64,000 bases of DNA, taken from IMG/VR virus record IMGVR_UViG_2974543039_000001, positions 34,135 to 98,134 of that record. The stretch is one strand, 5' to 3'. A program made the translations under genes and the position numbers. This DNA is from a virus. The notes under the pieces are model-generated. The model saw nothing but the letters and a program-made list of their open reading frames with translations. It was not told the origin of the DNA and ran no database searches. This document shows positions 1 to 64,000 of this stretch, piece after piece; positions within the stretch are counted from its first letter, which is position 1; each line of letters opens with the position of its first letter.

Positions 1-1
1 T

Positions 2-1384
2 AACGCAATTATTAATACCCGGGTGAACCAAGTATCTTTGTTTTGTACCCCTGCTCGATACAGTGATAAAGGGATTGGGTACGAAGTACGGCTGCGAGAC
101 CCACTGGCTAAGGAGAGTACCCACGATACTAGTACGATTAAACGGATCGAAAACTTCCTTGAGAATACAGGGAAGACAAAGGACTTTACACGAGATACTT
201 TTAGAACCTTTGTCAAGAAGCTTGTTAGAGATAGGCTTACATACGATAAGATCAACTTTGAGCTTGTGTACACTAAGACAGGCGAGCTGCACCACTTTAA
301 AGCAAGCGATGCTTCTACTATTTATGTTGCTGTTGACAAAAATGGGTACGAGCCAAAAGGGAAGAACGTAACTAAATTTGTACAGGTACTCGATAATAAG
401 AAGGTCGCCGAGTTCAAGGCTAATGAGATGGCTTGGGAGGTACATAATCCTCGAACAGACATCACTGTAGGAAGATATGGTTATCCAGAGCTAGAGATTG
501 CGATGAACCATCTTCAGTACCATGAAAACACTGAAGTGTTTAACGCCCGGTTCTTTGCTCAAGGGGGAACTACAAGGGGTTTACTCCAGATAAAAACTGG
601 ACAGGAGCAGTCTCACCAAGCATTAGCCTCCTTCAGGAGAGAATGGTCTGCTATGTTTAGTGGTATCAACGGTGCATGGAAGATTCCGGTTATCACTGCA
701 GAAGACGTTAAGTTTGTGAACATGACTCAGTCTTCTAAGGACATGGAGTTTGAAAAATGGCTTAACTACTTGATAAACGTAATCTGTTCTATTTACTCTA
801 TTGATCCAGCAGAAATCAATTTCCCTAACCGTGGAGGAGCTACAGGTCACTCTGGAAATACACTTAACGAAAGCAGCACAAAAGAGAAGACCCGGGATTC
901 AAAAGACAAAGGGTTAGAGCCTCTTTTAAAGTTTATTGAAGACGCTGTAAACAAGTACATCGTTTCTCAGTTTGGGGACAAGTATGTATTCAACTTTGTT
1001 GGAGGAGATGCTAAGACTGAGGCTGAAATCATTTCAATCCTTGAGTCTAAGGCTAAGATTGGTCTTACAATTAATGACGTCCGTAAAGAACTTGGTTACC
1101 CTGAGATCGAGGGCGGAGACGTTACACTTGCTGGAGTTCACGTTCAGCGCCTTGGGCAGCTCATGCAAGAAGAACAAATGCAGCAGCAGCGACAGATGGA
1201 GATGCAGCAGTTTTTAGCTGAGCAGACTGGTTACAACGGTGATCTTGATAATGTTAACGGTAAAGATACATATAACAGGAATGTAGGTAAGGATGGTCAG
1301 GTTAAAGGAAAGAACAACACCAACTCAACCCCACAAGGCGGAAAAAAGGATGACGGAAGCGCAGTTAACGACTGGGAAGTATAA
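2..1384 (+). CDS. Portal protein (5'-truncated by window edge)
   Basis: Frame is open from position 2 (NAIINTRVNQVS...). Motifs NARFFAQGGTTRG and DMEFEKWLNYLIN...IDPAEINF resemble Herelleviridae portals; lies upstream of protease and capsid. Confidence 0.9.
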   Translation, partial: NAIINTRVNQVSLFCTPARYSDKGIGYEVRLRDPLAKESTHDTSTIKRIENFLENTGKTKDFTRDTFRTFVKKLVRDRLTYDKINFELVYTKTGELHHFKASDASTIYVAVDKNGYEPKGKNVTKFVQVLDNKKVAEFKANEMAWEVHNPRTDITVGRYGYPELEIAMNHLQYHENTEVFNARFFAQGGTTRGLLQIKTGQEQSHQALASFRREWSAMFSGINGAWKIPVITAEDVKFVNMTQSSKDMEFEKWLNYLINVICSIYSIDPAEINFPNRGGATGHSGNTLNESSTKEKTRDSKDKGLEPLLKFIEDAVNKYIVSQFGDKYVFNFVGGDAKTEAEIISILESKAKIGLTINDVRKELGYPEIEGGDVTLAGVHVQRLGQLMQEEQMQQQRQMEMQQFLAEQTGYNGDLDNVNGKDTYNRNVGKDGQVKGKNNTNSTPQGGKKDDGSAVNDWEV

Positions 1385-1411
1385 CTTATTTACCTAACTA
1401 AGTAGTGCTTC

Positions 1412-1421
1412 TGCTATATTA
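1412..1421 (+). promoter_or_regulatory. Putative late-promoter motif TGCTATATTA
   Basis: Same 10-mer recurs in intergenic DNA before structural genes (3226, 12342, 39886; variants 10335, 35576). Confidence 0.65.
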
Positions 1422-1492
1422 ACAATAGTAAACAAGACTGTAGCGCATAGGTAAACTACGAATTGTGCTATTATAGAAGGGAGGAAGTAGCC

Positions 1493-2287
1493 CTGAGTAC
1501 CTTAACTGGAAAAGTTGACCTCTTTGTACCTATTGACTTAGGCGAATCTATAAAAAAGAGCAATGAGAACTCAACAGAAAAATCTTGGTATCTTCGTGGC
1601 TATGCAACAACCCCAGACTTAGATTTACAGGATGATATTATAGACCCTGCCGGAATTGACATCAGCCATCTAGTAAAGCATGGATACATTAATTACGAAC
1701 ACCAGCAAGGCGAGGACTTTATTATAGGGGTCCCTACAGATGGGACTTACGTTGATCCTGACGTTGGTCTATATGTAGAGGCTAAACTTTATAAAGGTAA
1801 TCCTTATGCCCAAAGAATCTGGAATCTGGCATCTAATATCGCTAAGTCAGGGGTAGATAGAAAGTTAGGATTTTCTATTGAAGGTTACTGCCAACAACGG
1901 GATGAGAATGATCCAAGGATTATGAAGAGCGTACAAATCACAAACGTAGCGGTGACTACCACTCCTGCTAACCCAAACGCTACATGGGAATCTTTTATGA
2001 AGAGTTTCCTTACTGGTTACGGCATTACTCCGGATACACAAACAGATGGTGCTGCACTTCGAGCTGAATCTTTTGCTCGCAGTCTTTATAACCTATCGTG
2101 GGTATATAAGGAGATAAGCAATAAAGAAAACTTCGATAGTATTTGGAAAGAGGTAGGTAGCTACCTTGATTCTATGGATCGCTATACTCCGGAGAGCGCA
2201 GTAATGTTTCTCCAGCTGTTCAAAGGACTGTCTCGGCATGAAGCCGTGGCAAAGATCGATCAAATTATGCAAAAAAGCGGTGAATAA
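1493..2287 (+). CDS. Prohead protease (probable CTG start; ORF-track start 1463)
   Basis: GYATTPDLDLQDD, INYEH, GFSIEG and VAVTTTPANPNA motifs; between portal and scaffold. RBS GGGAGG at 1479-1484 lies 8 nt before CTG 1493. Confidence 0.88.
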   Translation: MSTLTGKVDLFVPIDLGESIKKSNENSTEKSWYLRGYATTPDLDLQDDIIDPAGIDISHLVKHGYINYEHQQGEDFIIGVPTDGTYVDPDVGLYVEAKLYKGNPYAQRIWNLASNIAKSGVDRKLGFSIEGYCQQRDENDPRIMKSVQITNVAVTTTPANPNATWESFMKSFLTGYGITPDTQTDGAALRAESFARSLYNLSWVYKEISNKENFDSIWKEVGSYLDSMDRYTPESAVMFLQLFKGLSRHEAVAKIDQIMQKSGE

Positions 2288-2311
2288 ATTAAGAAGGGAG
2301 CATCATAACGA

Positions 2312-3208
2312 ATGGGTAAAAATTCATTTGCTAAGCTGACTGAAAATTTAGAAGAGTTAAATGAGGACCAAATTGAAAAGTCAGAAGGAAATCCTGAAGT
2401 GAAAGAGGAACCTGCAGCTACTGAGCCTGAAGTTGTAGCGCCGGAAGCTAAGCCTGAAGAAGACGAAGTTGTAGAGGAGAAGCCGGAAGACAATGTCGAA
2501 GTAACTCCTGAACAACCTGCTCCAGAGGAAGAGGATAAACCAGAAGACGAAGTTCCTGAAGAGGATAAAAAATCAGAAGGTTCCGAAGGTTCTGAGGAGT
2601 CTGTTGAAAAATCTGAAAGTGTTTTAGCTGAGGGTATCATCCATGAAGGTGTATTTTCTGAGATTAAAGGAGCCTTTGAAGCTATTGTTAAGTCCTATAG
2701 CAACATCAAGGGAAGTCAAGCAGGTCTTGAAGAGCGTCTTGAGAAGATTGAAAAATCTTTGGAATCTCTAAACGATCTACTTTCCTCTAAGGAAGAAGTA
2801 GTAATTGCAGTGGACGGAGTAGACGCAGTTAAGGAGAAAGAAGAAGCTCCTAAAGAAGAAGAGGCTGAAGAATCACAGGAGTCCGAATCTGTAGAAAAGA
2901 GTGCCCAGCCCGAAGAGGAACCAGAAGGCAAAGCAGTTGAGTATATCGCAAAGTCTGCTGAAGAAGGCGTAGGTGTACCTGAAGCACAGGTAGCGGAAGA
3001 GTCTGAGCAGCCGGAAGAAGTTGAGGAAGAATTTTCGGCAGCAGATCACGTTTCTACTGTAACTGACTACTTCTTTAACAACGCCCAACAGTTCAGCGAA
3101 GGTCAGAAGAATGCTTTAAGAGGTGCTGTCTACCGTGTTAAACGTGGAGATGGTACTGAGTCTGACACTAAGTTGTTTAAGGAAATTGTAAACTTAGCTA
3201 AAAATTAA
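2312..3208 (+). CDS. Glu-rich capsid scaffolding-like protein
   Basis: Very acidic, low complexity, repeated (I/V)xKS motifs; between protease and major capsid gene. Confidence 0.65.
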   Translation: MGKNSFAKLTENLEELNEDQIEKSEGNPEVKEEPAATEPEVVAPEAKPEEDEVVEEKPEDNVEVTPEQPAPEEEDKPEDEVPEEDKKSEGSEGSEESVEKSESVLAEGIIHEGVFSEIKGAFEAIVKSYSNIKGSQAGLEERLEKIEKSLESLNDLLSSKEEVVIAVDGVDAVKEKEEAPKEEEAEESQESESVEKSAQPEEEPEGKAVEYIAKSAEEGVGVPEAQVAEESEQPEEVEEEFSAADHVSTVTDYFFNNAQQFSEGQKNALRGAVYRVKRGDGTESDTKLFKEIVNLAKN

Positions 3209-3225
3209 GAAAAGTCAGTACAAAG

Positions 3226-3235
3226 TGCTATATTA
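3226..3235 (+). promoter_or_regulatory. Putative late-promoter motif for major capsid gene
   Basis: TGCTATATTA followed by a structured leader. Confidence 0.65.
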
Positions 3236-3357
3236 ATGACATAACCCCGTAAGGGATTAGATAGGGAGGGTTCTTCCTCCTAGCTCTCTCTATCTACTCA
3301 ATTTGAAGCTACGATTTATTAAATTACATAAAACTTGTTAGAAGGGAAGATACATAA

Positions 3358-4770
3358 ATGGGAGACACTCAGAGAAAGTTAAACGCAGGAGCTGAAGAAG
3401 CCCTCCAAGAAGTAATCTCGAAAACATTTACTACTGGTGTCGGTATTACACCCGATACTCAACCCGATGCTGCCGCTTTAAGACGAGAATTTTTAGATGA
3501 TGAAATCAAGATGCTTGCATACGATAATACTGATTTTACCATCTACCCAATGATTAACAAATCCCCAGTATCAACTACAGTAGCAAAATACGCAGTGTTT
3601 AATCAACACGGTCGTACTGGGCATAGTCGTTTCGTACGTGAGGTAGGAGTTGCATCTATTAACGATCCTAACATCCGCCAAAAGACCGTACAGATGAAGT
3701 TCTTAAGTGATACTAAGCAACAATCACTTGCTTCTGGTTTGGTTAACAACATCGCAGACCCAATGACTATCCTTACAGAGGATGCTATCTCTGTAATTGC
3801 TAAGTCTATTGAGTGGGCTATTTTCTACGGTGACGCAGCTCTTACAAACGAATTGGACCCTCAAGCAGGGATCGAATTTGACGGTCTGCACAAGTTGATT
3901 GACCAAGAAACAAACGTTATGGACCTACGTGGACGCACACTTACTGAAGCTGACTTAAACAAAGCAGCTGTTGTAGTAGGTAAAGGTTACGGTAAAGCTA
4001 CTGACGCTTTCATGCCTATCGGTGTACAAGCTGACTTTACAAACAGCTTGCTTGACCGTCAACGTGCCCTAATGCCTTCTTCTGAGGGTGGAATGTCTAC
4101 TGGTTTCGCAGTAACTGAGTTCCTCTCTAGCCGAGGAAAAATCAATCTGCATGGTTCTACTATCATGGAGAACGATAACGTCCTTATTGAAGACCGTATC
4201 CCGGCTCAGAATGCTCCATTACCTCCACAGAGTGTAAAAGCAGTTGTTAAATCTGGTGCTGGTGGTAAATTCCGTGCTGAAGACATTACTACTCACTCTT
4301 ATAAAGTTGTAGTATTCTCTGACGAAGCAGAGTCTGTAGCTTCTGAAGAAGTTACTGCTGCTGTAGCTAAGGCTGATGATGCAGTAGAGCTTACAATTTC
4401 TCTACAACCAATGTACCAAGCAACACCACAGTTCGTTGTTATCTATCGTAAAGGTGCTGAGACTGGTCACTACTTCCAGATCGCTCGTGTAGCCGTAGCC
4501 AAAGCTAACGATTCTAACCAGATCGTATTCGTAGATAAAAACGATACTATCCCTGAGACAACTGATGTATTCCTTGGTGAGATGAGCCCGCAAGTAATTA
4601 GCTTGCTTGAACTTCTTCCAATGATGAGACTTCCTTTGGCTCAGATGAATGCTACAGTAACATTCACTGTACTTTGGTATGGTGCACTTGCTCTGTATGC
4701 TCCTAAGAAATGGGTCCGTATTAAGAACGTAAAATACATTCCCGCTCTTGCAGCTGATGTTACTCTCTGA
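3358..4770 (+). CDS. Major capsid protein
   Basis: 470 aa; K-TFTTGVGITPDTQ maturation region, GHSRFVREVG, IEWAIFYGD and KKWVRIKNVKY are typical of Twort/SPO1-like capsids. Confidence 0.95.
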   Translation: MGDTQRKLNAGAEEALQEVISKTFTTGVGITPDTQPDAAALRREFLDDEIKMLAYDNTDFTIYPMINKSPVSTTVAKYAVFNQHGRTGHSRFVREVGVASINDPNIRQKTVQMKFLSDTKQQSLASGLVNNIADPMTILTEDAISVIAKSIEWAIFYGDAALTNELDPQAGIEFDGLHKLIDQETNVMDLRGRTLTEADLNKAAVVVGKGYGKATDAFMPIGVQADFTNSLLDRQRALMPSSEGGMSTGFAVTEFLSSRGKINLHGSTIMENDNVLIEDRIPAQNAPLPPQSVKAVVKSGAGGKFRAEDITTHSYKVVVFSDEAESVASEEVTAAVAKADDAVELTISLQPMYQATPQFVVIYRKGAETGHYFQIARVAVAKANDSNQIVFVDKNDTIPETTDVFLGEMSPQVISLLELLPMMRLPLAQMNATVTFTVLWYGALALYAPKKWVRIKNVKYIPALAADVTL

Positions 4771-4820
4771 TAGTCAACATAACAGCTAAGATTCGAAAAT
4801 TGAATAGTTAAAAATTAATA

Positions 4821-4850
4821 GGGAGCAGACAAACTATCTGCTCCCTTTTT
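4821..4850 (+). terminator. Intrinsic terminator after capsid gene
   Basis: GGGAGCAGA/TCTGCTCCC stem plus T-run. Confidence 0.85.
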
Positions 4851-4881
4851 ATTTAAAAATATTTTATAGGAGAGATTTTAT

Positions 4882-5127
4882 ATGTTAGTAAATAAGGATT
4901 TAGCTAATAAAGAAGTAGCAACAGTATTCGGTGTCATTAAATTCAATCACAAAGGAGAGTCTAAGGACCTCAGCCCTGAACAAGAGAAGCAACTTGAGCA
5001 TGTTAGGGGGTTCTCTATCGTAGAGGAGAAGCAAGCTGAAGCTACAAAGGAAAAAGCAGAGGCAAAAGAAGTAAAGACCGAGGAGAAGAAAACTCGAAAG
5101 AAGCCAGCCAAGAAAGAAGATAAATAA
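4882..5127 (+). CDS. Small hypothetical protein with Lys/Glu-rich tail
   Basis: RBS AGGAGAG; 81 aa; position after the capsid gene is typical of this phage group. Confidence 0.7.
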   Translation: MLVNKDLANKEVATVFGVIKFNHKGESKDLSPEQEKQLEHVRGFSIVEEKQAEATKEKAEAKEVKTEEKKTRKKPAKKEDK

Positions 5128-5147
5128 TTAGAGATGAGGAGATAGCA

Positions 5148-6026
5148 ATGGTGATGTTTTCAGGCGAAGGCTCCGGGAGCCCCTACCAACACAATAATCC
5201 TCAGTCTATAAACCTAGAGGATATCGAATCATACACGCTTGAGTCTTATGGATTTACAGTAGACGCCGTAAAGCTAAATCACTTCGGGGTTGATGTTACG
5301 AACCCGAAGACAGGAGAGTTTCTACCTGATGCATTCTACAAGTCAAAAATAGAAGCGGCAGTGGCAGCTGTGGAGAAGAAGTTGGACATCGTTATCGTAC
5401 CAAGACTCCTTCGGGAGCACCATGACTTTTATCGAAACGACTTTCAGAGTTTTATGTATATTCATACATTCTCTAAGCCTATCCTACAGGTAGAAGCGGT
5501 CCGATTAGAGTATGGAGGCAGCTCAGTGTACAACTACCCTCCTAAATGGTGGAGAGTCGACAACTTGTATGGTCATCTTCAAATGCTACCCAACACGGCT
5601 TTAACAGGAGATCAGACTAGCTTAAGTCTCGTTCAAGCTTACTCAGGGTACCCTATGATCGCAGGGCTCCCTCAGACGGTAAACAACAACTTCGCACCCC
5701 AGATGTTCCATGTTGAGTATGTAGCCGGGATGCTACCACCGAAACGCAGCGGAGTTACTCAGCCTCTGGAGATGCACCCGGACCTTTGGAACCTTGTCAT
5801 CAAAGTTGCTCTAAGGGAAGTATTTGAGCAGTGGGGTCGTTTAATTATCGGGGCAGGTATTGCGAACATGTCACTTAGCATGGATGGGTTCTCACAGAGT
5901 ATTGATACAACACAGAGTGCAATGTATGGCGGAGCCTCTGCGGATATCGTACAGCTCGATAAGGATATTGAAGAACTAGTAACTGGTCTTAAGTCTTACT
6001 ACGGTAACAACCTAGGACTAATTTAA
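5148..6026 (+). CDS. Head-tail adaptor/neck protein
   Basis: 292 aa, RBS GAGGAG; GAGIANMSLSMDGFSQSIDTTQSA resembles Herelleviridae neck proteins; synteny. Confidence 0.7.
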   Translation: MVMFSGEGSGSPYQHNNPQSINLEDIESYTLESYGFTVDAVKLNHFGVDVTNPKTGEFLPDAFYKSKIEAAVAAVEKKLDIVIVPRLLREHHDFYRNDFQSFMYIHTFSKPILQVEAVRLEYGGSSVYNYPPKWWRVDNLYGHLQMLPNTALTGDQTSLSLVQAYSGYPMIAGLPQTVNNNFAPQMFHVEYVAGMLPPKRSGVTQPLEMHPDLWNLVIKVALREVFEQWGRLIIGAGIANMSLSMDGFSQSIDTTQSAMYGGASADIVQLDKDIEELVTGLKSYYGNNLGLI

Positions 6027-6039
6027 GGAGGCATTAGAG

Positions 6040-6849
6040 ATGGCAGAAGCACAGCAACCAGCAATTCTGTTCAACACATCAGTAGCGACAGTTCGTACAG
6101 ACCTGCTAGACACGGCTACAAAGTCTATGTCTACTCCGGCTCTGTGGGAGAAGTCTTATCTATGCCCCTGCCGGGAGAGAGCAACTCGACAACCTAATCC
6201 TGCATGTAAGAGATGCCATGGTAGAGGGATTGCTTTTCTCCCTCCCCGTGATTTAGACATCCTCATTCAGACGCAGGAGAAGGGTGTTTTTAATGGAGAC
6301 ATCGGGCTAGTTGACTCAGGAACAGCAATTGGTACCCCGGCAGATAGGGAGTCTAAAATTGCTTTTAGAGATAGAATTACGTTGAAAAACGTACAGGTGT
6401 CCCAGTCGTTTATTTTTGATGCTACTCAGCGCCGCATAGAAAAAGGGTTTCATATGCTTTACGACGTTAGTTCTATTGATTTCGCTACAACTGTAGAGGG
6501 CGAGTTAACAGAAGGAGTAGACTACGAATTCGACCCAGTCAATAACATGTTCTTTCCGAAGGAGCCGCTTCTCGGGAAAAACATTTCTATAAACATACAG
6601 ACAACACTGAGATACTTGGTTTCTGATCTACTGAAGGAGCACAGATATGGACTAAACTCTGAAGGTAAGCGGGTACGACTACCGCAAAAGTTATTGTTGA
6701 AACGTGAAGACATATTCATTGATAAAGAGGCGTTTGATCTTGGGGTGGACAATACTGAGGTAGGTAACATGGTTGACACGAAGAGAGCTTCGTCTGTCGA
6801 TGGTCTCAATGGCTTCTTTAGGAACAGTGGTGCTGTAGATGCCCCGTAA
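6040..6849 (+). CDS. Neck/head-closure protein with Cys motif
   Basis: CPC...CKRCHGRG motif; synteny in the neck module. Confidence 0.65.
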   Translation: MAEAQQPAILFNTSVATVRTDLLDTATKSMSTPALWEKSYLCPCRERATRQPNPACKRCHGRGIAFLPPRDLDILIQTQEKGVFNGDIGLVDSGTAIGTPADRESKIAFRDRITLKNVQVSQSFIFDATQRRIEKGFHMLYDVSSIDFATTVEGELTEGVDYEFDPVNNMFFPKEPLLGKNISINIQTTLRYLVSDLLKEHRYGLNSEGKRVRLPQKLLLKREDIFIDKEAFDLGVDNTEVGNMVDTKRASSVDGLNGFFRNSGAVDAP

Positions 6850-7474
6850 GAAATCAGTGAGACCTAAGCTGTTTAAAAGTAACAGTGCAACTAAAAGTAC
6901 GATGAAGCGACTAGGAGACACTCTGGTACAGAAGACATTAGATGCAGGAATGGACGCTGCCAGAGATGCCCTCCCTAGTGATACGAATGTTGTAAGAAAG
7001 CCGAAGTACCTGCAGGTAACAGAGAAACGGATGAACAAACTAGGTATCATTGATCTTAAACCCTACTTCAAGAAAAGTCCCAAAACGAAAAGAACAAAAA
7101 GTGGTGGGTGGTACTTGACTGTCCCTATTTCCATAAAGAAAAAAGATATGTCTAGGCGCATGTACGATCAGCTGAGATTAGAGCGTATCGCCCCGAGTAC
7201 CCAAAAGACCGTTATCTCAGACTACTTGTATGACCGAAGAAGGACGTCAGAGTCCTCAGCTCTCAACTATAAGCCTAAGTCTAATAATGTAACAAAAACT
7301 CGAACAGGGAAGAACAGACACTCGTATGTCGCATATAGAACAGTAACAGATAAATCACCTGCTAGTAGCTGGGTTATAAACCGAGGTAAGGTGAACAAGG
7401 ATGATCATTCAAAAACGTTTGTTAAAAATGTGGATAGGCTAATGAAATGGAAAATGAAAAACGGCTGGAGTTAG
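6839..7474 (+). CDS. Basic neck/tail-completion protein
   Basis: 211 aa, GGWYLTVPI and YVAYRTV motifs; overlaps upstream stop. Confidence 0.6.
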   Translation: MPRKKSVRPKLFKSNSATKSTMKRLGDTLVQKTLDAGMDAARDALPSDTNVVRKPKYLQVTEKRMNKLGIIDLKPYFKKSPKTKRTKSGGWYLTVPISIKKKDMSRRMYDQLRLERIAPSTQKTVISDYLYDRRRTSESSALNYKPKSNNVTKTRTGKNRHSYVAYRTVTDKSPASSWVINRGKVNKDDHSKTFVKNVDRLMKWKMKNGWS

Positions 7475-7491
7475 CATAGGAGGAGTAAAAC

Positions 7492-8337
7492 GTGATCCCT
7501 AGTATTGACACATATTTATATAACGAGCTAGAGAGTAAATTGAAAATTATTTTATCGAACCGCTATATTATAGAGGAAATATTAAAAGAAATACAACCGG
7601 GAGTAGCAGCTAACTTCATGAAAGCCTACACCGGGGAAAATGCCCGGGAAATTCCCATTGTTTATACAATGCCGCAGGACAAACAAACTCAAAAGGGAGC
7701 TATTTACATAGGTCTCCGAGAGGGAGAAGAGTCTAAGCCAAGCATAGGTAACATTGAAGGGACCTACTTATTTAAAGAAGATGGGTTGAGAAAAGAGACA
7801 GCGGTAGTAGCTGCTACAGAGGATAAAAGCCGTGTCTACTTAGAAGTATCAAGTCCGATCGGTAGGCTTAACAATGTAGAAAACCTAGAGTTTGCGGCAA
7901 GCGACCATGTAACAATAGAGGGTACCCGAGTATATTTTACTTACGATGAAGAGCTACTAGATGAAATGTTCATAGTAAACTATGTAGCTACCAAAGGCGA
8001 CGAGGCAGGGCTTAAAAAGGGTTTCACAACTACAGAGCATTATTCTGTTCTAGTAGTCTCTACTAACATGGATACCGTGCGCTGCATTGACTTAATTGTG
8101 AAGGCAATACTGATACTCATGCGAGACAACCAAGAGGAGAGTACCAATCACCTGCTTCAGAGACTGCAATTCGGTCAGATTGAAGAAATAGATGTAGGTG
8201 TACCAGAAGGCGGATCGCCGGAGATTCTGTATGGGAGAGAATCAATCGTAACCTACACTGCTTCATATAGCCTCGATATCGCTCTACAAAACATATTAGA
8301 GGAAGTCAGACTGAAGGTAAAATTAGAAGGAGAGTGA
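7492..8337 (+). CDS. Tail terminator-like structural protein
   Basis: MIPSIDTYLYNELE start, RBS AGGAGGAG; precedes the sheath gene. Confidence 0.6.
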   Translation: MIPSIDTYLYNELESKLKIILSNRYIIEEILKEIQPGVAANFMKAYTGENAREIPIVYTMPQDKQTQKGAIYIGLREGEESKPSIGNIEGTYLFKEDGLRKETAVVAATEDKSRVYLEVSSPIGRLNNVENLEFAASDHVTIEGTRVYFTYDEELLDEMFIVNYVATKGDEAGLKKGFTTTEHYSVLVVSTNMDTVRCIDLIVKAILILMRDNQEESTNHLLQRLQFGQIEEIDVGVPEGGSPEILYGRESIVTYTASYSLDIALQNILEEVRLKVKLEGE

Positions 8338-8342
8338 TTACA

Positions 8343-8597
8343 ATGGCTAAGAAAAAAGATGTGAAAGCCGCAGAAGTTGAAGCTGTGACTAATGAAGAAG
8401 TAGTGGATACCAAAGCAGCCTCGAAACCACTAAAACCATATGTACACATCGATACATTTTTAAAAACTGCTATTCCTATGTTCGGTATGTCCCGGGTCCA
8501 AGCTGCAGGGTTTAAGGCTAAAATGATCGGTAAACAGTACCAGCGTGATGAGCAGATTTTCGTAGACGAGCTAAAAGCTTATCTAAACATAAAATAA
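8343..8597 (+). CDS. Small hypothetical virion protein
   Basis: ATG 8343 after GGAGAG; YVHIDTFL...AGFKA motif; directly before the sheath gene. Confidence 0.6.
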   Translation: MAKKKDVKAAEVEAVTNEEVVDTKAASKPLKPYVHIDTFLKTAIPMFGMSRVQAAGFKAKMIGKQYQRDEQIFVDELKAYLNIK

Positions 8598-8623
8598 CCC
8601 AGAAGGAAAGGAAGATATAGACT

Positions 8624-10333
8624 ATGGCAGTATCATACGGTTATGACAGACAACGTCCTCGTACAGAAGTATTTTTAGACGCTAGCAACCTAGGGTCAGC
8701 AAACGTATTAAGTGAGAAGCCCCTTATTTTAATCGGCTCTGCAAACGGTGGTCAGCCGAATGTAGCGCACTCTATTACTAACTATGCACAAGCCCGGGAG
8801 CTCTTCCGTAGTGGAGACCTCTTAGACGCAATTGAGATGGCATGGAACCCTTCCCCAACCGCTCAAGGTGCAGGTAGAATCATTGCAGTCCGGACGGACC
8901 AAGCAACGCAGGCTAAGCTTAAGCAGGGGGGTTTAACCTTTACATCTAAACTCTATGGTGCAGATGCTAACGGTATCCAAGTAGAATATGGGGACAACAC
9001 ACTTACAAAATCTAAGCGCTTGAGTGTGTACTTCACAAAAGAGCGTTACGAACAAGTCTACGACAATATTGGTAATATCTTTACAGTTCAATATCAAGGT
9101 GAAGAAGCGCAAGCTACTATCGCTGTTGATGTGGACAAAGATACTCACCTAGCTACTCGTCTAGTATTGAGTGTAGGCGCAGATGAAGAGTCCCTTCAAG
9201 CTGTGCGTACATACGAGCTTGGTCAAGGGGTATATCAAGATGTTAACGTGCTAGTTAATGACATTAACAACTTGCCAGACTTTGAAGCACAGATGAACCC
9301 TCTAGGAGGCAATAAGAACATCGAGACTCAAGACCTAGACGGTCTGAAAGCTCAGGATGTTAAATCCGGTCGAGTTACATTGACAGCAGTAGGGGCAGAC
9401 TTAGTTAACCAAACAGCTAACGATTCCTACATTGAAATCACTGTAGATCGCTCAACAGACCTCCCTAATTCTTTTGTTGTAACAAACCTGACTGGGGCTA
9501 AAACTGAACCAGCACCTGCTTCATGGGCAGATATCTATAGTAAAGTAGCAGACCTCGGAGCGTACTACATTGTACCTCTTACTGCTGATGCTGCTATCCA
9601 CGGAGAGCTCTCTCAGTTCCTTCGAGATGAATCTAACAACGGGAACCACCTGAGAGGTGTAGTAGGTGGAGGATTTAATGAAACTATGGAACAGCTCAGA
9701 ACCCGCCAGCTTAACCTCCGGAATGCCCGTGTAAGTGTGGTAGGCAACTCAGGTATTCGAAGAATGTCGGATGGTCGTGTTTACAACTTCCCGGCTTATA
9801 TGTACGCTGCTTTGATTGCAGGTATTGCGAGTGGACTAGAAATCGGTGAGCCGATCACGTACAAGCACGTAAACATCGAGTCTCTTGATCGTAAGTTTAC
9901 GGGAGACCAGCTAGACCAGCTGAACAGCTCTGGAGTAGTTATGACAGAGTTTGTCCGTACTCGTTCAGGTTCCCACTTTCGTGTTGTAAGTGATCCAACA
10001 ACTTATAACGTAGCCACTGAGCCAGTACAGAATCGTATTTCTCTTGGAGAGATTTCTGACTTCTTAACAACTGACTTGCGGACTATGCTCGACGAGGACT
10101 TTATCGGCACCCGGATTAAAGCAACTTCTGCTTCTATCATTAAGAACGCAGTTGAGTCATTCCTTGATAAGCAGAAAGATGTTGGCGGTCTGATCGTAGA
10201 TTACAACCCAGACGATGTCCAAGTTGTAATTACAGGTAACACAGCTCGTATTAGTATCACAGTACAGCCAGCTCAAGGATTAGACTATATCAATGTATAC
10301 ATCACTTACGAAGACAATGAATTGGTTGCGTAA
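8624..10333 (+). CDS. Tail sheath protein
   Basis: 569 aa; FRSGDLLDAIEMAWNP and EPVQNRISLGEISDFL are typical of Twort-like sheaths. Confidence 0.93.
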   Translation: MAVSYGYDRQRPRTEVFLDASNLGSANVLSEKPLILIGSANGGQPNVAHSITNYAQARELFRSGDLLDAIEMAWNPSPTAQGAGRIIAVRTDQATQAKLKQGGLTFTSKLYGADANGIQVEYGDNTLTKSKRLSVYFTKERYEQVYDNIGNIFTVQYQGEEAQATIAVDVDKDTHLATRLVLSVGADEESLQAVRTYELGQGVYQDVNVLVNDINNLPDFEAQMNPLGGNKNIETQDLDGLKAQDVKSGRVTLTAVGADLVNQTANDSYIEITVDRSTDLPNSFVVTNLTGAKTEPAPASWADIYSKVADLGAYYIVPLTADAAIHGELSQFLRDESNNGNHLRGVVGGGFNETMEQLRTRQLNLRNARVSVVGNSGIRRMSDGRVYNFPAYMYAALIAGIASGLEIGEPITYKHVNIESLDRKFTGDQLDQLNSSGVVMTEFVRTRSGSHFRVVSDPTTYNVATEPVQNRISLGEISDFLTTDLRTMLDEDFIGTRIKATSASIIKNAVESFLDKQKDVGGLIVDYNPDDVQVVITGNTARISITVQPAQGLDYINVYITYEDNELVA

Positions 10334-10334
10334 G

Positions 10335-10344
10335 AGCTATATTA
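10335..10344 (+). promoter_or_regulatory. Late-promoter variant AGCTATATTA before tail tube gene
   Basis: One mismatch to the motif, followed by hairpin TAGGGGAG/CTCCCCTA. Confidence 0.5.
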
Positions 10345-10395
10345 AATAGGGGAGGAGAACTCCCCTACTCTACTAATGAATAGGAGTGAATTTCT

Positions 10396-10827
10396 GTGGC
10401 AAGTGTAACTAACCAGACAGTCCAGTCTGCAAATACCGTATACTTTATGATTAAGAATATCCCGATTGCTCGTGCGCAATCTATCAACGCTGAACGTAGT
10501 TTCGGTACAACTGGAGTATACCAGATCGGTTCAATCATGCCTCAAGAGCACGTCTACCTGAAGTATGAAGGTAGTGTTACTGTAGACCGTTTCCGTATGA
10601 GAAAAGAGAACTTAGCATCATTAGGGCTTGCGGCTCTAGGTGAAGAAGTCCTCAAAATGGATATTATGGATATTGTTCTCTATGACAACTATACTCAGGA
10701 GGTAGTCATTGCTTATCGTGGTTGCTCAATCGATACATACAATGAGACTACTAACGTCGGTGAGATCACAAGTGAACAAGCCCGTTTCTACTTCTTAACG
10801 TCAGCAAACGTAAAAAGTGGGAAGTAA
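10396..10827 (+). CDS. Tail tube protein
   Basis: MASVTNQTVQSANTVYFMIKN..., GVYQIGSIMPQEHVYL; follows the sheath gene. Confidence 0.92.
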   Translation: MASVTNQTVQSANTVYFMIKNIPIARAQSINAERSFGTTGVYQIGSIMPQEHVYLKYEGSVTVDRFRMRKENLASLGLAALGEEVLKMDIMDIVLYDNYTQEVVIAYRGCSIDTYNETTNVGEITSEQARFYFLTSANVKSGK

Positions 10828-10830
10828 TTA

Positions 10831-10852
10831 GGAGACCTATGGTCTCCTTTTT
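10831..10852 (+). terminator. Intrinsic terminator after tail tube gene
   Basis: GGAGACC-tat-GGTCTCC plus T5. Confidence 0.85.
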
Positions 10853-10865
10853 ATTTACAATGCAC

Positions 10866-10882
10866 ATTACAGTTGAGTTACA
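10866..10882 (-). promoter_or_regulatory. WalR-type box TGTAAC-N5-TGTAAT (minus strand)
   Basis: Plus strand ATTACA-gttga-GTTACA is an exact match to the TGTWAH-N5-TGTWAH WalR consensus, upstream of a yocH-like gene. Confidence 0.5.
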
Positions 10883-10969
10883 ATCCTGTAACATTAAGCT
10901 TTTAACGAATTTAATGTGTTACATTATAGAAGTGATATAGACACAGACAATTCAGAGAGGGGTTTTTTA

Positions 10970-11560
10970 ATGACTTTAAAGAAAGTCCTTATGGTTGGTG
11001 CCTTAACACTTGGAATTGCACTTGCCGGACAAACAGCTGCATCAGCTACCAGCGGATACAGTGTGGTAGACTATTTAGCAGCTCAAGGTAAAGACTCAAG
11101 CTTTAGTTATCGTGGAGAGCTTGCTGCGAACTACGGTATTACAGGATATAGAGGAACAGCAGATCAGAATATCCAGTTACTTGATAAGTTAAAAGGTGGT
11201 TCTGGATATAAAGCTCCTGCAGCAGCTCCGAAGAAGGAAGTAAAGACTGAGTCGGCTGCGCAGCCTAGTTCTCAGTCACTTACAGTCGTAGCAACAGCGT
11301 ATACTGCTAACTGTGCCGGGTGCTCCGGGATTACTGCAACAGGGATTAACCTGAAGGCTAATCCAAATCAAAAAGTAATTGCGGTAGACCCTAATGTTAT
11401 TCCTCTAGGCTCCCGGGTTTATGTCGAGGGCTATGGTGAAGCTGTTGCAGCGGACACAGGCGGAGCTATCAAAGGTAACCGTATTGACTTGTTCATACCT
11501 AGCCAAAGCCAAGCGGTGGACTATGGCAAAAGAACTGTAAAAGTAAACATTCTTAACTAA
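10970..11560 (+). CDS. Secreted YocH-like 3D-domain cell wall enzyme with N-terminal DUF3597-like module
   Basis: Signal peptide MTLKKVLMVGALTLGIALAGQTAASA; SVVDYL...YGITGYRGTADQN module; 3D domain VATAYT...IAVDPNVIPLGS...ADTGGAIKGNRIDL. Confidence 0.88.
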   Translation: MTLKKVLMVGALTLGIALAGQTAASATSGYSVVDYLAAQGKDSSFSYRGELAANYGITGYRGTADQNIQLLDKLKGGSGYKAPAAAPKKEVKTESAAQPSSQSLTVVATAYTANCAGCSGITATGINLKANPNQKVIAVDPNVIPLGSRVYVEGYGEAVAADTGGAIKGNRIDLFIPSQSQAVDYGKRTVKVNILN

Positions 11561-11590
11561 CAGGTGCCTCATGCACCTGTTTTTTCTTTT
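11561..11590 (+). terminator. Intrinsic terminator
   Basis: CAGGTGC/GCACCTG plus long T-run. Confidence 0.85.
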
Positions 11591-11612
11591 TAAAAAATTA
11601 ATAGATTTTATG

Positions 11613-11641
11613 TTGACAATGGATCAACTCCCTTATATAAT
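11613..11641 (+). promoter_or_regulatory. Consensus sigma-A promoter for rok-like gene
   Basis: TTGACA-17-TATAAT with AT-rich upstream element. Confidence 0.85.
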
Positions 11642-11684
11642 AAAGTTACAATCAACAAACACACTATATTAGGGGGAGTAAGAA

Positions 11685-12263
11685 TTGAATAACACGTTTA
11701 CAGAAAGAGAAGCTATTGAAATGAAGTTGAAGTACATATTGGAGGAGAGAACAAGACTGTCCGACCAATTCAATTTCTACCTAGACCGTTTAAGAGAGTT
11801 AGACAGCATGGATAGTTCAAAACTATCAAAAACTGAGGCTACGGTCGAAGTTGCAAAACATGGCGAAACTATGAGTTTGGACGAAGCAATTAAGAAACAT
11901 AACGAAGCAGCTGAGAAGTACGATGAATCTCCGAAGGTCCAAGCAGACCATAAAGATGAAGAACATAAGAAGGAATCTCCTAAGAACGAGAAGAAGACGA
12001 AACGTAAGAAAGAAAGTGGAAGAGGGAAAGGAAGCCGGAATAACCCATATCGGGATATCAAGAAGATCAGTTACCAAGTAGCCTCTATTCTTAAAGAGGC
12101 AGGTAAACCAGTAAAACTAGCTGATCTTATGAAGGAGCTGCAGAGCAGAGGAGTTAGTACTCACTCACCTCATATGCTTATGATCCATATTCAGAAGTAC
12201 CAACCAAAAGTTCAAAAGGCAGCATTCGGTTATTACCAGTATAACCATAGTGTTGCAGTTTAA
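11685..12263 (+). CDS. rok: Rok-like nucleoid-associated repressor (N-terminal oligomerisation helix plus C-terminal winged helix)
   Basis: 192 aa; FTEREAIEMKL...RLRELD..SS and ILK...VK..DL.KE...P.V.K...G.Y match recalled B. subtilis Rok (FNEREALRLRL...KLRELDRNGSS; PEVKKPYRGQY). Not verified by search. Confidence 0.72.
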   Translation: MNNTFTEREAIEMKLKYILEERTRLSDQFNFYLDRLRELDSMDSSKLSKTEATVEVAKHGETMSLDEAIKKHNEAAEKYDESPKVQADHKDEEHKKESPKNEKKTKRKKESGRGKGSRNNPYRDIKKISYQVASILKEAGKPVKLADLMKELQSRGVSTHSPHMLMIHIQKYQPKVQKAAFGYYQYNHSVAV

Positions 12264-12273
12264 TAATAGGTTT

Positions 12274-12309
12274 AAGGCTGTCACTCGAACATATAGTGGC
12301 AGCCTTTTT
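12274..12309 (+). terminator. Intrinsic terminator closing the yocH-like/rok-like cassette
   Basis: AAGGCTGTCACT/AGTGGCAGCCTT plus T-run. Confidence 0.85.
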
Positions 12310-12312
12310 ATA

Positions 12313-12351
12313 TGTTATACTATAGTTACATAACAAAGCACTGCTATATTA
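12313..12351 (+). promoter_or_regulatory. Tandem extended -10 (TGTTATACT) and late motif (TGCTATATTA) before tail chaperone
   Basis: Both motifs read directly, 29 nt apart. Confidence 0.6.
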
Positions 12352-12383
12352 TTAGTAGAGACTGTTTAACAGGAGGATGAGAA

Positions 12384-12785
12384 ATGGACGAAAATCTAGG
12401 AAAAAACCAAACGCCAGAAGAGAGGGAACTGGCGGAGAGAGCAGAACAAAAAAAGGTCATCGATCGGATTATCCGGGGAGTAAACGATACCTTTGAAAAA
12501 AAGTATGACTTCCCTGAGCTCGATCTGTCCTTTAGGATTAAGCTGAGAGCCCCTAATGCTGTAGAAGTAGGTAAGATTCAGGCTAGGCTAGCAGCTTATT
12601 TAGACGGTATGAACAACTATGCTAGTGGTTATATCATTCGAGTGTTCACTGCACTAGCGTGTATCCGAGTGGTTGGTGTAGAAGTTCCTGAAATACTAGA
12701 GGATGATGAAAAGATTTATAATCTTGATATCCTCTATAAGATTGGGGAGGATTTCCAGCGTTGGCTGGACAACTTTCGAATCTGA
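12384..12785 (+). CDS. Tail assembly chaperone (short form)
   Basis: Upstream of the tape measure gene; RBS AGGAGG; ends ...AAC TTT CGA ATC TGA. Confidence 0.8.
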   Translation: MDENLGKNQTPEERELAERAEQKKVIDRIIRGVNDTFEKKYDFPELDLSFRIKLRAPNAVEVGKIQARLAAYLDGMNNYASGYIIRVFTALACIRVVGVEVPEILEDDEKIYNLDILYKIGEDFQRWLDNFRI

Positions 12786-13434
12786 TTTAAAAAAACTTGG
12801 AGGGATGAAAAGGTTAGCTAAGACACCTTATATGCGAAACCTTTGGTTGCTCATGAAGACGTTTAACACACTACCTACAAACAAGGACTTTTTAGCTCTG
12901 TCTGACGACCAGATAAATATGATGATTTACTCCCTACAAGAAGATGGTAGAGAGATGGAGCTTGCCAGAAAAGGTATTAGTGTAGATGCTGAGTATTACG
13001 ACGCAGACTTTGATGAGGAAGTATGGAATAAGCCTGTCGGTGAGTGGGAAGTACTCCGTGAGGGTCATGATGCTGATGAAATTGCAAGACAGGTGGCTGA
13101 ACTTACTCGTGATGAGGACCTTCGAAACCTTGCATCTAGGTTCGATGGTGTAGATGAGTATAATAAATTCGTCGAAGAGAGCGGAAAGACAGCCAGACAG
13201 TCTGAGGTTGAACAGTACATAGATAGGCAATTTGCCGAAGCGTTGGAGAAAGCAAATAAAATCTCCGCAGCTGGTAAAGGAGCCATGGTAGATGACCAAG
13301 ACCTCGTAGGAGCGTCTAGTAACCCTGCTCTAAGTGAAAGTTCAGTAGATTTAGACAAAGATGCTATTGATCGGTCTATTGCCATGTTTAACTCCATGGA
13401 TGATGACGATGATGACGACTTTGCACACCTATAA
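12775..13434 (+). CDS. Tail assembly chaperone C-terminal extension (+1 frame, likely reached by frameshift)
   Basis: The +1 frame is open across the stop of the upstream ORF; ATG 12805 has only 1 nt spacing to GGAGG. Confidence 0.7.
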   Translation, partial: FESDLKKLGGMKRLAKTPYMRNLWLLMKTFNTLPTNKDFLALSDDQINMMIYSLQEDGREMELARKGISVDAEYYDADFDEEVWNKPVGEWEVLREGHDADEIARQVAELTRDEDLRNLASRFDGVDEYNKFVEESGKTARQSEVEQYIDRQFAEALEKANKISAAGKGAMVDDQDLVGASSNPALSESSVDLDKDAIDRSIAMFNSMDDDDDDDFAHL

Positions 13435-13463
13435 AGAGGTAGAGGAATTTTAACCTCTACCTC
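13434..13463 (+). other. Stem-loop between chaperone and tape measure genes
   Basis: AGAGGTAGAGG/CCTCTACCTCT 11-bp stem; weak U tract. Confidence 0.6.
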
Positions 13464-13495
13464 TATTTTAATTCCGAAGGGAGAGTGATGAGAGC

Positions 13496-16400
13496 ATGGC
13501 AAATATAGAGCAGTATATTTTTAACGTAGATGCGGATACCAGTAAAGCGGTCAGTAAGCTACAGCAGATTAATAAGTTAATGAACCAGATCGACAGTATT
13601 CGAGGAAAAGGTATTAATGAGTACTTTACTACAACTCAGAAAGACATGGATAAGAGCATGAGGTCCATGTCCCAGTTGTCGAAACTATACCGTTCTCTCG
13701 ATCAGGACCTAGCAGAAATTCAGCGTAGAATGAGAGACATGTCTGACCGAACAGCTATCCCGGCAGGTGCGACAAAAGAACAGCAACGACAGATTGAGCA
13801 GCTAAAAAGTAAGATGGAAGAGCAGGCACAGTCTGCAATTCACCAGCAGCGAGCTCTACAGTCTGAATACAATAAGACACTTGCGAAGTTCCGGGAGCTG
13901 TCTTCATTTCAACAAAACTCCTCAAAGAACTTTAAACACATCTTCAGCTCTAACGATATGTTCAACCTCCCTTCCGGAGCAGGAAACTTTAATAGAGCAA
14001 GATCAATCATGGCAGCAATGGCAAGTGAAACAGACGGTGCGTCCAGTAAGCTTAACGATGTCATATCTAAGATTCAAGAAGTAAACAAGCTGGATAGACG
14101 ATCTGAAAGTCTGACCCGTAGAGCCAGTGCGTCTAACTATATGTCTTATCAGCAAGCAACTAGTTTCCGAAAAGACTATAAAACTGTAAACCAAGACTAC
14201 CATGCAGATAAGCGGGCAAATATTGACGCAATGACTTTATTAGGTCAAGAGCGGACAGAGTTAACAAGAAAAATTAAAGAAATTCAAACAAACCCTAACG
14301 CATCACAAAAGGATATCGATAGAAAGGTAGCGATGCAAGGTACGGTTGAGTCCATTGATAAAGAGCGAGAGGCTCGCATGGAGCTTAACCGGGTATTAGA
14401 ACGAACAATTAACAACATGAATAACTATAACGAAAGAGTAACTCGCAACGGTGGAGTAGAAGTTAAACCGGAACGAGGAACTTTTCGGGGCATGGTCTAC
14501 GAGCGATCTCCAGCGATTGGTTTAGCTCTCGGAGCTGCTGCAGGCGGTGTATTCGGGGGGCTGTATGCTAAGGGTGCCCAGCTTAATAAAGGTATTCGTG
14601 ATGATGTAATCGGAATCGGGCAGCGTACTGGGCAGGATAACTGGACAGAGACGATCCGTGATAACGCATTAGAATCGGGATTAAAGGATCGACTTGGTTT
14701 TGGTGGGCAAGACATGCTCTCCTTCCAGAATAACTATCTGGCTAACTCTGGCTACAAAGGTATGGACGATCTCAATACTGCGATGAACAGCCAAGCTGTA
14801 TTTAGCCGATCCACTGGCTTAGATGCTAATACAACTAGAGACTTCTTCAATTCCACATTCAAAACCGGAGCAGTCAACGGGAATCAAGTAAAGGATATTC
14901 AAAATGCCTTTATTGGTGGTATCAAGCAGAGTGGAATGGAAGGTCGTGAAAAGGAGCAGCTTAAGGCACTACAAGGTTTATTAGATGGGGTATCCCGAGG
15001 TCGTTCTTTGAAAAACGGCGATGTTATGAATGTCATGGGCTTACAGTCTGTACTTTCTCAATCTGGACTCCGTTCTTTATCCGGGGAGCAAGGTGGTCAG
15101 CTACTATCTGACTTGAACGCAGGTATTCGGCAGGGGTATAACAACCCTATGGTCCGTTTAGCTTTTGGTCAGGGTACCAAGTATCAAGGGTTAGAAGGTC
15201 GTTTCGCCCTACGTCAGCAGATGGATAAGGGGATAAGTGATGCCGATAACGTCCGCAATATAGGGCGTATCGCATCTAGTTACTCCAACTCTGAAGCCGG
15301 ACAGAACGAGGCGTTTGCTTCTTTTGTTCAAGAGGGGCTAGGTACAGACATTACAGCTGAACAAGCTAAGGGTTTGATGGACCTTTACCGTAATGGGAAG
15401 CTAACGGATGAGAATATTAACAGCGTACTCAATACCGATAAATCTACGGGCAGTAAAGTGTCTAAGGATAACCTTGAGAAGTATCAGAACTCCAAAGAAG
15501 CTCTATCAAACCAGAGTGAAGCCACAACAGATAAGCAAGCAACAGAGTTGTATGACTATGGTAAGGTGTTACGGCAGGCTAATGAAGCACTAGGGGCGTT
15601 TAACCCTCTTGTTTATGCTGCAGTTACCGCCCTAGGCGCTTTAGCTGCTGCAGCTACTGCTTCTGCTGCATCGTTTGGTGTAGGTGCTCTTCTACGTAGA
15701 GGTGCTGCGAGGACACTAGGAGCAGGGGGAACCATAGCTGGAGGTCTCACTGGCAGACTCCGAGGTGGGGGAGGTAGCGGCGGTGCCGGAGGGGGCGGAG
15801 TAGGTTTATTCGGAACCCTTCGTAACTCCGTAGGTCGATATACTGATCCGTATGCTCGCTCTGGAGGTTTACCTAATACTGGACCAGCTAGTGGTTCCGG
15901 AGCTGGGGCTGGACTGTTTGGTCGGGTTAAGGAAGGTGCCGGAAACCTCTGGAGTAAGGTTACTGGAGGAGCAGGAGCAGCCGCTACGGGAGCAGGTACA
16001 GTAGCCGCCGGAACCGAAGCAGCGACAGGAGCTGCCGCAGGTGCTGCCGCAGGTGCTGCTAGTGGAGGTAGTAAAGTCCTACAAGGTCTTGGTAAAGTGG
16101 GAGGAATCTTGGGTAAAGTTGCCCTACCTCTCGGTATTATCACAGGTGTAGGACAGATCGCCGCAGCCCCAGAAGATCAAAAAGGGGAAGCGACAGGCTC
16201 TGCTGCGGGAGGCATCGGCGGTGGTCTAGCAGGGGCAGCCCTAGGAGCCTCAATCGGATCAATTGTTCCGGGCATAGGTACAGCAATCGGAGGAGTTGTT
16301 GGAGGGATCGCTGGTTCCTTCGGAGGCGGAAGTCTTGGTGGCTGGTTTGGAAGTCTATTTGACCCCGACAAAAAGACAGATGCTCCTACTTCTGAGGAGA

Positions 16401-17320
16401 GTAAAGCTGCTGCTTCATCCCCTCGGGCAAATGAAGTAGACCAGCAGGTAGACAGGGAGAACACTAACACCAAGGACCGAGCAGAAAATAAACGCTCTGA
16501 CAACCTAACTCTTGAGCGAGCCAATCTTAATAAGTACGATGATGTGCTTAACCGTGCGTCTCAAATCCTAAACCAAGCCCGGATGCAAAACGGTATTTTC
16601 GGTAGTGCAAACGGTAGTAGCGGAGGATCAGGCGGAGACGGAAGTGCAATTGGGGGAGCCGGGGGGTCACTGAAGATGCTTTCTAATGGGCAGAAGTGGG
16701 CTAACCCGTCTGATCTGAAGAACTCTGACTTAGGGTACACAGATGCTAAGCTAACGGCTGACGATCTCAATTCATGGATTGACTCCAAAGCACCAAAAAA
16801 CTCCATGATGAGAGGCATGGGTGAAGCCTTCTTCAAAGCAGGACAGGAGTCCGGTCTTGACCCTCGCTACTTGATTGCTCATGCAGCACAAGAGACAGGA
16901 TGGGGAACATCTAATATCCTGAAGGACAAAAACAACTGGTTTGGTATTGGAGCGTTTGACAATTCTCCGCACTCCTCCGCCAAGACTTTTAAAGGCAGGG
17001 AGCAGGGTATTGTAGATGGAGCTAAATGGATCGCTCAGAACTACTACGGTAAAGGTAATACAACCTTGTCTAAGATGAAGCAGGCAGGGTATGCTACTGA
17101 CCCGCAGTGGGCTAATAATATTAGTGCCATCATGAAAAACGCCCCTTCAGGTACTGGTACTGTCAAGGTTGATTCCACAATCAACGTAAAAGTATCAGGA
17201 GATGAGAAAGTGTCATCCAAAGTAGAGAACTCAAAAGACTTAGAGAAAGTCGCCAATACAATCCAGAGTAAGATTTATGGGTCTATGGCTTATTATGCAC
17301 AGGAAACGAAGAGGGTATAA
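13496..17320 (+). CDS. Tape measure protein with C-terminal GH73-like glucosaminidase
   Basis: 1274 aa helical protein with Gly/Ala-rich hydrophobic segments; C-terminal AHAAQETGWG...NNWFGIGAFD...YATDPQWA. Confidence 0.9.
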   Translation: MANIEQYIFNVDADTSKAVSKLQQINKLMNQIDSIRGKGINEYFTTTQKDMDKSMRSMSQLSKLYRSLDQDLAEIQRRMRDMSDRTAIPAGATKEQQRQIEQLKSKMEEQAQSAIHQQRALQSEYNKTLAKFRELSSFQQNSSKNFKHIFSSNDMFNLPSGAGNFNRARSIMAAMASETDGASSKLNDVISKIQEVNKLDRRSESLTRRASASNYMSYQQATSFRKDYKTVNQDYHADKRANIDAMTLLGQERTELTRKIKEIQTNPNASQKDIDRKVAMQGTVESIDKEREARMELNRVLERTINNMNNYNERVTRNGGVEVKPERGTFRGMVYERSPAIGLALGAAAGGVFGGLYAKGAQLNKGIRDDVIGIGQRTGQDNWTETIRDNALESGLKDRLGFGGQDMLSFQNNYLANSGYKGMDDLNTAMNSQAVFSRSTGLDANTTRDFFNSTFKTGAVNGNQVKDIQNAFIGGIKQSGMEGREKEQLKALQGLLDGVSRGRSLKNGDVMNVMGLQSVLSQSGLRSLSGEQGGQLLSDLNAGIRQGYNNPMVRLAFGQGTKYQGLEGRFALRQQMDKGISDADNVRNIGRIASSYSNSEAGQNEAFASFVQEGLGTDITAEQAKGLMDLYRNGKLTDENINSVLNTDKSTGSKVSKDNLEKYQNSKEALSNQSEATTDKQATELYDYGKVLRQANEALGAFNPLVYAAVTALGALAAAATASAASFGVGALLRRGAARTLGAGGTIAGGLTGRLRGGGGSGGAGGGGVGLFGTLRNSVGRYTDPYARSGGLPNTGPASGSGAGAGLFGRVKEGAGNLWSKVTGGAGAAATGAGTVAAGTEAATGAAAGAAAGAASGGSKVLQGLGKVGGILGKVALPLGIITGVGQIAAAPEDQKGEATGSAAGGIGGGLAGAALGASIGSIVPGIGTAIGGVVGGIAGSFGGGSLGGWFGSLFDPDKKTDAPTSEESKAAASSPRANEVDQQVDRENTNTKDRAENKRSDNLTLERANLNKYDDVLNRASQILNQARMQNGIFGSANGSSGGSGGDGSAIGGAGGSLKMLSNGQKWANPSDLKNSDLGYTDAKLTADDLNSWIDSKAPKNSMMRGMGEAFFKAGQESGLDPRYLIAHAAQETGWGTSNILKDKNNWFGIGAFDNSPHSSAKTFKGREQGIVDGAKWIAQNYYGKGNTTLSKMKQAGYATDPQWANNISAIMKNAPSGTGTVKVDSTINVKVSGDEKVSSKVENSKDLEKVANTIQSKIYGSMAYYAQETKRV

Positions 17321-17334
17321 CCTCTTCGTTTTTC
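17304..17334 (+). terminator. Terminator after tape measure gene, followed by extended -10 TGTTATAAT (about 17343)
   Basis: AAACGAAGAGG/CCTCTTCGTTT stem plus T-run. Confidence 0.8.
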
Positions 17335-17404
17335 TTATTTAGTGTTATAATAATATATGAGAGGGTTTATAGACCTCCGTTTAAAGAAAGCGAGGCGATG
17401 ACCT

Positions 17405-19564
17405 ATCACGACCATTTTAAAGCGGTACCCCACTTTTGAAATCGAGATTGAAACTGAAAAAACATCATATCAGCTAACATATGATACTGCTAAGCAGTTA
17501 ACACTGAAAAGTTTTGAGGAAGCAATTATCTCATTTAGTGTTAAAAATGCTATGGCAGACGACAGCCCCGTATTCTCCCTTGTTATTACAGCAAAGGAGA
17601 AATGGGATAAACTACTTAATGCAAACAACCGAATTAGTATTAAAACAATCCCGGACGTAACAAAAGGACGACCAGATAACCCTTACATCATGGTAGGGCT
17701 TCTATCAGAAATTCGTAAAGAAGGGGAGTTTGCTGATGGGACATTACTCTACAGGATCACAGGAAGAGCCATGACGAAAGCACTCATTGATTTTAACGTA
17801 GGGGTGATCCAAGAAGTTGCGACCATTATTCCAAGTATAGGTTGGTTACCTGACGGAGGAAATAAAGGGCTACAATTCTCTGGTAACACCGCAGCAGGTA
17901 TTGGGAACGAGTTAATGGAGAGGTTCGTATACAAGCACGCCAAGTATGAATTCTCTAGTGGTAAAACGCTGAAGGACTATTTAACTCACGGGTTCACGAG
18001 TTGGGAGAAGGATGAGTCTCTGGCGGATGTTACCCCTTTTATTAACTACGAGGGAAGCCTCAGACAGTTCTTAGAAGACATCTCAGCTAAACCATTCAAT
18101 GAACTATTCTTTGAGTACACAAAGGATGGAAAATGCAAGGCAATAATGCGACCTACTCCGTTTGATCCGGATAAGTGGTATCAGCTACCTACATATCGTT
18201 TCACTTCCGATGTTGTAGTTGAAGAGTCCTTCGGTAAGTCAGATGCAGAAATGTACTCTGTATACGTAGTTCAAGCTCCTAACGTGATGGAGTTTAACAG
18301 TATGGACTTGGGAGTCTATCCAAAGTTCCATAAAGAGCTCATTAACAAGTATGGTTATAAAAGGCTAGATGCAGAAAATAGATACCTCCTTTCCAGCACA
18401 ATTGCAAATGCTACACAAGACGGTACTGCTGGAGGAGATAACTCCGTTCCTCTGCCAGAGTATAAGGACCTTCTTACATTCATCACCCAAAATAATTTCC
18501 AAGACCCAGAGATACTACGAACACAAAAAAGTACAGTATACTCTGAACTTATCTCCCAGTTCCCTTCAATTTCAGACACGTTGGCTAATAATATTATTGA
18601 CAGCTTAAAAGCAGGAGACTTCACTCAAGAAGAGTATAACAATATGAAGACATCTACAGGAGATAAGGAAAAGGATAAAGAAATTAACAAAGAAAAGGGA
18701 GTGGCTAGTAAGAAGTTAGAGAAGTATACCCAGCGTCTCTTTAACTGGTATTGCGAGAATGCCAACTTCTATAGTGGTGATATTCGGTTACTAGGCGACC
18801 CGTTATATCGTTTAGGTTCTAGGCTATTCTATGAAGACTTTGAGCAGCAGACAACGTGGGAATTCTATGTTGAGTCAGTGCAGCATGAGTTTAGTTTTAC
18901 CAACGGATACACGACTATTTTAGGAGTTACCCGAGGTCTTCCGGACGCAGGAGCCAAAAGGTTTAATAACCTATGGGGAAAATCAGAGGACTTTAAGGGT
19001 GGCTACCTAGGAGAGATGTCCCTTCAAGACCTGCTAAAAGAAGCGAAGAAAGCTCAAAATACTACCGATGAAGACGCAGGAGGAGATAGTGACTGGGGAG
19101 ATGGCTCTGGTGGCGGGGGCGCACTAGGTGCTCTTAATACGGCAAAAGCCATGGGAGAACGTAAGTCTGTTTATGACTTCGGCGGAGGACGTTCTGGTAA
19201 AAACCCATTCCTATCTAGTCCTATTAGAGCGGACTGCTCGTCCTTTGTGTGGTGGTGCTTCTACGTAAACGGAGTAACACTTAATGGAGGAAAAACAGGA
19301 ATGTCCACAGATACAATTAAAGTGGATAAGCAGCTGAAAACGATCAGCTCAAGAGGCTCTTCTAAGAGTGTGGCTAAGAGTAAGATTAAACAAGGGGACA
19401 TCGTATACTTCGACACATATAAAGCTGACGGGCACGTAGGTATCTATCTTGGGGCAGGTAAATTCATAGGCTGTCAAGATGGTACTGGAATTGCTGCAGC
19501 GAATATGAACAGCGGGTACTGGTGGCAGAAGTTTAACGGTAGAGTGCTCCGATATGAAGGATAA
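17405..19564 (+). CDS. Baseplate hub/tail lysin with C-terminal NlpC/P60 peptidase (probable ATC start; ORF-track start 17552)
   Basis: DCSSFVWW...GHVGIYLG catalytic Cys/His; frame stays open upstream to TGA 17399; GAGG lies 9 nt before ATC 17405. Confidence 0.85.
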   Translation: MTTILKRYPTFEIEIETEKTSYQLTYDTAKQLTLKSFEEAIISFSVKNAMADDSPVFSLVITAKEKWDKLLNANNRISIKTIPDVTKGRPDNPYIMVGLLSEIRKEGEFADGTLLYRITGRAMTKALIDFNVGVIQEVATIIPSIGWLPDGGNKGLQFSGNTAAGIGNELMERFVYKHAKYEFSSGKTLKDYLTHGFTSWEKDESLADVTPFINYEGSLRQFLEDISAKPFNELFFEYTKDGKCKAIMRPTPFDPDKWYQLPTYRFTSDVVVEESFGKSDAEMYSVYVVQAPNVMEFNSMDLGVYPKFHKELINKYGYKRLDAENRYLLSSTIANATQDGTAGGDNSVPLPEYKDLLTFITQNNFQDPEILRTQKSTVYSELISQFPSISDTLANNIIDSLKAGDFTQEEYNNMKTSTGDKEKDKEINKEKGVASKKLEKYTQRLFNWYCENANFYSGDIRLLGDPLYRLGSRLFYEDFEQQTTWEFYVESVQHEFSFTNGYTTILGVTRGLPDAGAKRFNNLWGKSEDFKGGYLGEMSLQDLLKEAKKAQNTTDEDAGGDSDWGDGSGGGGALGALNTAKAMGERKSVYDFGGGRSGKNPFLSSPIRADCSSFVWWCFYVNGVTLNGGKTGMSTDTIKVDKQLKTISSRGSSKSVAKSKIKQGDIVYFDTYKADGHVGIYLGAGKFIGCQDGTGIAAANMNSGYWWQKFNGRVLRYEG

Positions 19565-19583
19565 TAAAGGGTAGGTGATAGAA

Positions 19584-21653
19584 ATGGACGAAAATCAGTT
19601 TAGCCCGTTTTCCACTCCACTGTCCCCGATTAGGCTACAAGCCCAGTTAGGGAAAGAAACAAAACGGATGATTCAAGAGGGGAAAAATATTGTAAGGTTA
19701 TCCTTAGCCCGGGTTGTTAAAGTTAACTATAAATATAATACAGTTGATGTAATCACGACTTTAAACAACAACTCCACAGTCAAAAACCCTAACGACAACG
19801 GAAGGTTTTCTGCCCGGCTCCCGGTGTCCTTTGGGGGTAAGACTCCGGATGGCAATATCTATGGAGCTAATACACTAGTTACTGTAGGGTCACTAGTTCT
19901 TATTGGTTACATGGAGGGGAATAAGGATTATCCAATCGTTTTGAATATCTACGGAGATGCGGATAATCAATCACAGTTAACCCGGACGTCGTTTACTAGT
20001 GCCGATGAGTCTGATGAAGCACTACAGCGAGAATTATGGCAACTATTTACTCTATACCCTTCGATGACCTATAAGAATGTTGACGGTAACGGAAACCAAG
20101 AGGTTACATTCTCAGGGAAGTCTTTTCTGTATGTAACAGACACGGATCAAGACAATGCGTATGTACAGGATGCCGGGTTTAACTATGAAGACCTCCCTAG
20201 TTCCCGCTATGCTAACGGAGAGTTAATTGAGCCGAAGTCTCCTTACTCTCCTACTTTATTATACGTCCACCAAGGTATCTATGACAAGCATAGAGTAACG
20301 TTCTTCATCAAGTCAGATGGTACCGTACGGCTGGGGAGTAAGCATACTTCAGGAGAAGGGGTTACTTTTTTTGAGATGACTACTGACGGAGGTTTCCAAG
20401 TAGTTCAACAAAAAGGAACTGCTAACCCTGAAGAGACGCCAGAGAAGTTTTCTAAAGTAGGCATCCTCGAAGATGGTACAGTAGTAATGAAGTCACAGAA
20501 GCACGTCATGGAGGTAAACAATGATGGCGTCTACATTGATGGAAAAGCTATTTCTGCCTTCGTAGGTGGAGGAAGTGTCCCGGACGGTAATGGTGGGACT
20601 ATAACTTTAGAAGATGTAGTCGACAGCTTAAAAGATGTTAAGACAACCATTACAATACAGAATGGAAAAATAGAATCTAAGGTTGGAAGGACAGAGTATA
20701 AAATTGACTTAGATGCAGTCAAGGACTACTCTAAAGAGCTTTTTGATGGGGTAAGTGCAGAGGTAGATGACATTAATAAAAGTCTCGAAAACCTTGACGA
20801 CCTTTTAGACGAGTCATTTAAAGACGGAATTATAGAAGAGTCAGAGGCTCGTTCTATCGGAATGTACATAAATAACTTGAATACTCAAAAGTCTGAACTA
20901 GATGCGAAGTATAATCAGATTTATACCAACAAATATTTAACCGGAGACCCTAAGACTAATCTCGATAACGCAAAAAAAGACTTTGATTTAAAGCACCAAG
21001 CTCTTATAGATGTCATCCAAGGTGCCATTGTTGACGGTAAAATCACTACTGAAGACCGAGAGGCAATCAACAACGCTTTTGATGCGTACCACAAGTGCGT
21101 ATCTACCCTTTCCTCGGCTTTTGAAGCTGCAACGGATGCAATTGCACTGGCTATGGCTAAAGAGGCAGAGGACAACGCTAAAGACTTTGTAAACGGTGAG
21201 ATAAAAAAAGTAAATTCAACAATCACTCAACTAGCAGATTCAATCAGCAGTAAAGTTGAATCGGAGACGTTTACAGAAACGATAAAAAATGTGAACTCTC
21301 GAATCGCCGAAACAGAGGAAAGTGTTTCAGACACGAATAAACGAGTAGAGGAAGTTGAAAAGAAGCTACCGTATGCCTGTCAGATAATAAGTACCGACGG
21401 AGTAGCTTTTCAAGGAGGAACCTATTCGACTACTCTTTTTGCCAAAATTACAAAAGGAGATCAGGATATCACATCTTCTATTGATGCCAAGATACTTAGA
21501 TGGACTAGGATATCGAACGATGCGGCAGCTGATGAGGAATGGAATAAAACACACGGAATCGGAGTTAAGTCAATAACAGTCACTAATGCGGATGTTAGAG
21601 CACGAGCTACTTTCCAATGTACCTTTGACACCGATGATCTAGGAGGAGGATAA
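19584..21653 (+). CDS. Central tail spike/tail protein (OB-fold-like N-terminus, coiled coil, Ig-like end)
   Basis: LARVVKVNYKYNTVDV N-terminus; follows the tail lysin; ATG 19584 after AGGTGA. Confidence 0.6.
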   Translation: MDENQFSPFSTPLSPIRLQAQLGKETKRMIQEGKNIVRLSLARVVKVNYKYNTVDVITTLNNNSTVKNPNDNGRFSARLPVSFGGKTPDGNIYGANTLVTVGSLVLIGYMEGNKDYPIVLNIYGDADNQSQLTRTSFTSADESDEALQRELWQLFTLYPSMTYKNVDGNGNQEVTFSGKSFLYVTDTDQDNAYVQDAGFNYEDLPSSRYANGELIEPKSPYSPTLLYVHQGIYDKHRVTFFIKSDGTVRLGSKHTSGEGVTFFEMTTDGGFQVVQQKGTANPEETPEKFSKVGILEDGTVVMKSQKHVMEVNNDGVYIDGKAISAFVGGGSVPDGNGGTITLEDVVDSLKDVKTTITIQNGKIESKVGRTEYKIDLDAVKDYSKELFDGVSAEVDDINKSLENLDDLLDESFKDGIIEESEARSIGMYINNLNTQKSELDAKYNQIYTNKYLTGDPKTNLDNAKKDFDLKHQALIDVIQGAIVDGKITTEDREAINNAFDAYHKCVSTLSSAFEAATDAIALAMAKEAEDNAKDFVNGEIKKVNSTITQLADSISSKVESETFTETIKNVNSRIAETEESVSDTNKRVEEVEKKLPYACQIISTDGVAFQGGTYSTTLFAKITKGDQDITSSIDAKILRWTRISNDAAADEEWNKTHGIGVKSITVTNADVRARATFQCTFDTDDLGGG

Positions 21654-21656
21654 ACT

Positions 21657-24600
21657 ATGGCAGTTATTACAGGTCAAATATCATTAATTGACTACGGAGA
21701 TGCTCTAACTTTAACAGGGTTTATTACAGCAAATAGCCCTAGGATACAGCAGTATAGCCCGGCGGATGAGAAGTTCACCCCTGACTGGACCAAAACGCCT
21801 TTAATTTTAACAGCATCATTATTTAAAATGGGGGACTCTAATGACATAATCCGTGACCCAGAGGTACAGAGTATAAACTGGTACGATGCGTCCAACGCAG
21901 GGACCCCGCTAAAAACAGGCGGACCATACTCTGTTAACAATGAAACCCTCACGATCAAGGATAATATTCTGTCAGATAAGCCAGCTATAGATTTTATCTG
22001 TGAGGTTGTATATAGAGACACGGATTCAATGATGGATATCCCTCACAAGATGAGTATTTCTTTTAGTCGGGTGTCTGACGGCAGTAGTGTAGCATCCGCT
22101 TCGGCATGGCTACCCAACGGAAATATTTTTAAAAATGATCGGATTCCAACTCTAATAGCCGAGTGTGATTTATGGAGATCAGGGAAGATGGACAATACGA
22201 ACGTTTCTTTCCAGTGGTACAACCAAGACCCTACTGTAACTGAGGATCAGGGAGGAGGAGCTGGGTGGCGGAAACTGACTGATAGCTCTAATAGTGGGGA
22301 AACCGGGTATACAACACGGCAGCTTACAGTACCTTCCAGCGCAGTTCCGAGCTTCGAGGTGTATAAGTGTGTCATTACAGATACTGATAGCAGCAGCCCT
22401 ACATACAATCAGACTTACCAAGATACAGTCACATTTTTGGACCAGTCTGATCCTGTGCAAGTTTCTATTACCTCTACAGGCGGAGATGTTTTTAAAAATG
22501 GAGTAGGCTCAACTACCTTGTCTGCTCAAGTCTACCAAGGCGGGCAAGAGATAGATAAAGAGGGGGAGAAGTACCAGTATAAGTGGTACAAGTATAACAA
22601 AGAAGGAGTACTTGATCCAGACTTTGGAGGCTCTAAAACATACAAAGAGGGCAAGAGCTTAAAGGTCACAAGTGATGATGTTGACGTAAAAGCTACTTTC
22701 CTATGTGGAATTGATGGCGCAGTCGCTCAGTTCACTATATACGACATCACAGATACTGTTGTAAGCCCAACAGAACCAGCTAACCCAGTAGAAGGCATGA
22801 TCTGGCTAAAGAACTCGGGAGAGCCACCATACCGTTTTTATATCTACAAAGACGGGGGTTGGCAGACAACAGATTTTGACAGCTTAGAATCATTAGACCC
22901 GGATTCTTATAATCGAGTGAAAGACGCATACAATGCGATTACTGACCTAGATATGGATAATAAAATCACTCGGTATGAGCGTAGTGTTATTCGAGGGGAG
23001 CTAGCTAATATCCTAGGAGTATATCTTAGTGATACAGATAACATGCCAACCATTGACACAGTAGATGCAAGTGGAGCCGGAGACCTGTACTCTATCAGGA
23101 AACAAGCTAGGGATGTCGGTGTTCCAACAAATGATGCCAAGTATGTACAAATAGGAGCAGCTTATACAGACCTAAAAGACTATCTTACAAGTTTACCAAT
23201 TAAACCATGGGATGTAGGTTCTCTAGGGGTTATTGAAGTAGATAGTGATGAATGGGACTCTGCTTGGAAAAACTATTACTTAGCCTATAACTTCTTAAGT
23301 ATAACGGTAACGAATAGACAGAAGGAGTACACTGACATCGTCGGGGATGGAGCTAAGAAAGATGCTATTGCTGCAGTTAGTAACGCAGACCAATATCAAG
23401 AAGCCCTTATAAAAAATCCTATGACTATTACTGCTCCTATTGCGAGTTTAGGTCTTCCGATTTTCGAGGGTAGGCATGTCGATAGTTGGTCGTTGAACCC
23501 AGATGCCAAGGATAACTGGGCACTTAACGGTAACCGCATCCAGCCAATAACAAACCCAATCGTGAGTTCAGTAGGCTCACTTACCATCTACGGGCAATTT
23601 TATGGAGATGGTACCAACAATGATCAGTTCACATGGGACAGGGATGGTAAGGCAGTAAAGATCAAGAGATGGGCAGACATCTCTTTAGACGGAGATTTCC
23701 AATGGCAGCTAGGGGAAGATTATACGGGTGCAAAACAAGTACTCATACCCAACTTCATCGATCAGATACCTGCGGCAATGACCGCTCAAGCAGTTAAGCA
23801 TGATGGGACATTCCTTACAACAATCGATAGCGATATGGCAACTGCGGATCAGGTTATATTAGGAGAGGACCGGGTTCTTTATATCTCAGTTGCGGATATC
23901 GAAAGTGGGTGGGGTGAAGATTACGCACCAGAGCCAAAGGAGATAGCTGCCTATTTTAATGGGTGGAGAATGTGTAATGGTACCTTCGGAACTCCGTATA
24001 ACGGTGTGGGCAACAAAGTGTGGTATCCGATTGGGGATAAGGACTTATCTCGATCTACCATTGTTTCTGGCGGTAACGTTTTTAATCCGGTACCCGAGGA
24101 TAGAGCACCTACACTAGAGGAGCAAACAATCAATAAATATCAGCTAGTGTATCGGAACTCTGACGCAGTAAGGCAAACAGTTGACTTTGATGGTATTATG
24201 TCGCTGTTGCAGGGGGATAACCAAGTTTCATTCGGCTACCCATTGAACACGCCTTTTATCCTATCTGGAGTAATAAAGTATGCTACAAACGTAGCTACTG
24301 TAACCGATAACCTCAAATATTGGATTCCTGCGGTACAAGAAAGACTCTCTAAAGCTGAGCAGGTTATCACAGAGGACTCCATCACAAACATTGTTACCAA
24401 CTCGGTGCAGTATAGAACAGCTCTAGCATCTAAGGCAGATACAGAAGCTCTAGGTGACTACGCCACAACAGGAGACCTGACAGATTTATCTGGCGATATC
24501 AATGGTCGTATTGCAAACGCTATTGATGCAATTGACTTTGAGCCTTACGCTACAAAATCTGAGCTTAAGCAAACTGCAACAGATATTACTGCAAAATTCC

Positions 24601-25382
24601 AAGCAACAGGCGGAATGAACCTTATTAAAAACTCCATTGGCTTTGCAGGGCTAAGCTTTTGGACAGGATTTACAGACACCCCGGTCGAGACATTAAGTAC
24701 TAATGAACTCGACATGCTAGGCTTTGGGAGTGGGTTCTTGTTTAATCCGGATGGCAATAACAAAGGAATTATTCAGGAAGTAGGAGTTACCCCGGGACAG
24801 CCTTATACACTATCATGGTATTTGAACAAACGTACAAGTGGACCGGACAGCTCATACCGATTCTGGATTCAGATTGAGGAAGATGATGTAGTTGTCAAGC
24901 AGATCAAGGACAATAGTGCTACTACTACAAACGGGTATGAATCTAGTTACATGACCTATATCCCTCAGTCGGATAGTATAAAGGTTAAATTTATTGGGTA
25001 TGGAAATGTCGATGCAACCCTTACTGGGATTATGCTCAATATTTCAGACATACCTTTATCTTGGTCTCTTGCTACCGGAGAGGTTTATAACACGAATATC
25101 CGCCTCGATATAAACGGTATCCGTGTTTCTCAGCTAGACGAAAACAGGAGGGAAATTGGGTTTACTCAGATTACTCCGGAGGAATTTGCCGGGTACCACG
25201 ATTCTGATGGTAACGGTTCCTTTGAGAAGATATTCTTTTTAAACGGAGACGAAACAGTAACTAAAAAACTACGTGCAGAAGAGGAGATCACTACAAAATT
25301 CATAAAGATGATAAATGTAGACTCTCCTACTCGAAAAGGGCTGGCATTTATCCCTAATGTAGATATAGTGGACGTGGACTAA
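21657..25382 (+). CDS. Large tail fibre/minor tail protein with Ig-like and carbohydrate-binding-like domains
   Basis: 1241 aa, beta-rich; GGMNLIKNS..F and YTLSWY motifs near the C-terminus. Confidence 0.65.
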   Translation: MAVITGQISLIDYGDALTLTGFITANSPRIQQYSPADEKFTPDWTKTPLILTASLFKMGDSNDIIRDPEVQSINWYDASNAGTPLKTGGPYSVNNETLTIKDNILSDKPAIDFICEVVYRDTDSMMDIPHKMSISFSRVSDGSSVASASAWLPNGNIFKNDRIPTLIAECDLWRSGKMDNTNVSFQWYNQDPTVTEDQGGGAGWRKLTDSSNSGETGYTTRQLTVPSSAVPSFEVYKCVITDTDSSSPTYNQTYQDTVTFLDQSDPVQVSITSTGGDVFKNGVGSTTLSAQVYQGGQEIDKEGEKYQYKWYKYNKEGVLDPDFGGSKTYKEGKSLKVTSDDVDVKATFLCGIDGAVAQFTIYDITDTVVSPTEPANPVEGMIWLKNSGEPPYRFYIYKDGGWQTTDFDSLESLDPDSYNRVKDAYNAITDLDMDNKITRYERSVIRGELANILGVYLSDTDNMPTIDTVDASGAGDLYSIRKQARDVGVPTNDAKYVQIGAAYTDLKDYLTSLPIKPWDVGSLGVIEVDSDEWDSAWKNYYLAYNFLSITVTNRQKEYTDIVGDGAKKDAIAAVSNADQYQEALIKNPMTITAPIASLGLPIFEGRHVDSWSLNPDAKDNWALNGNRIQPITNPIVSSVGSLTIYGQFYGDGTNNDQFTWDRDGKAVKIKRWADISLDGDFQWQLGEDYTGAKQVLIPNFIDQIPAAMTAQAVKHDGTFLTTIDSDMATADQVILGEDRVLYISVADIESGWGEDYAPEPKEIAAYFNGWRMCNGTFGTPYNGVGNKVWYPIGDKDLSRSTIVSGGNVFNPVPEDRAPTLEEQTINKYQLVYRNSDAVRQTVDFDGIMSLLQGDNQVSFGYPLNTPFILSGVIKYATNVATVTDNLKYWIPAVQERLSKAEQVITEDSITNIVTNSVQYRTALASKADTEALGDYATTGDLTDLSGDINGRIANAIDAIDFEPYATKSELKQTATDITAKFQATGGMNLIKNSIGFAGLSFWTGFTDTPVETLSTNELDMLGFGSGFLFNPDGNNKGIIQEVGVTPGQPYTLSWYLNKRTSGPDSSYRFWIQIEEDDVVVKQIKDNSATTTNGYESSYMTYIPQSDSIKVKFIGYGNVDATLTGIMLNISDIPLSWSLATGEVYNTNIRLDINGIRVSQLDENRREIGFTQITPEEFAGYHDSDGNGSFEKIFFLNGDETVTKKLRAEEEITTKFIKMINVDSPTRKGLAFIPNVDIVDVD

Positions 25383-25389
25383 CATAAGG

Positions 25390-25442
25390 GGTATTCGGTC
25401 TATCTATGGTATAGTATAAGTATATAGATCGAATACCTTTTT
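25390..25442 (+). terminator. Long terminator hairpin with an extended -10 (TGGTATAGT 25407-25415) in its loop
   Basis: GGTATTCGGTCTAT/ATAGATCGAATACC inverted repeat plus T5. Confidence 0.65.
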
Positions 25443-25463
25443 AATTTTAAAAGGAGGTAACTA

Positions 25464-28376
25464 ATGGCACTTTCTGGCTCATTACAAACAACAATACATT
25501 CCCATTGGACACTACGAATCGAGTGGTCAGCATCTCAGAACATCTCGGATAACACAAGTACAGTTACAGCTAAGCTTTATTGGATAGCAGATAGTTATGG
25601 TGCGATTAACTCTTCACAAACTAAAAGTGGGACAGTAGTTATTGATGGCTCTACATATTCATTTAGTGCTTCAGCAGCACTGAAGAATGGACAAAAAAAG
25701 CTGATCACTACCAAGTCAAAAACTATCAAGCACAACTCTGACGGAACTAAGTCCTTCTCGATATATGGAACTTTCGAGGTTAAATTAGACATTAGCGGCT
25801 ATGCTACTGAAGTTAAAATCCCTTCAAAGTCTTTTACACTTAACACAATTCCTAGAGAGTCTACGTTAACATCTGGGACAGACTTAACAGCAGGGGCTGA
25901 CCGTACCATCTCAATTTCAAGGGCATCTTCATCTTTCTCTCATAGAGTGTATGTAGATGTTAAGAACTCAAGTGGTGACTGGCACAACATAAAGGCAGTT
26001 GACTTTAGTACTTCCCAAACGTCAAAGTCTACGTCTTTCTCAGTGAGTGAGAATAAAGATATATTTAGTACTCTGGATCAGCGGTCATCTACAGACCTTC
26101 GTTGGAACTTACGTACATATGATGGTAACACAATAATCGGTACTACGGGATACTCGGGGAAGCTCTCCAGACCTAAGCTGAGCACCACAAAGTCTGTTAA
26201 TGGTGAGGCTGGAGATAGTAATAGTGTATACGTTGATCAGAAAATTAGTATTGACATTACTCGATCTAACAGTGACTTCGATCATAAGGTACAATTCTAC
26301 TGCGGTTCCTTTATGAAAGAATTCAATGGAGTAACGACAAGCTTAGACTGGACGCCATCGTCTAGTGAGCAAGACTCCCTATATAAGGAGTTGGGTACTG
26401 CAAGTAGTAAGGGAGGGTACATCCGGGTATACACTTATTACAACGGTGTGCGTATCGGCTATGACGATACAAATATTACTTTCTACGCAAGGTCAAGTGT
26501 AAATAAGCCAGTGTTCAAAGTAGACGGGGTTGTATACTCAGACAGTAACCCTGCTACACTAGAGATTACTGGAAATGACCAGTACATAATTCAAGGAAAA
26601 TCCACTCTCAAAGTTGAAATTCCTGTAGAGTCAAAAGCAGTTGCACAAAATGGAGCTACTATGAAGTCCTACTCTATTACCGTTAACGGTGATACAAAAA
26701 CAATAAACTACTCAGATAATTCCACAGTATCAGCTGACTTCAGCTCTATAAACTCGGATTCTAACGCAACGGTAACTATTAAAGCGATAGACAGTCGGGG
26801 TTTTAGTACAGCAGTTACTAAAATTATTACAGTGATCCCATATCATACCCCTTCAGCTACTACTGCAGCCCTTAGAGCTAATGGCTTCGAAGCTTCAACA
26901 ACGCTCTCCCTTCGTGGAAGCCTATCATCTCTAGCTATTAACGGAGTAAACAAAAACGTGTTAAAAACGGCAAGGTATAGGTATAAAAAAGCAGAAGACA
27001 GCGACTATGGCAGCTGGGTGGATTTTACTATAAGTGGGTTCCCAAGTTATGCCGCTACTAGTGTTTTATTAGACCTTGACGCATTATTAACATGGAATGT
27101 GCAAGTAGAAGTTTCAGATGCTCTATCGGTAACTACAAAAAATCTAACAGTAGCAGTTGGTAAACCAATACTATTCTTAGATGCAGAGAAGAAGTCTGTA
27201 GGTATTGGAGATTTTCCGACAGGAGAGTACGAATTAGCGATCAACGGTAGGGTCGTTTTTGGAGCCAACCAGTACGCCAGTCAAGGTCAAGGAGAAGGTA
27301 CTGCAGGGGGAGCTCTTTTCATGAACAATTCAGATATTACAGGGGCTAACGGCATCTACTTCAATGATGTTTCAGACAACAATGGGGAGGGGTTATTGTT
27401 CCCTAAAACTGGGGCTCCTGAAGCGTCCCCAGACAGGAGCAATTATGATACAATGTATATACGAGATGCCGTTCTGTATTTAAATGGCGGTAAAGGTAAC
27501 TTGGGTATAGGGAACACGTTAGACTTAAAAAGCAATAGCATCACCAATGTTAAGAATGTCACTATAGCTGGTCCCGACGCAGGATCAGGAATTGACCTCT
27601 CCGGAGGTAATGGATGGCGAATTGCGGAAGGAAAGAATGACCCTGATAGTAACATTACATATGGCGCAGGTCAGCTTCAATTTGTGCAAAATGGTCTCCG
27701 CAGAGCGGCTATATCCACTGGGGGTGGTTTCTACATTGGAGGTACCACCTTTAAAGGAGAAAGTGGGGGCTTGACCCACTATGCTAGTACAGGAGAAGCA
27801 AGACTAGTTAGTGATCTAGGCGGAGTTATTTTAGTAGGTATAGATGGTAAGGGACCTCGTGTAAACTCTACGACTATATACGAGAGGACGTACCCGTTCT
27901 CAAGCAATATGTACGTTACTTCTAACGGAAATATAGGACGAAGTACATCTGCAAGTAAGTACAAACTAAATATAAGCAGGGTGGATACTGATAAAATTGC
28001 CGGAAGGTTACTAAAGGTACATCCTAAATCTTGGTTCGACAAGCAGTCTATCGAGGCATACAGCCGTCTAAAGACAAAAGCATATTTTGAAAACATAGAT
28101 GAAGACGAGTTAGGTGGTTCTGTAGATGTTGACTTAGGAAAGAGAGGTTACGGTCTGATCGCAGAGGACTTGGTAGACGTAGGTCTCGATATGTTTGTAG
28201 AATTTGGAGAACCTGATGAAAATGGGAATAGGGAGGCAGAAGGAGTACAGTACGATCGAATTTGGATTCTTTTAATCCCTCTCCTCAACCAAGCTAAAGC
28301 AGAAATTGAGCACTTGCAGGAAGAAGTAGCACAACTGAAATCTAAAATTAAGGAGGGTGAGACTATTGCAACCTGA
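25464..28376 (+). CDS. Receptor-binding tail fibre with C-terminal intramolecular chaperone (peptidase S74-like)
   Basis: Ser/Thr-rich beta N-terminus; TSASKYKLNI...GLIAEDL...YDRIW..LIP plus terminal coiled coil. Confidence 0.78.
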   Translation: MALSGSLQTTIHSHWTLRIEWSASQNISDNTSTVTAKLYWIADSYGAINSSQTKSGTVVIDGSTYSFSASAALKNGQKKLITTKSKTIKHNSDGTKSFSIYGTFEVKLDISGYATEVKIPSKSFTLNTIPRESTLTSGTDLTAGADRTISISRASSSFSHRVYVDVKNSSGDWHNIKAVDFSTSQTSKSTSFSVSENKDIFSTLDQRSSTDLRWNLRTYDGNTIIGTTGYSGKLSRPKLSTTKSVNGEAGDSNSVYVDQKISIDITRSNSDFDHKVQFYCGSFMKEFNGVTTSLDWTPSSSEQDSLYKELGTASSKGGYIRVYTYYNGVRIGYDDTNITFYARSSVNKPVFKVDGVVYSDSNPATLEITGNDQYIIQGKSTLKVEIPVESKAVAQNGATMKSYSITVNGDTKTINYSDNSTVSADFSSINSDSNATVTIKAIDSRGFSTAVTKIITVIPYHTPSATTAALRANGFEASTTLSLRGSLSSLAINGVNKNVLKTARYRYKKAEDSDYGSWVDFTISGFPSYAATSVLLDLDALLTWNVQVEVSDALSVTTKNLTVAVGKPILFLDAEKKSVGIGDFPTGEYELAINGRVVFGANQYASQGQGEGTAGGALFMNNSDITGANGIYFNDVSDNNGEGLLFPKTGAPEASPDRSNYDTMYIRDAVLYLNGGKGNLGIGNTLDLKSNSITNVKNVTIAGPDAGSGIDLSGGNGWRIAEGKNDPDSNITYGAGQLQFVQNGLRRAAISTGGGFYIGGTTFKGESGGLTHYASTGEARLVSDLGGVILVGIDGKGPRVNSTTIYERTYPFSSNMYVTSNGNIGRSTSASKYKLNISRVDTDKIAGRLLKVHPKSWFDKQSIEAYSRLKTKAYFENIDEDELGGSVDVDLGKRGYGLIAEDLVDVGLDMFVEFGEPDENGNREAEGVQYDRIWILLIPLLNQAKAEIEHLQEEVAQLKSKIKEGETIAT

Positions 28377-28533
28377 GCAAGGGAAACCAATTGAACCGCA
28401 GTATGTTGTGAGCGAGTATCAGAGTAAGCTAAATGAGCTTATGAGAGAAAATATCTACTTGAAGTCTTATATTATACAATTAGAAAAGCAACTTGAGACC
28501 TATACAGCAAACAATACAGAGAAAGAAGGATGA
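28366..28533 (+). CDS. Small coiled-coil protein (55 aa, not in ORF track)
   Basis: TTG start after AAGGAGG; MQPEQGKPIEPQYVVSEYQSKLNELMRENIYLKSYIIQLEKQ... Confidence 0.7.
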   Translation: MQPEQGKPIEPQYVVSEYQSKLNELMRENIYLKSYIIQLEKQLETYTANNTEKEG

Positions 28534-28539
28534 TGTTTT

Positions 28540-29025
28540 ATGGGTTTAGCACAGATTGATTTAAGATTACTAGCAGTAGGGTATGACAAACTTACTCTAT
28601 CGGAGAAGAACCAGCTAATTAGTAAAGTAGCAGGTAACTACGGGGTACCGATTAATAAAGTATCCGACGAGGTAATCTTACAGTATCATAAGGATGCTAA
28701 AGTTTACTCTCTTGAAACAAGGTACAAAGTAGTCATCTTAGGCGGCTTTACTGCTTCAAATGGTAACTTCTACGGAACTAGTGCCGAAGATCAGTTAAAC
28801 CTAGTGGCTCAGAAGTTGGAGTTAGTCGAAAACCCTTCAATTTCCGAAGTAAAATGGAAAGTTAAGGGTAAGGGTCTGGTTACTCATTCCCGAGAGGAAT
28901 GGCTGCAAGTTTATAAGGAGGGCTATGAATTTAAGTACGGTAAGATCATGGAACTCGATAGTATTAAACAAAAAATCGCAGAAGCAACAACTCACGATGA
29001 GCTCGTTGCCCTACCGAGCGAATAA
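28540..29025 (+). CDS. DUF4376-like fibre-associated protein
   Basis: GGFTASNGNFYGTSAEDQLNL...HSREEW...IAEATTHDEL..L pattern; follows the fibre gene. Confidence 0.6.
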   Translation: MGLAQIDLRLLAVGYDKLTLSEKNQLISKVAGNYGVPINKVSDEVILQYHKDAKVYSLETRYKVVILGGFTASNGNFYGTSAEDQLNLVAQKLELVENPSISEVKWKVKGKGLVTHSREEWLQVYKEGYEFKYGKIMELDSIKQKIAEATTHDELVALPSE

Positions 29026-29050
29026 CTCACCAATGGAAGAGAGCCGACAG

Positions 29051-29086
29051 ACCTACTAGGTATAACTGACCTAGTAGGTTTTTTTA
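29051..29086 (+). terminator. Intrinsic terminator
   Basis: ACCTACTAGGT/ACCTAGTAGGT stem plus T-run. Confidence 0.85.
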
Positions 29087-29100
29087 AGGGAGGGAATAAG

Positions 29101-29580
29101 ATGGAAGAAGTATTGCCCGGTGACGTAGTATTCTACCGACCTTTGACCTTACTTGGGCGAATAGTCAGTAAAGTAACTAAGTCAGAGTATAGTCATGTAG
29201 CGTTAGTGATAGGGACAAACACAGTTATTGAAGCGGATAAGTTTATTAAAACAGGTTTTAGTGTGCTGAATTATGACAAGAAAGTACATAGTGTGTACCG
29301 ACTTGATAATATCTCTCCAGAAGACAGACTGAAGATTGTAAATGCTGTACTAACAATGCAGGATACTAGCTATGACTACAGTCAAATTTTTGGTCTTTTC
29401 CTTCGTCTAGTGTTTCATATAAACACAGATATGTTTAATAAAGCAAATAAGTTTATATGCTCCGAGATCATTGACCAAGCGTTTATTTCCGCAGGCATTC
29501 CTCGCAAAGACCAGAAGAACCTAGGAGATGTAACACCACAAGAACTTTTTGAAAAATATAAACTTAATCGTGTAATATAG
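29101..29580 (+). CDS. Permuted papain-like (YiiX/YaeF-type NlpC/P60) amidase
   Basis: PGDVVF...YSHVAL (His first) ...YDYS...FICSE (Cys last). Confidence 0.8.
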   Translation: MEEVLPGDVVFYRPLTLLGRIVSKVTKSEYSHVALVIGTNTVIEADKFIKTGFSVLNYDKKVHSVYRLDNISPEDRLKIVNAVLTMQDTSYDYSQIFGLFLRLVFHINTDMFNKANKFICSEIIDQAFISAGIPRKDQKNLGDVTPQELFEKYKLNRVI

Positions 29581-29613
29581 AGGCAGGATCAACAATAAGT
29601 TATCCTGTCTTTT
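29581..29613 (+). terminator. Intrinsic terminator
   Basis: AGGCAGGAT/ATCCTGTCT plus T-run; followed by TCTTATATTA, a late-motif variant. Confidence 0.65.
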
Positions 29614-29641
29614 CTTATATTATAAAGAGAGGTGATATACT

Positions 29642-30385
29642 ATGCCAATTGCAGACGGAGTTAACAACCTAAGAAAAATAGCGTTCCAACATGGGACTAA
29701 ATTCTTTAGGTTTGCTATAAACCCAGAAACATATACGTTTTCTAATCCACACAGAACAACAGCTATTAAAACTAAAAGCCGGATTGTTATAGAGGATTTC
29801 CAGAATGATATCCCAACGATTACAATAACTGGAACAACAGGGTTCAACCCAACAGGAAAGAAAGCTGATAGAGGAGTCAACAAAATTAAAGAAATGAAGC
29901 AGTACTTAAAGTCTTATGGTGAGCTCGGGGGAAACGGTAGGACTGCTGCAGAGGATTTTTATTTTCATGATTTTACAAACGATGAAAGCTATGTTGTTCA
30001 CCTATCAGCTGAGGGGGTTACCTATAGCCAAGATGTTACTTCCCCTTTAACCCACAGATACGAGATAAAATTTGTGGTACTCAGGAAGGCAAGCGAGCCA
30101 GCAGATGAGGATGTTATTGATCCAGAGATCGGAAACAGGTTCCCTTCAATATCAGACGGTACGGGTGATCTATCCCCGGACTTGTTTGCTGATAAGCCCT
30201 TGGAGCCCTACAACCCTTCCTCCGGAGATCAGGATGTCTATAACGAGGGAAACAGCGGGATTTATATTCCGCCTCAAGGGAACACCCCAGTAAACCCTCA
30301 AGCGCCCTCGTCTATTTCGTATAACTACGGAATGACAGGATTAGGGTACGCTATTGGGTACTATGCAAGGAGGGCTCTGTCGTGA
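29642..30385 (+). CDS. Baseplate/tail-tube initiator-like protein
   Basis: FRFAINPE...ITGTTG...FHDFTNDESYVVHL; start of the baseplate module. Confidence 0.6.
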   Translation: MPIADGVNNLRKIAFQHGTKFFRFAINPETYTFSNPHRTTAIKTKSRIVIEDFQNDIPTITITGTTGFNPTGKKADRGVNKIKEMKQYLKSYGELGGNGRTAAEDFYFHDFTNDESYVVHLSAEGVTYSQDVTSPLTHRYEIKFVVLRKASEPADEDVIDPEIGNRFPSISDGTGDLSPDLFADKPLEPYNPSSGDQDVYNEGNSGIYIPPQGNTPVNPQAPSSISYNYGMTGLGYAIGYYARRALS

Positions 30386-30900
30386 CTTACCCAGCAGATT
30401 TAATTAGATTTATTTCTACAATTCCGGTACTAAATGATGGAACGATACCCCTGAATACGATAAAGACTAGCGGGAGCTTTGTATCTCCTTTGTACGACCC
30501 TACCTATTCTTTATCAATACTAGCTAGACTAACCCAAAGTGTGTTAACAAGTGATAAAATAGAGGTAGACAACTCTTCGTTGTCTGAGGACACTATCGTG
30601 AGTATGGCACTCAATAGTGATCTGTCCTCCTATTCCCCGGATATTTACTTACTTTTAAGGGCTGTAGTTTTGGAGTCTTTCTCGCTTCTCTACAATATTG
30701 AGCAGCAAGCGTCAAACTTGCAGTATGTTTCCACAAAGGACATTCAGAGAGCTAAGACAAACTTAGGGTATATTGCAGACTTTATGAGTACTAAGCCTAA
30801 GTATTTCAGAATGATAGAGAAGCTGAGAGATATGAATATATCCTTTGGGTATCTGGAGAACCAGATCGATGTAATTATGGTTGAAAGGGGAGGTCGCTAG
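30382..30900 (+). CDS. Hypothetical baseplate-region protein
   Basis: 172 aa, coupled by overlapping stop/start codons. Confidence 0.55.
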   Translation: MTYPADLIRFISTIPVLNDGTIPLNTIKTSGSFVSPLYDPTYSLSILARLTQSVLTSDKIEVDNSSLSEDTIVSMALNSDLSSYSPDIYLLLRAVVLESFSLLYNIEQQASNLQYVSTKDIQRAKTNLGYIADFMSTKPKYFRMIEKLRDMNISFGYLENQIDVIMVERGGR

Positions 30901-31628
30901 TGTTCAAGTTTATAAAGCACGTTGTGGCTTATGGGGATACCATGCAGTCTATCGCTCAGCAGACTCTCGGGGACATGTCCGAATGGGTAAGTTTAGCTCA
31001 GTTTAATAACCTCAAACACCCATATATTGTAGACACTGTAGAGGAGAAGATGGAGAACCCGGACCACTTGGTAACAGTAGGGGATACCCTCTTGATAAAA
31101 ATATCTGAGGATGCTCAGTCTATGCTTATAGCGGAGTTAAAAAGAACCCCCGACTATAATCAGGAAGAGCTCTATGCTTTAGCTCTAGGGAAGGACTTAA
31201 ACATTCTACCCTTCGCTAAAGGTATAGGTGATCCCGGTTGGGATTCTGAAACACTGGAAATGAAGGGGGATGCTATGGGCAGACTGGCAACAGTTAGAGG
31301 TATTGAGAACCTAAAGCAGTCTCTCTTCATTCGTCTAATCACTCCTAAAGGTAGTTACATAGGACATCCGGAGTATGGTTCTAACCTTCACCAATACTTA
31401 GGGATGAAAAATACAGAGGAAAATGCTGCTCTTGTAGATTTAGAGATTGAAAGAACACTGCGAACAGACAGTAGGGTAACAGGGGTGTCACTAAACAGTC
31501 ACTCCATTACAGGAAATACATATGCAGCATCTTTTACCGTTACCTCTATGACAAAAGATCAAGTGTTTGAATTTGTTATATCCGCACAGGAAGATGGACC
31601 AATTGTCCTCTTAGATAATTTTAACTAA
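30900..31628 (+). CDS. Baseplate wedge protein (LysM-like N-terminus plus gp25-like domain)
   Basis: HVVAYGDTMQSIAQ; NLKQSL..RLITPKG....HPEYGS...DSRV. Confidence 0.8.
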   Translation: MFKFIKHVVAYGDTMQSIAQQTLGDMSEWVSLAQFNNLKHPYIVDTVEEKMENPDHLVTVGDTLLIKISEDAQSMLIAELKRTPDYNQEELYALALGKDLNILPFAKGIGDPGWDSETLEMKGDAMGRLATVRGIENLKQSLFIRLITPKGSYIGHPEYGSNLHQYLGMKNTEENAALVDLEIERTLRTDSRVTGVSLNSHSITGNTYAASFTVTSMTKDQVFEFVISAQEDGPIVLLDNFN

Positions 31629-31646
31629 AATGAAAGGAGGGTCATC

Positions 31647-32693
31647 ATGAGATTTAAAAGAATGTCTGAGATTTATTCTCGGTTAGTCGACCATACGATT
31701 ACACACACCCGGGAAGTAAACGACTTCTCTGTAGGGAGTGCCATGAGAGCCCTTTATGAAGCAGTGTCAATTGAATTAGAGCAGTTTTATATCCTCACAA
31801 GGGAGAACATGCAGGAGGCTATTGAGCAGGGAGTATATAGCTCTTTTGGGTTTACTCGAAAACCTGCAGTTAGAGCCTACGGTGTTGTTCAAATTACACT
31901 CCATAATGCGCTGCAGCAGGACATGGTTGTATCTCGTGGTTCCCGTTTTACCTCTAGTATGCCCGAGTATTCACAAACATATGAAACTAGAGTGGACTAC
32001 TATATCCCTAAAGGCTCTTTAATGGCAGAAATGGAGGTGTACTGTACAATACCCGGGTCTACCGGGAATATTCCGGAGGACACCTTGGATATAATGCAGA
32101 CACCCTTCCCGAATGTACAGCTAGTTACTAACCCATCTGCTTTTCAAACAGGACAGGATGAGGAGCCGCTAGAGGAACTTCGTTCTCGGTTTCGCTCATT
32201 CATTAAAGCGCTTAGTCGAGCTACAGTTCCAGCAATTGACTATGGTACTCGTACAGTGCCCGAGGTCTCAGGAGTGTACATTGAGGAGGAGACAGGTCGT
32301 GTTAATGTGTATGCACATGATCGAAACGGTAACCTACCTGATGAGGTAAGAGAGAAAATTATGGAGGCACTGTACGACTACCGCCCTGCTGGAATACCTG
32401 TGAGACTGTTTGCAGTTACTCGAAAGTCCATTGATGTAAAGGTTACAGTTACTTTAACAAATAAGGCGGCAGTCACCGATACTTTCCGTAAAAAAATCAC
32501 CGAGGAAATAACAAGATATTTGAATAACATGCAGACTTCCCAAAGTTTAATCCTATCAGATTTATCCAGTGTAATAAAGTACATTGACCGCCAGCTTATA
32601 TACGATGTGACTTTTACCAACTTATCAAGTAACATTACCCTTAAAGGATCAGAAATTATACGAGCAGGGGACGTTGAGGTAACTTTAAAATAG
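31647..32693 (+). CDS. Baseplate J-like protein
   Basis: DFSVGSAMRALYEA, GQDEEPLEELRSR, DYRPAGI. Confidence 0.88.
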   Translation: MRFKRMSEIYSRLVDHTITHTREVNDFSVGSAMRALYEAVSIELEQFYILTRENMQEAIEQGVYSSFGFTRKPAVRAYGVVQITLHNALQQDMVVSRGSRFTSSMPEYSQTYETRVDYYIPKGSLMAEMEVYCTIPGSTGNIPEDTLDIMQTPFPNVQLVTNPSAFQTGQDEEPLEELRSRFRSFIKALSRATVPAIDYGTRTVPEVSGVYIEEETGRVNVYAHDRNGNLPDEVREKIMEALYDYRPAGIPVRLFAVTRKSIDVKVTVTLTNKAAVTDTFRKKITEEITRYLNNMQTSQSLILSDLSSVIKYIDRQLIYDVTFTNLSSNITLKGSEIIRAGDVEVTLK

Positions 32694-32709
32694 AGAGGGG
32701 GTTGGTTAC

Positions 32710-34212
32710 GTGTCTTTTTTAAAACACTTACTGCCTGCGTGGAAAACAAATATAGAAGACAAAACTAAAGCAAACGCTGCGATCCTCTCAGCGTTAGACA
32801 TAGAATTAAAAGACTCAGAGAAAGAGACAATAAAGAGCAAAGTGTTAATGTCCCTTGACACTTCTACCGGGGAGTGGTTAGACCAGTATGGTAACTTATT
32901 CGGAGTACTTCGTAGAGATGGTGAGTCTGACGACAGTTATAGACAGCGTATTATTAGCTATGTTCTTCTAAAAAGAGGAACCATACCTGCTATAATAGAT
33001 GCAATTCGAGACTACCTTCAAGACTACAGTTCATACATAGAAGTATATGAGCCGTACACGAATGTGTTTATTCTCAACCACTCTAAGCTTAATAGTAAAG
33101 ACCATTTCCTCGGAGAGTACTATACTGTAGCGGTTATCGACATTAAGTTCTCTCGACCCTTCCCTGCCGATATTTTGGATGTTATTAATGAGTTCAAACC
33201 AGCAGGAGTAACAGTGAGGTTAACGTATCAGCCGGGAGTAAACAACCCGAACGCCCCGATAATTGATTCAACTATTGACGACGAAGAAGCGCTGTCAGGT
33301 ATCGAATGGTTGCGAATCATGAATGGCATGAATGACCGTATTAGCGGTCATCTAAACTTAACTGCACGATCTAGGGATGACAATGATAAAAGCGGAGTGT
33401 TCAGACTAAACCATAGTAAACTGAACTCCAATGATCGTCTTTCCGGAGCTTTTTCCGTAGGGGACGCTACATACAACTTGGCTTCCTTCTCTACTGAAAG
33501 TTTAGTGTTTGACAATAGTACAACGGTAGCAGATGTACTCCGTGATACGAGGAACATGTCTTCAGACTTCTACACTAAGACAGGGGAGATCAACGACCTT
33601 TACGCTGCCCAAATAGTAGACGGAGCATCTAGCAGCTACCTATATTTCACAATGGACATAGCTACATATTTTAATGTGAACTACAGCAGCTATCTTCGAG
33701 AGGTACGACCGGACGGTCTTTATAACAAAGACACCTACTTATCCTTAATAGACTCCCCGTACGTGCAGTATCAGATGAATGCTATGCTGCCTTCTACGAA
33801 AGCAACAAAGTACAGTTTGCAGCTGTTAAACCTTAATACCCTAACATGGGATACAGTAGGTAGCGGAACATTAAGTGCAGAGTATACTCAAGGAAAAGCA
33901 CCTGTAGGGAGTATGAAGGACTACCTATCCGATAATGGTATGTTATTTACTCGTATCAGCTTGGAACCGAACACAGGCACACTAAGCTATGATGGAGGCT
34001 CATTTAACGACCCCGATGCCGCCTCGGTCATAGATGGTGGAGACTTCGGCACTGTGCCCCCTACAGAAGTAGTCGACGGAAATGTAAGCGAACCTTATGA
34101 ATTCCGACTAGGGTTTTATGAATTCGGGTTTATGAAGGATGTAGCAGTGCGTCCCACTATTAATTCAGAGGAAGAAGTCTTTGGAAGCGGAACACTGGTC
34201 CCTATCCAATAA
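32710..34212 (+). CDS. Baseplate wedge/tail protein
   Basis: TGEWLDQYGNLFGVLRRDGESDDSYRQRI; FKPAGV; acidic DGG-repeat C-terminus. Confidence 0.75.
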   Translation: MSFLKHLLPAWKTNIEDKTKANAAILSALDIELKDSEKETIKSKVLMSLDTSTGEWLDQYGNLFGVLRRDGESDDSYRQRIISYVLLKRGTIPAIIDAIRDYLQDYSSYIEVYEPYTNVFILNHSKLNSKDHFLGEYYTVAVIDIKFSRPFPADILDVINEFKPAGVTVRLTYQPGVNNPNAPIIDSTIDDEEALSGIEWLRIMNGMNDRISGHLNLTARSRDDNDKSGVFRLNHSKLNSNDRLSGAFSVGDATYNLASFSTESLVFDNSTTVADVLRDTRNMSSDFYTKTGEINDLYAAQIVDGASSSYLYFTMDIATYFNVNYSSYLREVRPDGLYNKDTYLSLIDSPYVQYQMNAMLPSTKATKYSLQLLNLNTLTWDTVGSGTLSAEYTQGKAPVGSMKDYLSDNGMLFTRISLEPNTGTLSYDGGSFNDPDAASVIDGGDFGTVPPTEVVDGNVSEPYEFRLGFYEFGFMKDVAVRPTINSEEEVFGSGTLVPIQ

Positions 34213-34237
34213 CTATTAAAGAGGTGGAGGTTTAATA

Positions 34238-35515
34238 ATGGCAGATGTAGAAAAAAGAAGGATAAAGTTACGAAGAGGACTAGAAGCTGACTTACCTACT
34301 CTTGATGAAGGAGAGCCCGCTCTCACATTAGATACTAATAAGTTATTCATAGGAGGAGCGCTAGGTAATACGCAACTAGCCAATCAAAAAGACTTAGAGA
34401 CTATTTCAAGTGATGTAGAGAAGGTAAAAGCAGATGTAGGTACGGCGAAAACAGATATCAAGGGGTTAAAGACGGACGTATCTACAAATAAAGGCGATGT
34501 GTCTAAATTAAAATCAGATGTAGCTACCATTAAGGCGGACGTAGACACCGCAGAGGAGAGCATTGACTCACTTCAAACAGACATGACTGCAGCTAAATCT
34601 GACGTAGCTTCACTGAAGACGGATATGACCACTGCAAAATCAGATATCTCTACCTTGAACTCCAACGTAGGGACTACAAAATCGGACGTAACTGCTTTGA
34701 AGTCCGATATGACTACAGCTAAGTCGAATATCTCCTCCTTACAAGCTGATACTGGGTCTTTGGAAACTGATGTAGACGGTTTAAAAGACTTGGCACGGTT
34801 CACAGCAGTAGACGCTAATGCTTTAGCTACTAAAGGATCGCTGTATATAAAAAACGATGATAAATTGTTCGGATATATGTCAGACGGTAGCTCTTCAAAC
34901 CTCGCTACTATGGATCAGGACGACATTGCAAAATTAGGAGATACCTATGCTAATACTTGGCTGGTAGGTAAGGAGTATGTTTCTATAAAATCACCCACAG
35001 TATCTGTAGTAGAGCAGTTTAACGCCGATGGGTCAAATAAATCCGAGGCTAGAACAGTGTACCATCAAGGGAACTTCTGTAACCACGCTATGTTTAGTTC
35101 CACAACAGGTACTCTAGTTCTGCCTGTAAATGTCTATACTAAGCTTACAGTTATGGACAGTATTATCTCCTCGTTCCCTCAAGGTAAAGCAGCAGGGGTA
35201 TCTTATACAATACCAAGAGAGGGCGTCTATACTTTTAACATTACGATTAAAGTAAGCGCAGACCTGACATCAGCATCCGGATATGTTCGTTTTGCCTTAA
35301 ACAGGGACAGAGGAGGTACAGTATCAGATATAGACTTACAAGATGTTCAGTATTCTAATTCGTATGAGACACCCTCCCTAAGTGCAAACTTTATTTATAA
35401 GTGTGATGCCGGGGATATCCTAACTCCTGAAGTTAAGCCCCTTACTGAAGACGTGACCATAGGGGAAGGAACCACGTGTAATATTTATTTCTTAGGTGAT
35501 AGTATCACAGCATAA
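34238..35515 (+). CDS. Fibre protein: Mtd-N-like anchor, 14-aa coiled-coil repeats, C1q/TNF-like head
   Basis: IKLRRG...LDEGEP.LT.DT.KL.IG; KSD(V/I)xxLxxDxxTA repeats; YTIPREGVYTFN. Confidence 0.65.
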   Translation: MADVEKRRIKLRRGLEADLPTLDEGEPALTLDTNKLFIGGALGNTQLANQKDLETISSDVEKVKADVGTAKTDIKGLKTDVSTNKGDVSKLKSDVATIKADVDTAEESIDSLQTDMTAAKSDVASLKTDMTTAKSDISTLNSNVGTTKSDVTALKSDMTTAKSNISSLQADTGSLETDVDGLKDLARFTAVDANALATKGSLYIKNDDKLFGYMSDGSSSNLATMDQDDIAKLGDTYANTWLVGKEYVSIKSPTVSVVEQFNADGSNKSEARTVYHQGNFCNHAMFSSTTGTLVLPVNVYTKLTVMDSIISSFPQGKAAGVSYTIPREGVYTFNITIKVSADLTSASGYVRFALNRDRGGTVSDIDLQDVQYSNSYETPSLSANFIYKCDAGDILTPEVKPLTEDVTIGEGTTCNIYFLGDSITA

Positions 35516-35540
35516 GAGCCGGACGTACCGGCTCTTTATT
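35514..35540 (+). terminator. Intrinsic terminator
   Basis: AAGAGCCGG/CCGGCTCTT. Confidence 0.75.
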
Positions 35541-35546
35541 GTTGTA

Positions 35547-35585
35547 TGTTATAATAAATTTGTGGAACTAAACACTGTTATATTA
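35547..35585 (+). promoter_or_regulatory. Tandem extended -10 (TGTTATAAT) and late motif (TGTTATATTA)
   Basis: Same 29-nt offset as at 12313/12342. Confidence 0.6.
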
Positions 35586-35633
35586 ATAATAGATACTGTT
35601 TACGAATGAGACACGAGAGGGTGAAAAAGAAAG

Positions 35634-36164
35634 ATGGCTACTTCTACACTTTATTCCCATATTTACGACGCCATTCAGTTGCAATCAAAATGGGATAATG
35701 CATATTTAGTCTTTGGAAAAACGTCCCCATGGACAGACGACGATAACCCCCCAAAAGAAGACCCTAATGCCACCTCTATTCAAGAGATCATTGGGTATAA
35801 AAAAGTTAGACAATTTTCATTAGCAAGACCGCTAAAAGAGGGAGAAAAACCGACTGATAGCCCCTACCCTGTTGTGACCTATAACCAGCAGTCATGGGTA
35901 CTTATCCCGGTAGATAAGGCGTATGAGGAAGAGGCTAGGTGGGTTTACATAGAAACAGAAATACAGCCCGAGGAGTTTGAACTGGGAGAATATAGACAGG
36001 TCGGTATTCATGTGGACCTGCAACCAGCGAACGGAGTAACAAAGCAGAATTTATTACCTTCCGAAGTTGCGAATCCGGGAATTTTACGTTTCTATGAAAA
36101 TAGAAAACGACAAAATAGAACATCTAGTGTGTACGCACTTGAGCAGTTCTTAGTAAAACTATAA
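35634..36164 (+). CDS. Baseplate structural protein
   Basis: YLVFGKTSPW..D..PP...IIGYKKV...YRQVG motifs typical of Twort-like baseplates. Confidence 0.7.
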   Translation: MATSTLYSHIYDAIQLQSKWDNAYLVFGKTSPWTDDDNPPKEDPNATSIQEIIGYKKVRQFSLARPLKEGEKPTDSPYPVVTYNQQSWVLIPVDKAYEEEARWVYIETEIQPEEFELGEYRQVGIHVDLQPANGVTKQNLLPSEVANPGILRFYENRKRQNRTSSVYALEQFLVKL

Positions 36165-36182
36165 TCAAAGGAGTGAATCACT

Positions 36183-39100
36183 TTGGCAGATATTAACTTT
36201 GGGGTATCCCCTTATAATGATCGATTTGACCCGAATAGTAACAGAAACAAAGTACTATTCCGTCCAGACCGAGCCCTTCAGCAAGCTGAACTAAACGAGA
36301 TGCAGTCTATTGCAGAATATAACGTGCGGCAGCTTGGAGACAGTATCTTTGAAGACGGAGCTATGCAGACCGGGATGTCGTTCTCTATAGACGCTGACGC
36401 TAAGAAAATCACTGTTGAAGATGGGTCAGTGTATCTTGCAGGTAGAGTTCGTAAATTTAAGAAACAGACGATCCCTTTCAATAGTTCCGGAACTGAAAAG
36501 ATCGGAGTGAAGCTTGAGCAAAAAATTATTGATTACAATATGGACCCTACGCTACTGGACCAGACACAAGGGGTAGACAGTTACTTATCAGCAGGAGCAG
36601 ATCGATTAGAAGAAACTGTAGTCCTTACAAACAATGATGATAGTGCCCCAACGATCTACGAGTTTAACGACGGAGACTTATTTGTTCAGCCAGACCGCCC
36701 TGAGTTTTCTCTGATTAATGAAACACTTGCGCAGCGCACATACGAAGAATCCGGGTCGTACCAAGTAGAAGGATTCAAAATGTGGACGGAGAAAAGTCAG
36801 CAAGATGGAAAAGTAGACCTTATTGTGGACCGAGGTACAGCCTATGTCTTGGGTTACCGGATTAACAAACCGACCGCCAGCCGTATCCCTCTGGATAAGT
36901 CACTAGACTACAAAGAGGTAGCACAGGAAACACATACTTATGACACAAGTGTTCGAAAGTCCAAGATCGGAAGCAGCTCAGTCAAGGAAGTTAAACAGGT
37001 GCTCGCACGAACTCAGAGTCCTGCTGGGGGAGTGAACATCCCTAAAGGTACTAAAGATGGTAGAGATGGCATCCCTGCGCAATACACGAGTATTGACCCA
37101 ACAACAACGAAGCTTTGGACGTCTTCTCCAGAGCAGTACTACACTTATGGAACTGATTATAAGATTGTAGAAGAGAGCGGCATTCAGTATGTGGACTGGA
37201 ACACTGGACCAAACGGTATGGAGCCTGCAACTGGGCAGTCTTACAATATCTCGTTTGAGTACGATCGTATTATGCAGGAGAATGTAGACTACAAGGTAAC
37301 TACTACCCCTATCGAGGGTGCTGCCGGGTCAGACACGTACATCGACTTTAATGGGATGACTGGTCTTAAGCCTAAGAGTGGCGGGTTAATCCGAGTTAAC
37401 TACACTTTCTACTTAGCACGAGTAGACCTAGTTACACTAAACAGTTCTGGTGAATTTGTAGTTCTGAAGGGGCAGTCCGATAGAACTACCGCAGCACAGG
37501 CACCTATTCACGAGGACCCATTAACATTAAAGATCGGTACTGTGTTCGTATACCCTAACTCTGATATCGCTGAGGCTAATAACAACGGTGTTGTACGTCT
37601 ACGTATGGAGGACTTACAAAAGCTAAAAACTCGTTTAGAGAACGTAGAGTACAACCAAGCAATTCAAGCGCTTGAGAACAGCTCTATTGTTACTGATGAC
37701 CCTCTAACACTTCGAGGTGTCTTTGCAGATGGCTTTGTAGACTTTAGTCGTATGGATATGAACCTATCGTCTGTTGCAATGAGCTTCGATGATGCAAGTA
37801 TTACACTAATGGTCAATGCACCGGACGAACAAATGAAGTCTCCGGAGTTTGCTAAAGACAAGTCATTAGCTCACTTATGGGGTCGTATCATTACAGCACC
37901 ATATACGGAGAACAAAGAAATTACACAGCCGCTGGCAACAGAAGCAATGAACGTAAACCCTTATGCCGTGTATAACAAACTAGGTGCTCTCAAACTCAAT
38001 CCGTCAGCAGATAACTGGATTGAGGAGAAAAAAGTCACCGTCAATAAAGAAGACACTATGACTGTTCGTATGGACAGATGGTGGAGACATAATCGGACTA
38101 CTACCAAGCATAAAGACCTACAGTACCTTGTGGATAACCTTGATCTCGATGGTAACCAAAAGTGGGACATGGGTAACAGCTTAAACCAAGATAAGCTTGT
38201 AGGACGTACTGGGACGCTTACAGATGTAGCTAGTACAATCCGGGAGTCCTCCATCGAATACATCAGGCAGAAGGTAGTAGAGTTTACTGCTGAGAACTTG
38301 AAGCCGATGTCTAACAACCTGTATCTCACCTTCGATGGTATTCGAGTCAACATAACTCCTACAGGAACCACAGTCAAGGGGTCAGATACGGGGACTATTA
38401 TGGCAGACGCTAACGGTAAAGCTACAGGTAAGTTCGAAATCCCGGCAGGTGTTCGTACCGGAGTCAGAGAAGTTGTATTGCAGAACGGAGACAACAGCGC
38501 TATCTCTACCTATACAGCCCAAGGGACATTAAAGACAACTGAAGAAGTTGTTACTCGAACACGAGTAACCGTTAACTTATATGACCCGCTCGCCCAGTCT
38601 TTTGTATTCGCACAGGATCGGGTAGTAACAAGCTTTGATCTATACTTTGCTTCTAAGTCTACCTCAGATAATCTAATTGTTCAAGTACGAGGATTGTCCG
38701 AAGGCGGTTTCCCAAACCAGACTATCTATGCAGAACGCATCGTAACCCCAGACCAAGTTAATGTGTCAAGTGATGGTTCCAAAGCTACTAAAGTAGCACT
38801 GGATGACCCACTAATGTGTAAAGCAGGGCAGAGCTACTGTATCGTCATCATCACGGATAGTAACGATTATACTATGTGGGTAGCCACTCTTGGGCAGAAC
38901 CGGAAAGATAACCCATCGACTAAAGTTGTGTCTAACGCATATGTTAACGGTGTTCTGTTTAGCTCGTCGAATGCTAGAACTTGGACTGTACACCAGTCTT
39001 CTGATCTTAAGTTCAGCGTATACACTGCTACGTTCCAAGAGAATGCAGTTGTTGAGTTTAATACATTAGAGGACTTAGACTCTGATATGATGCTTCTCAT

Positions 39101-39683
39101 GGCTTCTTATCTTACTCCAAACAACACAGGATGTAACTGGGAAGTAAAAGTAGTCGCAAAGTCGGATGTAGGTACGGTGTCCATCGATGATGTGGCTTGG
39201 CAGCCTCTTGCAAACTACATAGAGTTGGTAGCAGGACAATCTGTAGTAGGGTTGGTTAAATTGAGAGCAACATTTAAGTCTAATCGATATATTTCTCCAA
39301 TGCTAACTGTTGAAGACTTACTCTTTGTAAACTTCATCTCAGAAACAGAGGGCGACTATGTATCGGTTAATATTGATGCAGCAGAGACAAGCTTTAACTC
39401 CGTAACAATGTCATATGACGCCTCAACACCTACAGGGACTAAGGTAACTCCTAAGTACTCTCTGGACGGTGGGCAATCATGGGTTGGCTTTACTGATAAG
39501 CCAACGGTTGTCAACCAGTCAGCCGAGTTTAACAGATATACCTACTCCGTAAAAGGAGTAAAGACAGCAGATGGGAAAATCCCAACACAGATTAAATTTA
39601 AATTGGAGCTTCGAGCTGATAACCGCTTCGTAAGACCTCGGGTCAGACGGTTTACCGGAGTATTCAAGGATGAGATTTCTTAA
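36183..39683 (+). CDS. Large baseplate/adsorption protein (DUF4815-like)
   Basis: SPYNDRFDP....KVLFRPDRALQQAELNEMQS; DPLAQSF; 1166 aa. Confidence 0.82.
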   Translation: MADINFGVSPYNDRFDPNSNRNKVLFRPDRALQQAELNEMQSIAEYNVRQLGDSIFEDGAMQTGMSFSIDADAKKITVEDGSVYLAGRVRKFKKQTIPFNSSGTEKIGVKLEQKIIDYNMDPTLLDQTQGVDSYLSAGADRLEETVVLTNNDDSAPTIYEFNDGDLFVQPDRPEFSLINETLAQRTYEESGSYQVEGFKMWTEKSQQDGKVDLIVDRGTAYVLGYRINKPTASRIPLDKSLDYKEVAQETHTYDTSVRKSKIGSSSVKEVKQVLARTQSPAGGVNIPKGTKDGRDGIPAQYTSIDPTTTKLWTSSPEQYYTYGTDYKIVEESGIQYVDWNTGPNGMEPATGQSYNISFEYDRIMQENVDYKVTTTPIEGAAGSDTYIDFNGMTGLKPKSGGLIRVNYTFYLARVDLVTLNSSGEFVVLKGQSDRTTAAQAPIHEDPLTLKIGTVFVYPNSDIAEANNNGVVRLRMEDLQKLKTRLENVEYNQAIQALENSSIVTDDPLTLRGVFADGFVDFSRMDMNLSSVAMSFDDASITLMVNAPDEQMKSPEFAKDKSLAHLWGRIITAPYTENKEITQPLATEAMNVNPYAVYNKLGALKLNPSADNWIEEKKVTVNKEDTMTVRMDRWWRHNRTTTKHKDLQYLVDNLDLDGNQKWDMGNSLNQDKLVGRTGTLTDVASTIRESSIEYIRQKVVEFTAENLKPMSNNLYLTFDGIRVNITPTGTTVKGSDTGTIMADANGKATGKFEIPAGVRTGVREVVLQNGDNSAISTYTAQGTLKTTEEVVTRTRVTVNLYDPLAQSFVFAQDRVVTSFDLYFASKSTSDNLIVQVRGLSEGGFPNQTIYAERIVTPDQVNVSSDGSKATKVALDDPLMCKAGQSYCIVIITDSNDYTMWVATLGQNRKDNPSTKVVSNAYVNGVLFSSSNARTWTVHQSSDLKFSVYTATFQENAVVEFNTLEDLDSDMMLLMASYLTPNNTGCNWEVKVVAKSDVGTVSIDDVAWQPLANYIELVAGQSVVGLVKLRATFKSNRYISPMLTVEDLLFVNFISETEGDYVSVNIDAAETSFNSVTMSYDASTPTGTKVTPKYSLDGGQSWVGFTDKPTVVNQSAEFNRYTYSVKGVKTADGKIPTQIKFKLELRADNRFVRPRVRRFTGVFKDEIS

Positions 39684-39698
39684 TAGGGGGTCTGAAGT

Positions 39699-39869
39699 AT
39701 GCCAATGGAAAGACGTGATCCTATATCTAAGGCAAGGTTGTTTATTCCGACAACATCTGAGAGGGCGTTGATTAAGAGTCAGCGCCATCTCAGTAAAAGT
39801 CTTGAAGAAGTTGACTCACTTAAGAAGGAACTGCAGAAGTTAATAGGTGAGGTAAAAAGAGCTCAGTAG
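39699..39869 (+). CDS. Small protein (56 aa, not in ORF track)
   Basis: MPMERRDPISKARLFIPT...; RBS AGGGGG; follows the DUF4815-like gene. Confidence 0.7.
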   Translation: MPMERRDPISKARLFIPTTSERALIKSQRHLSKSLEEVDSLKKELQKLIGEVKRAQ

Positions 39870-39885
39870 TATAATATGTAAAAAC

Positions 39886-39925
39886 TGCTATATTAAGGGA
39901 GAGACAAATGTCTCTTCTTTTTTTT
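39886..39925 (+). promoter_or_regulatory. Late motif overlapping an intrinsic terminator
   Basis: TGCTATATTA 39886-39895 immediately followed by GAGAGAC-aaat-GTCTCTT plus T-run. Confidence 0.55.
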
Positions 39926-39952
39926 ATTATTTTTTGATTGGAGGACGATAGA

Positions 39953-40507
39953 ATGCAGGAGAGAGACAACCTTTACTTTAACCTGCCGGACGCAACTGAA
40001 AAACTAGCAGCTGAGTTAATGGAGATTGCCAAAAAAGTCAGTGAGGGGCTAGGGGAAATTGGGGACCTTAGTAAAATCCAAGAAGAAATACAAGCAATCC
40101 AAGGAAACGTTGATTCTCTTAGTGGGCAAATAGGTCTAAAAGCTTCTGCAGCTGACCTAGAAAAGGTATCAGGTCAAGTGACATCATTAACTAAGACTGT
40201 TAGTGGAAAGGCTGACTCTACTAGGGTAAAGACTGTTGAGGATAACATCACAGCTATAAATAGCACTCTGGCAAGTAAGGCTGATGCTACTAGAGTAAAA
40301 ACTGTAGAGGATAGCGTAACAGCTATAAACAACACCTTGCCTAACAAAGCTGATGCTACTAGAGTAAAAACTGTAGAGGATAGTATAACATCCATAAACA
40401 GTACTCTAAAGAATAAAGCGGATACATCAGCGATTACAGACATACAAACGAAGATAGATGACCTAACATCGAGAGTAGCAGCTCTTGAAGATAAGCCGTC
40501 TAGTTGA
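39953..40507 (+). CDS. Coiled-coil protein with 23-aa tandem repeats (fibre-like)
   Basis: KADxTRVKTVEDxITxINxTLxx repeats; ATG 39953 after GGAGG. Confidence 0.75.
   Translation: MQERDNLYFNLPDATEKLAAELMEIAKKVSEGLGEIGDLSKIQEEIQAIQGNVDSLSGQIGLKASAADLEKVSGQVTSLTKTVSGKADSTRVKTVEDNITAINSTLASKADATRVKTVEDSVTAINNTLPNKADATRVKTVEDSITSINSTLKNKADTSAITDIQTKIDDLTSRVAALEDKPSS
40208..40423 (+). repeat. 69-bp tandem repeats (3 near-complete copies plus the start of a fourth)
   Basis: Units start at 40208, 40277, 40346 and 40415. Confidence 0.85.
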
Positions 40508-40565
40508 AAGAAAGGTGTACTCGGTATTGACCTAGGGATACACTTGGGACCTATTGATATTGATT

Positions 40566-40594
40566 TGACACTCTAACCGGGTGTCTTTTTTTTT
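40566..40594 (+). terminator. Terminator ending the structural region
   Basis: GACAC/GTGTC stem plus long T-run. Confidence 0.65.
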
Positions 40595-40880
40595 GTCGTA
40601 TTTTATATACCGAATATAAAAGGGTTTTTGACTGATTTCATAACTATATTGTCTTATTTTATAGCTAGTCACTACGTATTATTAATTAGTAATACTATAT
40701 ATAAATATAATAAATAATAATACAGAGCAGTTAAAATTAAAATAAGCATTTACTCCACAAACAATATAGATTATCCCTTATGTCTCAAGAGAATAAAATA
40801 TGACTAACTGTAGCAAAGTTTATATTTGTATGGTACAATATAAGGGAGATACAGTATACTTTAGGAGGAATGTTATACGT

Positions 40881-42650
40881 ATGAGAATTATTGTTGACAC
40901 GATGTATACAACAGTTGATTTTAAAAGGAACACCTTACTCAGAGAGAAAGTCCAGAAAATGGCTCACCGAGAGCTAGGGGTAAAAGTAGACAATGCGCAG
41001 TTTTCCCGGGCGTATCAGAGTGGCGTATGGGATGGGATTACTGACTTTTATGACATGAAAGAGGACAAGTTCCATACAGGATTGCTAACTCAGTTCTTAG
41101 AGGGGCTAAGAAAGCTAAAAGACAAAGACCCTTCGCTTACCTATGAAATCGAGGATATTAGACCTGCTCAGCTGGTCCATCCAGATAGTATCGATGAGGA
41201 GATTGTGTTGGGTAATGGCGAGAACGACCCAATCACTTTGAGGGACTACCAGTACGAGTCAGTTCGCAATGTTTTTCGAGATCAGGTAGGGATTGTGAAC
41301 GTAGCTACCAACGGAGGTAAGACAGAAATTGCTTCTGGGTTTATGCAGCAGGTTCTACCCTACTTAAAAAGAGGAGAACGTATTGCTTTTTTCACCCATT
41401 CAAAAGAGATTCTCCACCAGTCAGCTGACCGGATTATGGCTCGGCTGAATTTAAAACCGAGAGACATCGGAAAAATCGGGGATGGGAAATTTGATGTAAA
41501 GAACAAGAAGATCGTGTTCGTTATGGTCCCTACCCTTGTTAGCTCTTTAAAAGACCCCAAAAAGGGAATTAAATTTACAGCAAAAGAACGAGTGATTAAA
41601 ATGATCGCCGAGGATGTTGCCCCTAAATTTAGGAACACAAAAAATACAAGGCAGCTACTTCGAAACTACATAAAGAACTGCAGTCTTAAAACACAAGTTT
41701 GGCAATCTGCTGAAGAGCAGTTGATGTACATAGCCTATGACAATAAATTTACTGACCGGACCGCCCAGTTGCAGCTTAATAAATACATAGCCGAGTTTGA
41801 CAAAATTATGGAAAAGAAGAATAAGAACAAGTATAAGCGATACAAAGACACCATCGATTTCCTAGATTCGATTAAGGTAATGATTGCTGATGAGGTTCAC
41901 CACTCCAAGGCAGATACATGGTTCTCCTCCCTTTCTTTGTGTGGTAACGCTGTTTATAGGGTGGGGCTTACTGGTACCGTTGACAAAAAAGATAAGATGG
42001 GATGGCAGCGACTTCAAGCTATATTTGCTCAAGTCGTTGTTAAAGTGTCGAACGAGTTCTTGATTGAAAAAGGTATCTCCTCAAAACCTACAATCCGGCT
42101 GCTGCCAGTCGTAGAACCTAGGAATATTGAGTTAGTTAATACATACTTAGAAGCCTACAAGCTGGGGATTGTAGAGAATGAAACTCGTAACAAGATGATA
42201 GCGGACCTTGTTCAATCGTATAAGAAAAGGCGACCGGGCGGAGTCCTTGTAAGCGTTAAGGAGATTGAGCACGGAAATAAAATTCAAGAGATGCTTTCAG
42301 CCAGAGGACTAGAGTCTGCCTTCATTCACGGAGGTTCAGAGAGTGACCACAGGGCGGGGCAGCTTGAGAAGTTTTCTAAAGGGGAGACAGGTATTTTAAT
42401 TGCTTCGACAATCATCGATGAAGGTGTGGACATGAAAAGTATCGGGTGCATGGTACTTGCCGCCGGAGGAAAGTCCATGAGACAACAGCTTCAGCGTATT
42501 GGTCGGGGGCTTCGTTTGAATGGTATTGATGGTAACAGCGTGATGGTCTTTGACTTCTACGACCAGACTAACAAATATCTGCGGAATCACAGTAATGAAA
42601 GGCTGAAAATTTTCAAGGAAGAAAAGTTTGATGTAAAAATTATGCAATAG
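40881..42650 (+). CDS. SF2 (UvsW-like) DNA helicase
   Basis: ATNGGKT, DEVHH, LTGT, QRIGRGLR; ATG 40881 after AGGAGG (ORF-track start 40800). Confidence 0.9.
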   Translation: MRIIVDTMYTTVDFKRNTLLREKVQKMAHRELGVKVDNAQFSRAYQSGVWDGITDFYDMKEDKFHTGLLTQFLEGLRKLKDKDPSLTYEIEDIRPAQLVHPDSIDEEIVLGNGENDPITLRDYQYESVRNVFRDQVGIVNVATNGGKTEIASGFMQQVLPYLKRGERIAFFTHSKEILHQSADRIMARLNLKPRDIGKIGDGKFDVKNKKIVFVMVPTLVSSLKDPKKGIKFTAKERVIKMIAEDVAPKFRNTKNTRQLLRNYIKNCSLKTQVWQSAEEQLMYIAYDNKFTDRTAQLQLNKYIAEFDKIMEKKNKNKYKRYKDTIDFLDSIKVMIADEVHHSKADTWFSSLSLCGNAVYRVGLTGTVDKKDKMGWQRLQAIFAQVVVKVSNEFLIEKGISSKPTIRLLPVVEPRNIELVNTYLEAYKLGIVENETRNKMIADLVQSYKKRRPGGVLVSVKEIEHGNKIQEMLSARGLESAFIHGGSESDHRAGQLEKFSKGETGILIASTIIDEGVDMKSIGCMVLAAGGKSMRQQLQRIGRGLRLNGIDGNSVMVFDFYDQTNKYLRNHSNERLKIFKEEKFDVKIMQ

Positions 42651-42660
42651 AGGAGGGGCT

Positions 42661-42852
42661 GTGTTGGTTCCAGAGAAACGATCACCTGAAAAGCTGTTAC
42701 TTGATTATATTGCTGCCGTAGCGGAAATAAGTTGGATTTGTAGACGAGCACGCATACACGGAGTAGACATGAATGATATAACAGAGATAGAAGGGCAGAT
42801 TGATAAAGCGGAGGGTCGTGACAAAGAGATTAGAGACATGATGAATAAATAG
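42661..42852 (+). CDS. Small hypothetical protein
   Basis: GTG start after GAGGAGGGG. Confidence 0.55.
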   Translation: MLVPEKRSPEKLLLDYIAAVAEISWICRRARIHGVDMNDITEIEGQIDKAEGRDKEIRDMMNK

Positions 42853-42862
42853 AGATTGGGTG

Positions 42863-42890
42863 TTGAACATTCTCTATAATGTGCTATAAT
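42863..42890 (+). promoter_or_regulatory. Sigma-A-like promoter
   Basis: TTGAAC-16-TATAAT with TG extension. Confidence 0.55.
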
Positions 42891-42926
42891 GTGACTATAC
42901 AATACTAAGACTGGAGGAAAAGTTAT

Positions 42927-44615
42927 ATGGAATACGGTGTGTATTTAGAATCCTCTATTGTCGACTTAAAGCCAAGAATATTGGACTTCCTAACCAAAAT
43001 TGTTGAGAAGGCTAAGGAAGTGAAAGACCTCGCTATCTCCATTAAGAAAAAGGATTTAGCGGAGTTGGCTGGGAAAGACACTAGAACGATTTCTAGGTAT
43101 TTAAGCGAGCTGGAAGAACGACGCATTATTGAAACAAAGGGTGTAAGAGGAAGATCAGGAGGGACTGTAATTCTTCTCAATGCAGAGCTCATTCGCTTTG
43201 ACACGTCTGAAAAGGCTTTGATTAATTCAGACAAACCAGTAACAATTGATGATATCGTTGAACAAAAAATACCAAAAAAACAGAAAGATAATAAGAAGAA
43301 GACTAGGAACAGAAGAACGAAGCAGCAGATCATGGAAGACGAGATTCTCCAAGGGAAAGAAAAGTCTGAAAGAGATAAGCTTAACAAGGAAGTAGTATCT
43401 CTAGGCGGGGTGCCTAACTGGGAATGGTTCAAAAAGACAGATGATCCAGTAGGGAACTATCGGACGTACCTGCTAAGCAGGTTATACAACAGATACGCTG
43501 TTCTCTTTGTTGACCGCCATAACGCAGAGGTTGAGTATTATGGAGAAGGGAATCTGCTACCTAAAGTAAGCAATGATTATGATGTACTGCCAAAAGAGTT
43601 TTACGGTTCTTCTCGCTGGCAGCAGTTTGAGAAGTTTAGGTTATTCTGTGAGGACAACGGGATCGACCCTTCTGTCTACTTATCAGCTCAGTTCGCCCGG
43701 TCGATATTCGACAGCTCTACTAAGAATAAAAAGAACAAGGCACTACCTTTTGTCAACGCTCTCCTTTCCTCTACATCCTACGAGGTATTTAAACAATACT
43801 GTGGGTACCAGATGAAGGTAAGCTATGCTTATGCCGCCTACAAGCATATACCCGTTCAGTTCGGAGATGACTTTGTAGTTCAAGCGTTGAATGAAGCTTA
43901 TGAAACTGCAGAGTATGGTATTGGGCTCTTACACTACCGCTACGCTATTAGCGACTTTTTTGAAGGATTTGGAGCTACAGGTAAGGAAGATGCGCTACTA
44001 GACTTCTACCGCCTAACTGATGAGAATCTGCGGGAGCAAAAGGTGTCCTTAAAGACAAGAGACACAATCAAAAAGTTTGTCATGCTACAATCACTTATTC
44101 AGTCTGGAGGATGTACAAGACTTCCGGGGTATCTAATCCTCGGGTCAGAACACACTCAAGTAGTCTTAGCCTCTATTTCTAAACTGACGAATTCGCAGGA
44201 GACTGCCAACCTCATTAAGGCTAGAGCTCTCGGGGTATTCACCCACCCGAATCTTCCAGAGCAGGAGCAGTTGAAAAAAGGAAAGCTTTACCTGTATCAG
44301 CAAAATGTGTTGGATGAGACACCTAAAGTACTATCGCTGATTATGGAACGTAAAAACCTACATCTTTCCCTAGCAGAATTAAACGCTGCATTTACTGAGT
44401 ACGGTAAAAACAAGATTCCAGTCGATGACTACTCTGTAATGGATGTAGACCAGATCGTCAAATTCGTTGAGGACACCTTATACGAGGAGTCAACAGAAGT
44501 ATTAGAAATCGACCACAAAGAGATTACAGATACAAGGGACTGGGAGCTTATTGGAGGTACCTCCTCAGATAGAGATATTTCAGATGAGCTGGAGGATTTC
44601 TTAAGTTCCACATGA
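42927..44615 (+). CDS. Rep-like/HTH DNA-binding replication protein
   Basis: N-terminal winged HTH (KKDLAELAGKDTRTISRYLSELEE...GVRGRSGG); between the two helicases as in Twort-like phages. Confidence 0.7.
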   Translation: MEYGVYLESSIVDLKPRILDFLTKIVEKAKEVKDLAISIKKKDLAELAGKDTRTISRYLSELEERRIIETKGVRGRSGGTVILLNAELIRFDTSEKALINSDKPVTIDDIVEQKIPKKQKDNKKKTRNRRTKQQIMEDEILQGKEKSERDKLNKEVVSLGGVPNWEWFKKTDDPVGNYRTYLLSRLYNRYAVLFVDRHNAEVEYYGEGNLLPKVSNDYDVLPKEFYGSSRWQQFEKFRLFCEDNGIDPSVYLSAQFARSIFDSSTKNKKNKALPFVNALLSSTSYEVFKQYCGYQMKVSYAYAAYKHIPVQFGDDFVVQALNEAYETAEYGIGLLHYRYAISDFFEGFGATGKEDALLDFYRLTDENLREQKVSLKTRDTIKKFVMLQSLIQSGGCTRLPGYLILGSEHTQVVLASISKLTNSQETANLIKARALGVFTHPNLPEQEQLKKGKLYLYQQNVLDETPKVLSLIMERKNLHLSLAELNAAFTEYGKNKIPVDDYSVMDVDQIVKFVEDTLYEESTEVLEIDHKEITDTRDWELIGGTSSDRDISDELEDFLSST

Positions 44616-44682
44616 TACAGGCTCTTTACAGCCTTAGTTATACGTGGTATACTAGACCGTGAAAATTTAGGGAGGGGAAGCT

Positions 44683-46146
44683 ATGGAAGTAAGTCCTATT
44701 CAGCAGCAAATTCTCAGAAAGGCAATTAGAGCACCTTTATTCTCAAAAGAGATTTTACCAAAGGTGCCTAATTCAGCATTTGAAGGCAATGAAATCTACA
44801 TTGAGTTATCACACATTATTAAACGTCACTATCAGACAAAGAGGGACGTTGTAACAGAAGATATTCTGCTTACCCTTGTCGAAGACAAACTTGACAGGAT
44901 GAGGAAGGATGGAGAAACGCAGCAGAAATACTTCAATGCGATCAGAGACTTGTATGGAATTAGAGATAGCTCGGATGACCGAGTTATTGACGAAGAGATC
45001 GAGAAGTACATAAAAAAGCATATGCGTAGAGACTTGCTTATGAAAGCAGCCATGAACCTAGAAAACGAAGAAGAAATGGATAAGATTGATAGTAAGTTTC
45101 GAGAGATAAGCTTGTTAGACATTAGCGGAGGTAGGCAGGAAATTATCAATGTCATTGATGATGTTGAGTATAAAAAGCACGCACTAGCAACAATTTTCCA
45201 GAACACTATCCCTACCGGGTTTTCAGCTCTTGACTACCTCAACGGAGGAGGCTTAGCTAAAGGGGAGCTCGGTCTAGTCGTTGCTTCTTCAGGTACAGGT
45301 AAAACATTAGTGTTGACTAACCTAGCAACCAACTATACGAAGAATAGATACAACGTACTGTTCATCGCTCTTGAGGAGCTAGAGAATCGTATGATTCTAA
45401 AGTTTGAGCAGTCTATGCTTAGACAAAATAAAAGTAGTATTCTTACAGGTGGGAACCTTAACGAAACAAACTTTAATAAGTACCAAGAGTTCTACCAGAA
45501 AAACAGGGAGAGTTTTGGAAACCTCTTTTTCGCTCGCTACTCTCCACGGACAGTAACTCCTGCTAAGATTGAACAGCTAATATCTGATGTTGCGGTTCGT
45601 GAGGGTGTTAGACTTGATGTTGTTATTATTGACTACCCTGAACTCCTTCGAAACCCTGCTTCCACAGGAAATGAGGCAGATGACGGAGGTAAGCTATATG
45701 AGGAAATGCGACGAATAGCGCAGGACTTCCAAGTAGTAATGTGGACTGCAGCCCAGATGAACCGTACTTCTTATAGTGCACAGATAAGAACGGCAGAGCA
45801 CATGGAGGGGTCACACCGGAAGAAGAATGCTGCAGAGCTTGTGCTCACGGTTAACTCGACAGAAGAGGAATATAATGCGGGTTTCCTACGTCTATATGCT
45901 GATAAAGTACGTAACCCTCCAGAAGGACCTTACGATAAGATGATGGGCTTCAAAGTCGTAGGTAGTGCACAAACGCTTCGAGACTACAAAGCAGGAGAAG
46001 AAGCGGAACACAGACGTATATTAGAGGAAGTCGATAGTAAGATGGACCAGATGTTTAAAGGTAAGAAAAGGGAGAAAAAAGGGTCAGAGGCACAGGCTCC
46101 AGACTATGCAGACCTAATAAACAAAAGTATACAAAGTGCAAGATAA
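44683..46146 (+). CDS. DnaB-like replicative helicase
   Basis: ASSGTGKT Walker A, VIIDY, TAAQMNR, LYADKVR. Confidence 0.88.
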   Translation: MEVSPIQQQILRKAIRAPLFSKEILPKVPNSAFEGNEIYIELSHIIKRHYQTKRDVVTEDILLTLVEDKLDRMRKDGETQQKYFNAIRDLYGIRDSSDDRVIDEEIEKYIKKHMRRDLLMKAAMNLENEEEMDKIDSKFREISLLDISGGRQEIINVIDDVEYKKHALATIFQNTIPTGFSALDYLNGGGLAKGELGLVVASSGTGKTLVLTNLATNYTKNRYNVLFIALEELENRMILKFEQSMLRQNKSSILTGGNLNETNFNKYQEFYQKNRESFGNLFFARYSPRTVTPAKIEQLISDVAVREGVRLDVVIIDYPELLRNPASTGNEADDGGKLYEEMRRIAQDFQVVMWTAAQMNRTSYSAQIRTAEHMEGSHRKKNAAELVLTVNSTEEEYNAGFLRLYADKVRNPPEGPYDKMMGFKVVGSAQTLRDYKAGEEAEHRRILEEVDSKMDQMFKGKKREKKGSEAQAPDYADLINKSIQSAR

Positions 46147-46161
46147 AGAGGAGGATGAATA

Positions 46162-47226
46162 ATGAAAGGGAAAGTCATTCATTTCACAGATTTTCATGCA
46201 CACATATTTGAAGACTTTGCTAAGCCGGACCCGGAGTTTGTAAACGACAGATTCCGGGCACAAATTATGACCTTGCACAAAGTCTTTGATATAGCTAGAG
46301 AGCATAGGGCAGCGCTGGTATTCGGAGGAGACCTCTTTCATAAAAGAAAGACACTGGAGGACACTGTGTATAACGAAGTATACAAAGTGTTTGTAGAGAA
46401 CCAAGATGTTCCTGTCCAGCTAATTAGAGGTAACCATGACTCCCGGGATAACACAACAGAAGCTAGGCACTGGCTGGAGACATTTGAATATATACCGAAT
46501 GTATCCGTCTCCTCTGTACCAGAAGCCACCTGTATCATAACACCTAATAGAGCAAGAATAAATCTCTACACAGTGCCTTACTCTGATGATGTCACATTCT
46601 TAAAAGAAAAAATCAAAGAATTTGCAGAGATGCAAAAGAAGTCTTCAGAGCCCTCTATACTAGCCGGGCACATTGGTGTAGACGGTAGTGAGACAGGGCG
46701 ATATAGTCATAGGCTGGAGGGTGCCTTTAAAGTGGGAGACCTATACTCAGATGTATTTGATTATGTGGCACTCGGTCACTACCATAAGCGGCAGTTTTTA
46801 GCTGGAACTGACAATGTATTCTACACAGGGAACACAATTCAGACAAGTTTCTCTGATGAGGGGCAGGAGAAGGGTGTTTTCCTAATCGATTTTGATAAAG
46901 GTGGCAAACCTAAATTCATCCCGATTAAAAACAAGCAGTTCATTACCTTAACATCCGTGGACAGCAGCACTCAGGATATTGTGGATAATAACTATGTTCG
47001 TTTCGTGCTCTCTAAGGAGCAGGCAAAAGAAGTTGAAGTTTTTAAAGAGAAGAATGACAATGTACGAGTCGAGGTTCAAAGGGAGTACAAAACTGAGACT
47101 AGGATTGATATTTCAGTAGAGTCAAACGAAGAGCAGATTGTAGCTGCCTACACTCAAGAGTTCTATCCGAATGTAACGGAGGTAGCTTTGGACGTTTTAA
47201 AAGAGGCGGCTACAAGGGCAATTTAA
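46162..47226 (+). CDS. SbcD/Mre11-like nuclease subunit
   Basis: TDFH, GDLFH, GNHD, GHIG and LGHYH metallophosphoesterase motifs. Confidence 0.9.
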   Translation: MKGKVIHFTDFHAHIFEDFAKPDPEFVNDRFRAQIMTLHKVFDIAREHRAALVFGGDLFHKRKTLEDTVYNEVYKVFVENQDVPVQLIRGNHDSRDNTTEARHWLETFEYIPNVSVSSVPEATCIITPNRARINLYTVPYSDDVTFLKEKIKEFAEMQKKSSEPSILAGHIGVDGSETGRYSHRLEGAFKVGDLYSDVFDYVALGHYHKRQFLAGTDNVFYTGNTIQTSFSDEGQEKGVFLIDFDKGGKPKFIPIKNKQFITLTSVDSSTQDIVDNNYVRFVLSKEQAKEVEVFKEKNDNVRVEVQREYKTETRIDISVESNEEQIVAAYTQEFYPNVTEVALDVLKEAATRAI

Positions 47227-47231
47227 TCCTA

Positions 47232-47260
47232 GGGGTTATCTATATGATAACCTCTTTTTG
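47232..47260 (+). terminator. Terminator between sbcD-like and sbcC-like genes
   Basis: GGGGTTATC/GATAACCTC plus T5. Confidence 0.7.
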
Positions 47261-47262
47261 CG

Positions 47263-47291
47263 TTGACATTAGTTATACGGTCTGTTATAAT
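47263..47291 (+). promoter_or_regulatory. Consensus sigma-A promoter
   Basis: TTGACA-17-TATAAT, followed by cta-GTTACA. Confidence 0.85.
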
Positions 47292-47338
47292 CTAGTTACA
47301 GAAGAGTCTATGAACTATAAGGAGGTAGGATACACAAG

Positions 47339-49237
47339 ATGAAATGGAAGAAGCTAACTGCAAAGAATTTTCTGTCTTTTGAGGAGCTAACCCTTAACTT
47401 AGACAATAGGGGAATAGTCCTTGTAGAAGGCAATAACTTAACGAGTAACAAGTTCAAAAGTAATGGGTCAGGAAAGAGCTCCCTGCTTGAGCCGATCGTT
47501 TATGCCCTATACGATACCACGTCTAAAGGGATAAAAGCAGATGAAGTTATAAATAACAAAGTAGGAAAGAACACCGCTGTGATCCTTGAAGGGGTTAAAG
47601 GTGAGGATACATATCGAATAGAGAGATACCGTAAGCATACGAAAAACAAAAACAAAGTAAAATTATTTATTAATGACAAGGAAGTTACTGAGAAGTCTAC
47701 CTCTGAGACGAATAAAGCTATCCAAAAGATTATAGGGATCGACTATAACACCTTTATAAACAGTATTATGTTTTCTCAAGGGAACGGTGCTGGGCGTTTT
47801 GCGATTGCTACCGACAAAGAGAAAAAGGAGATACTTGAAAATCTCGTACACCTAGACATTTACGCACAGGCACAAGATGTGGCAAAAGAACGCCTTAAGG
47901 CGAAAGAGGACGAGATAAGAGCACGGGAGCAGGAGAGAGCCCGACTTGACTGGGAGTTCGAACGAATTGAAGGGCTAGAGCAGCAAGATCAGGCTAACTA
48001 CGAAAACACCAAGAATATGATCTTGCAGGAGCATAAGAGTATTCGAGCAAACTACGAAGCAATGGACGCCTACATTAGGGAAAACTTTGCTGCTGTCGAG
48101 GAGTTACAGAGCCGGAGTGACCAGCTCCAGCAACAAAGAGACAGTAGCCAGAACTTCAATGTATCTGCTCATTTCATGGAAGCAGTTAACACAGTCAGGA
48201 AGGAACTTGCCGATAGGAAAAGTCAGCTCCAGCAATACGAGTATCAAAAAAACGATCTAGTGGGTAAGTACAAAAAACTACAGTCCAACACACACTGCCC
48301 GGTGTGCGGCAATGAGCTAGACACTGCTCACCGAGAAAAAGAGATGGCTGCGATTAAAGAACAGCTCAAGAATGTACTTATTGCAATGAACCCTTTACAG
48401 GGCGAGGTGGGAACACTGGAAGCTAAGCTGCAGGAAGTCTCTAATAAGTACCAAGAGGAAAAAGCAAAGCAGGACGAGATAAACAAGAACTACCAGCAGG
48501 TAACTCAAGAAATTTCACAATGTGAAAATCAAGTTAAGGCGTATTATGATACGATCCAAGCATTTAAAAATAAGATCAATGCGTGCCAGAGTACGGTAGA
48601 CAAACTTTCTGCGATCCCTGAGCCTAAGCCGAGAGATAATGAAAGAAAAGTAGTAAAAGAAAAGATAAAAGCATTCCAAGAGGAAGAGTTAAAACTCCAG
48701 AAAGAGAAGTTGCAACTAGAGGATGTTGTTAAAGTATTTTCTAACTCAGGAGTTAAGTCACATGTACTCGATCTAATTACCCCTTTCTTGAACGAGAGAG
48801 CAAATAAGCACCTAGCGACTTTATCTGGTCCGGACATGGAAGTCAAGTTTAGTACACAAACTAGAAATAAAGATGGTAGTGTAGCTGATAAATTTGATAT
48901 CCAGCTAATTAATAGTGTAGGGGGAGAAAATTACAAGTCTAACTCTGAGGGAGAGAAAAAGAGAGCAGACTTGGCGATCTCATTAGCTATTCAAGACTTA
49001 GTCATGGGTCGGGGAGAGCCTCCAACAAACTTTATTGTATATGATGAGGTTTTTGATGCACTTGACAGCGTAGGAAGTGAAAACGTAGTTACTTTACTAA
49101 GAGAGCGAGTGAACACTGTGGGAACAATTTTTGTAATTACACATAGCGAGCACTTAAAGCCTTTATTTGAGAATGTTATAACCGTAACAAAAGATAAAAA
49201 TGGAGTGTCCACACTACACGGAGGAGAAACAACATGA
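47339..49237 (+). CDS. SbcC/Rad50-like ATPase subunit
   Basis: NGSGKS, CPVC hook, SEGEK signature, YDEVFDALD, ITH. Confidence 0.92.
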   Translation: MKWKKLTAKNFLSFEELTLNLDNRGIVLVEGNNLTSNKFKSNGSGKSSLLEPIVYALYDTTSKGIKADEVINNKVGKNTAVILEGVKGEDTYRIERYRKHTKNKNKVKLFINDKEVTEKSTSETNKAIQKIIGIDYNTFINSIMFSQGNGAGRFAIATDKEKKEILENLVHLDIYAQAQDVAKERLKAKEDEIRAREQERARLDWEFERIEGLEQQDQANYENTKNMILQEHKSIRANYEAMDAYIRENFAAVEELQSRSDQLQQQRDSSQNFNVSAHFMEAVNTVRKELADRKSQLQQYEYQKNDLVGKYKKLQSNTHCPVCGNELDTAHREKEMAAIKEQLKNVLIAMNPLQGEVGTLEAKLQEVSNKYQEEKAKQDEINKNYQQVTQEISQCENQVKAYYDTIQAFKNKINACQSTVDKLSAIPEPKPRDNERKVVKEKIKAFQEEELKLQKEKLQLEDVVKVFSNSGVKSHVLDLITPFLNERANKHLATLSGPDMEVKFSTQTRNKDGSVADKFDIQLINSVGGENYKSNSEGEKKRADLAISLAIQDLVMGRGEPPTNFIVYDEVFDALDSVGSENVVTLLRERVNTVGTIFVITHSEHLKPLFENVITVTKDKNGVSTLHGGETT

Positions 49238-49821
49238 AGTTAATAGTAGAAGATAATAGTAATACAGTAACACTAAGAGTTTTTACTAGAGGTAAAGACT
49301 TGGAGGAGGTGGTACTACCCAAAGAGAATATCCATTACTGGTACCCTTTCAACACTAATTTTTCATACAGGTATTCCAGCGCTAAGAAATCCCTTTATTT
49401 AATTAAGGAGAGATCGCATGTTGGAGAGAATGTCTATGGTGTAGACACGCTGAAGAAAACAAAGCCATTAGATAGTAAAGATGGCATCCCTTATCACCCA
49501 CAGGTACACCGGAGAAACTTACAAATTATTGACCGGGCGAGGCAATTAGGGATAATGACAATTGAAGACAGCTTTACTTTAGCCCTAACTGTAGCGGGTT
49601 TCCAAACTGTCTGTAACTGTATTGACGCTATTAAGTCACGGGCACAGGAACGGATGGATGACGAGGAAATTCAAGGTGTACATACCCATTTGAACGAAGA
49701 GTGGGACGAGAGGGTGTATGAAAAGTTAACAAAAGAGGAAGGTGTTTTCCTCCTAGAACTCGGGGAGATTTACGGGATGCTAACCGTGATGCGTAAACTA
49801 GCAGTAGCAAAAGGAGTGTAA
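49234..49821 (+). CDS. Hypothetical protein preceding primase
   Basis: 195 aa, overlapping stop/start. Confidence 0.6.
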   Translation: MKLIVEDNSNTVTLRVFTRGKDLEEVVLPKENIHYWYPFNTNFSYRYSSAKKSLYLIKERSHVGENVYGVDTLKKTKPLDSKDGIPYHPQVHRRNLQIIDRARQLGIMTIEDSFTLALTVAGFQTVCNCIDAIKSRAQERMDDEEIQGVHTHLNEEWDERVYEKLTKEEGVFLLELGEIYGMLTVMRKLAVAKGV

Positions 49822-49825
49822 AGCA

Positions 49826-50893
49826 ATGTTTATCGACTTACTATATCAGGAGCTCGGGGAGAGTAAGGATGCAGGGGCAGAAACTAGATTTTGTTGTCCT
49901 TTCTGTGGAGAGAACAAGCACAAAATGTACATACAAGATCACTCTGGTTTGTGGATTTGTTTTAAATGTGACGAGAGAGGTAACCCCGTTTCATTCGTCA
50001 TGAAGTACTACAATGTGAGCTATGAGGAAGCAGTGGATATCCTTGCCACGTATGATCACGATGTAGAGAACTTTAGAAACAATGGAGCAAACCCGGAGCA
50101 GTACGGTAGTCATCTAACAGAAGAAGAGCAACTTATCCTATTCATCAGCCGAGGAGGAGAGCCTCTGGAAAAAAAGGAAGAGATAAAGTACTCCTGCCCC
50201 CGTCCACCCACAAACTGTAAGTCGCTCATTGCTAACTTCAATAACCCGGAGGCTTTCCCGTTTTTCACATACCTTCACGGTCGAGGTGTTACTTTGGACC
50301 AGATAAAAGAGCATAATATATCTTATGTAACATACGGGAGTGTAGAGCTGGTAGACGGAAGACAGCTAGACTTAGTAAACCATTTAGTATTTTACACATT
50401 TGATTCCCAAGGAAACCCGATCTACTGGAATACTCGAAGTATTGATAAGGACCCGTTCATTAAGTCGTTCAACGCCCCAAGCCGAGAGAAGGAATATTCA
50501 AAAAATAACTCTATATTCAACCTGAATAATGTTAAGAATGCTGACAGGATTGTAGTACATGAAGGAGTGTTCAATAGCTTTATGACTCCCGGAGAGGGGG
50601 TAGCAACCTTCGGAAAAATGATAACCGATGAGCAGGTGAGTATTCTTCTTAGAGAGACGAAGAAGAAAAAACAGCCTATCTATCTTTTCCTTGATACTGA
50701 TGCTTGGTTTGAGATGATTAAATCTGCAGCAAAGATTAAAAAAGCAGAGCCTGAACGAGAGGTATACTATGTGTATAGTGGCTTAGAGGAAGATGCCAAT
50801 GACCTAGGTGTTGAAAGGTGTAAGCAGCTACTCGATCAAGCATTCCGGGCGGATAGTCAAGGGGAGCTTAAATTAAAACTACTAAATATGTAG
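49826..50893 (+). CDS. DNA primase
   Basis: CPFC...CFKC zinc finger; TOPRIM EG...LDTDA...DAND. Confidence 0.9.
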   Translation: MFIDLLYQELGESKDAGAETRFCCPFCGENKHKMYIQDHSGLWICFKCDERGNPVSFVMKYYNVSYEEAVDILATYDHDVENFRNNGANPEQYGSHLTEEEQLILFISRGGEPLEKKEEIKYSCPRPPTNCKSLIANFNNPEAFPFFTYLHGRGVTLDQIKEHNISYVTYGSVELVDGRQLDLVNHLVFYTFDSQGNPIYWNTRSIDKDPFIKSFNAPSREKEYSKNNSIFNLNNVKNADRIVVHEGVFNSFMTPGEGVATFGKMITDEQVSILLRETKKKKQPIYLFLDTDAWFEMIKSAAKIKKAEPEREVYYVYSGLEEDANDLGVERCKQLLDQAFRADSQGELKLKLLNM

Positions 50894-50900
50894 AAAGCTA

Positions 50901-50929
50901 TTGACGCTGTAACTCTTATATGTTACAGT
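50901..50929 (+). promoter_or_regulatory. Sigma-A-like promoter with CTGTAAC-N8-GTTACAG palindrome
   Basis: TTGACG-17-TACAGT. Confidence 0.65.
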
Positions 50930-50963
50930 GTAGTATATAGACAGTACATAAGGAGGAAATTGA

Positions 50964-51701
50964 TTGGAAAAATTAAATGTGTTCTATAAATTAGAGAAAG
51001 GGGCAGTAAAACCGACTCAGGGATACGAAGATGATTTTGCCTATGACTTGTACGCTGCAGAGGGTCGATTGGTTCCCCCATTAACATTTAGGTCTGTCAT
51101 CGTTCCTACGAATTTAAAAACTGCATTCGACCCAACAAAAGCAGGTATGAAGATATCTTTAAGGAGTGGAGCAGCTGTAAAAACTCCATTGGTTATCTCT
51201 AACTCTCCGGGAATTGTAGAGGGTACATACCGTGGGGGGATCGGAATTCTTGTCCGTAACTCTTTTATCGATAACAGCCTCGTCGACTTTGTTATGACCG
51301 TTGAAGGTAAAAAATTACCATTAAAGGACGTGCCTAGTGAAGTTTTGCAAAACGCCAAGGAGTTTTATGAAAAAGAAACTGAAATGCTTGGTTATGCGTC
51401 ACCAAGTGAAGAGCTACAGAAGGTAATATACTCTAGTGTTGTACCAAGAGGCACTGTGTATATCGCAGAGCAAGACAGAATCGCTCAGGCGTCATTCTCT
51501 CCAAAACTACCTGTAAGGTTCCTTGGACGGTCAGAGTTACCTGAGTCAGTTCGAGGAGAAAATAAGTTTGGAAGCTCAGGTGCTGCTGCGGAGCTTATTG
51601 CAAAAATTGCCCCGCCCGAACCGATAGATGAAGAAGCAAGAAAAGCTATGGCTGAGAACTTAAAAAGAGTAGTAGAAAACTCCAGAAAAAGAAGTGAGTG
51701 A
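50964..51701 (+). CDS. dut: Trimeric dUTPase with insertion and C-terminal extension
   Basis: AYDLYA, RSG, GIVEGTYRG, DRIAQ, RGENKFGSSG. Confidence 0.85.
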   Translation: MEKLNVFYKLEKGAVKPTQGYEDDFAYDLYAAEGRLVPPLTFRSVIVPTNLKTAFDPTKAGMKISLRSGAAVKTPLVISNSPGIVEGTYRGGIGILVRNSFIDNSLVDFVMTVEGKKLPLKDVPSEVLQNAKEFYEKETEMLGYASPSEELQKVIYSSVVPRGTVYIAEQDRIAQASFSPKLPVRFLGRSELPESVRGENKFGSSGAAAELIAKIAPPEPIDEEARKAMAENLKRVVENSRKRSE

Positions 51702-52062
51702 TAGAGACATGAAGGAAGCCGAGGAAAAGATTAAAATCTTTCAGTACCTATATAAGCTTCACAGCTGTACGACTACCGAGGAGAAAGAAGAGTTTATTGC
51801 AAAAGAGGGAGGGGCTCTTGTAAGCCTACAAGACGCTTCCCATGCTATTATGACCCAAGCATTAGAAGTTGTTGAGTACACTGAGTGGGCTATCGCTCAA
51901 GCTCAGCTTCTACAAGAAAAAAGGCTATTAGCCATAATCAAAGCACTTCCTAAGAATGTCCGAGAAGACGTTATTAAAGCGTTGGAAGAAGACGATGATG
52001 ACCTTCTTGATGAAAACTTAAATGAAGATGAAAAAGGAGATAATAATAATGTCACAAATTAA
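51694..52062 (+). CDS. Hypothetical protein
   Basis: 122 aa helical, acidic tail. Confidence 0.6.
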   Translation: MSDRDMKEAEEKIKIFQYLYKLHSCTTTEEKEEFIAKEGGALVSLQDASHAIMTQALEVVEYTEWAIAQAQLLQEKRLLAIIKALPKNVREDVIKALEEDDDDLLDENLNEDEKGDNNNVTN

Positions 52063-52414
52063 AAACCAAGACCCATTATCAGCTCAAGACCTCCAAACTT
52101 ACTTGAACTTCTTGTTAACGCAAAATGTAGAGAGTGAGAAACATGCTAAACAAATTAACCGACTCGCCCGACGCACTACAACACTTAGCGATGTCGTAGT
52201 ACTCTTTAACCAACTTGTACAACATCAGGAAGCAAAGATATCCCTACTAATTGATCAAGTCCGAGTACAAGAAAATATTCTGAGAAAACTAGGTGCCACA
52301 GAAGAAGTGATTGCTGAGGCGAGAGAAGAGTACCAAAAGTCCGTTGATGAGTATATTAAGAAGATAACAACGCAGCAAGGAGAAAAAGAGGACGAAGAAG
52401 GGTTAGATGAGTAA
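52049..52414 (+). CDS. Hypothetical coiled-coil protein
   Basis: ATG 52049 after AAAGGAG. Confidence 0.6.
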   Translation: MSQIKNQDPLSAQDLQTYLNFLLTQNVESEKHAKQINRLARRTTTLSDVVVLFNQLVQHQEAKISLLIDQVRVQENILRKLGATEEVIAEAREEYQKSVDEYIKKITTQQGEKEDEEGLDE

Positions 52415-52692
52415 TGGCTAAATACAAGAAGCGTCCTGTTGTTGTGGATGCGTTTCGGTTTAACGTAGACCCTGCCCCGGACTGGTTTGTAAAGAGAAAA
52501 GACGAACTGTACTATATCGGACCAGAAGTCACAATCGGATATGAAGAAGACTCTGTTTGCTGCTTTATCCATACTGAAGAAGGGACCCTGATGGGCTCCG
52601 AAGGAGACTACATTATTAGAGGAGTGAGGGGCGAGCTTTATCCTTGCAAGGCGGACATCTTCGAAGAAACATATGAAAAGGTAGAGGAGTAG
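52414..52692 (+). CDS. Widespread phage protein (PGDYG-like family)
   Basis: KYKKRPVVVDA...GDYIIRGVRGELYPCK.DIF..TY. Confidence 0.65.
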   Translation: MAKYKKRPVVVDAFRFNVDPAPDWFVKRKDELYYIGPEVTIGYEEDSVCCFIHTEEGTLMGSEGDYIIRGVRGELYPCKADIFEETYEKVEE

Positions 52693-52695
52693 TTT

Positions 52696-53250
52696 ATGGG
52701 GAAAAAGAGCAAGGTCAAAGGATCAACATACGAGCTTAAAATTGCGAAGCTCCTAACTTCTTGGTGGGGTGCGGGTACATTTAACCGTGCTCCTGCCTCT
52801 GGAGCTCTGCACTGGGGACGTGACCAGAGGGTTGCTGGAGATATTGTAGCTCCTCCGGAAGCGGATTTCCCTTTTGTGATTGAGTGTAAGAAACGGGAAG
52901 AGTGGACGATGGAACACATCCTTCTTGATATCGGACAGCCAAAGGAATGGTGGGCACAGGTAGTAACAGATGCCCGGAGAGTTGAAAAGGTACCTATCTT
53001 GATCTTCTCTCGTAACAGAGCTAAGGACTTTATCATGGTTCCTTATGACTCCAACATGTATGATAAGTTGAACAAGGTAGATAAATCTGCTATGATTACC
53101 ACGGTAAGCATCAAGAATATCAGGGACGAGATTCAGTTATTTGATGTAATTGTTAGTACATACGAGTCCCTGACCCAAGTCCCTATCCCGGAAATCAAGG
53201 AGTATGCTTCCTCTATAGACTGGGATAGGTACAAGGGAGAATATGAATAG
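52696..53250 (+). CDS. Holliday junction resolvase (PD-(D/E)xK, Hjc-like)
   Basis: KGSTYE..IAK, GDIV, IECKK. Confidence 0.85.
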   Translation: MGKKSKVKGSTYELKIAKLLTSWWGAGTFNRAPASGALHWGRDQRVAGDIVAPPEADFPFVIECKKREEWTMEHILLDIGQPKEWWAQVVTDARRVEKVPILIFSRNRAKDFIMVPYDSNMYDKLNKVDKSAMITTVSIKNIRDEIQLFDVIVSTYESLTQVPIPEIKEYASSIDWDRYKGEYE

Positions 53251-53261
53251 GGGGAAGTAGT

Positions 53262-53447
53262 GTGAAGTCAAAACGCTATAGAGCTATTTTTAGAGCATTA
53301 GGGTATCATAGAGGTGAAGAAGGTCTCTATTTTAAAAAGGATCAAGAGGGTTCTGGCTATTTTATTAAGCATATCGCTCTTGAAAAGCTTCGAGATGAGG
53401 GGCTTTTAAAAGGGTCACTGATGGAAGACATCGATAGAGTAAAATAA
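53262..53447 (+). CDS. Small hypothetical protein
   Basis: 61 aa, GTG start after GGGGAA. Confidence 0.5.
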   Translation: MKSKRYRAIFRALGYHRGEEGLYFKKDQEGSGYFIKHIALEKLRDEGLLKGSLMEDIDRVK

Positions 53448-53454
53448 TGATTAG

Positions 53455-53503
53455 AAAATTCCCTACAACTTAGTGATGGAAAGCTGAGATGTAGGGAATT
53501 TTT
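53455..53503 (+). terminator. Long hairpin, probably a bidirectional terminator
   Basis: AAAATTCCCTACA/TGTAGGGAATTTT with inner CTTAG/CTGAG pairing. Confidence 0.75.
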
Positions 53504-53596
53504 ACGAATTTATTCTCTATACAAACCCTATATTATGTGATACAATATGACTGTAACCTTCTAAAATAGACTATAACGAGGGAGGGCTATATCAGT

Positions 53597-53965
53597 TTGC
53601 TGATTACATATGAAAGTAAGACAGGCAACGTTAGACGATTTATTCATAAAGTGAAGAAGGTATACAGCCTTAATACTAAGGAGATAACAGAGAGCACGCA
53701 GGTGAATGAACCGTTTGTCCATGTAACGTATACTACTGGATTCGGTCAAGTTCCCGAGAGTACTTTAAAATTTATTGAAAACAACAAAGATAACTTGATA
53801 GGTGTGGCTGCTAGTGGAAACCGTAACTGGGGAGACTCTTATGGTCTTGCCGGAGATAAGCTTGCTCAAGCGTACAGCGTTCCCTTATTACATAAGTTTG
53901 AGATGAGTGGTACAGCAGCAGACTTAGAGAAGTTCATAACGGAGGTAAAATATATTGGAAAATAA
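53597..53965 (+). CDS. nrdI: NrdI flavodoxin
   Basis: YESKTGNVRRF, YTTGFGQVP, ASGNRNWG. Confidence 0.95.
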   Translation: MLITYESKTGNVRRFIHKVKKVYSLNTKEITESTQVNEPFVHVTYTTGFGQVPESTLKFIENNKDNLIGVAASGNRNWGDSYGLAGDKLAQAYSVPLLHKFEMSGTAADLEKFITEVKYIGK

Positions 53966-56054
53966 TATCCCTAAGTGGGTCCAGCTAAACAATGAGATCA
54001 TGATTCAGAAGGACGGCAAGTTCCAGTTTGAGAAGGACAAAGAAGCCGTTCATAGCTATTTTGTAGACTATGTCAATCAGAATACTGTGTTCTTTCATAA
54101 CCTGAAGGAAAAACTAAATTACCTGCTAGAGTATGACTACTACGAGGAAGAGTTCCTATCGAAGTATTCTTTCGAAGATATAAAAGAAGTATTCAAACTA
54201 GCGTATAGCAAGAAGTTCCGCTTCCCTTCATTCATGAGTGCTTTTAAATTTTATAATGACTATGCATTAAAGACGAATGATAAGAAGAAAATCCTTGAGC
54301 GTTACGAAGATCGGATTTCAATTGTTGCGCTCTTCTTTGCAGACGGGGATACTGCAAAGGCAAAGGAGTATGTAGAATTAATGACCAGTCAAGACTATCA
54401 GCCTAGTACACCAACATTCCTAAATGCTGGTCGAAAACGAAGAGGGGAACTTGTTAGCTGCTTCCTCATGGAAGTCGGAGACTCTCTGAATGATATTTCA
54501 AGAGCTATCGATATGTCTATGCAGCTTTCCAAGCTAGGCGGTGGAGTATCACTCAACCTTTCTAAGCTACGGGCTAAGGGGGAAGCAATTAAAGATGTGG
54601 AAAACGCCACAAAAGGCGTCGTAGGCGTTATGAAACTTCTTGATAATGCGTTCCGTTATGCAGACCAGATGGGGCAACGGCAAGGATCAGGTGCAGCTTA
54701 TCTAAACATTTTCCACCGGGATATTAACGACTTCTTAGATACGAAGAAAATATCCGCCGATGAGGATGTACGAGTGAAAACATTATCTATCGGGGTAGTG
54801 ATTCCGGATAAATTTGTAGAGATCGCACGAGAGGATAAAGATGTTTACTTGTTCTACCCTTACACAGTGTATAAAGAGTATGGGAAGCATATGGATGAGA
54901 TGGATATGAGTGAGATGTATGATGAGCTTGTGGATAATCCGAATGTTAAAAAAGAAGCAGTCAACGCTCGTAAACTCCTTGAAAAAATGGCTATCCTTCG
55001 ATCAGAGTCGGGCTACCCATACATCATGTTCCAAGATAATGTAAACAACGCACATGCAAATAACCATGTATCAAAAGTAAAATTTTCAAATTTGTGTTCA
55101 GAGGTACTACAAGCTTCTGTAGTCTCAGAGTACACAGATTACGATCAAGAGGATAAGATCGGGTTAGACATCTCTTGTAACCTAGGTTCTGTGAATATTC
55201 TGAATGTAATGAAACATAAATCCATCGAGAAAACTGTCAAGCTGGCTACAGATGCACTGACCCGAGTAACAGACACTACTCAGATTGTTAACGCCCCTGC
55301 GGTAAACCGAGGTAACCAGTTAATGCGGTCCATCGGACTCGGAGCTATGAATCTTCACGGGTACTTGGCAACTAATGGTATTGCCTATGAAAGTCCAGAA
55401 GCTCGTGAGTTCGCTAATGTCTTTTTTGCTGCTGTAAACTTTTACTCCATCGAGCGTTCGAATGAGATTGCTGTAGAAACAGAAAGCTCGTATGAAGGAT
55501 TTGAAGGGTCTACGTATGCTACAGGAGAGTTCTTTGATAAATATGTTAATAATAGCTTCCTTCCGGGGTCAGATAAAGTAAAAGCGTTATTTGAAGGCAT
55601 AGAACTACCTACTAAAGAGGACTGGGCAAGACTAAAAGAAAAGGTTATGGAAGGTGGAATGTACCATAGTTACAGATTGTGTATCGCCCCTACAGGATCA
55701 ATTTCTTATGTACAGTCCAGTACAGCTTCTGTAATGCCGATCATGGAAAGAATTGAGGAGCGTACATACGGAAACAGTAAAACATACTATCCAATGCCGG
55801 GTCTATCCGCTAACAACTGGTTCTTCTTCAAAGAAGCATACGACATGGATATGTTCAACGTAGTAGACATGATCGCTACTATCCAGCAACATATTGACCA
55901 AGGCATCAGCTTTACGTTGTTTCTCAAAGATACAATGACCACTAGGGATTTGAACAGAATCGACTTGTATGCGCATCACAAAGGCATTAAGACACTGTAC
56001 TATGCTCGTACAAAAGACACTGGGCAAGATAACTGCTTATCCTGTGTAGTTTAA
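53955..56054 (+). CDS. nrdE: Ribonucleotide reductase class Ib alpha subunit
   Basis: PSTPTFLNAG, SCFL, SNLCSE, APTGSISY, C-terminal CLSCVV. Confidence 0.97.
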   Translation: MENNIPKWVQLNNEIMIQKDGKFQFEKDKEAVHSYFVDYVNQNTVFFHNLKEKLNYLLEYDYYEEEFLSKYSFEDIKEVFKLAYSKKFRFPSFMSAFKFYNDYALKTNDKKKILERYEDRISIVALFFADGDTAKAKEYVELMTSQDYQPSTPTFLNAGRKRRGELVSCFLMEVGDSLNDISRAIDMSMQLSKLGGGVSLNLSKLRAKGEAIKDVENATKGVVGVMKLLDNAFRYADQMGQRQGSGAAYLNIFHRDINDFLDTKKISADEDVRVKTLSIGVVIPDKFVEIAREDKDVYLFYPYTVYKEYGKHMDEMDMSEMYDELVDNPNVKKEAVNARKLLEKMAILRSESGYPYIMFQDNVNNAHANNHVSKVKFSNLCSEVLQASVVSEYTDYDQEDKIGLDISCNLGSVNILNVMKHKSIEKTVKLATDALTRVTDTTQIVNAPAVNRGNQLMRSIGLGAMNLHGYLATNGIAYESPEAREFANVFFAAVNFYSIERSNEIAVETESSYEGFEGSTYATGEFFDKYVNNSFLPGSDKVKALFEGIELPTKEDWARLKEKVMEGGMYHSYRLCIAPTGSISYVQSSTASVMPIMERIEERTYGNSKTYYPMPGLSANNWFFFKEAYDMDMFNVVDMIATIQQHIDQGISFTLFLKDTMTTRDLNRIDLYAHHKGIKTLYYARTKDTGQDNCLSCVV

Positions 56055-56078
56055 TATTAATAACTAGGAGGAGATTTT

Positions 56079-56477
56079 ATGTGGGGAGACGGTTATGAAT
56101 ACGTAGGTATAGAGGACCTTAAAGGTAAAGTACTAACAGAAGTAAGAGATACGGGGTATGATGAACTGTATTTCTATACTGTAGACGGGGATTCATACCA
56201 AATGTACCACGAGCAGGATTGCTGTGAACACGTGGTACTTGAAGATATCATTGGGGACTTAGATGACCTCATCGGGGAACCTATTCTCATGGCTGAAGAA
56301 GTGACTGAAGAGGAGCCTGCACATGCATATGAAGGTGATGCTTCTGAGACTTGGACTTTCTATAAGCTTGCTACTATTAAGGGTTACGTGACTCTTAGAT
56401 GGTATGGAACTTCAAACGGTTATTACTCCGAGTCTGTAAGCTTTAAAAAGTTTGTAGGAGAGGGTACTGATGAGTAG
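56079..56477 (+). CDS. Acidic hypothetical phage protein inserted in the nrd operon
   Basis: H.QDCCE.V.LEDI.GDL..L.G...WTFYKL.T..G.V..RW.G.SNGYYSE, a recurrent phage family (DUF7448-like, from memory). Confidence 0.7.
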   Translation: MWGDGYEYVGIEDLKGKVLTEVRDTGYDELYFYTVDGDSYQMYHEQDCCEHVVLEDIIGDLDDLIGEPILMAEEVTEEEPAHAYEGDASETWTFYKLATIKGYVTLRWYGTSNGYYSESVSFKKFVGEGTDE

Positions 56478-56649
56478 TCTGAGTGAAGAGATCAAAGACT
56501 TAGAACTGCGTATTGCAGGAACCATACATCACGGAGAGTGTTTCTACGAGGAGAGTGATCTGTTAAGCCTGCTCTCCGACCTTAAGAAACTGAAAGAGCT
56601 TATAAAACAGCATTACAAAGAGAATCAGGAGGACAACTTAGATGACTAA
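56470..56649 (+). CDS. Small hypothetical protein (59 aa, not in ORF track)
   Basis: ATG after GGAGAGGG; overlaps both neighbours. Confidence 0.6.
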
Positions 56650-57625
56650 TAGAATTTTTACAGCAGCAGACTGGTCAAAGCCAGAGGATGATTTTACACA
56701 AATGTTCTACAACCAGAATGTTAAACAGTTCTGGTTACCCGAGGAAGTGGCACTTAATGGGGACTTACTTACATGGAAAGCTCTCGGACCAAATGAGCAA
56801 GACACGTATATGAAGGTACTTACAGGGCTGACTCTTCTTGATACTGAGCAAGGGGATACTGGAATGCCTGCAATTGCAAAGCATGTTTCCGGGCATCAGA
56901 GAAAAGCAGTACTGAATTTTATGGCAATGATGGAGAACTCCGTACATGCTAAATCTTATAGTAATATCTTTATGACATTAGCTCCTACAGAGAAGATTAA
57001 CGAGACGTTTGAATGGGCTAAAAACAATCCGTATCTTCAGAAGAAAGCAGAGATCATCGTGTCATTATACGAGGGCATTGAAGAAGGTAGCGACACCACT
57101 CTTTTCTTGGCTATGGTAGGGTCGGTATTCCTAGAGAGCTTCCTATTCTACAGCGGGTTCTACTACCCTCTGTACTTTTACGGGCAAGGTAAGTTAATGC
57201 AATCCGGAGAGATTATCAACTTAATCATCAGAGACGAGGCGATCCACGGGTCATATATCGGGTTGCTGGCACAAGAAATTTACAATAGGCAGGATGAGAC
57301 AATGAAAAAGGCTCTAAAGCAAGTGTCTTTGGATATCCTGAAAGAGCTTTATGAAAACGAGATGGAGTACACAGCCGATGTGTACGATCAAGTAGGGCTA
57401 ACATCAGATGTTAAGAAGTTCGTTAGATACAACGCAAATAAAGCACTTAACAACTTAGGCTGGGAAGGCACCTTTGAAGACGAGGATGTTAACCCTATTG
57501 TAATCAATGGCTTGAGCACAAAGACAAAATCCTTTGACTTCTTCTCAATGAAGGGCAATGGGTACAAGAAAGCTACTGTAGAGCCTCTACAGAACGATGA
57601 CTTCTATTTTGAAGGGAGAAACTAA
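56642..57625 (+). CDS. nrdF: Ribonucleotide reductase class Ib beta subunit
   Basis: [40 protein letters not shown]. Confidence 0.97.
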
Positions 57626-57627
57626 AA

Positions 57628-57864
57628 ATGGGGAAGCTTATTTTGCTGAAGAAGCATAATTGTACAGGATGTGAGTTAGTTGACTTGTACTTAACAAACG
57701 AAGGCGTGCATTACTACACTTATGATGTGGAGGCAGCGCCCGAGTTAGCCGCTAAGTATGAAGTTATGTCTGTACCAGTACTGCTGAAGCTGGATGATGA
57801 AGGTAAAGAGGTAGACCGGATTGTAGGTTACGCACCGGACGCTATCAGTCAAATGATTGAGTAA
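57628..57864 (+). CDS. NrdH/thioredoxin-like redoxin
   Basis: CTGC motif, SVPVL; end of the nrd operon. Confidence 0.88.
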   Translation: MGKLILLKKHNCTGCELVDLYLTNEGVHYYTYDVEAAPELAAKYEVMSVPVLLKLDDEGKEVDRIVGYAPDAISQMIE

Positions 57865-57869
57865 ATAAG

Positions 57870-57902
57870 AGAGCAGGACATTATGTCTTGCTCTTTTTTT
57901 TT
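57870..57902 (+). terminator. Terminator after nrd operon
   Basis: AGAGCAGGACA/TGTCTTGCTCT plus long T-run. Confidence 0.85.
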
Positions 57903-57905
57903 CTG

Positions 57906-57934
57906 TTGACAGAGAAGTTATACCATGATAGACT
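57906..57934 (+). promoter_or_regulatory. Sigma-A promoter for apyc1-like operon
   Basis: TTGACA-17-TAGACT with TG extension, then TGTAAC. Confidence 0.75.
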
Positions 57935-57965
57935 GTAACTATCTTATAAAATACAGGGGGAATTA

Positions 57966-58745
57966 ATGTTGGATACAACGAAATTAACCATGGTCGGAAC
58001 GGGCTCAGCTTTCTCAAAAAAGTTTTACAACAATAGTGCGTTGGTCACCTTCACAAACGGGTATAACCTGCTGATTGACTGTGGGCACTCAGTACCAAAA
58101 GGTCTCCATGATCTCGGATTCCCACTAGAGAGCCTTGATGGTATCTTAATTACACACACTCATGCAGATCATATCGGAGGGTTGGAAGAAGTAGCTCTTT
58201 ATAACAAGTTTGTCTTAGGTGGAAGAAAAATTGATCTTCTTGTTCCAGAGCCCTTGGTAGAACCTTTATGGAACGACAGCTTGAACGGTGGACTCCGTTA
58301 TGACGATTCTAGGGAGCTTGAACTAGATGACTACTTTACGGTCCGTAGCTTAAAAACGTCTGACTGCGGAGCAGCACGCACTCAGATCGATGAGAATATA
58401 GCTTTTACCTTATACACTACACTCCATGTCTCTCATATGAAAAGTTACGCAGTAGGTTTAATCGACCGAGGGGAAGAAAAAGTATTTTATTCCTCGGACA
58501 CGGTGTTTGATGAGTACCTCCTAGATTATGCTCTAACAATGTTCCCTTGGGTTTTCCACGACTGTCAGCTATTTACTGGAGGGGTACATGCGAGTTTAGA
58601 CGAACTCCTTGGTTATACCCGCTACATCCCTGAGAAACAGCAGAACAAGATATTTCTTATGCATTATGGAGACAATGTGGAAGAGTTCATAGGTAAAACA
58701 GGTCGAATGCGGTTTGCAGAGCAAGGGAGAGAGATTATCCTTTAA
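57966..58745 (+). CDS. apyc1: Apyc1-like anti-Pycsar cyclic pyrimidine nucleotide phosphodiesterase (metallo-beta-lactamase fold)
   Basis: [48 protein letters not shown] and MHYGD closely match recalled SBSphiJ Apyc1. Confidence 0.85.
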
Positions 58746-58758
58746 GGGGGCGTGCAAA

Positions 58759-59070
58759 GTGAGCGAAAAACAGTATGAGCAAGACGGTAAAGTAGAAGTT
58801 ACACAAGTACAGGCACAAGCGATTGAGGAGGGGAAGAGGTACTATATAAGGAGAGTATATGAGAATCGTAAACTAGTAGAAAGTTTGTACGGAGAGTTCG
58901 ATCCGGACAAAAGAGCGATACGTATGTTCAGTGTAGACCACTTCCTCCTACTAAATGCAGGGGGAGCGGTCCCTTGCCAAGAACTATTTGAGCCATTATA
59001 TGACCTATCTACAAGAGAACTAAAGCTAGCACTTACTTATGGCTATACCGTTAAGGAGGCTGCAGAGTGA
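58759..59070 (+). CDS. Hypothetical protein
   Basis: GTG 58759 after AAGGGGG; 103 aa. Confidence 0.6.
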   Translation: MSEKQYEQDGKVEVTQVQAQAIEEGKRYYIRRVYENRKLVESLYGEFDPDKRAIRMFSVDHFLLLNAGGAVPCQELFEPLYDLSTRELKLALTYGYTVKEAAE

Positions 59071-59273
59071 ACTGGTTAGACGGCTATATTCAAAACAATG
59101 AGACAGGGTATTTAGTAGGGTCTGATGATAGCCTGTGGGTTTATGTGGACGAGGAATATATCAGACACGCAGGCGGTTCTGTATATCAAGGAGCACCGAT
59201 TGACCTAAGAGAGGTAACTAAGGGAGAGTTTCTACGCAAGTTAGTCATGAGTTTAGAGGAGGAGTCAGAGTAA
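59067..59273 (+). CDS. Hypothetical protein
   Basis: 68 aa; GTGA overlap; RBS AAGGAGG. Confidence 0.65.
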   Translation: MNWLDGYIQNNETGYLVGSDDSLWVYVDEEYIRHAGGSVYQGAPIDLREVTKGEFLRKLVMSLEEESE

Positions 59274-59407
59274 TGAATGGCAAGGAGAAAATGGCGGCGT
59301 ACTGCTTACTAGCTTTACATGGGTACAAAAGAAGCGAGATCGAAGAAATAATGAAAAAGATGGACTTAGATAAAGTTAGGGAATTATTAAAGGATGATGT
59401 GAATTGA
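59273..59407 (+). CDS. Small hypothetical protein (44 aa, not in ORF track)
   Basis: TAATG overlap after GAGGAGGAG; MNGKEKMAAYCLLALHGYKRSEIEE... Confidence 0.55.
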   Translation: MNGKEKMAAYCLLALHGYKRSEIEEIMKKMDLDKVRELLKDDVN

Positions 59408-59526
59408 AGTCCGTTAGACGAAACCCAAATAAACGACCCTGTGTGGCAAGGAATATTACTTTTCGAGTGCAGGAGGAGAACACTAGCTGGGTACTAAGGC
59501 TGAAAAGAAGGAGAGTTACACAATGA
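59404..59526 (+). CDS. Small Arg-rich protein (40 aa, not in ORF track)
   Basis: TTGA and ATGA overlaps at both ends; MKSVRRNPNKRPCVARNITFRVQEENTSWVLRLKRRRVTQ. Confidence 0.4.
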   Translation: MKSVRRNPNKRPCVARNITFRVQEENTSWVLRLKRRRVTQ

Positions 59527-59735
59527 GAACAGAGCTAACCATTGACGGGGGAGAGCTAACTATCAGTACCGTGGACGGTGTGTTCAGTGCCATGGTAGAC
59601 ATCGAGACTGGTGAAGTCATAAGCTTTGTGTACACAACAGCAACAGTACCACAGATAGCTGCTTTCGCTAATAAAGTCAAGACAAGATACAGTAAGTTTC
59701 TTCGTAGTAAGGACATTAACGATTTTATTAACTAG
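59523..59735 (+). CDS. Hypothetical protein
   Basis: 70 aa, RBS AAGGAGAG. Confidence 0.65.
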   Translation: MRTELTIDGGELTISTVDGVFSAMVDIETGEVISFVYTTATVPQIAAFANKVKTRYSKFLRSKDINDFIN

Positions 59736-59764
59736 GTAGAGGCTATATTGCCTCTACCTTTTTT
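59734..59764 (+). terminator. Terminator closing the apyc1-like operon
   Basis: AGGTAGAGGC/GCCTCTACCT plus T-run; extended -10 TGCTATAAT follows at 59771. Confidence 0.85.
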
Positions 59765-59834
59765 AATCTGTGCTATAATAGGTGTATGGGAGTATACATA
59801 AAATTCTGAAAATACATAGATAGGACGGATTAAA

Positions 59835-60608
59835 ATGACAAGAAAGAAGAGTTTGAACATCCATAATACGGATCGACTCTTCAACCTAAACTTAACAACT
59901 AAGCAGGATGAAAACAGTTTTGTTAAAGTTACTCGGTTGAATGAAAAACAGGTTGAGAAAGAAATGGATGAGCTGAAAGCACAGTCTCGAAGATTTAACA
60001 AAAGGAATGAAAAGAGCTATATGCTGTATAAACAGCGGTATGGTAATGACACTGTACAAGACAAAGTTTTTGACCATGGAGGCTACATTTACTATTACAC
60101 TACCGACCGGGTCCCTATGCCGACAATAAGTAAGCTGGCTAACGTGCCGCAATCAGAGGTAATTTATAGTTGTAAACGGGAGTACACACTGGAAGAGATA
60201 AATAATGTTCACCTAGTGTCCATGGCGACAAAGGTATCGGTAGACGTGCCGATTGTGCTGCCAGATATAAACCCTTATGACTACCTTTTTTCGCTGGCTC
60301 CACTTAGATATCATGTGGATAAAGTAAGGATTTCTTTCCCGGCGTTAAAGGAAGAAGAGCTGCAGGATCGTCATAGTGACTATTACGTTTTTTACAATGG
60401 GATGTACTATCTGAAGACAAAATATAAGTACGAGTGCTTCAAATATCTGCAAGAAACGCTATCTACTTGGAAGATGAATATATGGATTATTTGTGACTCT
60501 AAAAATGATATGCACATGCTAGAACGTTTAGTGGTGAGAGATAACAAACGATTTAAAAATAGCACACCTTCATTGCAAGGAGGTAGTGATATTGACCGTG
60601 AATCGTAA
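59835..60608 (+). CDS. Hypothetical protein preceding the HU-like gene
   Basis: 257 aa; syntenic position before HU and polymerase in Twort-like phages. Confidence 0.65.
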   Translation: MTRKKSLNIHNTDRLFNLNLTTKQDENSFVKVTRLNEKQVEKEMDELKAQSRRFNKRNEKSYMLYKQRYGNDTVQDKVFDHGGYIYYYTTDRVPMPTISKLANVPQSEVIYSCKREYTLEEINNVHLVSMATKVSVDVPIVLPDINPYDYLFSLAPLRYHVDKVRISFPALKEEELQDRHSDYYVFYNGMYYLKTKYKYECFKYLQETLSTWKMNIWIICDSKNDMHMLERLVVRDNKRFKNSTPSLQGGSDIDRES

Positions 60609-60885
60609 AGAATTGGCTAGACGTATAGCACATACCGGGGGTTATAATATTGGGGACGTAGAGAAGATACTTGAGATTTATGAAGACGTAGTTGTGACAG
60701 CACTCCTTTCAGGGGAGGAGATAAAACATGGGAAGCTGCATAAAATCATTCTTCAGGAGCTCCCGGTGAAAAAAGCGTTCGATGGTCTGAACAAAAAATA
60801 TTTTGTTCGTGAAGCCAAACGAGTGCCAAAATATAAGCCATTGACCCGTATAACAGATATAGAGTTGCCTGTGAAAGAGGAGTAA
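60592..60885 (+). CDS. HU/IHF-like DNA-binding protein
   Basis: NRKELARRIA...L.SGEEIK.GK...F.GL....F...AK.VPK.KP; TTG 60592 after AAGGAGGT. Confidence 0.82.
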   Translation: MTVNRKELARRIAHTGGYNIGDVEKILEIYEDVVVTALLSGEEIKHGKLHKIILQELPVKKAFDGLNKKYFVREAKRVPKYKPLTRITDIELPVKEE

Positions 60886-60903
60886 TGATACTCCTCTTTT
60901 TGT
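60874..60903 (+). terminator. Intrinsic terminator
   Basis: AAAGAGGAGTA/TACTCCTCTTT. Confidence 0.8.
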
Positions 60904-60904
60904 A

Positions 60905-60933
60905 TTGACATCCTCTGTATGTTATAGTAGTAT
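60905..60933 (+). promoter_or_regulatory. Sigma-A promoter for DNA polymerase gene
   Basis: TTGACA-17-TAGTAT. Confidence 0.75.
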
Positions 60934-60967
60934 TATAAGCGAAATACAGATCAGGGAGGTCGATACA

Positions 60968-63900
60968 TTGAAGATTCTTTTTCTACAAGAGTATGTTCGT
61001 GAAAACCATATGAAGCGAGGGGAAGGCGGTACACTAAGCAATGTGTTTTTCCAGACAAAAGGAGGAAAGATTCTAAAGAAGCTGATTGATGAGGGCTTAA
61101 AGCTGGGAAAAGATGACTACTACATCGACTACGCATACGGTCTCGTACCAAAAGTAATAACCCGGGACAAGTTCAACCGTGCTACAAAGTATAAGACACC
61201 AACTCAGAAAGAGGTCAATCCAGAGTATGAGTTGTTGTATCAAAGGATTATAGCGGAGAAGCCAGATATCATCGTCCCTACCGGAAACTTAGGGTGTAAA
61301 GCACTGGTCGGAAAAGCCTCGATATCATCACAGCGAGGTGTACCCCAGAAAGTAACTGTTAAAGCTGCGGAACCTTCTTCACTTGTTTCTCCTTCGGAAG
61401 AAGAGCAGGTAGTCACAGAAGTTAAGAATCTCCGAGAGCAGTTGGAAAAGGTAGAGCACACCCTTGAGTTGTTAAACCCCGATGATGAATTTTTTCGTGA
61501 GTTCTTATCTGGAAAAGGATTACTACCTAACAACCATAACGAGCTTTCAAAAGAGCAGTTAACAGAGTTTGCTGTCCAGCGGTTGAACAATCAGGCTAAC
61601 GAGTTAGATCATAAAATTAGAAGCATGGAGTCTTGGCTAAAAGACAGGGGTATAGACGAAGAGCTTTATGAAGACATGGATTTGCTCCGAAAGCACCAAG
61701 CGGCTAAACTACCTCCGGCAGAACATGAATGCTGGGTACTCCCCATGTATAGCATGGAGTACATGTTAGTGAACCCTAATATACAGAACTTGATCGAAGC
61801 TGACTTTGTTACCCTTAGAAAATTCGTAGAACAGGGAGAAGCAGCTTTTGAGGCGTCCCCGGTAGACTACGAGTTTATAGATAGTATAGAGAAAGTCCGG
61901 GATATATTCACTCAGAAGGTTCCGAATGCACCAATTGTTGCATGGGACTTAGAGACAAACACTCTCCGCCCAGAAAACAGAGGGGCAAAACCTTTAGTGA
62001 TATCGCTAAGTTGGGAGGAAGGTACCGGGTGTACGATTCCGCTGGAGCACAAGGAGTTTACATGGCTTCCCGGTCACCTTGCAGAGATATATGAGTACAT
62101 AAGAAAGTTTGTGGCAGACCCTAACATTATTAAAGTGGGACACAACATTCAGTATGATATCCGGTTTCTCCGCTTAGTTCGAGGGTTTACACAGTTTGAA
62201 AACCACCGAGATACCAAGGTTATGTACTACTTACTCGTCAACCAAGAGGTAGAGTCTTCCCTGAGATTAAGTGACCTCAGTTACGAGCTTACGGACATGG
62301 GTGGGTATGATAAAGCTTTAGAGGACTTTAAAAAAGCGTATGTAAAAGAGTACATAGCTAATGAAAAAGTACGTATCGCTCAGATGAAGGAAGATTATAA
62401 GCTGGCGGTAGCAGATGCAAAAGCCCGGGTACGAGCCGGGGAAGATGTGGAAATGCCGAAAAAACCAGATTTCCCTAAAGCTGAGGCACCTGTGAATGAA
62501 ATAGATGGTAGTGAGTTCAGCTATGAGTGGATTCCACTAGCCCCCCTGCTCTCCCCGTATGCTGCAGGAGACGTTGATGCCTGCTTACGTATCCATAATA
62601 AGCTAGACGATGTAGGCAGGAAGCCAGAGAATGCTAGATTGAGAAAGCTGTATACCGAGCATTACCCAAAGTTAACTGTAGCACTTGCTAAGATCGAGGC
62701 TAACGGAGTTAAGATGGATGTAGAGTATACAAAAGGGCTGATCGAGCATTATACAAAAGAAGAGGACCGTATTCTCCAAGAGATGCGTAAAATTCCGGAA
62801 GTACAGAGGCTGGAAGAGGAGCATCATGCACTGTATCAACGTGGACTAGAAGAGTGGGCTAAGCCTCGGTCGATGCGTGATCCTGAAGTTGCCAAACTTC
62901 GAGACAAGTACAAAAATAAGCTCATTTTTTCTCCTAACTCCCCGGACGATAAGAAGAAGGTACTGTTCAAGTACACAGATATTAAGTTGCCGTACAATAA
63001 GGAGTATCTAGTAGACTCCGCTAATGACAATGGCATTCCGGAAGAAGAAATTGAGTGGCATCACTATAAAACAGATACTAAAGTTGTGTTGCCATACTTA
63101 TCAGAAAACCACCCAGAAATTCAGGAACTAGCTGATCTGCTGGCTACTCACTCATTAGTTAAAACTCGAAAACAGAACTTCACCTATAAGCTGCTTGCTA
63201 TGGTGGACCCGGAGGGGCGGCTGCATGGAGGGTTTAACCCTACAGGTACAGCAACTACTCGTTTGTCCTCTCAAAGCCCGAACTTGCAGCAGATGCCACG
63301 TAAAACAGGAGATGTTACTCGGTTCGACTATAAACACCCGATTAAGCGTATGTTCACTACAAGCTTTCCGGGTGGAGCGCTACTCCAGCTGGACTACAGC
63401 TCACTAGAGTCTCGTGTACTAGCTTTAGTAGCCAAGGATGAGAAAATGACACAAGCCTTCTTAGACGGAGAAGACGTGCATAAAGACACTGCATCCATGG
63501 TGTTCAACGTCCCTATCGATAGTGTTACAGAGGATCAGCGTTCGGATGCGAAGGCTACGACGTTCGGTATCGCCTATGGAGAAACTCCATTCTCCTACTA
63601 CGCTAAGCACAATATGACTTTAGAACAAGCGGAGAAGCTCTTTGCTGACTTCTTTAGAAACAAACCACGTATCAAGAGCTTCATTGATGAAACTCATGAA
63701 CAGGTAAAACAAGATGGGTTTGTAGAGTGTATGCATGGGTTTAGACGTAGTTTACGAGACGTATACTCACAGGACAGTTCTAAACGGAATGGGGCGCTCC
63801 GTCAGTCAGTAAACACGAAAATTCAGGGTTCAGGGGCATTCTTAACGAACTCGTCTGTTATTCACATCATTAAGTTTATTGAGGATCGTAACCTCCGCTC

Positions 63901-64000
63901 TAAAGTTATTCTTACTGTGCATGACTCCATTGTTATTGACTGCCCTCCAGAGGAAATTCATCTTATTGCCCGGGCAGCTAAGTACATCATGGAAAACTTA
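60968..64000 (+). CDS. Family A DNA polymerase (N-terminal UDG-like domain, 3'-5' exonuclease, polymerase); 3'-truncated, absent from ORF track
   Basis: TTG after AGGGAGGT; ExoI AWDLET, ExoIII YAAGDVD, motif A QLDYSSLESR, motif B RSDAKATTFGIAYG, motif C TVHDS. Confidence 0.93.
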   Translation, partial: MKILFLQEYVRENHMKRGEGGTLSNVFFQTKGGKILKKLIDEGLKLGKDDYYIDYAYGLVPKVITRDKFNRATKYKTPTQKEVNPEYELLYQRIIAEKPDIIVPTGNLGCKALVGKASISSQRGVPQKVTVKAAEPSSLVSPSEEEQVVTEVKNLREQLEKVEHTLELLNPDDEFFREFLSGKGLLPNNHNELSKEQLTEFAVQRLNNQANELDHKIRSMESWLKDRGIDEELYEDMDLLRKHQAAKLPPAEHECWVLPMYSMEYMLVNPNIQNLIEADFVTLRKFVEQGEAAFEASPVDYEFIDSIEKVRDIFTQKVPNAPIVAWDLETNTLRPENRGAKPLVISLSWEEGTGCTIPLEHKEFTWLPGHLAEIYEYIRKFVADPNIIKVGHNIQYDIRFLRLVRGFTQFENHRDTKVMYYLLVNQEVESSLRLSDLSYELTDMGGYDKALEDFKKAYVKEYIANEKVRIAQMKEDYKLAVADAKARVRAGEDVEMPKKPDFPKAEAPVNEIDGSEFSYEWIPLAPLLSPYAAGDVDACLRIHNKLDDVGRKPENARLRKLYTEHYPKLTVALAKIEANGVKMDVEYTKGLIEHYTKEEDRILQEMRKIPEVQRLEEEHHALYQRGLEEWAKPRSMRDPEVAKLRDKYKNKLIFSPNSPDDKKKVLFKYTDIKLPYNKEYLVDSANDNGIPEEEIEWHHYKTDTKVVLPYLSENHPEIQELADLLATHSLVKTRKQNFTYKLLAMVDPEGRLHGGFNPTGTATTRLSSQSPNLQQMPRKTGDVTRFDYKHPIKRMFTTSFPGGALLQLDYSSLESRVLALVAKDEKMTQAFLDGEDVHKDTASMVFNVPIDSVTEDQRSDAKATTFGIAYGETPFSYYAKHNMTLEQAEKLFADFFRNKPRIKSFIDETHEQVKQDGFVECMHGFRRSLRDVYSQDSSKRNGALRQSVNTKIQGSGAFLTNSSVIHIIKFIEDRNLRSKVILTVHDSIVIDCPPEEIHLIARAAKYIMENL

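Follow-up and report, generated by a model that had tools for sequence, protein, structure and literature searches.

Two probable moron-type units in the tail operon of Bastillevirinae phages: a predicted exported 3D-domain protein with WalR-consensus sites and a divergent Rok-like protein

Introduction

Morons, a concept from lambdoid phages, are insertions between structural genes of a late operon that bring their own promoter, gene and terminator. Two host systems are also relevant to the locus described here. WalR is an essential host regulator of cell wall homeostasis, and yocH is its textbook target. Rok is, to our knowledge, the only H-NS-like silencer known in Bacillus.

WalR binds and activates PyocH (PMC4478028), and its orthologue VicR binds sites on either strand (PMC4168254). 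Rok reads the minor groove through N154, T156 and R174, and across 201 homologues N154, K171 and R174 do not vary (PMC6212790). The N154D substitution in Rok abolishes DNA binding. Phages encode homologues of other silencers, including H-NS of phage EPV1 and Lsr2 of mycobacteriophages; the review that describes them includes no Rok homologue from a phage and gives Bacillus as the sole genus with Rok (PMC7074111). Phage copies of Rok have so far been recognised in database annotation only, as 'putative repressor of ComK' or 'Rok winged helix domain-containing protein'.

Results

Two genes and three terminators between the tail tube and chaperone genes

We analysed a 64-kb stretch of phage DNA (64,000 nucleotides; the window). 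The window is from a Grisebachstrassevirus (Bastillevirinae), and the interval between its tail tube and tail chaperone genes is 100% identical to phage Goe24. A first-pass annotation had described a pair of genes here resembling Bacillus chromosomal genes, with terminators at 10831, 11561 and 12274. Both open reading frames are present where it placed them, and all three terminators were confirmed by folding against shuffled sequences and by their U tracts. The interval and its flanks contain the following features.

10396-10827, plus strand: tail tube gene, left flank (PHROG 985, 1.2e-72; annotated as tail tube in relatives)
10830-10848, plus strand: intrinsic terminator T1, 3' of the tube gene (8-bp stem and U tract; -13.9 kcal/mol, z -4.7)
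10970-11560, plus strand: gene for a 196-aa, predicted secreted and peptidoglycan-cleaving 3D-domain (Sps/MltA-type) protein (Pfam 3D; YuiC alignment)
11559-11581, plus strand: intrinsic terminator T2, 3' of the 3D gene (-13.4 kcal/mol, z -5.8)
11685-12263, plus strand: gene for a 192-aa Rok-like protein, start codon TTG (Pfam WH_Rok, AF2 model, Foldseek, host Rok alignment)
12274-12306, plus strand: intrinsic terminator T3, 3' of the Rok-like gene (12-bp stem, 9-nt loop; -17.9 kcal/mol, z -4.9)
12313-12351, plus strand: putative restart promoters for the chaperone gene (TGTTATACT at 12313-12321; late-type motif TGCTATATTA at 12342-12351)
12384-13434, plus strand: tail assembly chaperone pair, right flank (12384-12785 and overlapping 12703-13434; PHROG 1038 and 4988)

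T1 and T2 came from a terminator scanner; T3 was missed by the scanner and recovered by folding. None of 200 shuffled sequences was as stable as any of the three hairpins, and a U tract follows each. A hairpin and T-run lie 3' of the tube gene in all nine genera in which the 3D gene is the next one (Troll has other genes at this point), and the T2 hairpin is preserved by compensatory changes in other genera. T3 is present in Troll, Deep Blue, TsarBomba, Goe8 and Bc431v3. We found none in BSP38, phiNIT1, SIOphi or Bp8p-C, so read-through into the chaperone gene is possible in these four genera. The authors of the Bc431v3 genome independently listed a promoter (Porf221) and terminators Torf221, Torf222 and Torf223. 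Upstream of the chaperone gene, TGCTATATTA is kept across all genera compared; the same late-type motif precedes the protease, major head, virion-protein and minor head genes.

Both genes appear to be old residents of the subfamily

Of ten Bastillevirinae genera sampled, all carry the 3D gene and nine carry the Rok-like gene. The order tube, variable genes, 3D, Rok-like, chaperone is seen in BSP38, phiNIT1, SIOphi, Troll, Deep Blue, Goe8, TsarBomba and Bp8p-C, with open reading frames between the 3D and Rok-like genes in SIOphi, Goe8 and TsarBomba. The two genes occur together in nine genera; Bastille has the 3D gene alone and no Rok-like gene anywhere in its genome. Full-length 3D matches were found in 211 phage records, equal to the number of records with a tube protein at least 80% identical to that of the window. 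For the Rok-like gene the number was 139 records, of which 137 are named Bacillus phages; the carriers include phages that infect B. cereus, B. thuringiensis and B. megaterium, three hosts in which Rok is reportedly missing.

The junction itself varies across Herelleviridae, as expected of the insertion hotspot that had been proposed. SPO1-like and Listeria phages have no gene there, Kayvirus has other genes, and extra genes are present in Troll, Goe8, Bp8p-C, TsarBomba and SIOphi. Because the pair sits at the same position in almost all genera sampled, it is not a recent or mobile insertion. On the evidence of gene order and distribution, both genes appear to be old residents of Bastillevirinae.

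The 3D protein has a predicted signal peptide and an endolysin-type repeat

We assigned the start of the 3D gene to ATG 10970, which has a ribosome-binding site (GAGAGGGG) and is the start annotated in Goe24, in preference to GTG 10916. The protein consists of a predicted signal peptide (aa 1-26), a wall-binding repeat (approximately aa 27-75), a linker and the 3D domain (aa 104-196). The signal peptide, identified by inspection, has the N-terminus MTLKK, a 15-residue hydrophobic core and A-S-A before T27, and the Goe8 and phiNIT1 orthologues have similar signal-peptide-like N-termini. The repeat is 51-58% identical to the three repeats of the phage's own Amidase_2 endolysin. The three other places matched by tblastn in the phage were these endolysin repeats, and we therefore rejected a second 3D paralogue. 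We found no match to a LysM domain in the 3D protein; its N-terminus is a DUF3597-like repeat common to the endolysin.

The protein scored 81.6 bits (4.6e-23) against Pfam 3D and aligned to YuiC (PDB 4wjt; 5e-13), with D140, D162 and D173 at the positions of YuiC aspartates D129, D151 and D162, one of which is catalytic. The catalytic domain is 58-79% identical to Bacillaceae proteins. A tree built on this domain alone (94 columns) is compatible with either a single origin or several. These comparisons indicate that the protein is a chimera of a signal peptide, one endolysin wall-binding repeat and a YocH/YabE-type catalytic domain.

WalR-consensus half-sites precede the 3D gene

The first-pass annotation had assigned each gene its own upstream regulatory sequence, and we found host-type signals before both. 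Two elements lie upstream of the 3D gene.

10866-10893, minus strand: three phased half-sites matching the WalR consensus, candidate WalR sites (two overlapping exact matches to TGTWAH-N5-TGTWAH)
10917-10926, plus strand: extended -10-like element TGTTACATTA with no -35 hexamer, ~45 nt upstream of the 3D start codon

The two matches, centred about -47 and -58 from the inferred transcription start, are the only ones in the window (0.64 expected). The 156-kb genome contains four, and the sole tandem is the one before the 3D gene. The three-half-site arrangement is found upstream of the 3D gene in 10/10 genera, despite divergent surrounding sequence. Twenty-nine half-sites read D-T-W-A-C-A, the exact complement of TGTWAH, with variation confined to the W and H positions. 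The TGTTACATTA element is conserved as tgtgttacatta in 7/10 genera.

Host homologues have comparable sites. Strict WalR sites were found upstream of 19/80 host homologues, versus 1/668 background windows. For the yocH-position genes of the B. subtilis group the WalR site is at -113, and for the phage 3D gene the sites are at -104 and -93. The phage sites are oriented opposite to those of the host yocH-type genes.

The combination of a -10 without a -35 hexamer and three helically phased WalR half-sites predicts that the 3D gene is switched on by WalR~P, like yocH. However, the -10-like element also resembles the late motif TGCTATATTA, so the 3D gene might instead be late and not WalR-driven. 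Our literature search found no transcriptome or promoter study for any Bastillevirinae phage.

The Rok-like gene has a consensus sigma-A promoter

We found a perfect sigma-A consensus upstream of the Rok-like gene.

11613-11641, plus strand: consensus sigma-A promoter TTGACA-17-TATAAT of the Rok-like gene (12/12 match)

This is one of three such sites in the window. The sole other one that is oriented with a gene precedes a replication or recombination gene; structural genes carry TGCTATATTA. An equivalent promoter is present in 9/9 genera with the Rok-like gene, with 9-12 of the 12 positions conserved, and in Bc431v3 it is the one listed as Porf221. A strong host sigma-A promoter predicts early expression of the Rok-like gene that does not depend on the late tail genes.

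The Rok-like protein keeps the Rok layout and lacks the DNA-reading triad

The Rok-like protein has a long N-terminal helix (aa 7-48; pLDDT 94-96 in the AF2 model), an acidic middle, a basic disordered linker (aa 85-122) and a winged helix (aa 125-186); the pI of the linker and winged helix is about 9.9. PF26513 was assigned to the protein. It scored 43.3 bits against Pfam WH_Rok (PF23159; cut-off 27.6), versus 80-102 bits for chromosomal Roks, and all 20 aligned relatives match. A Foldseek search with the AlphaFold model returned the Rok DNA-binding domain (5zuz) as the rank 1 PDB match (E 2.9e-3, TM(target) 0.59). PDB sequence searches with the protein or with a 20-member profile did not retrieve this domain; the fold search alone reached it. 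Identity to the Rok DNA-binding domain is about 22%. The N-terminal E-R-x-A-L and R-L-R-E-L-D blocks align with 10 host Roks, and the N-terminal helix is seven residues shorter in most phage copies than in host Rok.

The residues with which Rok reads the minor groove are replaced. The window protein has S161, H163 and F181 in place of N154, T156 and R174; K171 is kept as K178. Nine phage copies have S/A/N/H, Y/H and F/R/H/N/W at the three positions. In contrast, 10/10 aligned host Roks keep N154 and R174, and position 156 is T, with one S. The phage clade has invariant S-P-Y and GYYQY motifs of its own. Because the equivalents of N154, T156 and R174 are missing and N154D stops Rok from binding DNA, DNA binding by the phage protein is not assured.

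In a tree with 43 chromosomal Roks (host Roks were collected with Pfam WH_Rok from 401 sampled Bacillales genomes), the phage proteins form their own clade. On this evidence we rejected recent capture from the current host for the Rok-like gene; the catalytic domain of the 3D gene may have such an origin. A single peptide pattern from the alignment found no relatives in 185,579 species genomes. A tblastn search of 72,556 plasmids found nothing, even at E 10, so no relationship to the sRok protein of pLS20 could be detected. AACTA, the motif of host Rok, occurs less often in the window than expected (159 versus 223 +/- 14).

Based on these results, the reported resemblance to Bacillus chromosomal genes holds for the 3D catalytic domain and reaches only the profile level for the Rok-like protein. 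The Rok-like protein had been called a host mimic; it is not one, given that it forms its own clade, lacks the triad and is present in phages whose hosts are reported to be Rok-less.

Discussion

Probably two independent units

We favour the view, with a probability of roughly 0.6, that the interval holds two independent, anciently resident moron-type units, one a WalR-driven exported 3D enzyme and the other an early, sigma-A-promoted Rok-family protein with altered specificity. The anatomy, domain content, conservation and signals described above, together with the phylogenetic separation, were observed directly. Both units, each with a control region, a gene and a terminator, would sit between the tube and chaperone genes within the late tail operon. 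The first would produce an exported peptidoglycan lytic transglycosylase of the Sps/3D family, with a Sec signal peptide and a catalytic domain that closely resembles host YocH/YabE. Its predicted WalR dependence means that host WalR~P would switch on the gene, as it does host yocH; its predicted export and enzymatic activity mean that it would attack the wall of the infected cell, and perhaps those of neighbouring cells, from outside. The second would make a homologue of the Rok family of nucleoid proteins from a strong host sigma-A promoter, at a time predicted to be early. This protein keeps the Rok architecture of a predicted oligomerising helix, basic tail and winged helix. Since the minor-groove-reading residues are replaced, its binding or bridging of DNA most likely differs in specificity from that of host Rok.

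A more specific version of this view is tentative, and we consider it possible but doubtful. The 3D gene might be a genuine member of the essential WalRK regulon, so that Bastillevirinae would sense wall synthesis and growth in the host through the WalR boxes and secrete a YocH-like muralytic enzyme in growing cells only, with released muropeptides perhaps signalling via PrkC to dormant neighbours. The phage Rok clade, with S-P-Y / GYYQY for N-T-R, might in addition be a new DNA-recognition variant used early.

Other explanations

The first-pass annotation had joined the two genes into one coordinated host-reprogramming module, in which host mimics change envelope and chromatin/competence state together. 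Its observations were confirmed and its interpretation was right in part. In nine of ten genera the two genes are neighbours, and each is set apart from the tail operon and has host-type control signals; in B. subtilis, comK and cell-surface genes are under repression by Rok (PMC2978689). However, nothing joins the two into a single module. Each forms a transcription unit of its own, with a different predicted regulator, other open reading frames come between them in three genera, and Bastille has kept the 3D gene only; the Rok-like clade, without the triad, is found in phages of Rok-less and poorly competent hosts. We regard a single module as quite improbable. We give equally little credence to the notion that both genes are late helpers expressed with the tail genes, the 3D protein as a virion or tail lysin or second endolysin and the Rok-like protein as an assembly or packaging factor. 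This notion fits their location in the tail module, the similarity of TGTTACATTA to TGCTATATTA, the lack of T3 in four genera and the suggestion by the Bc431v3 authors that gp222 is a possible lysin. But a cleavable Sec signal peptide, predicted here and in the two orthologues, argues against a virion location, and the phage is already equipped with the Amidase_2 endolysin, a tape-measure protein and a tail protein that has lysin activity (17552-19564). In addition, orf221 and orf222 are not in the accessible part of the Bc431v3 virion mass-spectrometry table, and the Rok-like gene has its sigma-A promoter behind a terminator in every genus that carries it.

Two further explanations concern the individual units. 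The phased TTACA repeats might be operators of a phage regulator, possibly the Rok-like protein, and their match to the WalR consensus coincidental. They are reversed relative to host yocH-type sites, they number three half-sites instead of two, and a predicted DNA-binding protein is encoded next door. We consider this unlikely: Bastille has the repeats and no Rok-like gene, the half-sites vary just where the WalR consensus does, the genome makes no further use of the motif, although phage operators often recur, and the downstream gene is a homologue of a textbook WalR target. The Rok-like protein, for its part, might mainly be an anti-silencer or modulator that co-oligomerises with host Rok through the N-terminal helix, as plasmid sRok does. 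The ERxAL...RLRELD motif common to the phage protein and host Rok and the scarcity of AACTA in the window are consistent with this, and sRok-Rok heteromers exist and alter bridging (PMC9757077). Against it, phages whose hosts (the B. cereus group and B. megaterium) are reportedly Rok-less conserve the gene equally well, and the helix is shorter in most phage copies. We find this role rather improbable.

Significance

A whole subfamily of lytic Bacillus phages with a divergent Rok, predicted to be early and with other DNA-contact residues, provides natural variation with which to study DNA reading by the Rok fold. It also offers a chance to see what a lytic phage gains from a nucleoid protein, even in hosts without one. 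If WalR acts at the conserved boxes, these phages would offer a clear example of a promoter connected to an essential two-component system of the host. Phages of this kind (Goe3/Goe7, SBSphiJ, phiNIT1, Deep Blue, Bc431v3 relatives) are used in defence-system research and biocontrol, so telling which 'structural-region' genes are in fact host-interaction genes improves annotation.

Comparison with known systems

Like morons, the genes described here are terminator-bounded, separately promoted and placed between essential morphogenetic genes, with the late operon restarted downstream. Morons are sporadic in temperate phages. In contrast, these inserts are fixed across a subfamily of virulent phages, and one apparently uses a host response regulator.

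The 3D protein shares the 3D/MltA-type catalytic domain, with its three aspartates, with the Sps proteins YocH (SpsA), YabE (SpsB) and YuiC (SpsC) and with SPbeta YorM. Its 3D domain is 58-70% identical to those of yocH-position genes and 63-64% identical to those of yabE-position genes of the B. subtilis group; identity to YuiC is just 36-40%. Sps proteins are exported lytic transglycosylases that cut glycan strands and leave 1,6-anhydro products; export is predicted for the phage protein too, from its signal peptide. YocH has two LysM domains and YabE has DUF348 and G5, whereas the phage protein has one DUF3597-like endolysin repeat instead. Both yocH and the phage gene have a WalR box upstream, one forward pair in the host and three reverse-oriented half-sites in the phage.

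B. subtilis Rok (PDB 5ZUZ/5ZUX) is 191 aa long, one residue fewer than the phage protein, and has the same domain order; the phage protein passes WH_Rok and retains the lysine equivalent to K171. The two differ at the N154/T156/R174 positions, where the phage clade has variable residues (S/H(Y)/F) alongside its invariant motifs, and in the linker, which is neutral in Rok and highly charged in the phage protein. Rok is a chromosomal xenogeneic silencer that binds and bridges DNA, prefers AT-rich sequence and represses comK and foreign genes, and the phage version occurs in lytic phages, including those of Rok-less hosts. sRok of pLS20 is plasmid-borne, and the plasmid search gave the phage protein no such relative. 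As with the phage homologues of H-NS and Lsr2 (PMC7074111), the Rok-like protein is a phage copy of a host family of nucleoid-associated silencers.

Two genes separated by terminators in the tail operon

The region matched Bacillus phage vB_BsuM-Goe24 at 100% identity, and Goe17, Goe20, Goe25, Goe27, BSP12, BSP14, BM-P1 and BvP at 97-99%. Goe24 and its near-identical relatives belong to Grisebachstrassevirus (Herelleviridae, Bastillevirinae). The source record is a complete genome of 156,430 bp with terminal repeats. The features of the region are:

8624-10333, + strand, sheath gene
10396-10827, + strand, tube gene
10830-10848, terminator T1, from the terminator scan
10970-11560, + strand, 3D-domain gene (196 aa)
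11559-11581, terminator T2, from the terminator scan
11685-12263, + strand, Rok-like gene (192 aa)
12274-12306, terminator T3, from hairpin folding
12384-12785, + strand, chaperone, with overlapping ORF 12703-13434
13496-17320, + strand, tape measure gene

The scanner missed T3 because its loop is 9 nt. T1-T3 folded at -13.4 to -17.9 kcal/mol (z-scores -4.7 to -5.8), and a U tract followed each. These coordinates and stabilities, together with the gene order, therefore confirm the observation in the first-pass annotation that both genes are present with three terminators separating them. The second chaperone ORF is in a different frame from the first, probably the usual programmed frameshift; a joined frameshift product is annotated in the relatives Troll and TsarBomba, and is +1 in Adastra.

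The two genes had been taken for a single host-mimic cassette that reprograms the host. That view holds only in part: terminators do isolate both, but we favour two independent units of the moron type, with the Rok-like protein not a mimic. For these units, the time of expression, control by WalR, export, enzymatic activity and binding to DNA are inferred: one would be an exported, wall-targeted lytic transglycosylase wired to WalR (the host wall-homeostasis regulator), and the other an early-expressed, divergent DNA-binding protein of the Rok family.

The Rok-like protein and its relatives

Pfam WH_Rok matched residues 132-184 of the Rok-like protein (43.3 bits; cut-off 27.6). An AlphaFold model, made from an input alignment of 20 sequences, has a long helix (residues 7-48, pLDDT ~95), a short helix (65-76), a disordered basic stretch (85-120) and a confident winged helix (125-186). 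Its top PDB match was the Rok DNA-binding domain (5zuz/5zux, 22% identity). In alignment, phage Rok-like proteins and host Roks have the N-terminal motif ERxAL...RLRELD in common. Predicted fold and architecture indicate that the phage protein is a Rok-family member.

An exhaustive HMMER search yielded 278 cluster representatives at E <= 0.001; among the close relatives, those with names come from Bacillus phages. By tblastn, 139 phage records carry the gene, 137 of them named as Bacillus phages; the two exceptions are 'Xanthomonas phage Xoo-sp15', with a tube protein 86.5% identical to the window's, and one further phage. The phages with this gene have as hosts, among others, B. subtilis, licheniformis and pumilus, and also four species reported to be without Rok (Duan et al.): B. 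megaterium, cereus, thuringiensis and anthracis.

Of 401 sampled Bacillales genomes, 75 had chromosomal Roks by Pfam search, with scores of 80-102 bits. The phage-family profile scored just 16-18 bits against B. subtilis-type Rok. In a maximum-likelihood tree, a branch with SH-aLRT 89 sets the 43 chromosomal Roks apart, and all phage copies (9/9) group with metagenomic sequences in a clade with 96% support. Rok residues N154, T156 and R174 are replaced by S161, H163 and F181 in the window's protein; other phage copies have S/A/N/H, Y/H and variable residues at these positions. The aligned host Roks (10/10) keep N and R, and position 156 is T (S in one). N154, K171 and R174 are invariant in 201 Rok homologues, and Rok N154D is non-binding (Duan et al., PMC6212790). 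Given the separate clade, the replaced triad and the occurrence in phages of hosts reported to lack Rok, the phage proteins are an old subfamily distinct from host Rok, with invariant S-P-Y and GYYQY motifs, and do not mimic the current host's protein.

Adastra, an SPO1-like phage (Spounavirinae), encodes gp054 (318 aa; 1679-2635 of the examined stretch), which has a C-terminal WH_Rok domain (64 bits), a different, long N-terminal part and a genome position unrelated to the tube-chaperone site. Judged by eye and not by alignment, its N-P-T-T motif appears to retain the N and T reading residues of Rok. In several Rok-bearing Bacillales genomes (G050, G183, G287, G311 and G376), another WH_Rok ORF, shorter than rok and on the other strand, lies ~5.5 kb away from it; its open frame is 125 aa and it scores 62-64 bits. 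A phage-type protein ('Rok-like winged helix domain-containing protein') is filed at NCBI under Collinsella aerofaciens, on a 20.8-kb contig that is probably phage or contamination and not the source of an actinobacterial gene. AACTA, the pentamer best bound by host Rok, is rarer in the window than in Markov-1 simulations (159 vs 223 +/- 14), and TACTA is mildly low (191 vs 215 +/- 15).

The 3D-domain protein

The 3D protein matched Pfam 3D (4.6e-23) and B. subtilis YuiC (PDB 4wjt; 5e-13), and D140, D162 and D173 align to YuiC D129, D151 and catalytic D162. Its PHROG label, 'L-alanyl-D-glutamate peptidase', was rejected as an inherited misnomer; the fold is MltA-type. The N-terminus (MTLKK, a hydrophobic core, then A-S-A) reads as a predicted Sec signal peptide.

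By sequence, the catalytic domain is very close to chromosomal proteins. Identity is as high as 79% for matches in Priestia, Psychrobacillus, Halobacillus and others; for three genomes of the B. subtilis group it is 58-70% at yocH-position and 63-64% at yabE-position genes. Identity to YuiC-type genes is just 36-40%. A 94-column tree nests the phage copies at three points within the YocH/YabE radiation: B. subtilis- and B. pumilus-type phages at one, B. cereus-group phages, adjoining yocH-position genes, at another, and Goe8 at the third. Support is too weak to set aside a single origin.

Residues ~27-75 are a single copy of a DUF3597-like repeat. The Amidase_2 endolysin of this phage, encoded outside the window (21078-22166 of the genome; 1339-2421 of the extracted stretch, - strand), ends in three tandem repeats of this kind, 51-58% identical to the copy in the 3D protein. 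These repeats are the other three genome places found by tblastn with the 3D protein, and the genome has one 3D domain. Thus "yocH-like" is correct for the catalytic domain alone; the architecture is a phage-specific chimera.

Control regions of the two genes

The predicted promoter elements are:

10866-10893, two overlapping WalR-type matches upstream of the 3D gene
10917-10926, TGTTACATTA, extended -10-like element without a -35 hexamer, downstream of the WalR-type boxes
11613-11641, sigma-A promoter of the Rok-like gene, TTGACA-17-TATAAT (12/12 match)
47263-47291, third consensus sigma-A site, TTGACA-17-TATAAT, preceding an SbcC-like nuclease gene (47339-49237) of the replication/recombination module
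1412-1421, 3226-3235, 12342-12351, 35576-35585 and 39886-39895, motif TGCTATATTA (once TGTTATATTA)

The two matches to TGTWAH-N5-TGTWAH are the only ones in the 64-kb window (0.64 +/- 0.77 expected); together they make up three half-sites phased at 11 bp. Genome-wide (156 kb) there are four matches, the other two being isolated singles. Two overlapping matches also precede the 3D gene in BSP38, phiNIT1, SIOphi, Troll, Deep Blue, Goe8, TsarBomba and Bastille, and one does in Bp8p-C. The 29 half-sites are identical at four positions and vary at the other two exactly within W and H; none (0/29) has C at the first plus-strand position.

Strict WalR sites lie within 300 nt upstream of 19/80 host homologues of the 3D gene, compared to 1/668 background windows. 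One caveat is that the phage sites are oriented opposite to these host sites. VicR, a WalR orthologue, binds sites on either strand (PMC4168254). In B. subtilis-group genomes, yocH-position genes have a WalR site at -113, and none was found upstream of yabE-position genes. WalR binds and activates PyocH (PMC4478028). The -10-like element places the boxes at ~-39 to -66, and this would be the usual position for OmpR/PhoB-type activators; a second caveat is that the element is similar to the phage late motif.

The promoter of the Rok-like gene is one of three consensus sigma-A sites in 64 kb. The second is antisense within an ORF, and the third is the only other one oriented with a gene. An equivalent promoter directly follows the 3D-gene terminator in 9/9 genera carrying the Rok-like gene. 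The Bc431v3 genome paper independently names this promoter (Porf221) and reports terminators after orf223, orf222 and orf221. The protease, major head, tail chaperone, virion-protein and minor head genes each have TGCTATATTA or TGTTATATTA 40-130 nt ahead of them, and the pattern TGYTAYATTA, which picks up this motif, has 7 matches (0.83 expected); we suggest TGCTATATTA as a candidate -10 element of phage late promoters. With a sigma-A promoter at one and this motif at the structural genes, the Rok-like gene would be expressed early by the host polymerase, and transcription would restart in a late-type manner at the chaperone gene.

The tube-chaperone interval across Herelleviridae

The interval is empty in SPO1-like Adastra and Listeria phage List-36, where the chaperone directly follows the tube gene. 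In Kayvirus phiSA012 it contains six other small ORFs, one an HNH nuclease. In Bastillevirinae the 3D gene is always toward the chaperone side. Extra genes lie between the tube and 3D genes in Troll (four), Goe8 (one) and Bp8p-C (three). The 3D and Rok-like genes are not an obligatory pair: extra ORFs intervene between them in SIOphi, Goe8 and TsarBomba, and Bastille has the 3D gene alone, with no Rok-like gene in the interval and no WH_Rok match genome-wide. The proposed insertion hotspot thus holds for the junction, which is a permissive site with contents that vary across the family, yet the 3D and Rok-like genes themselves appear to be fixed, vertically inherited residents.
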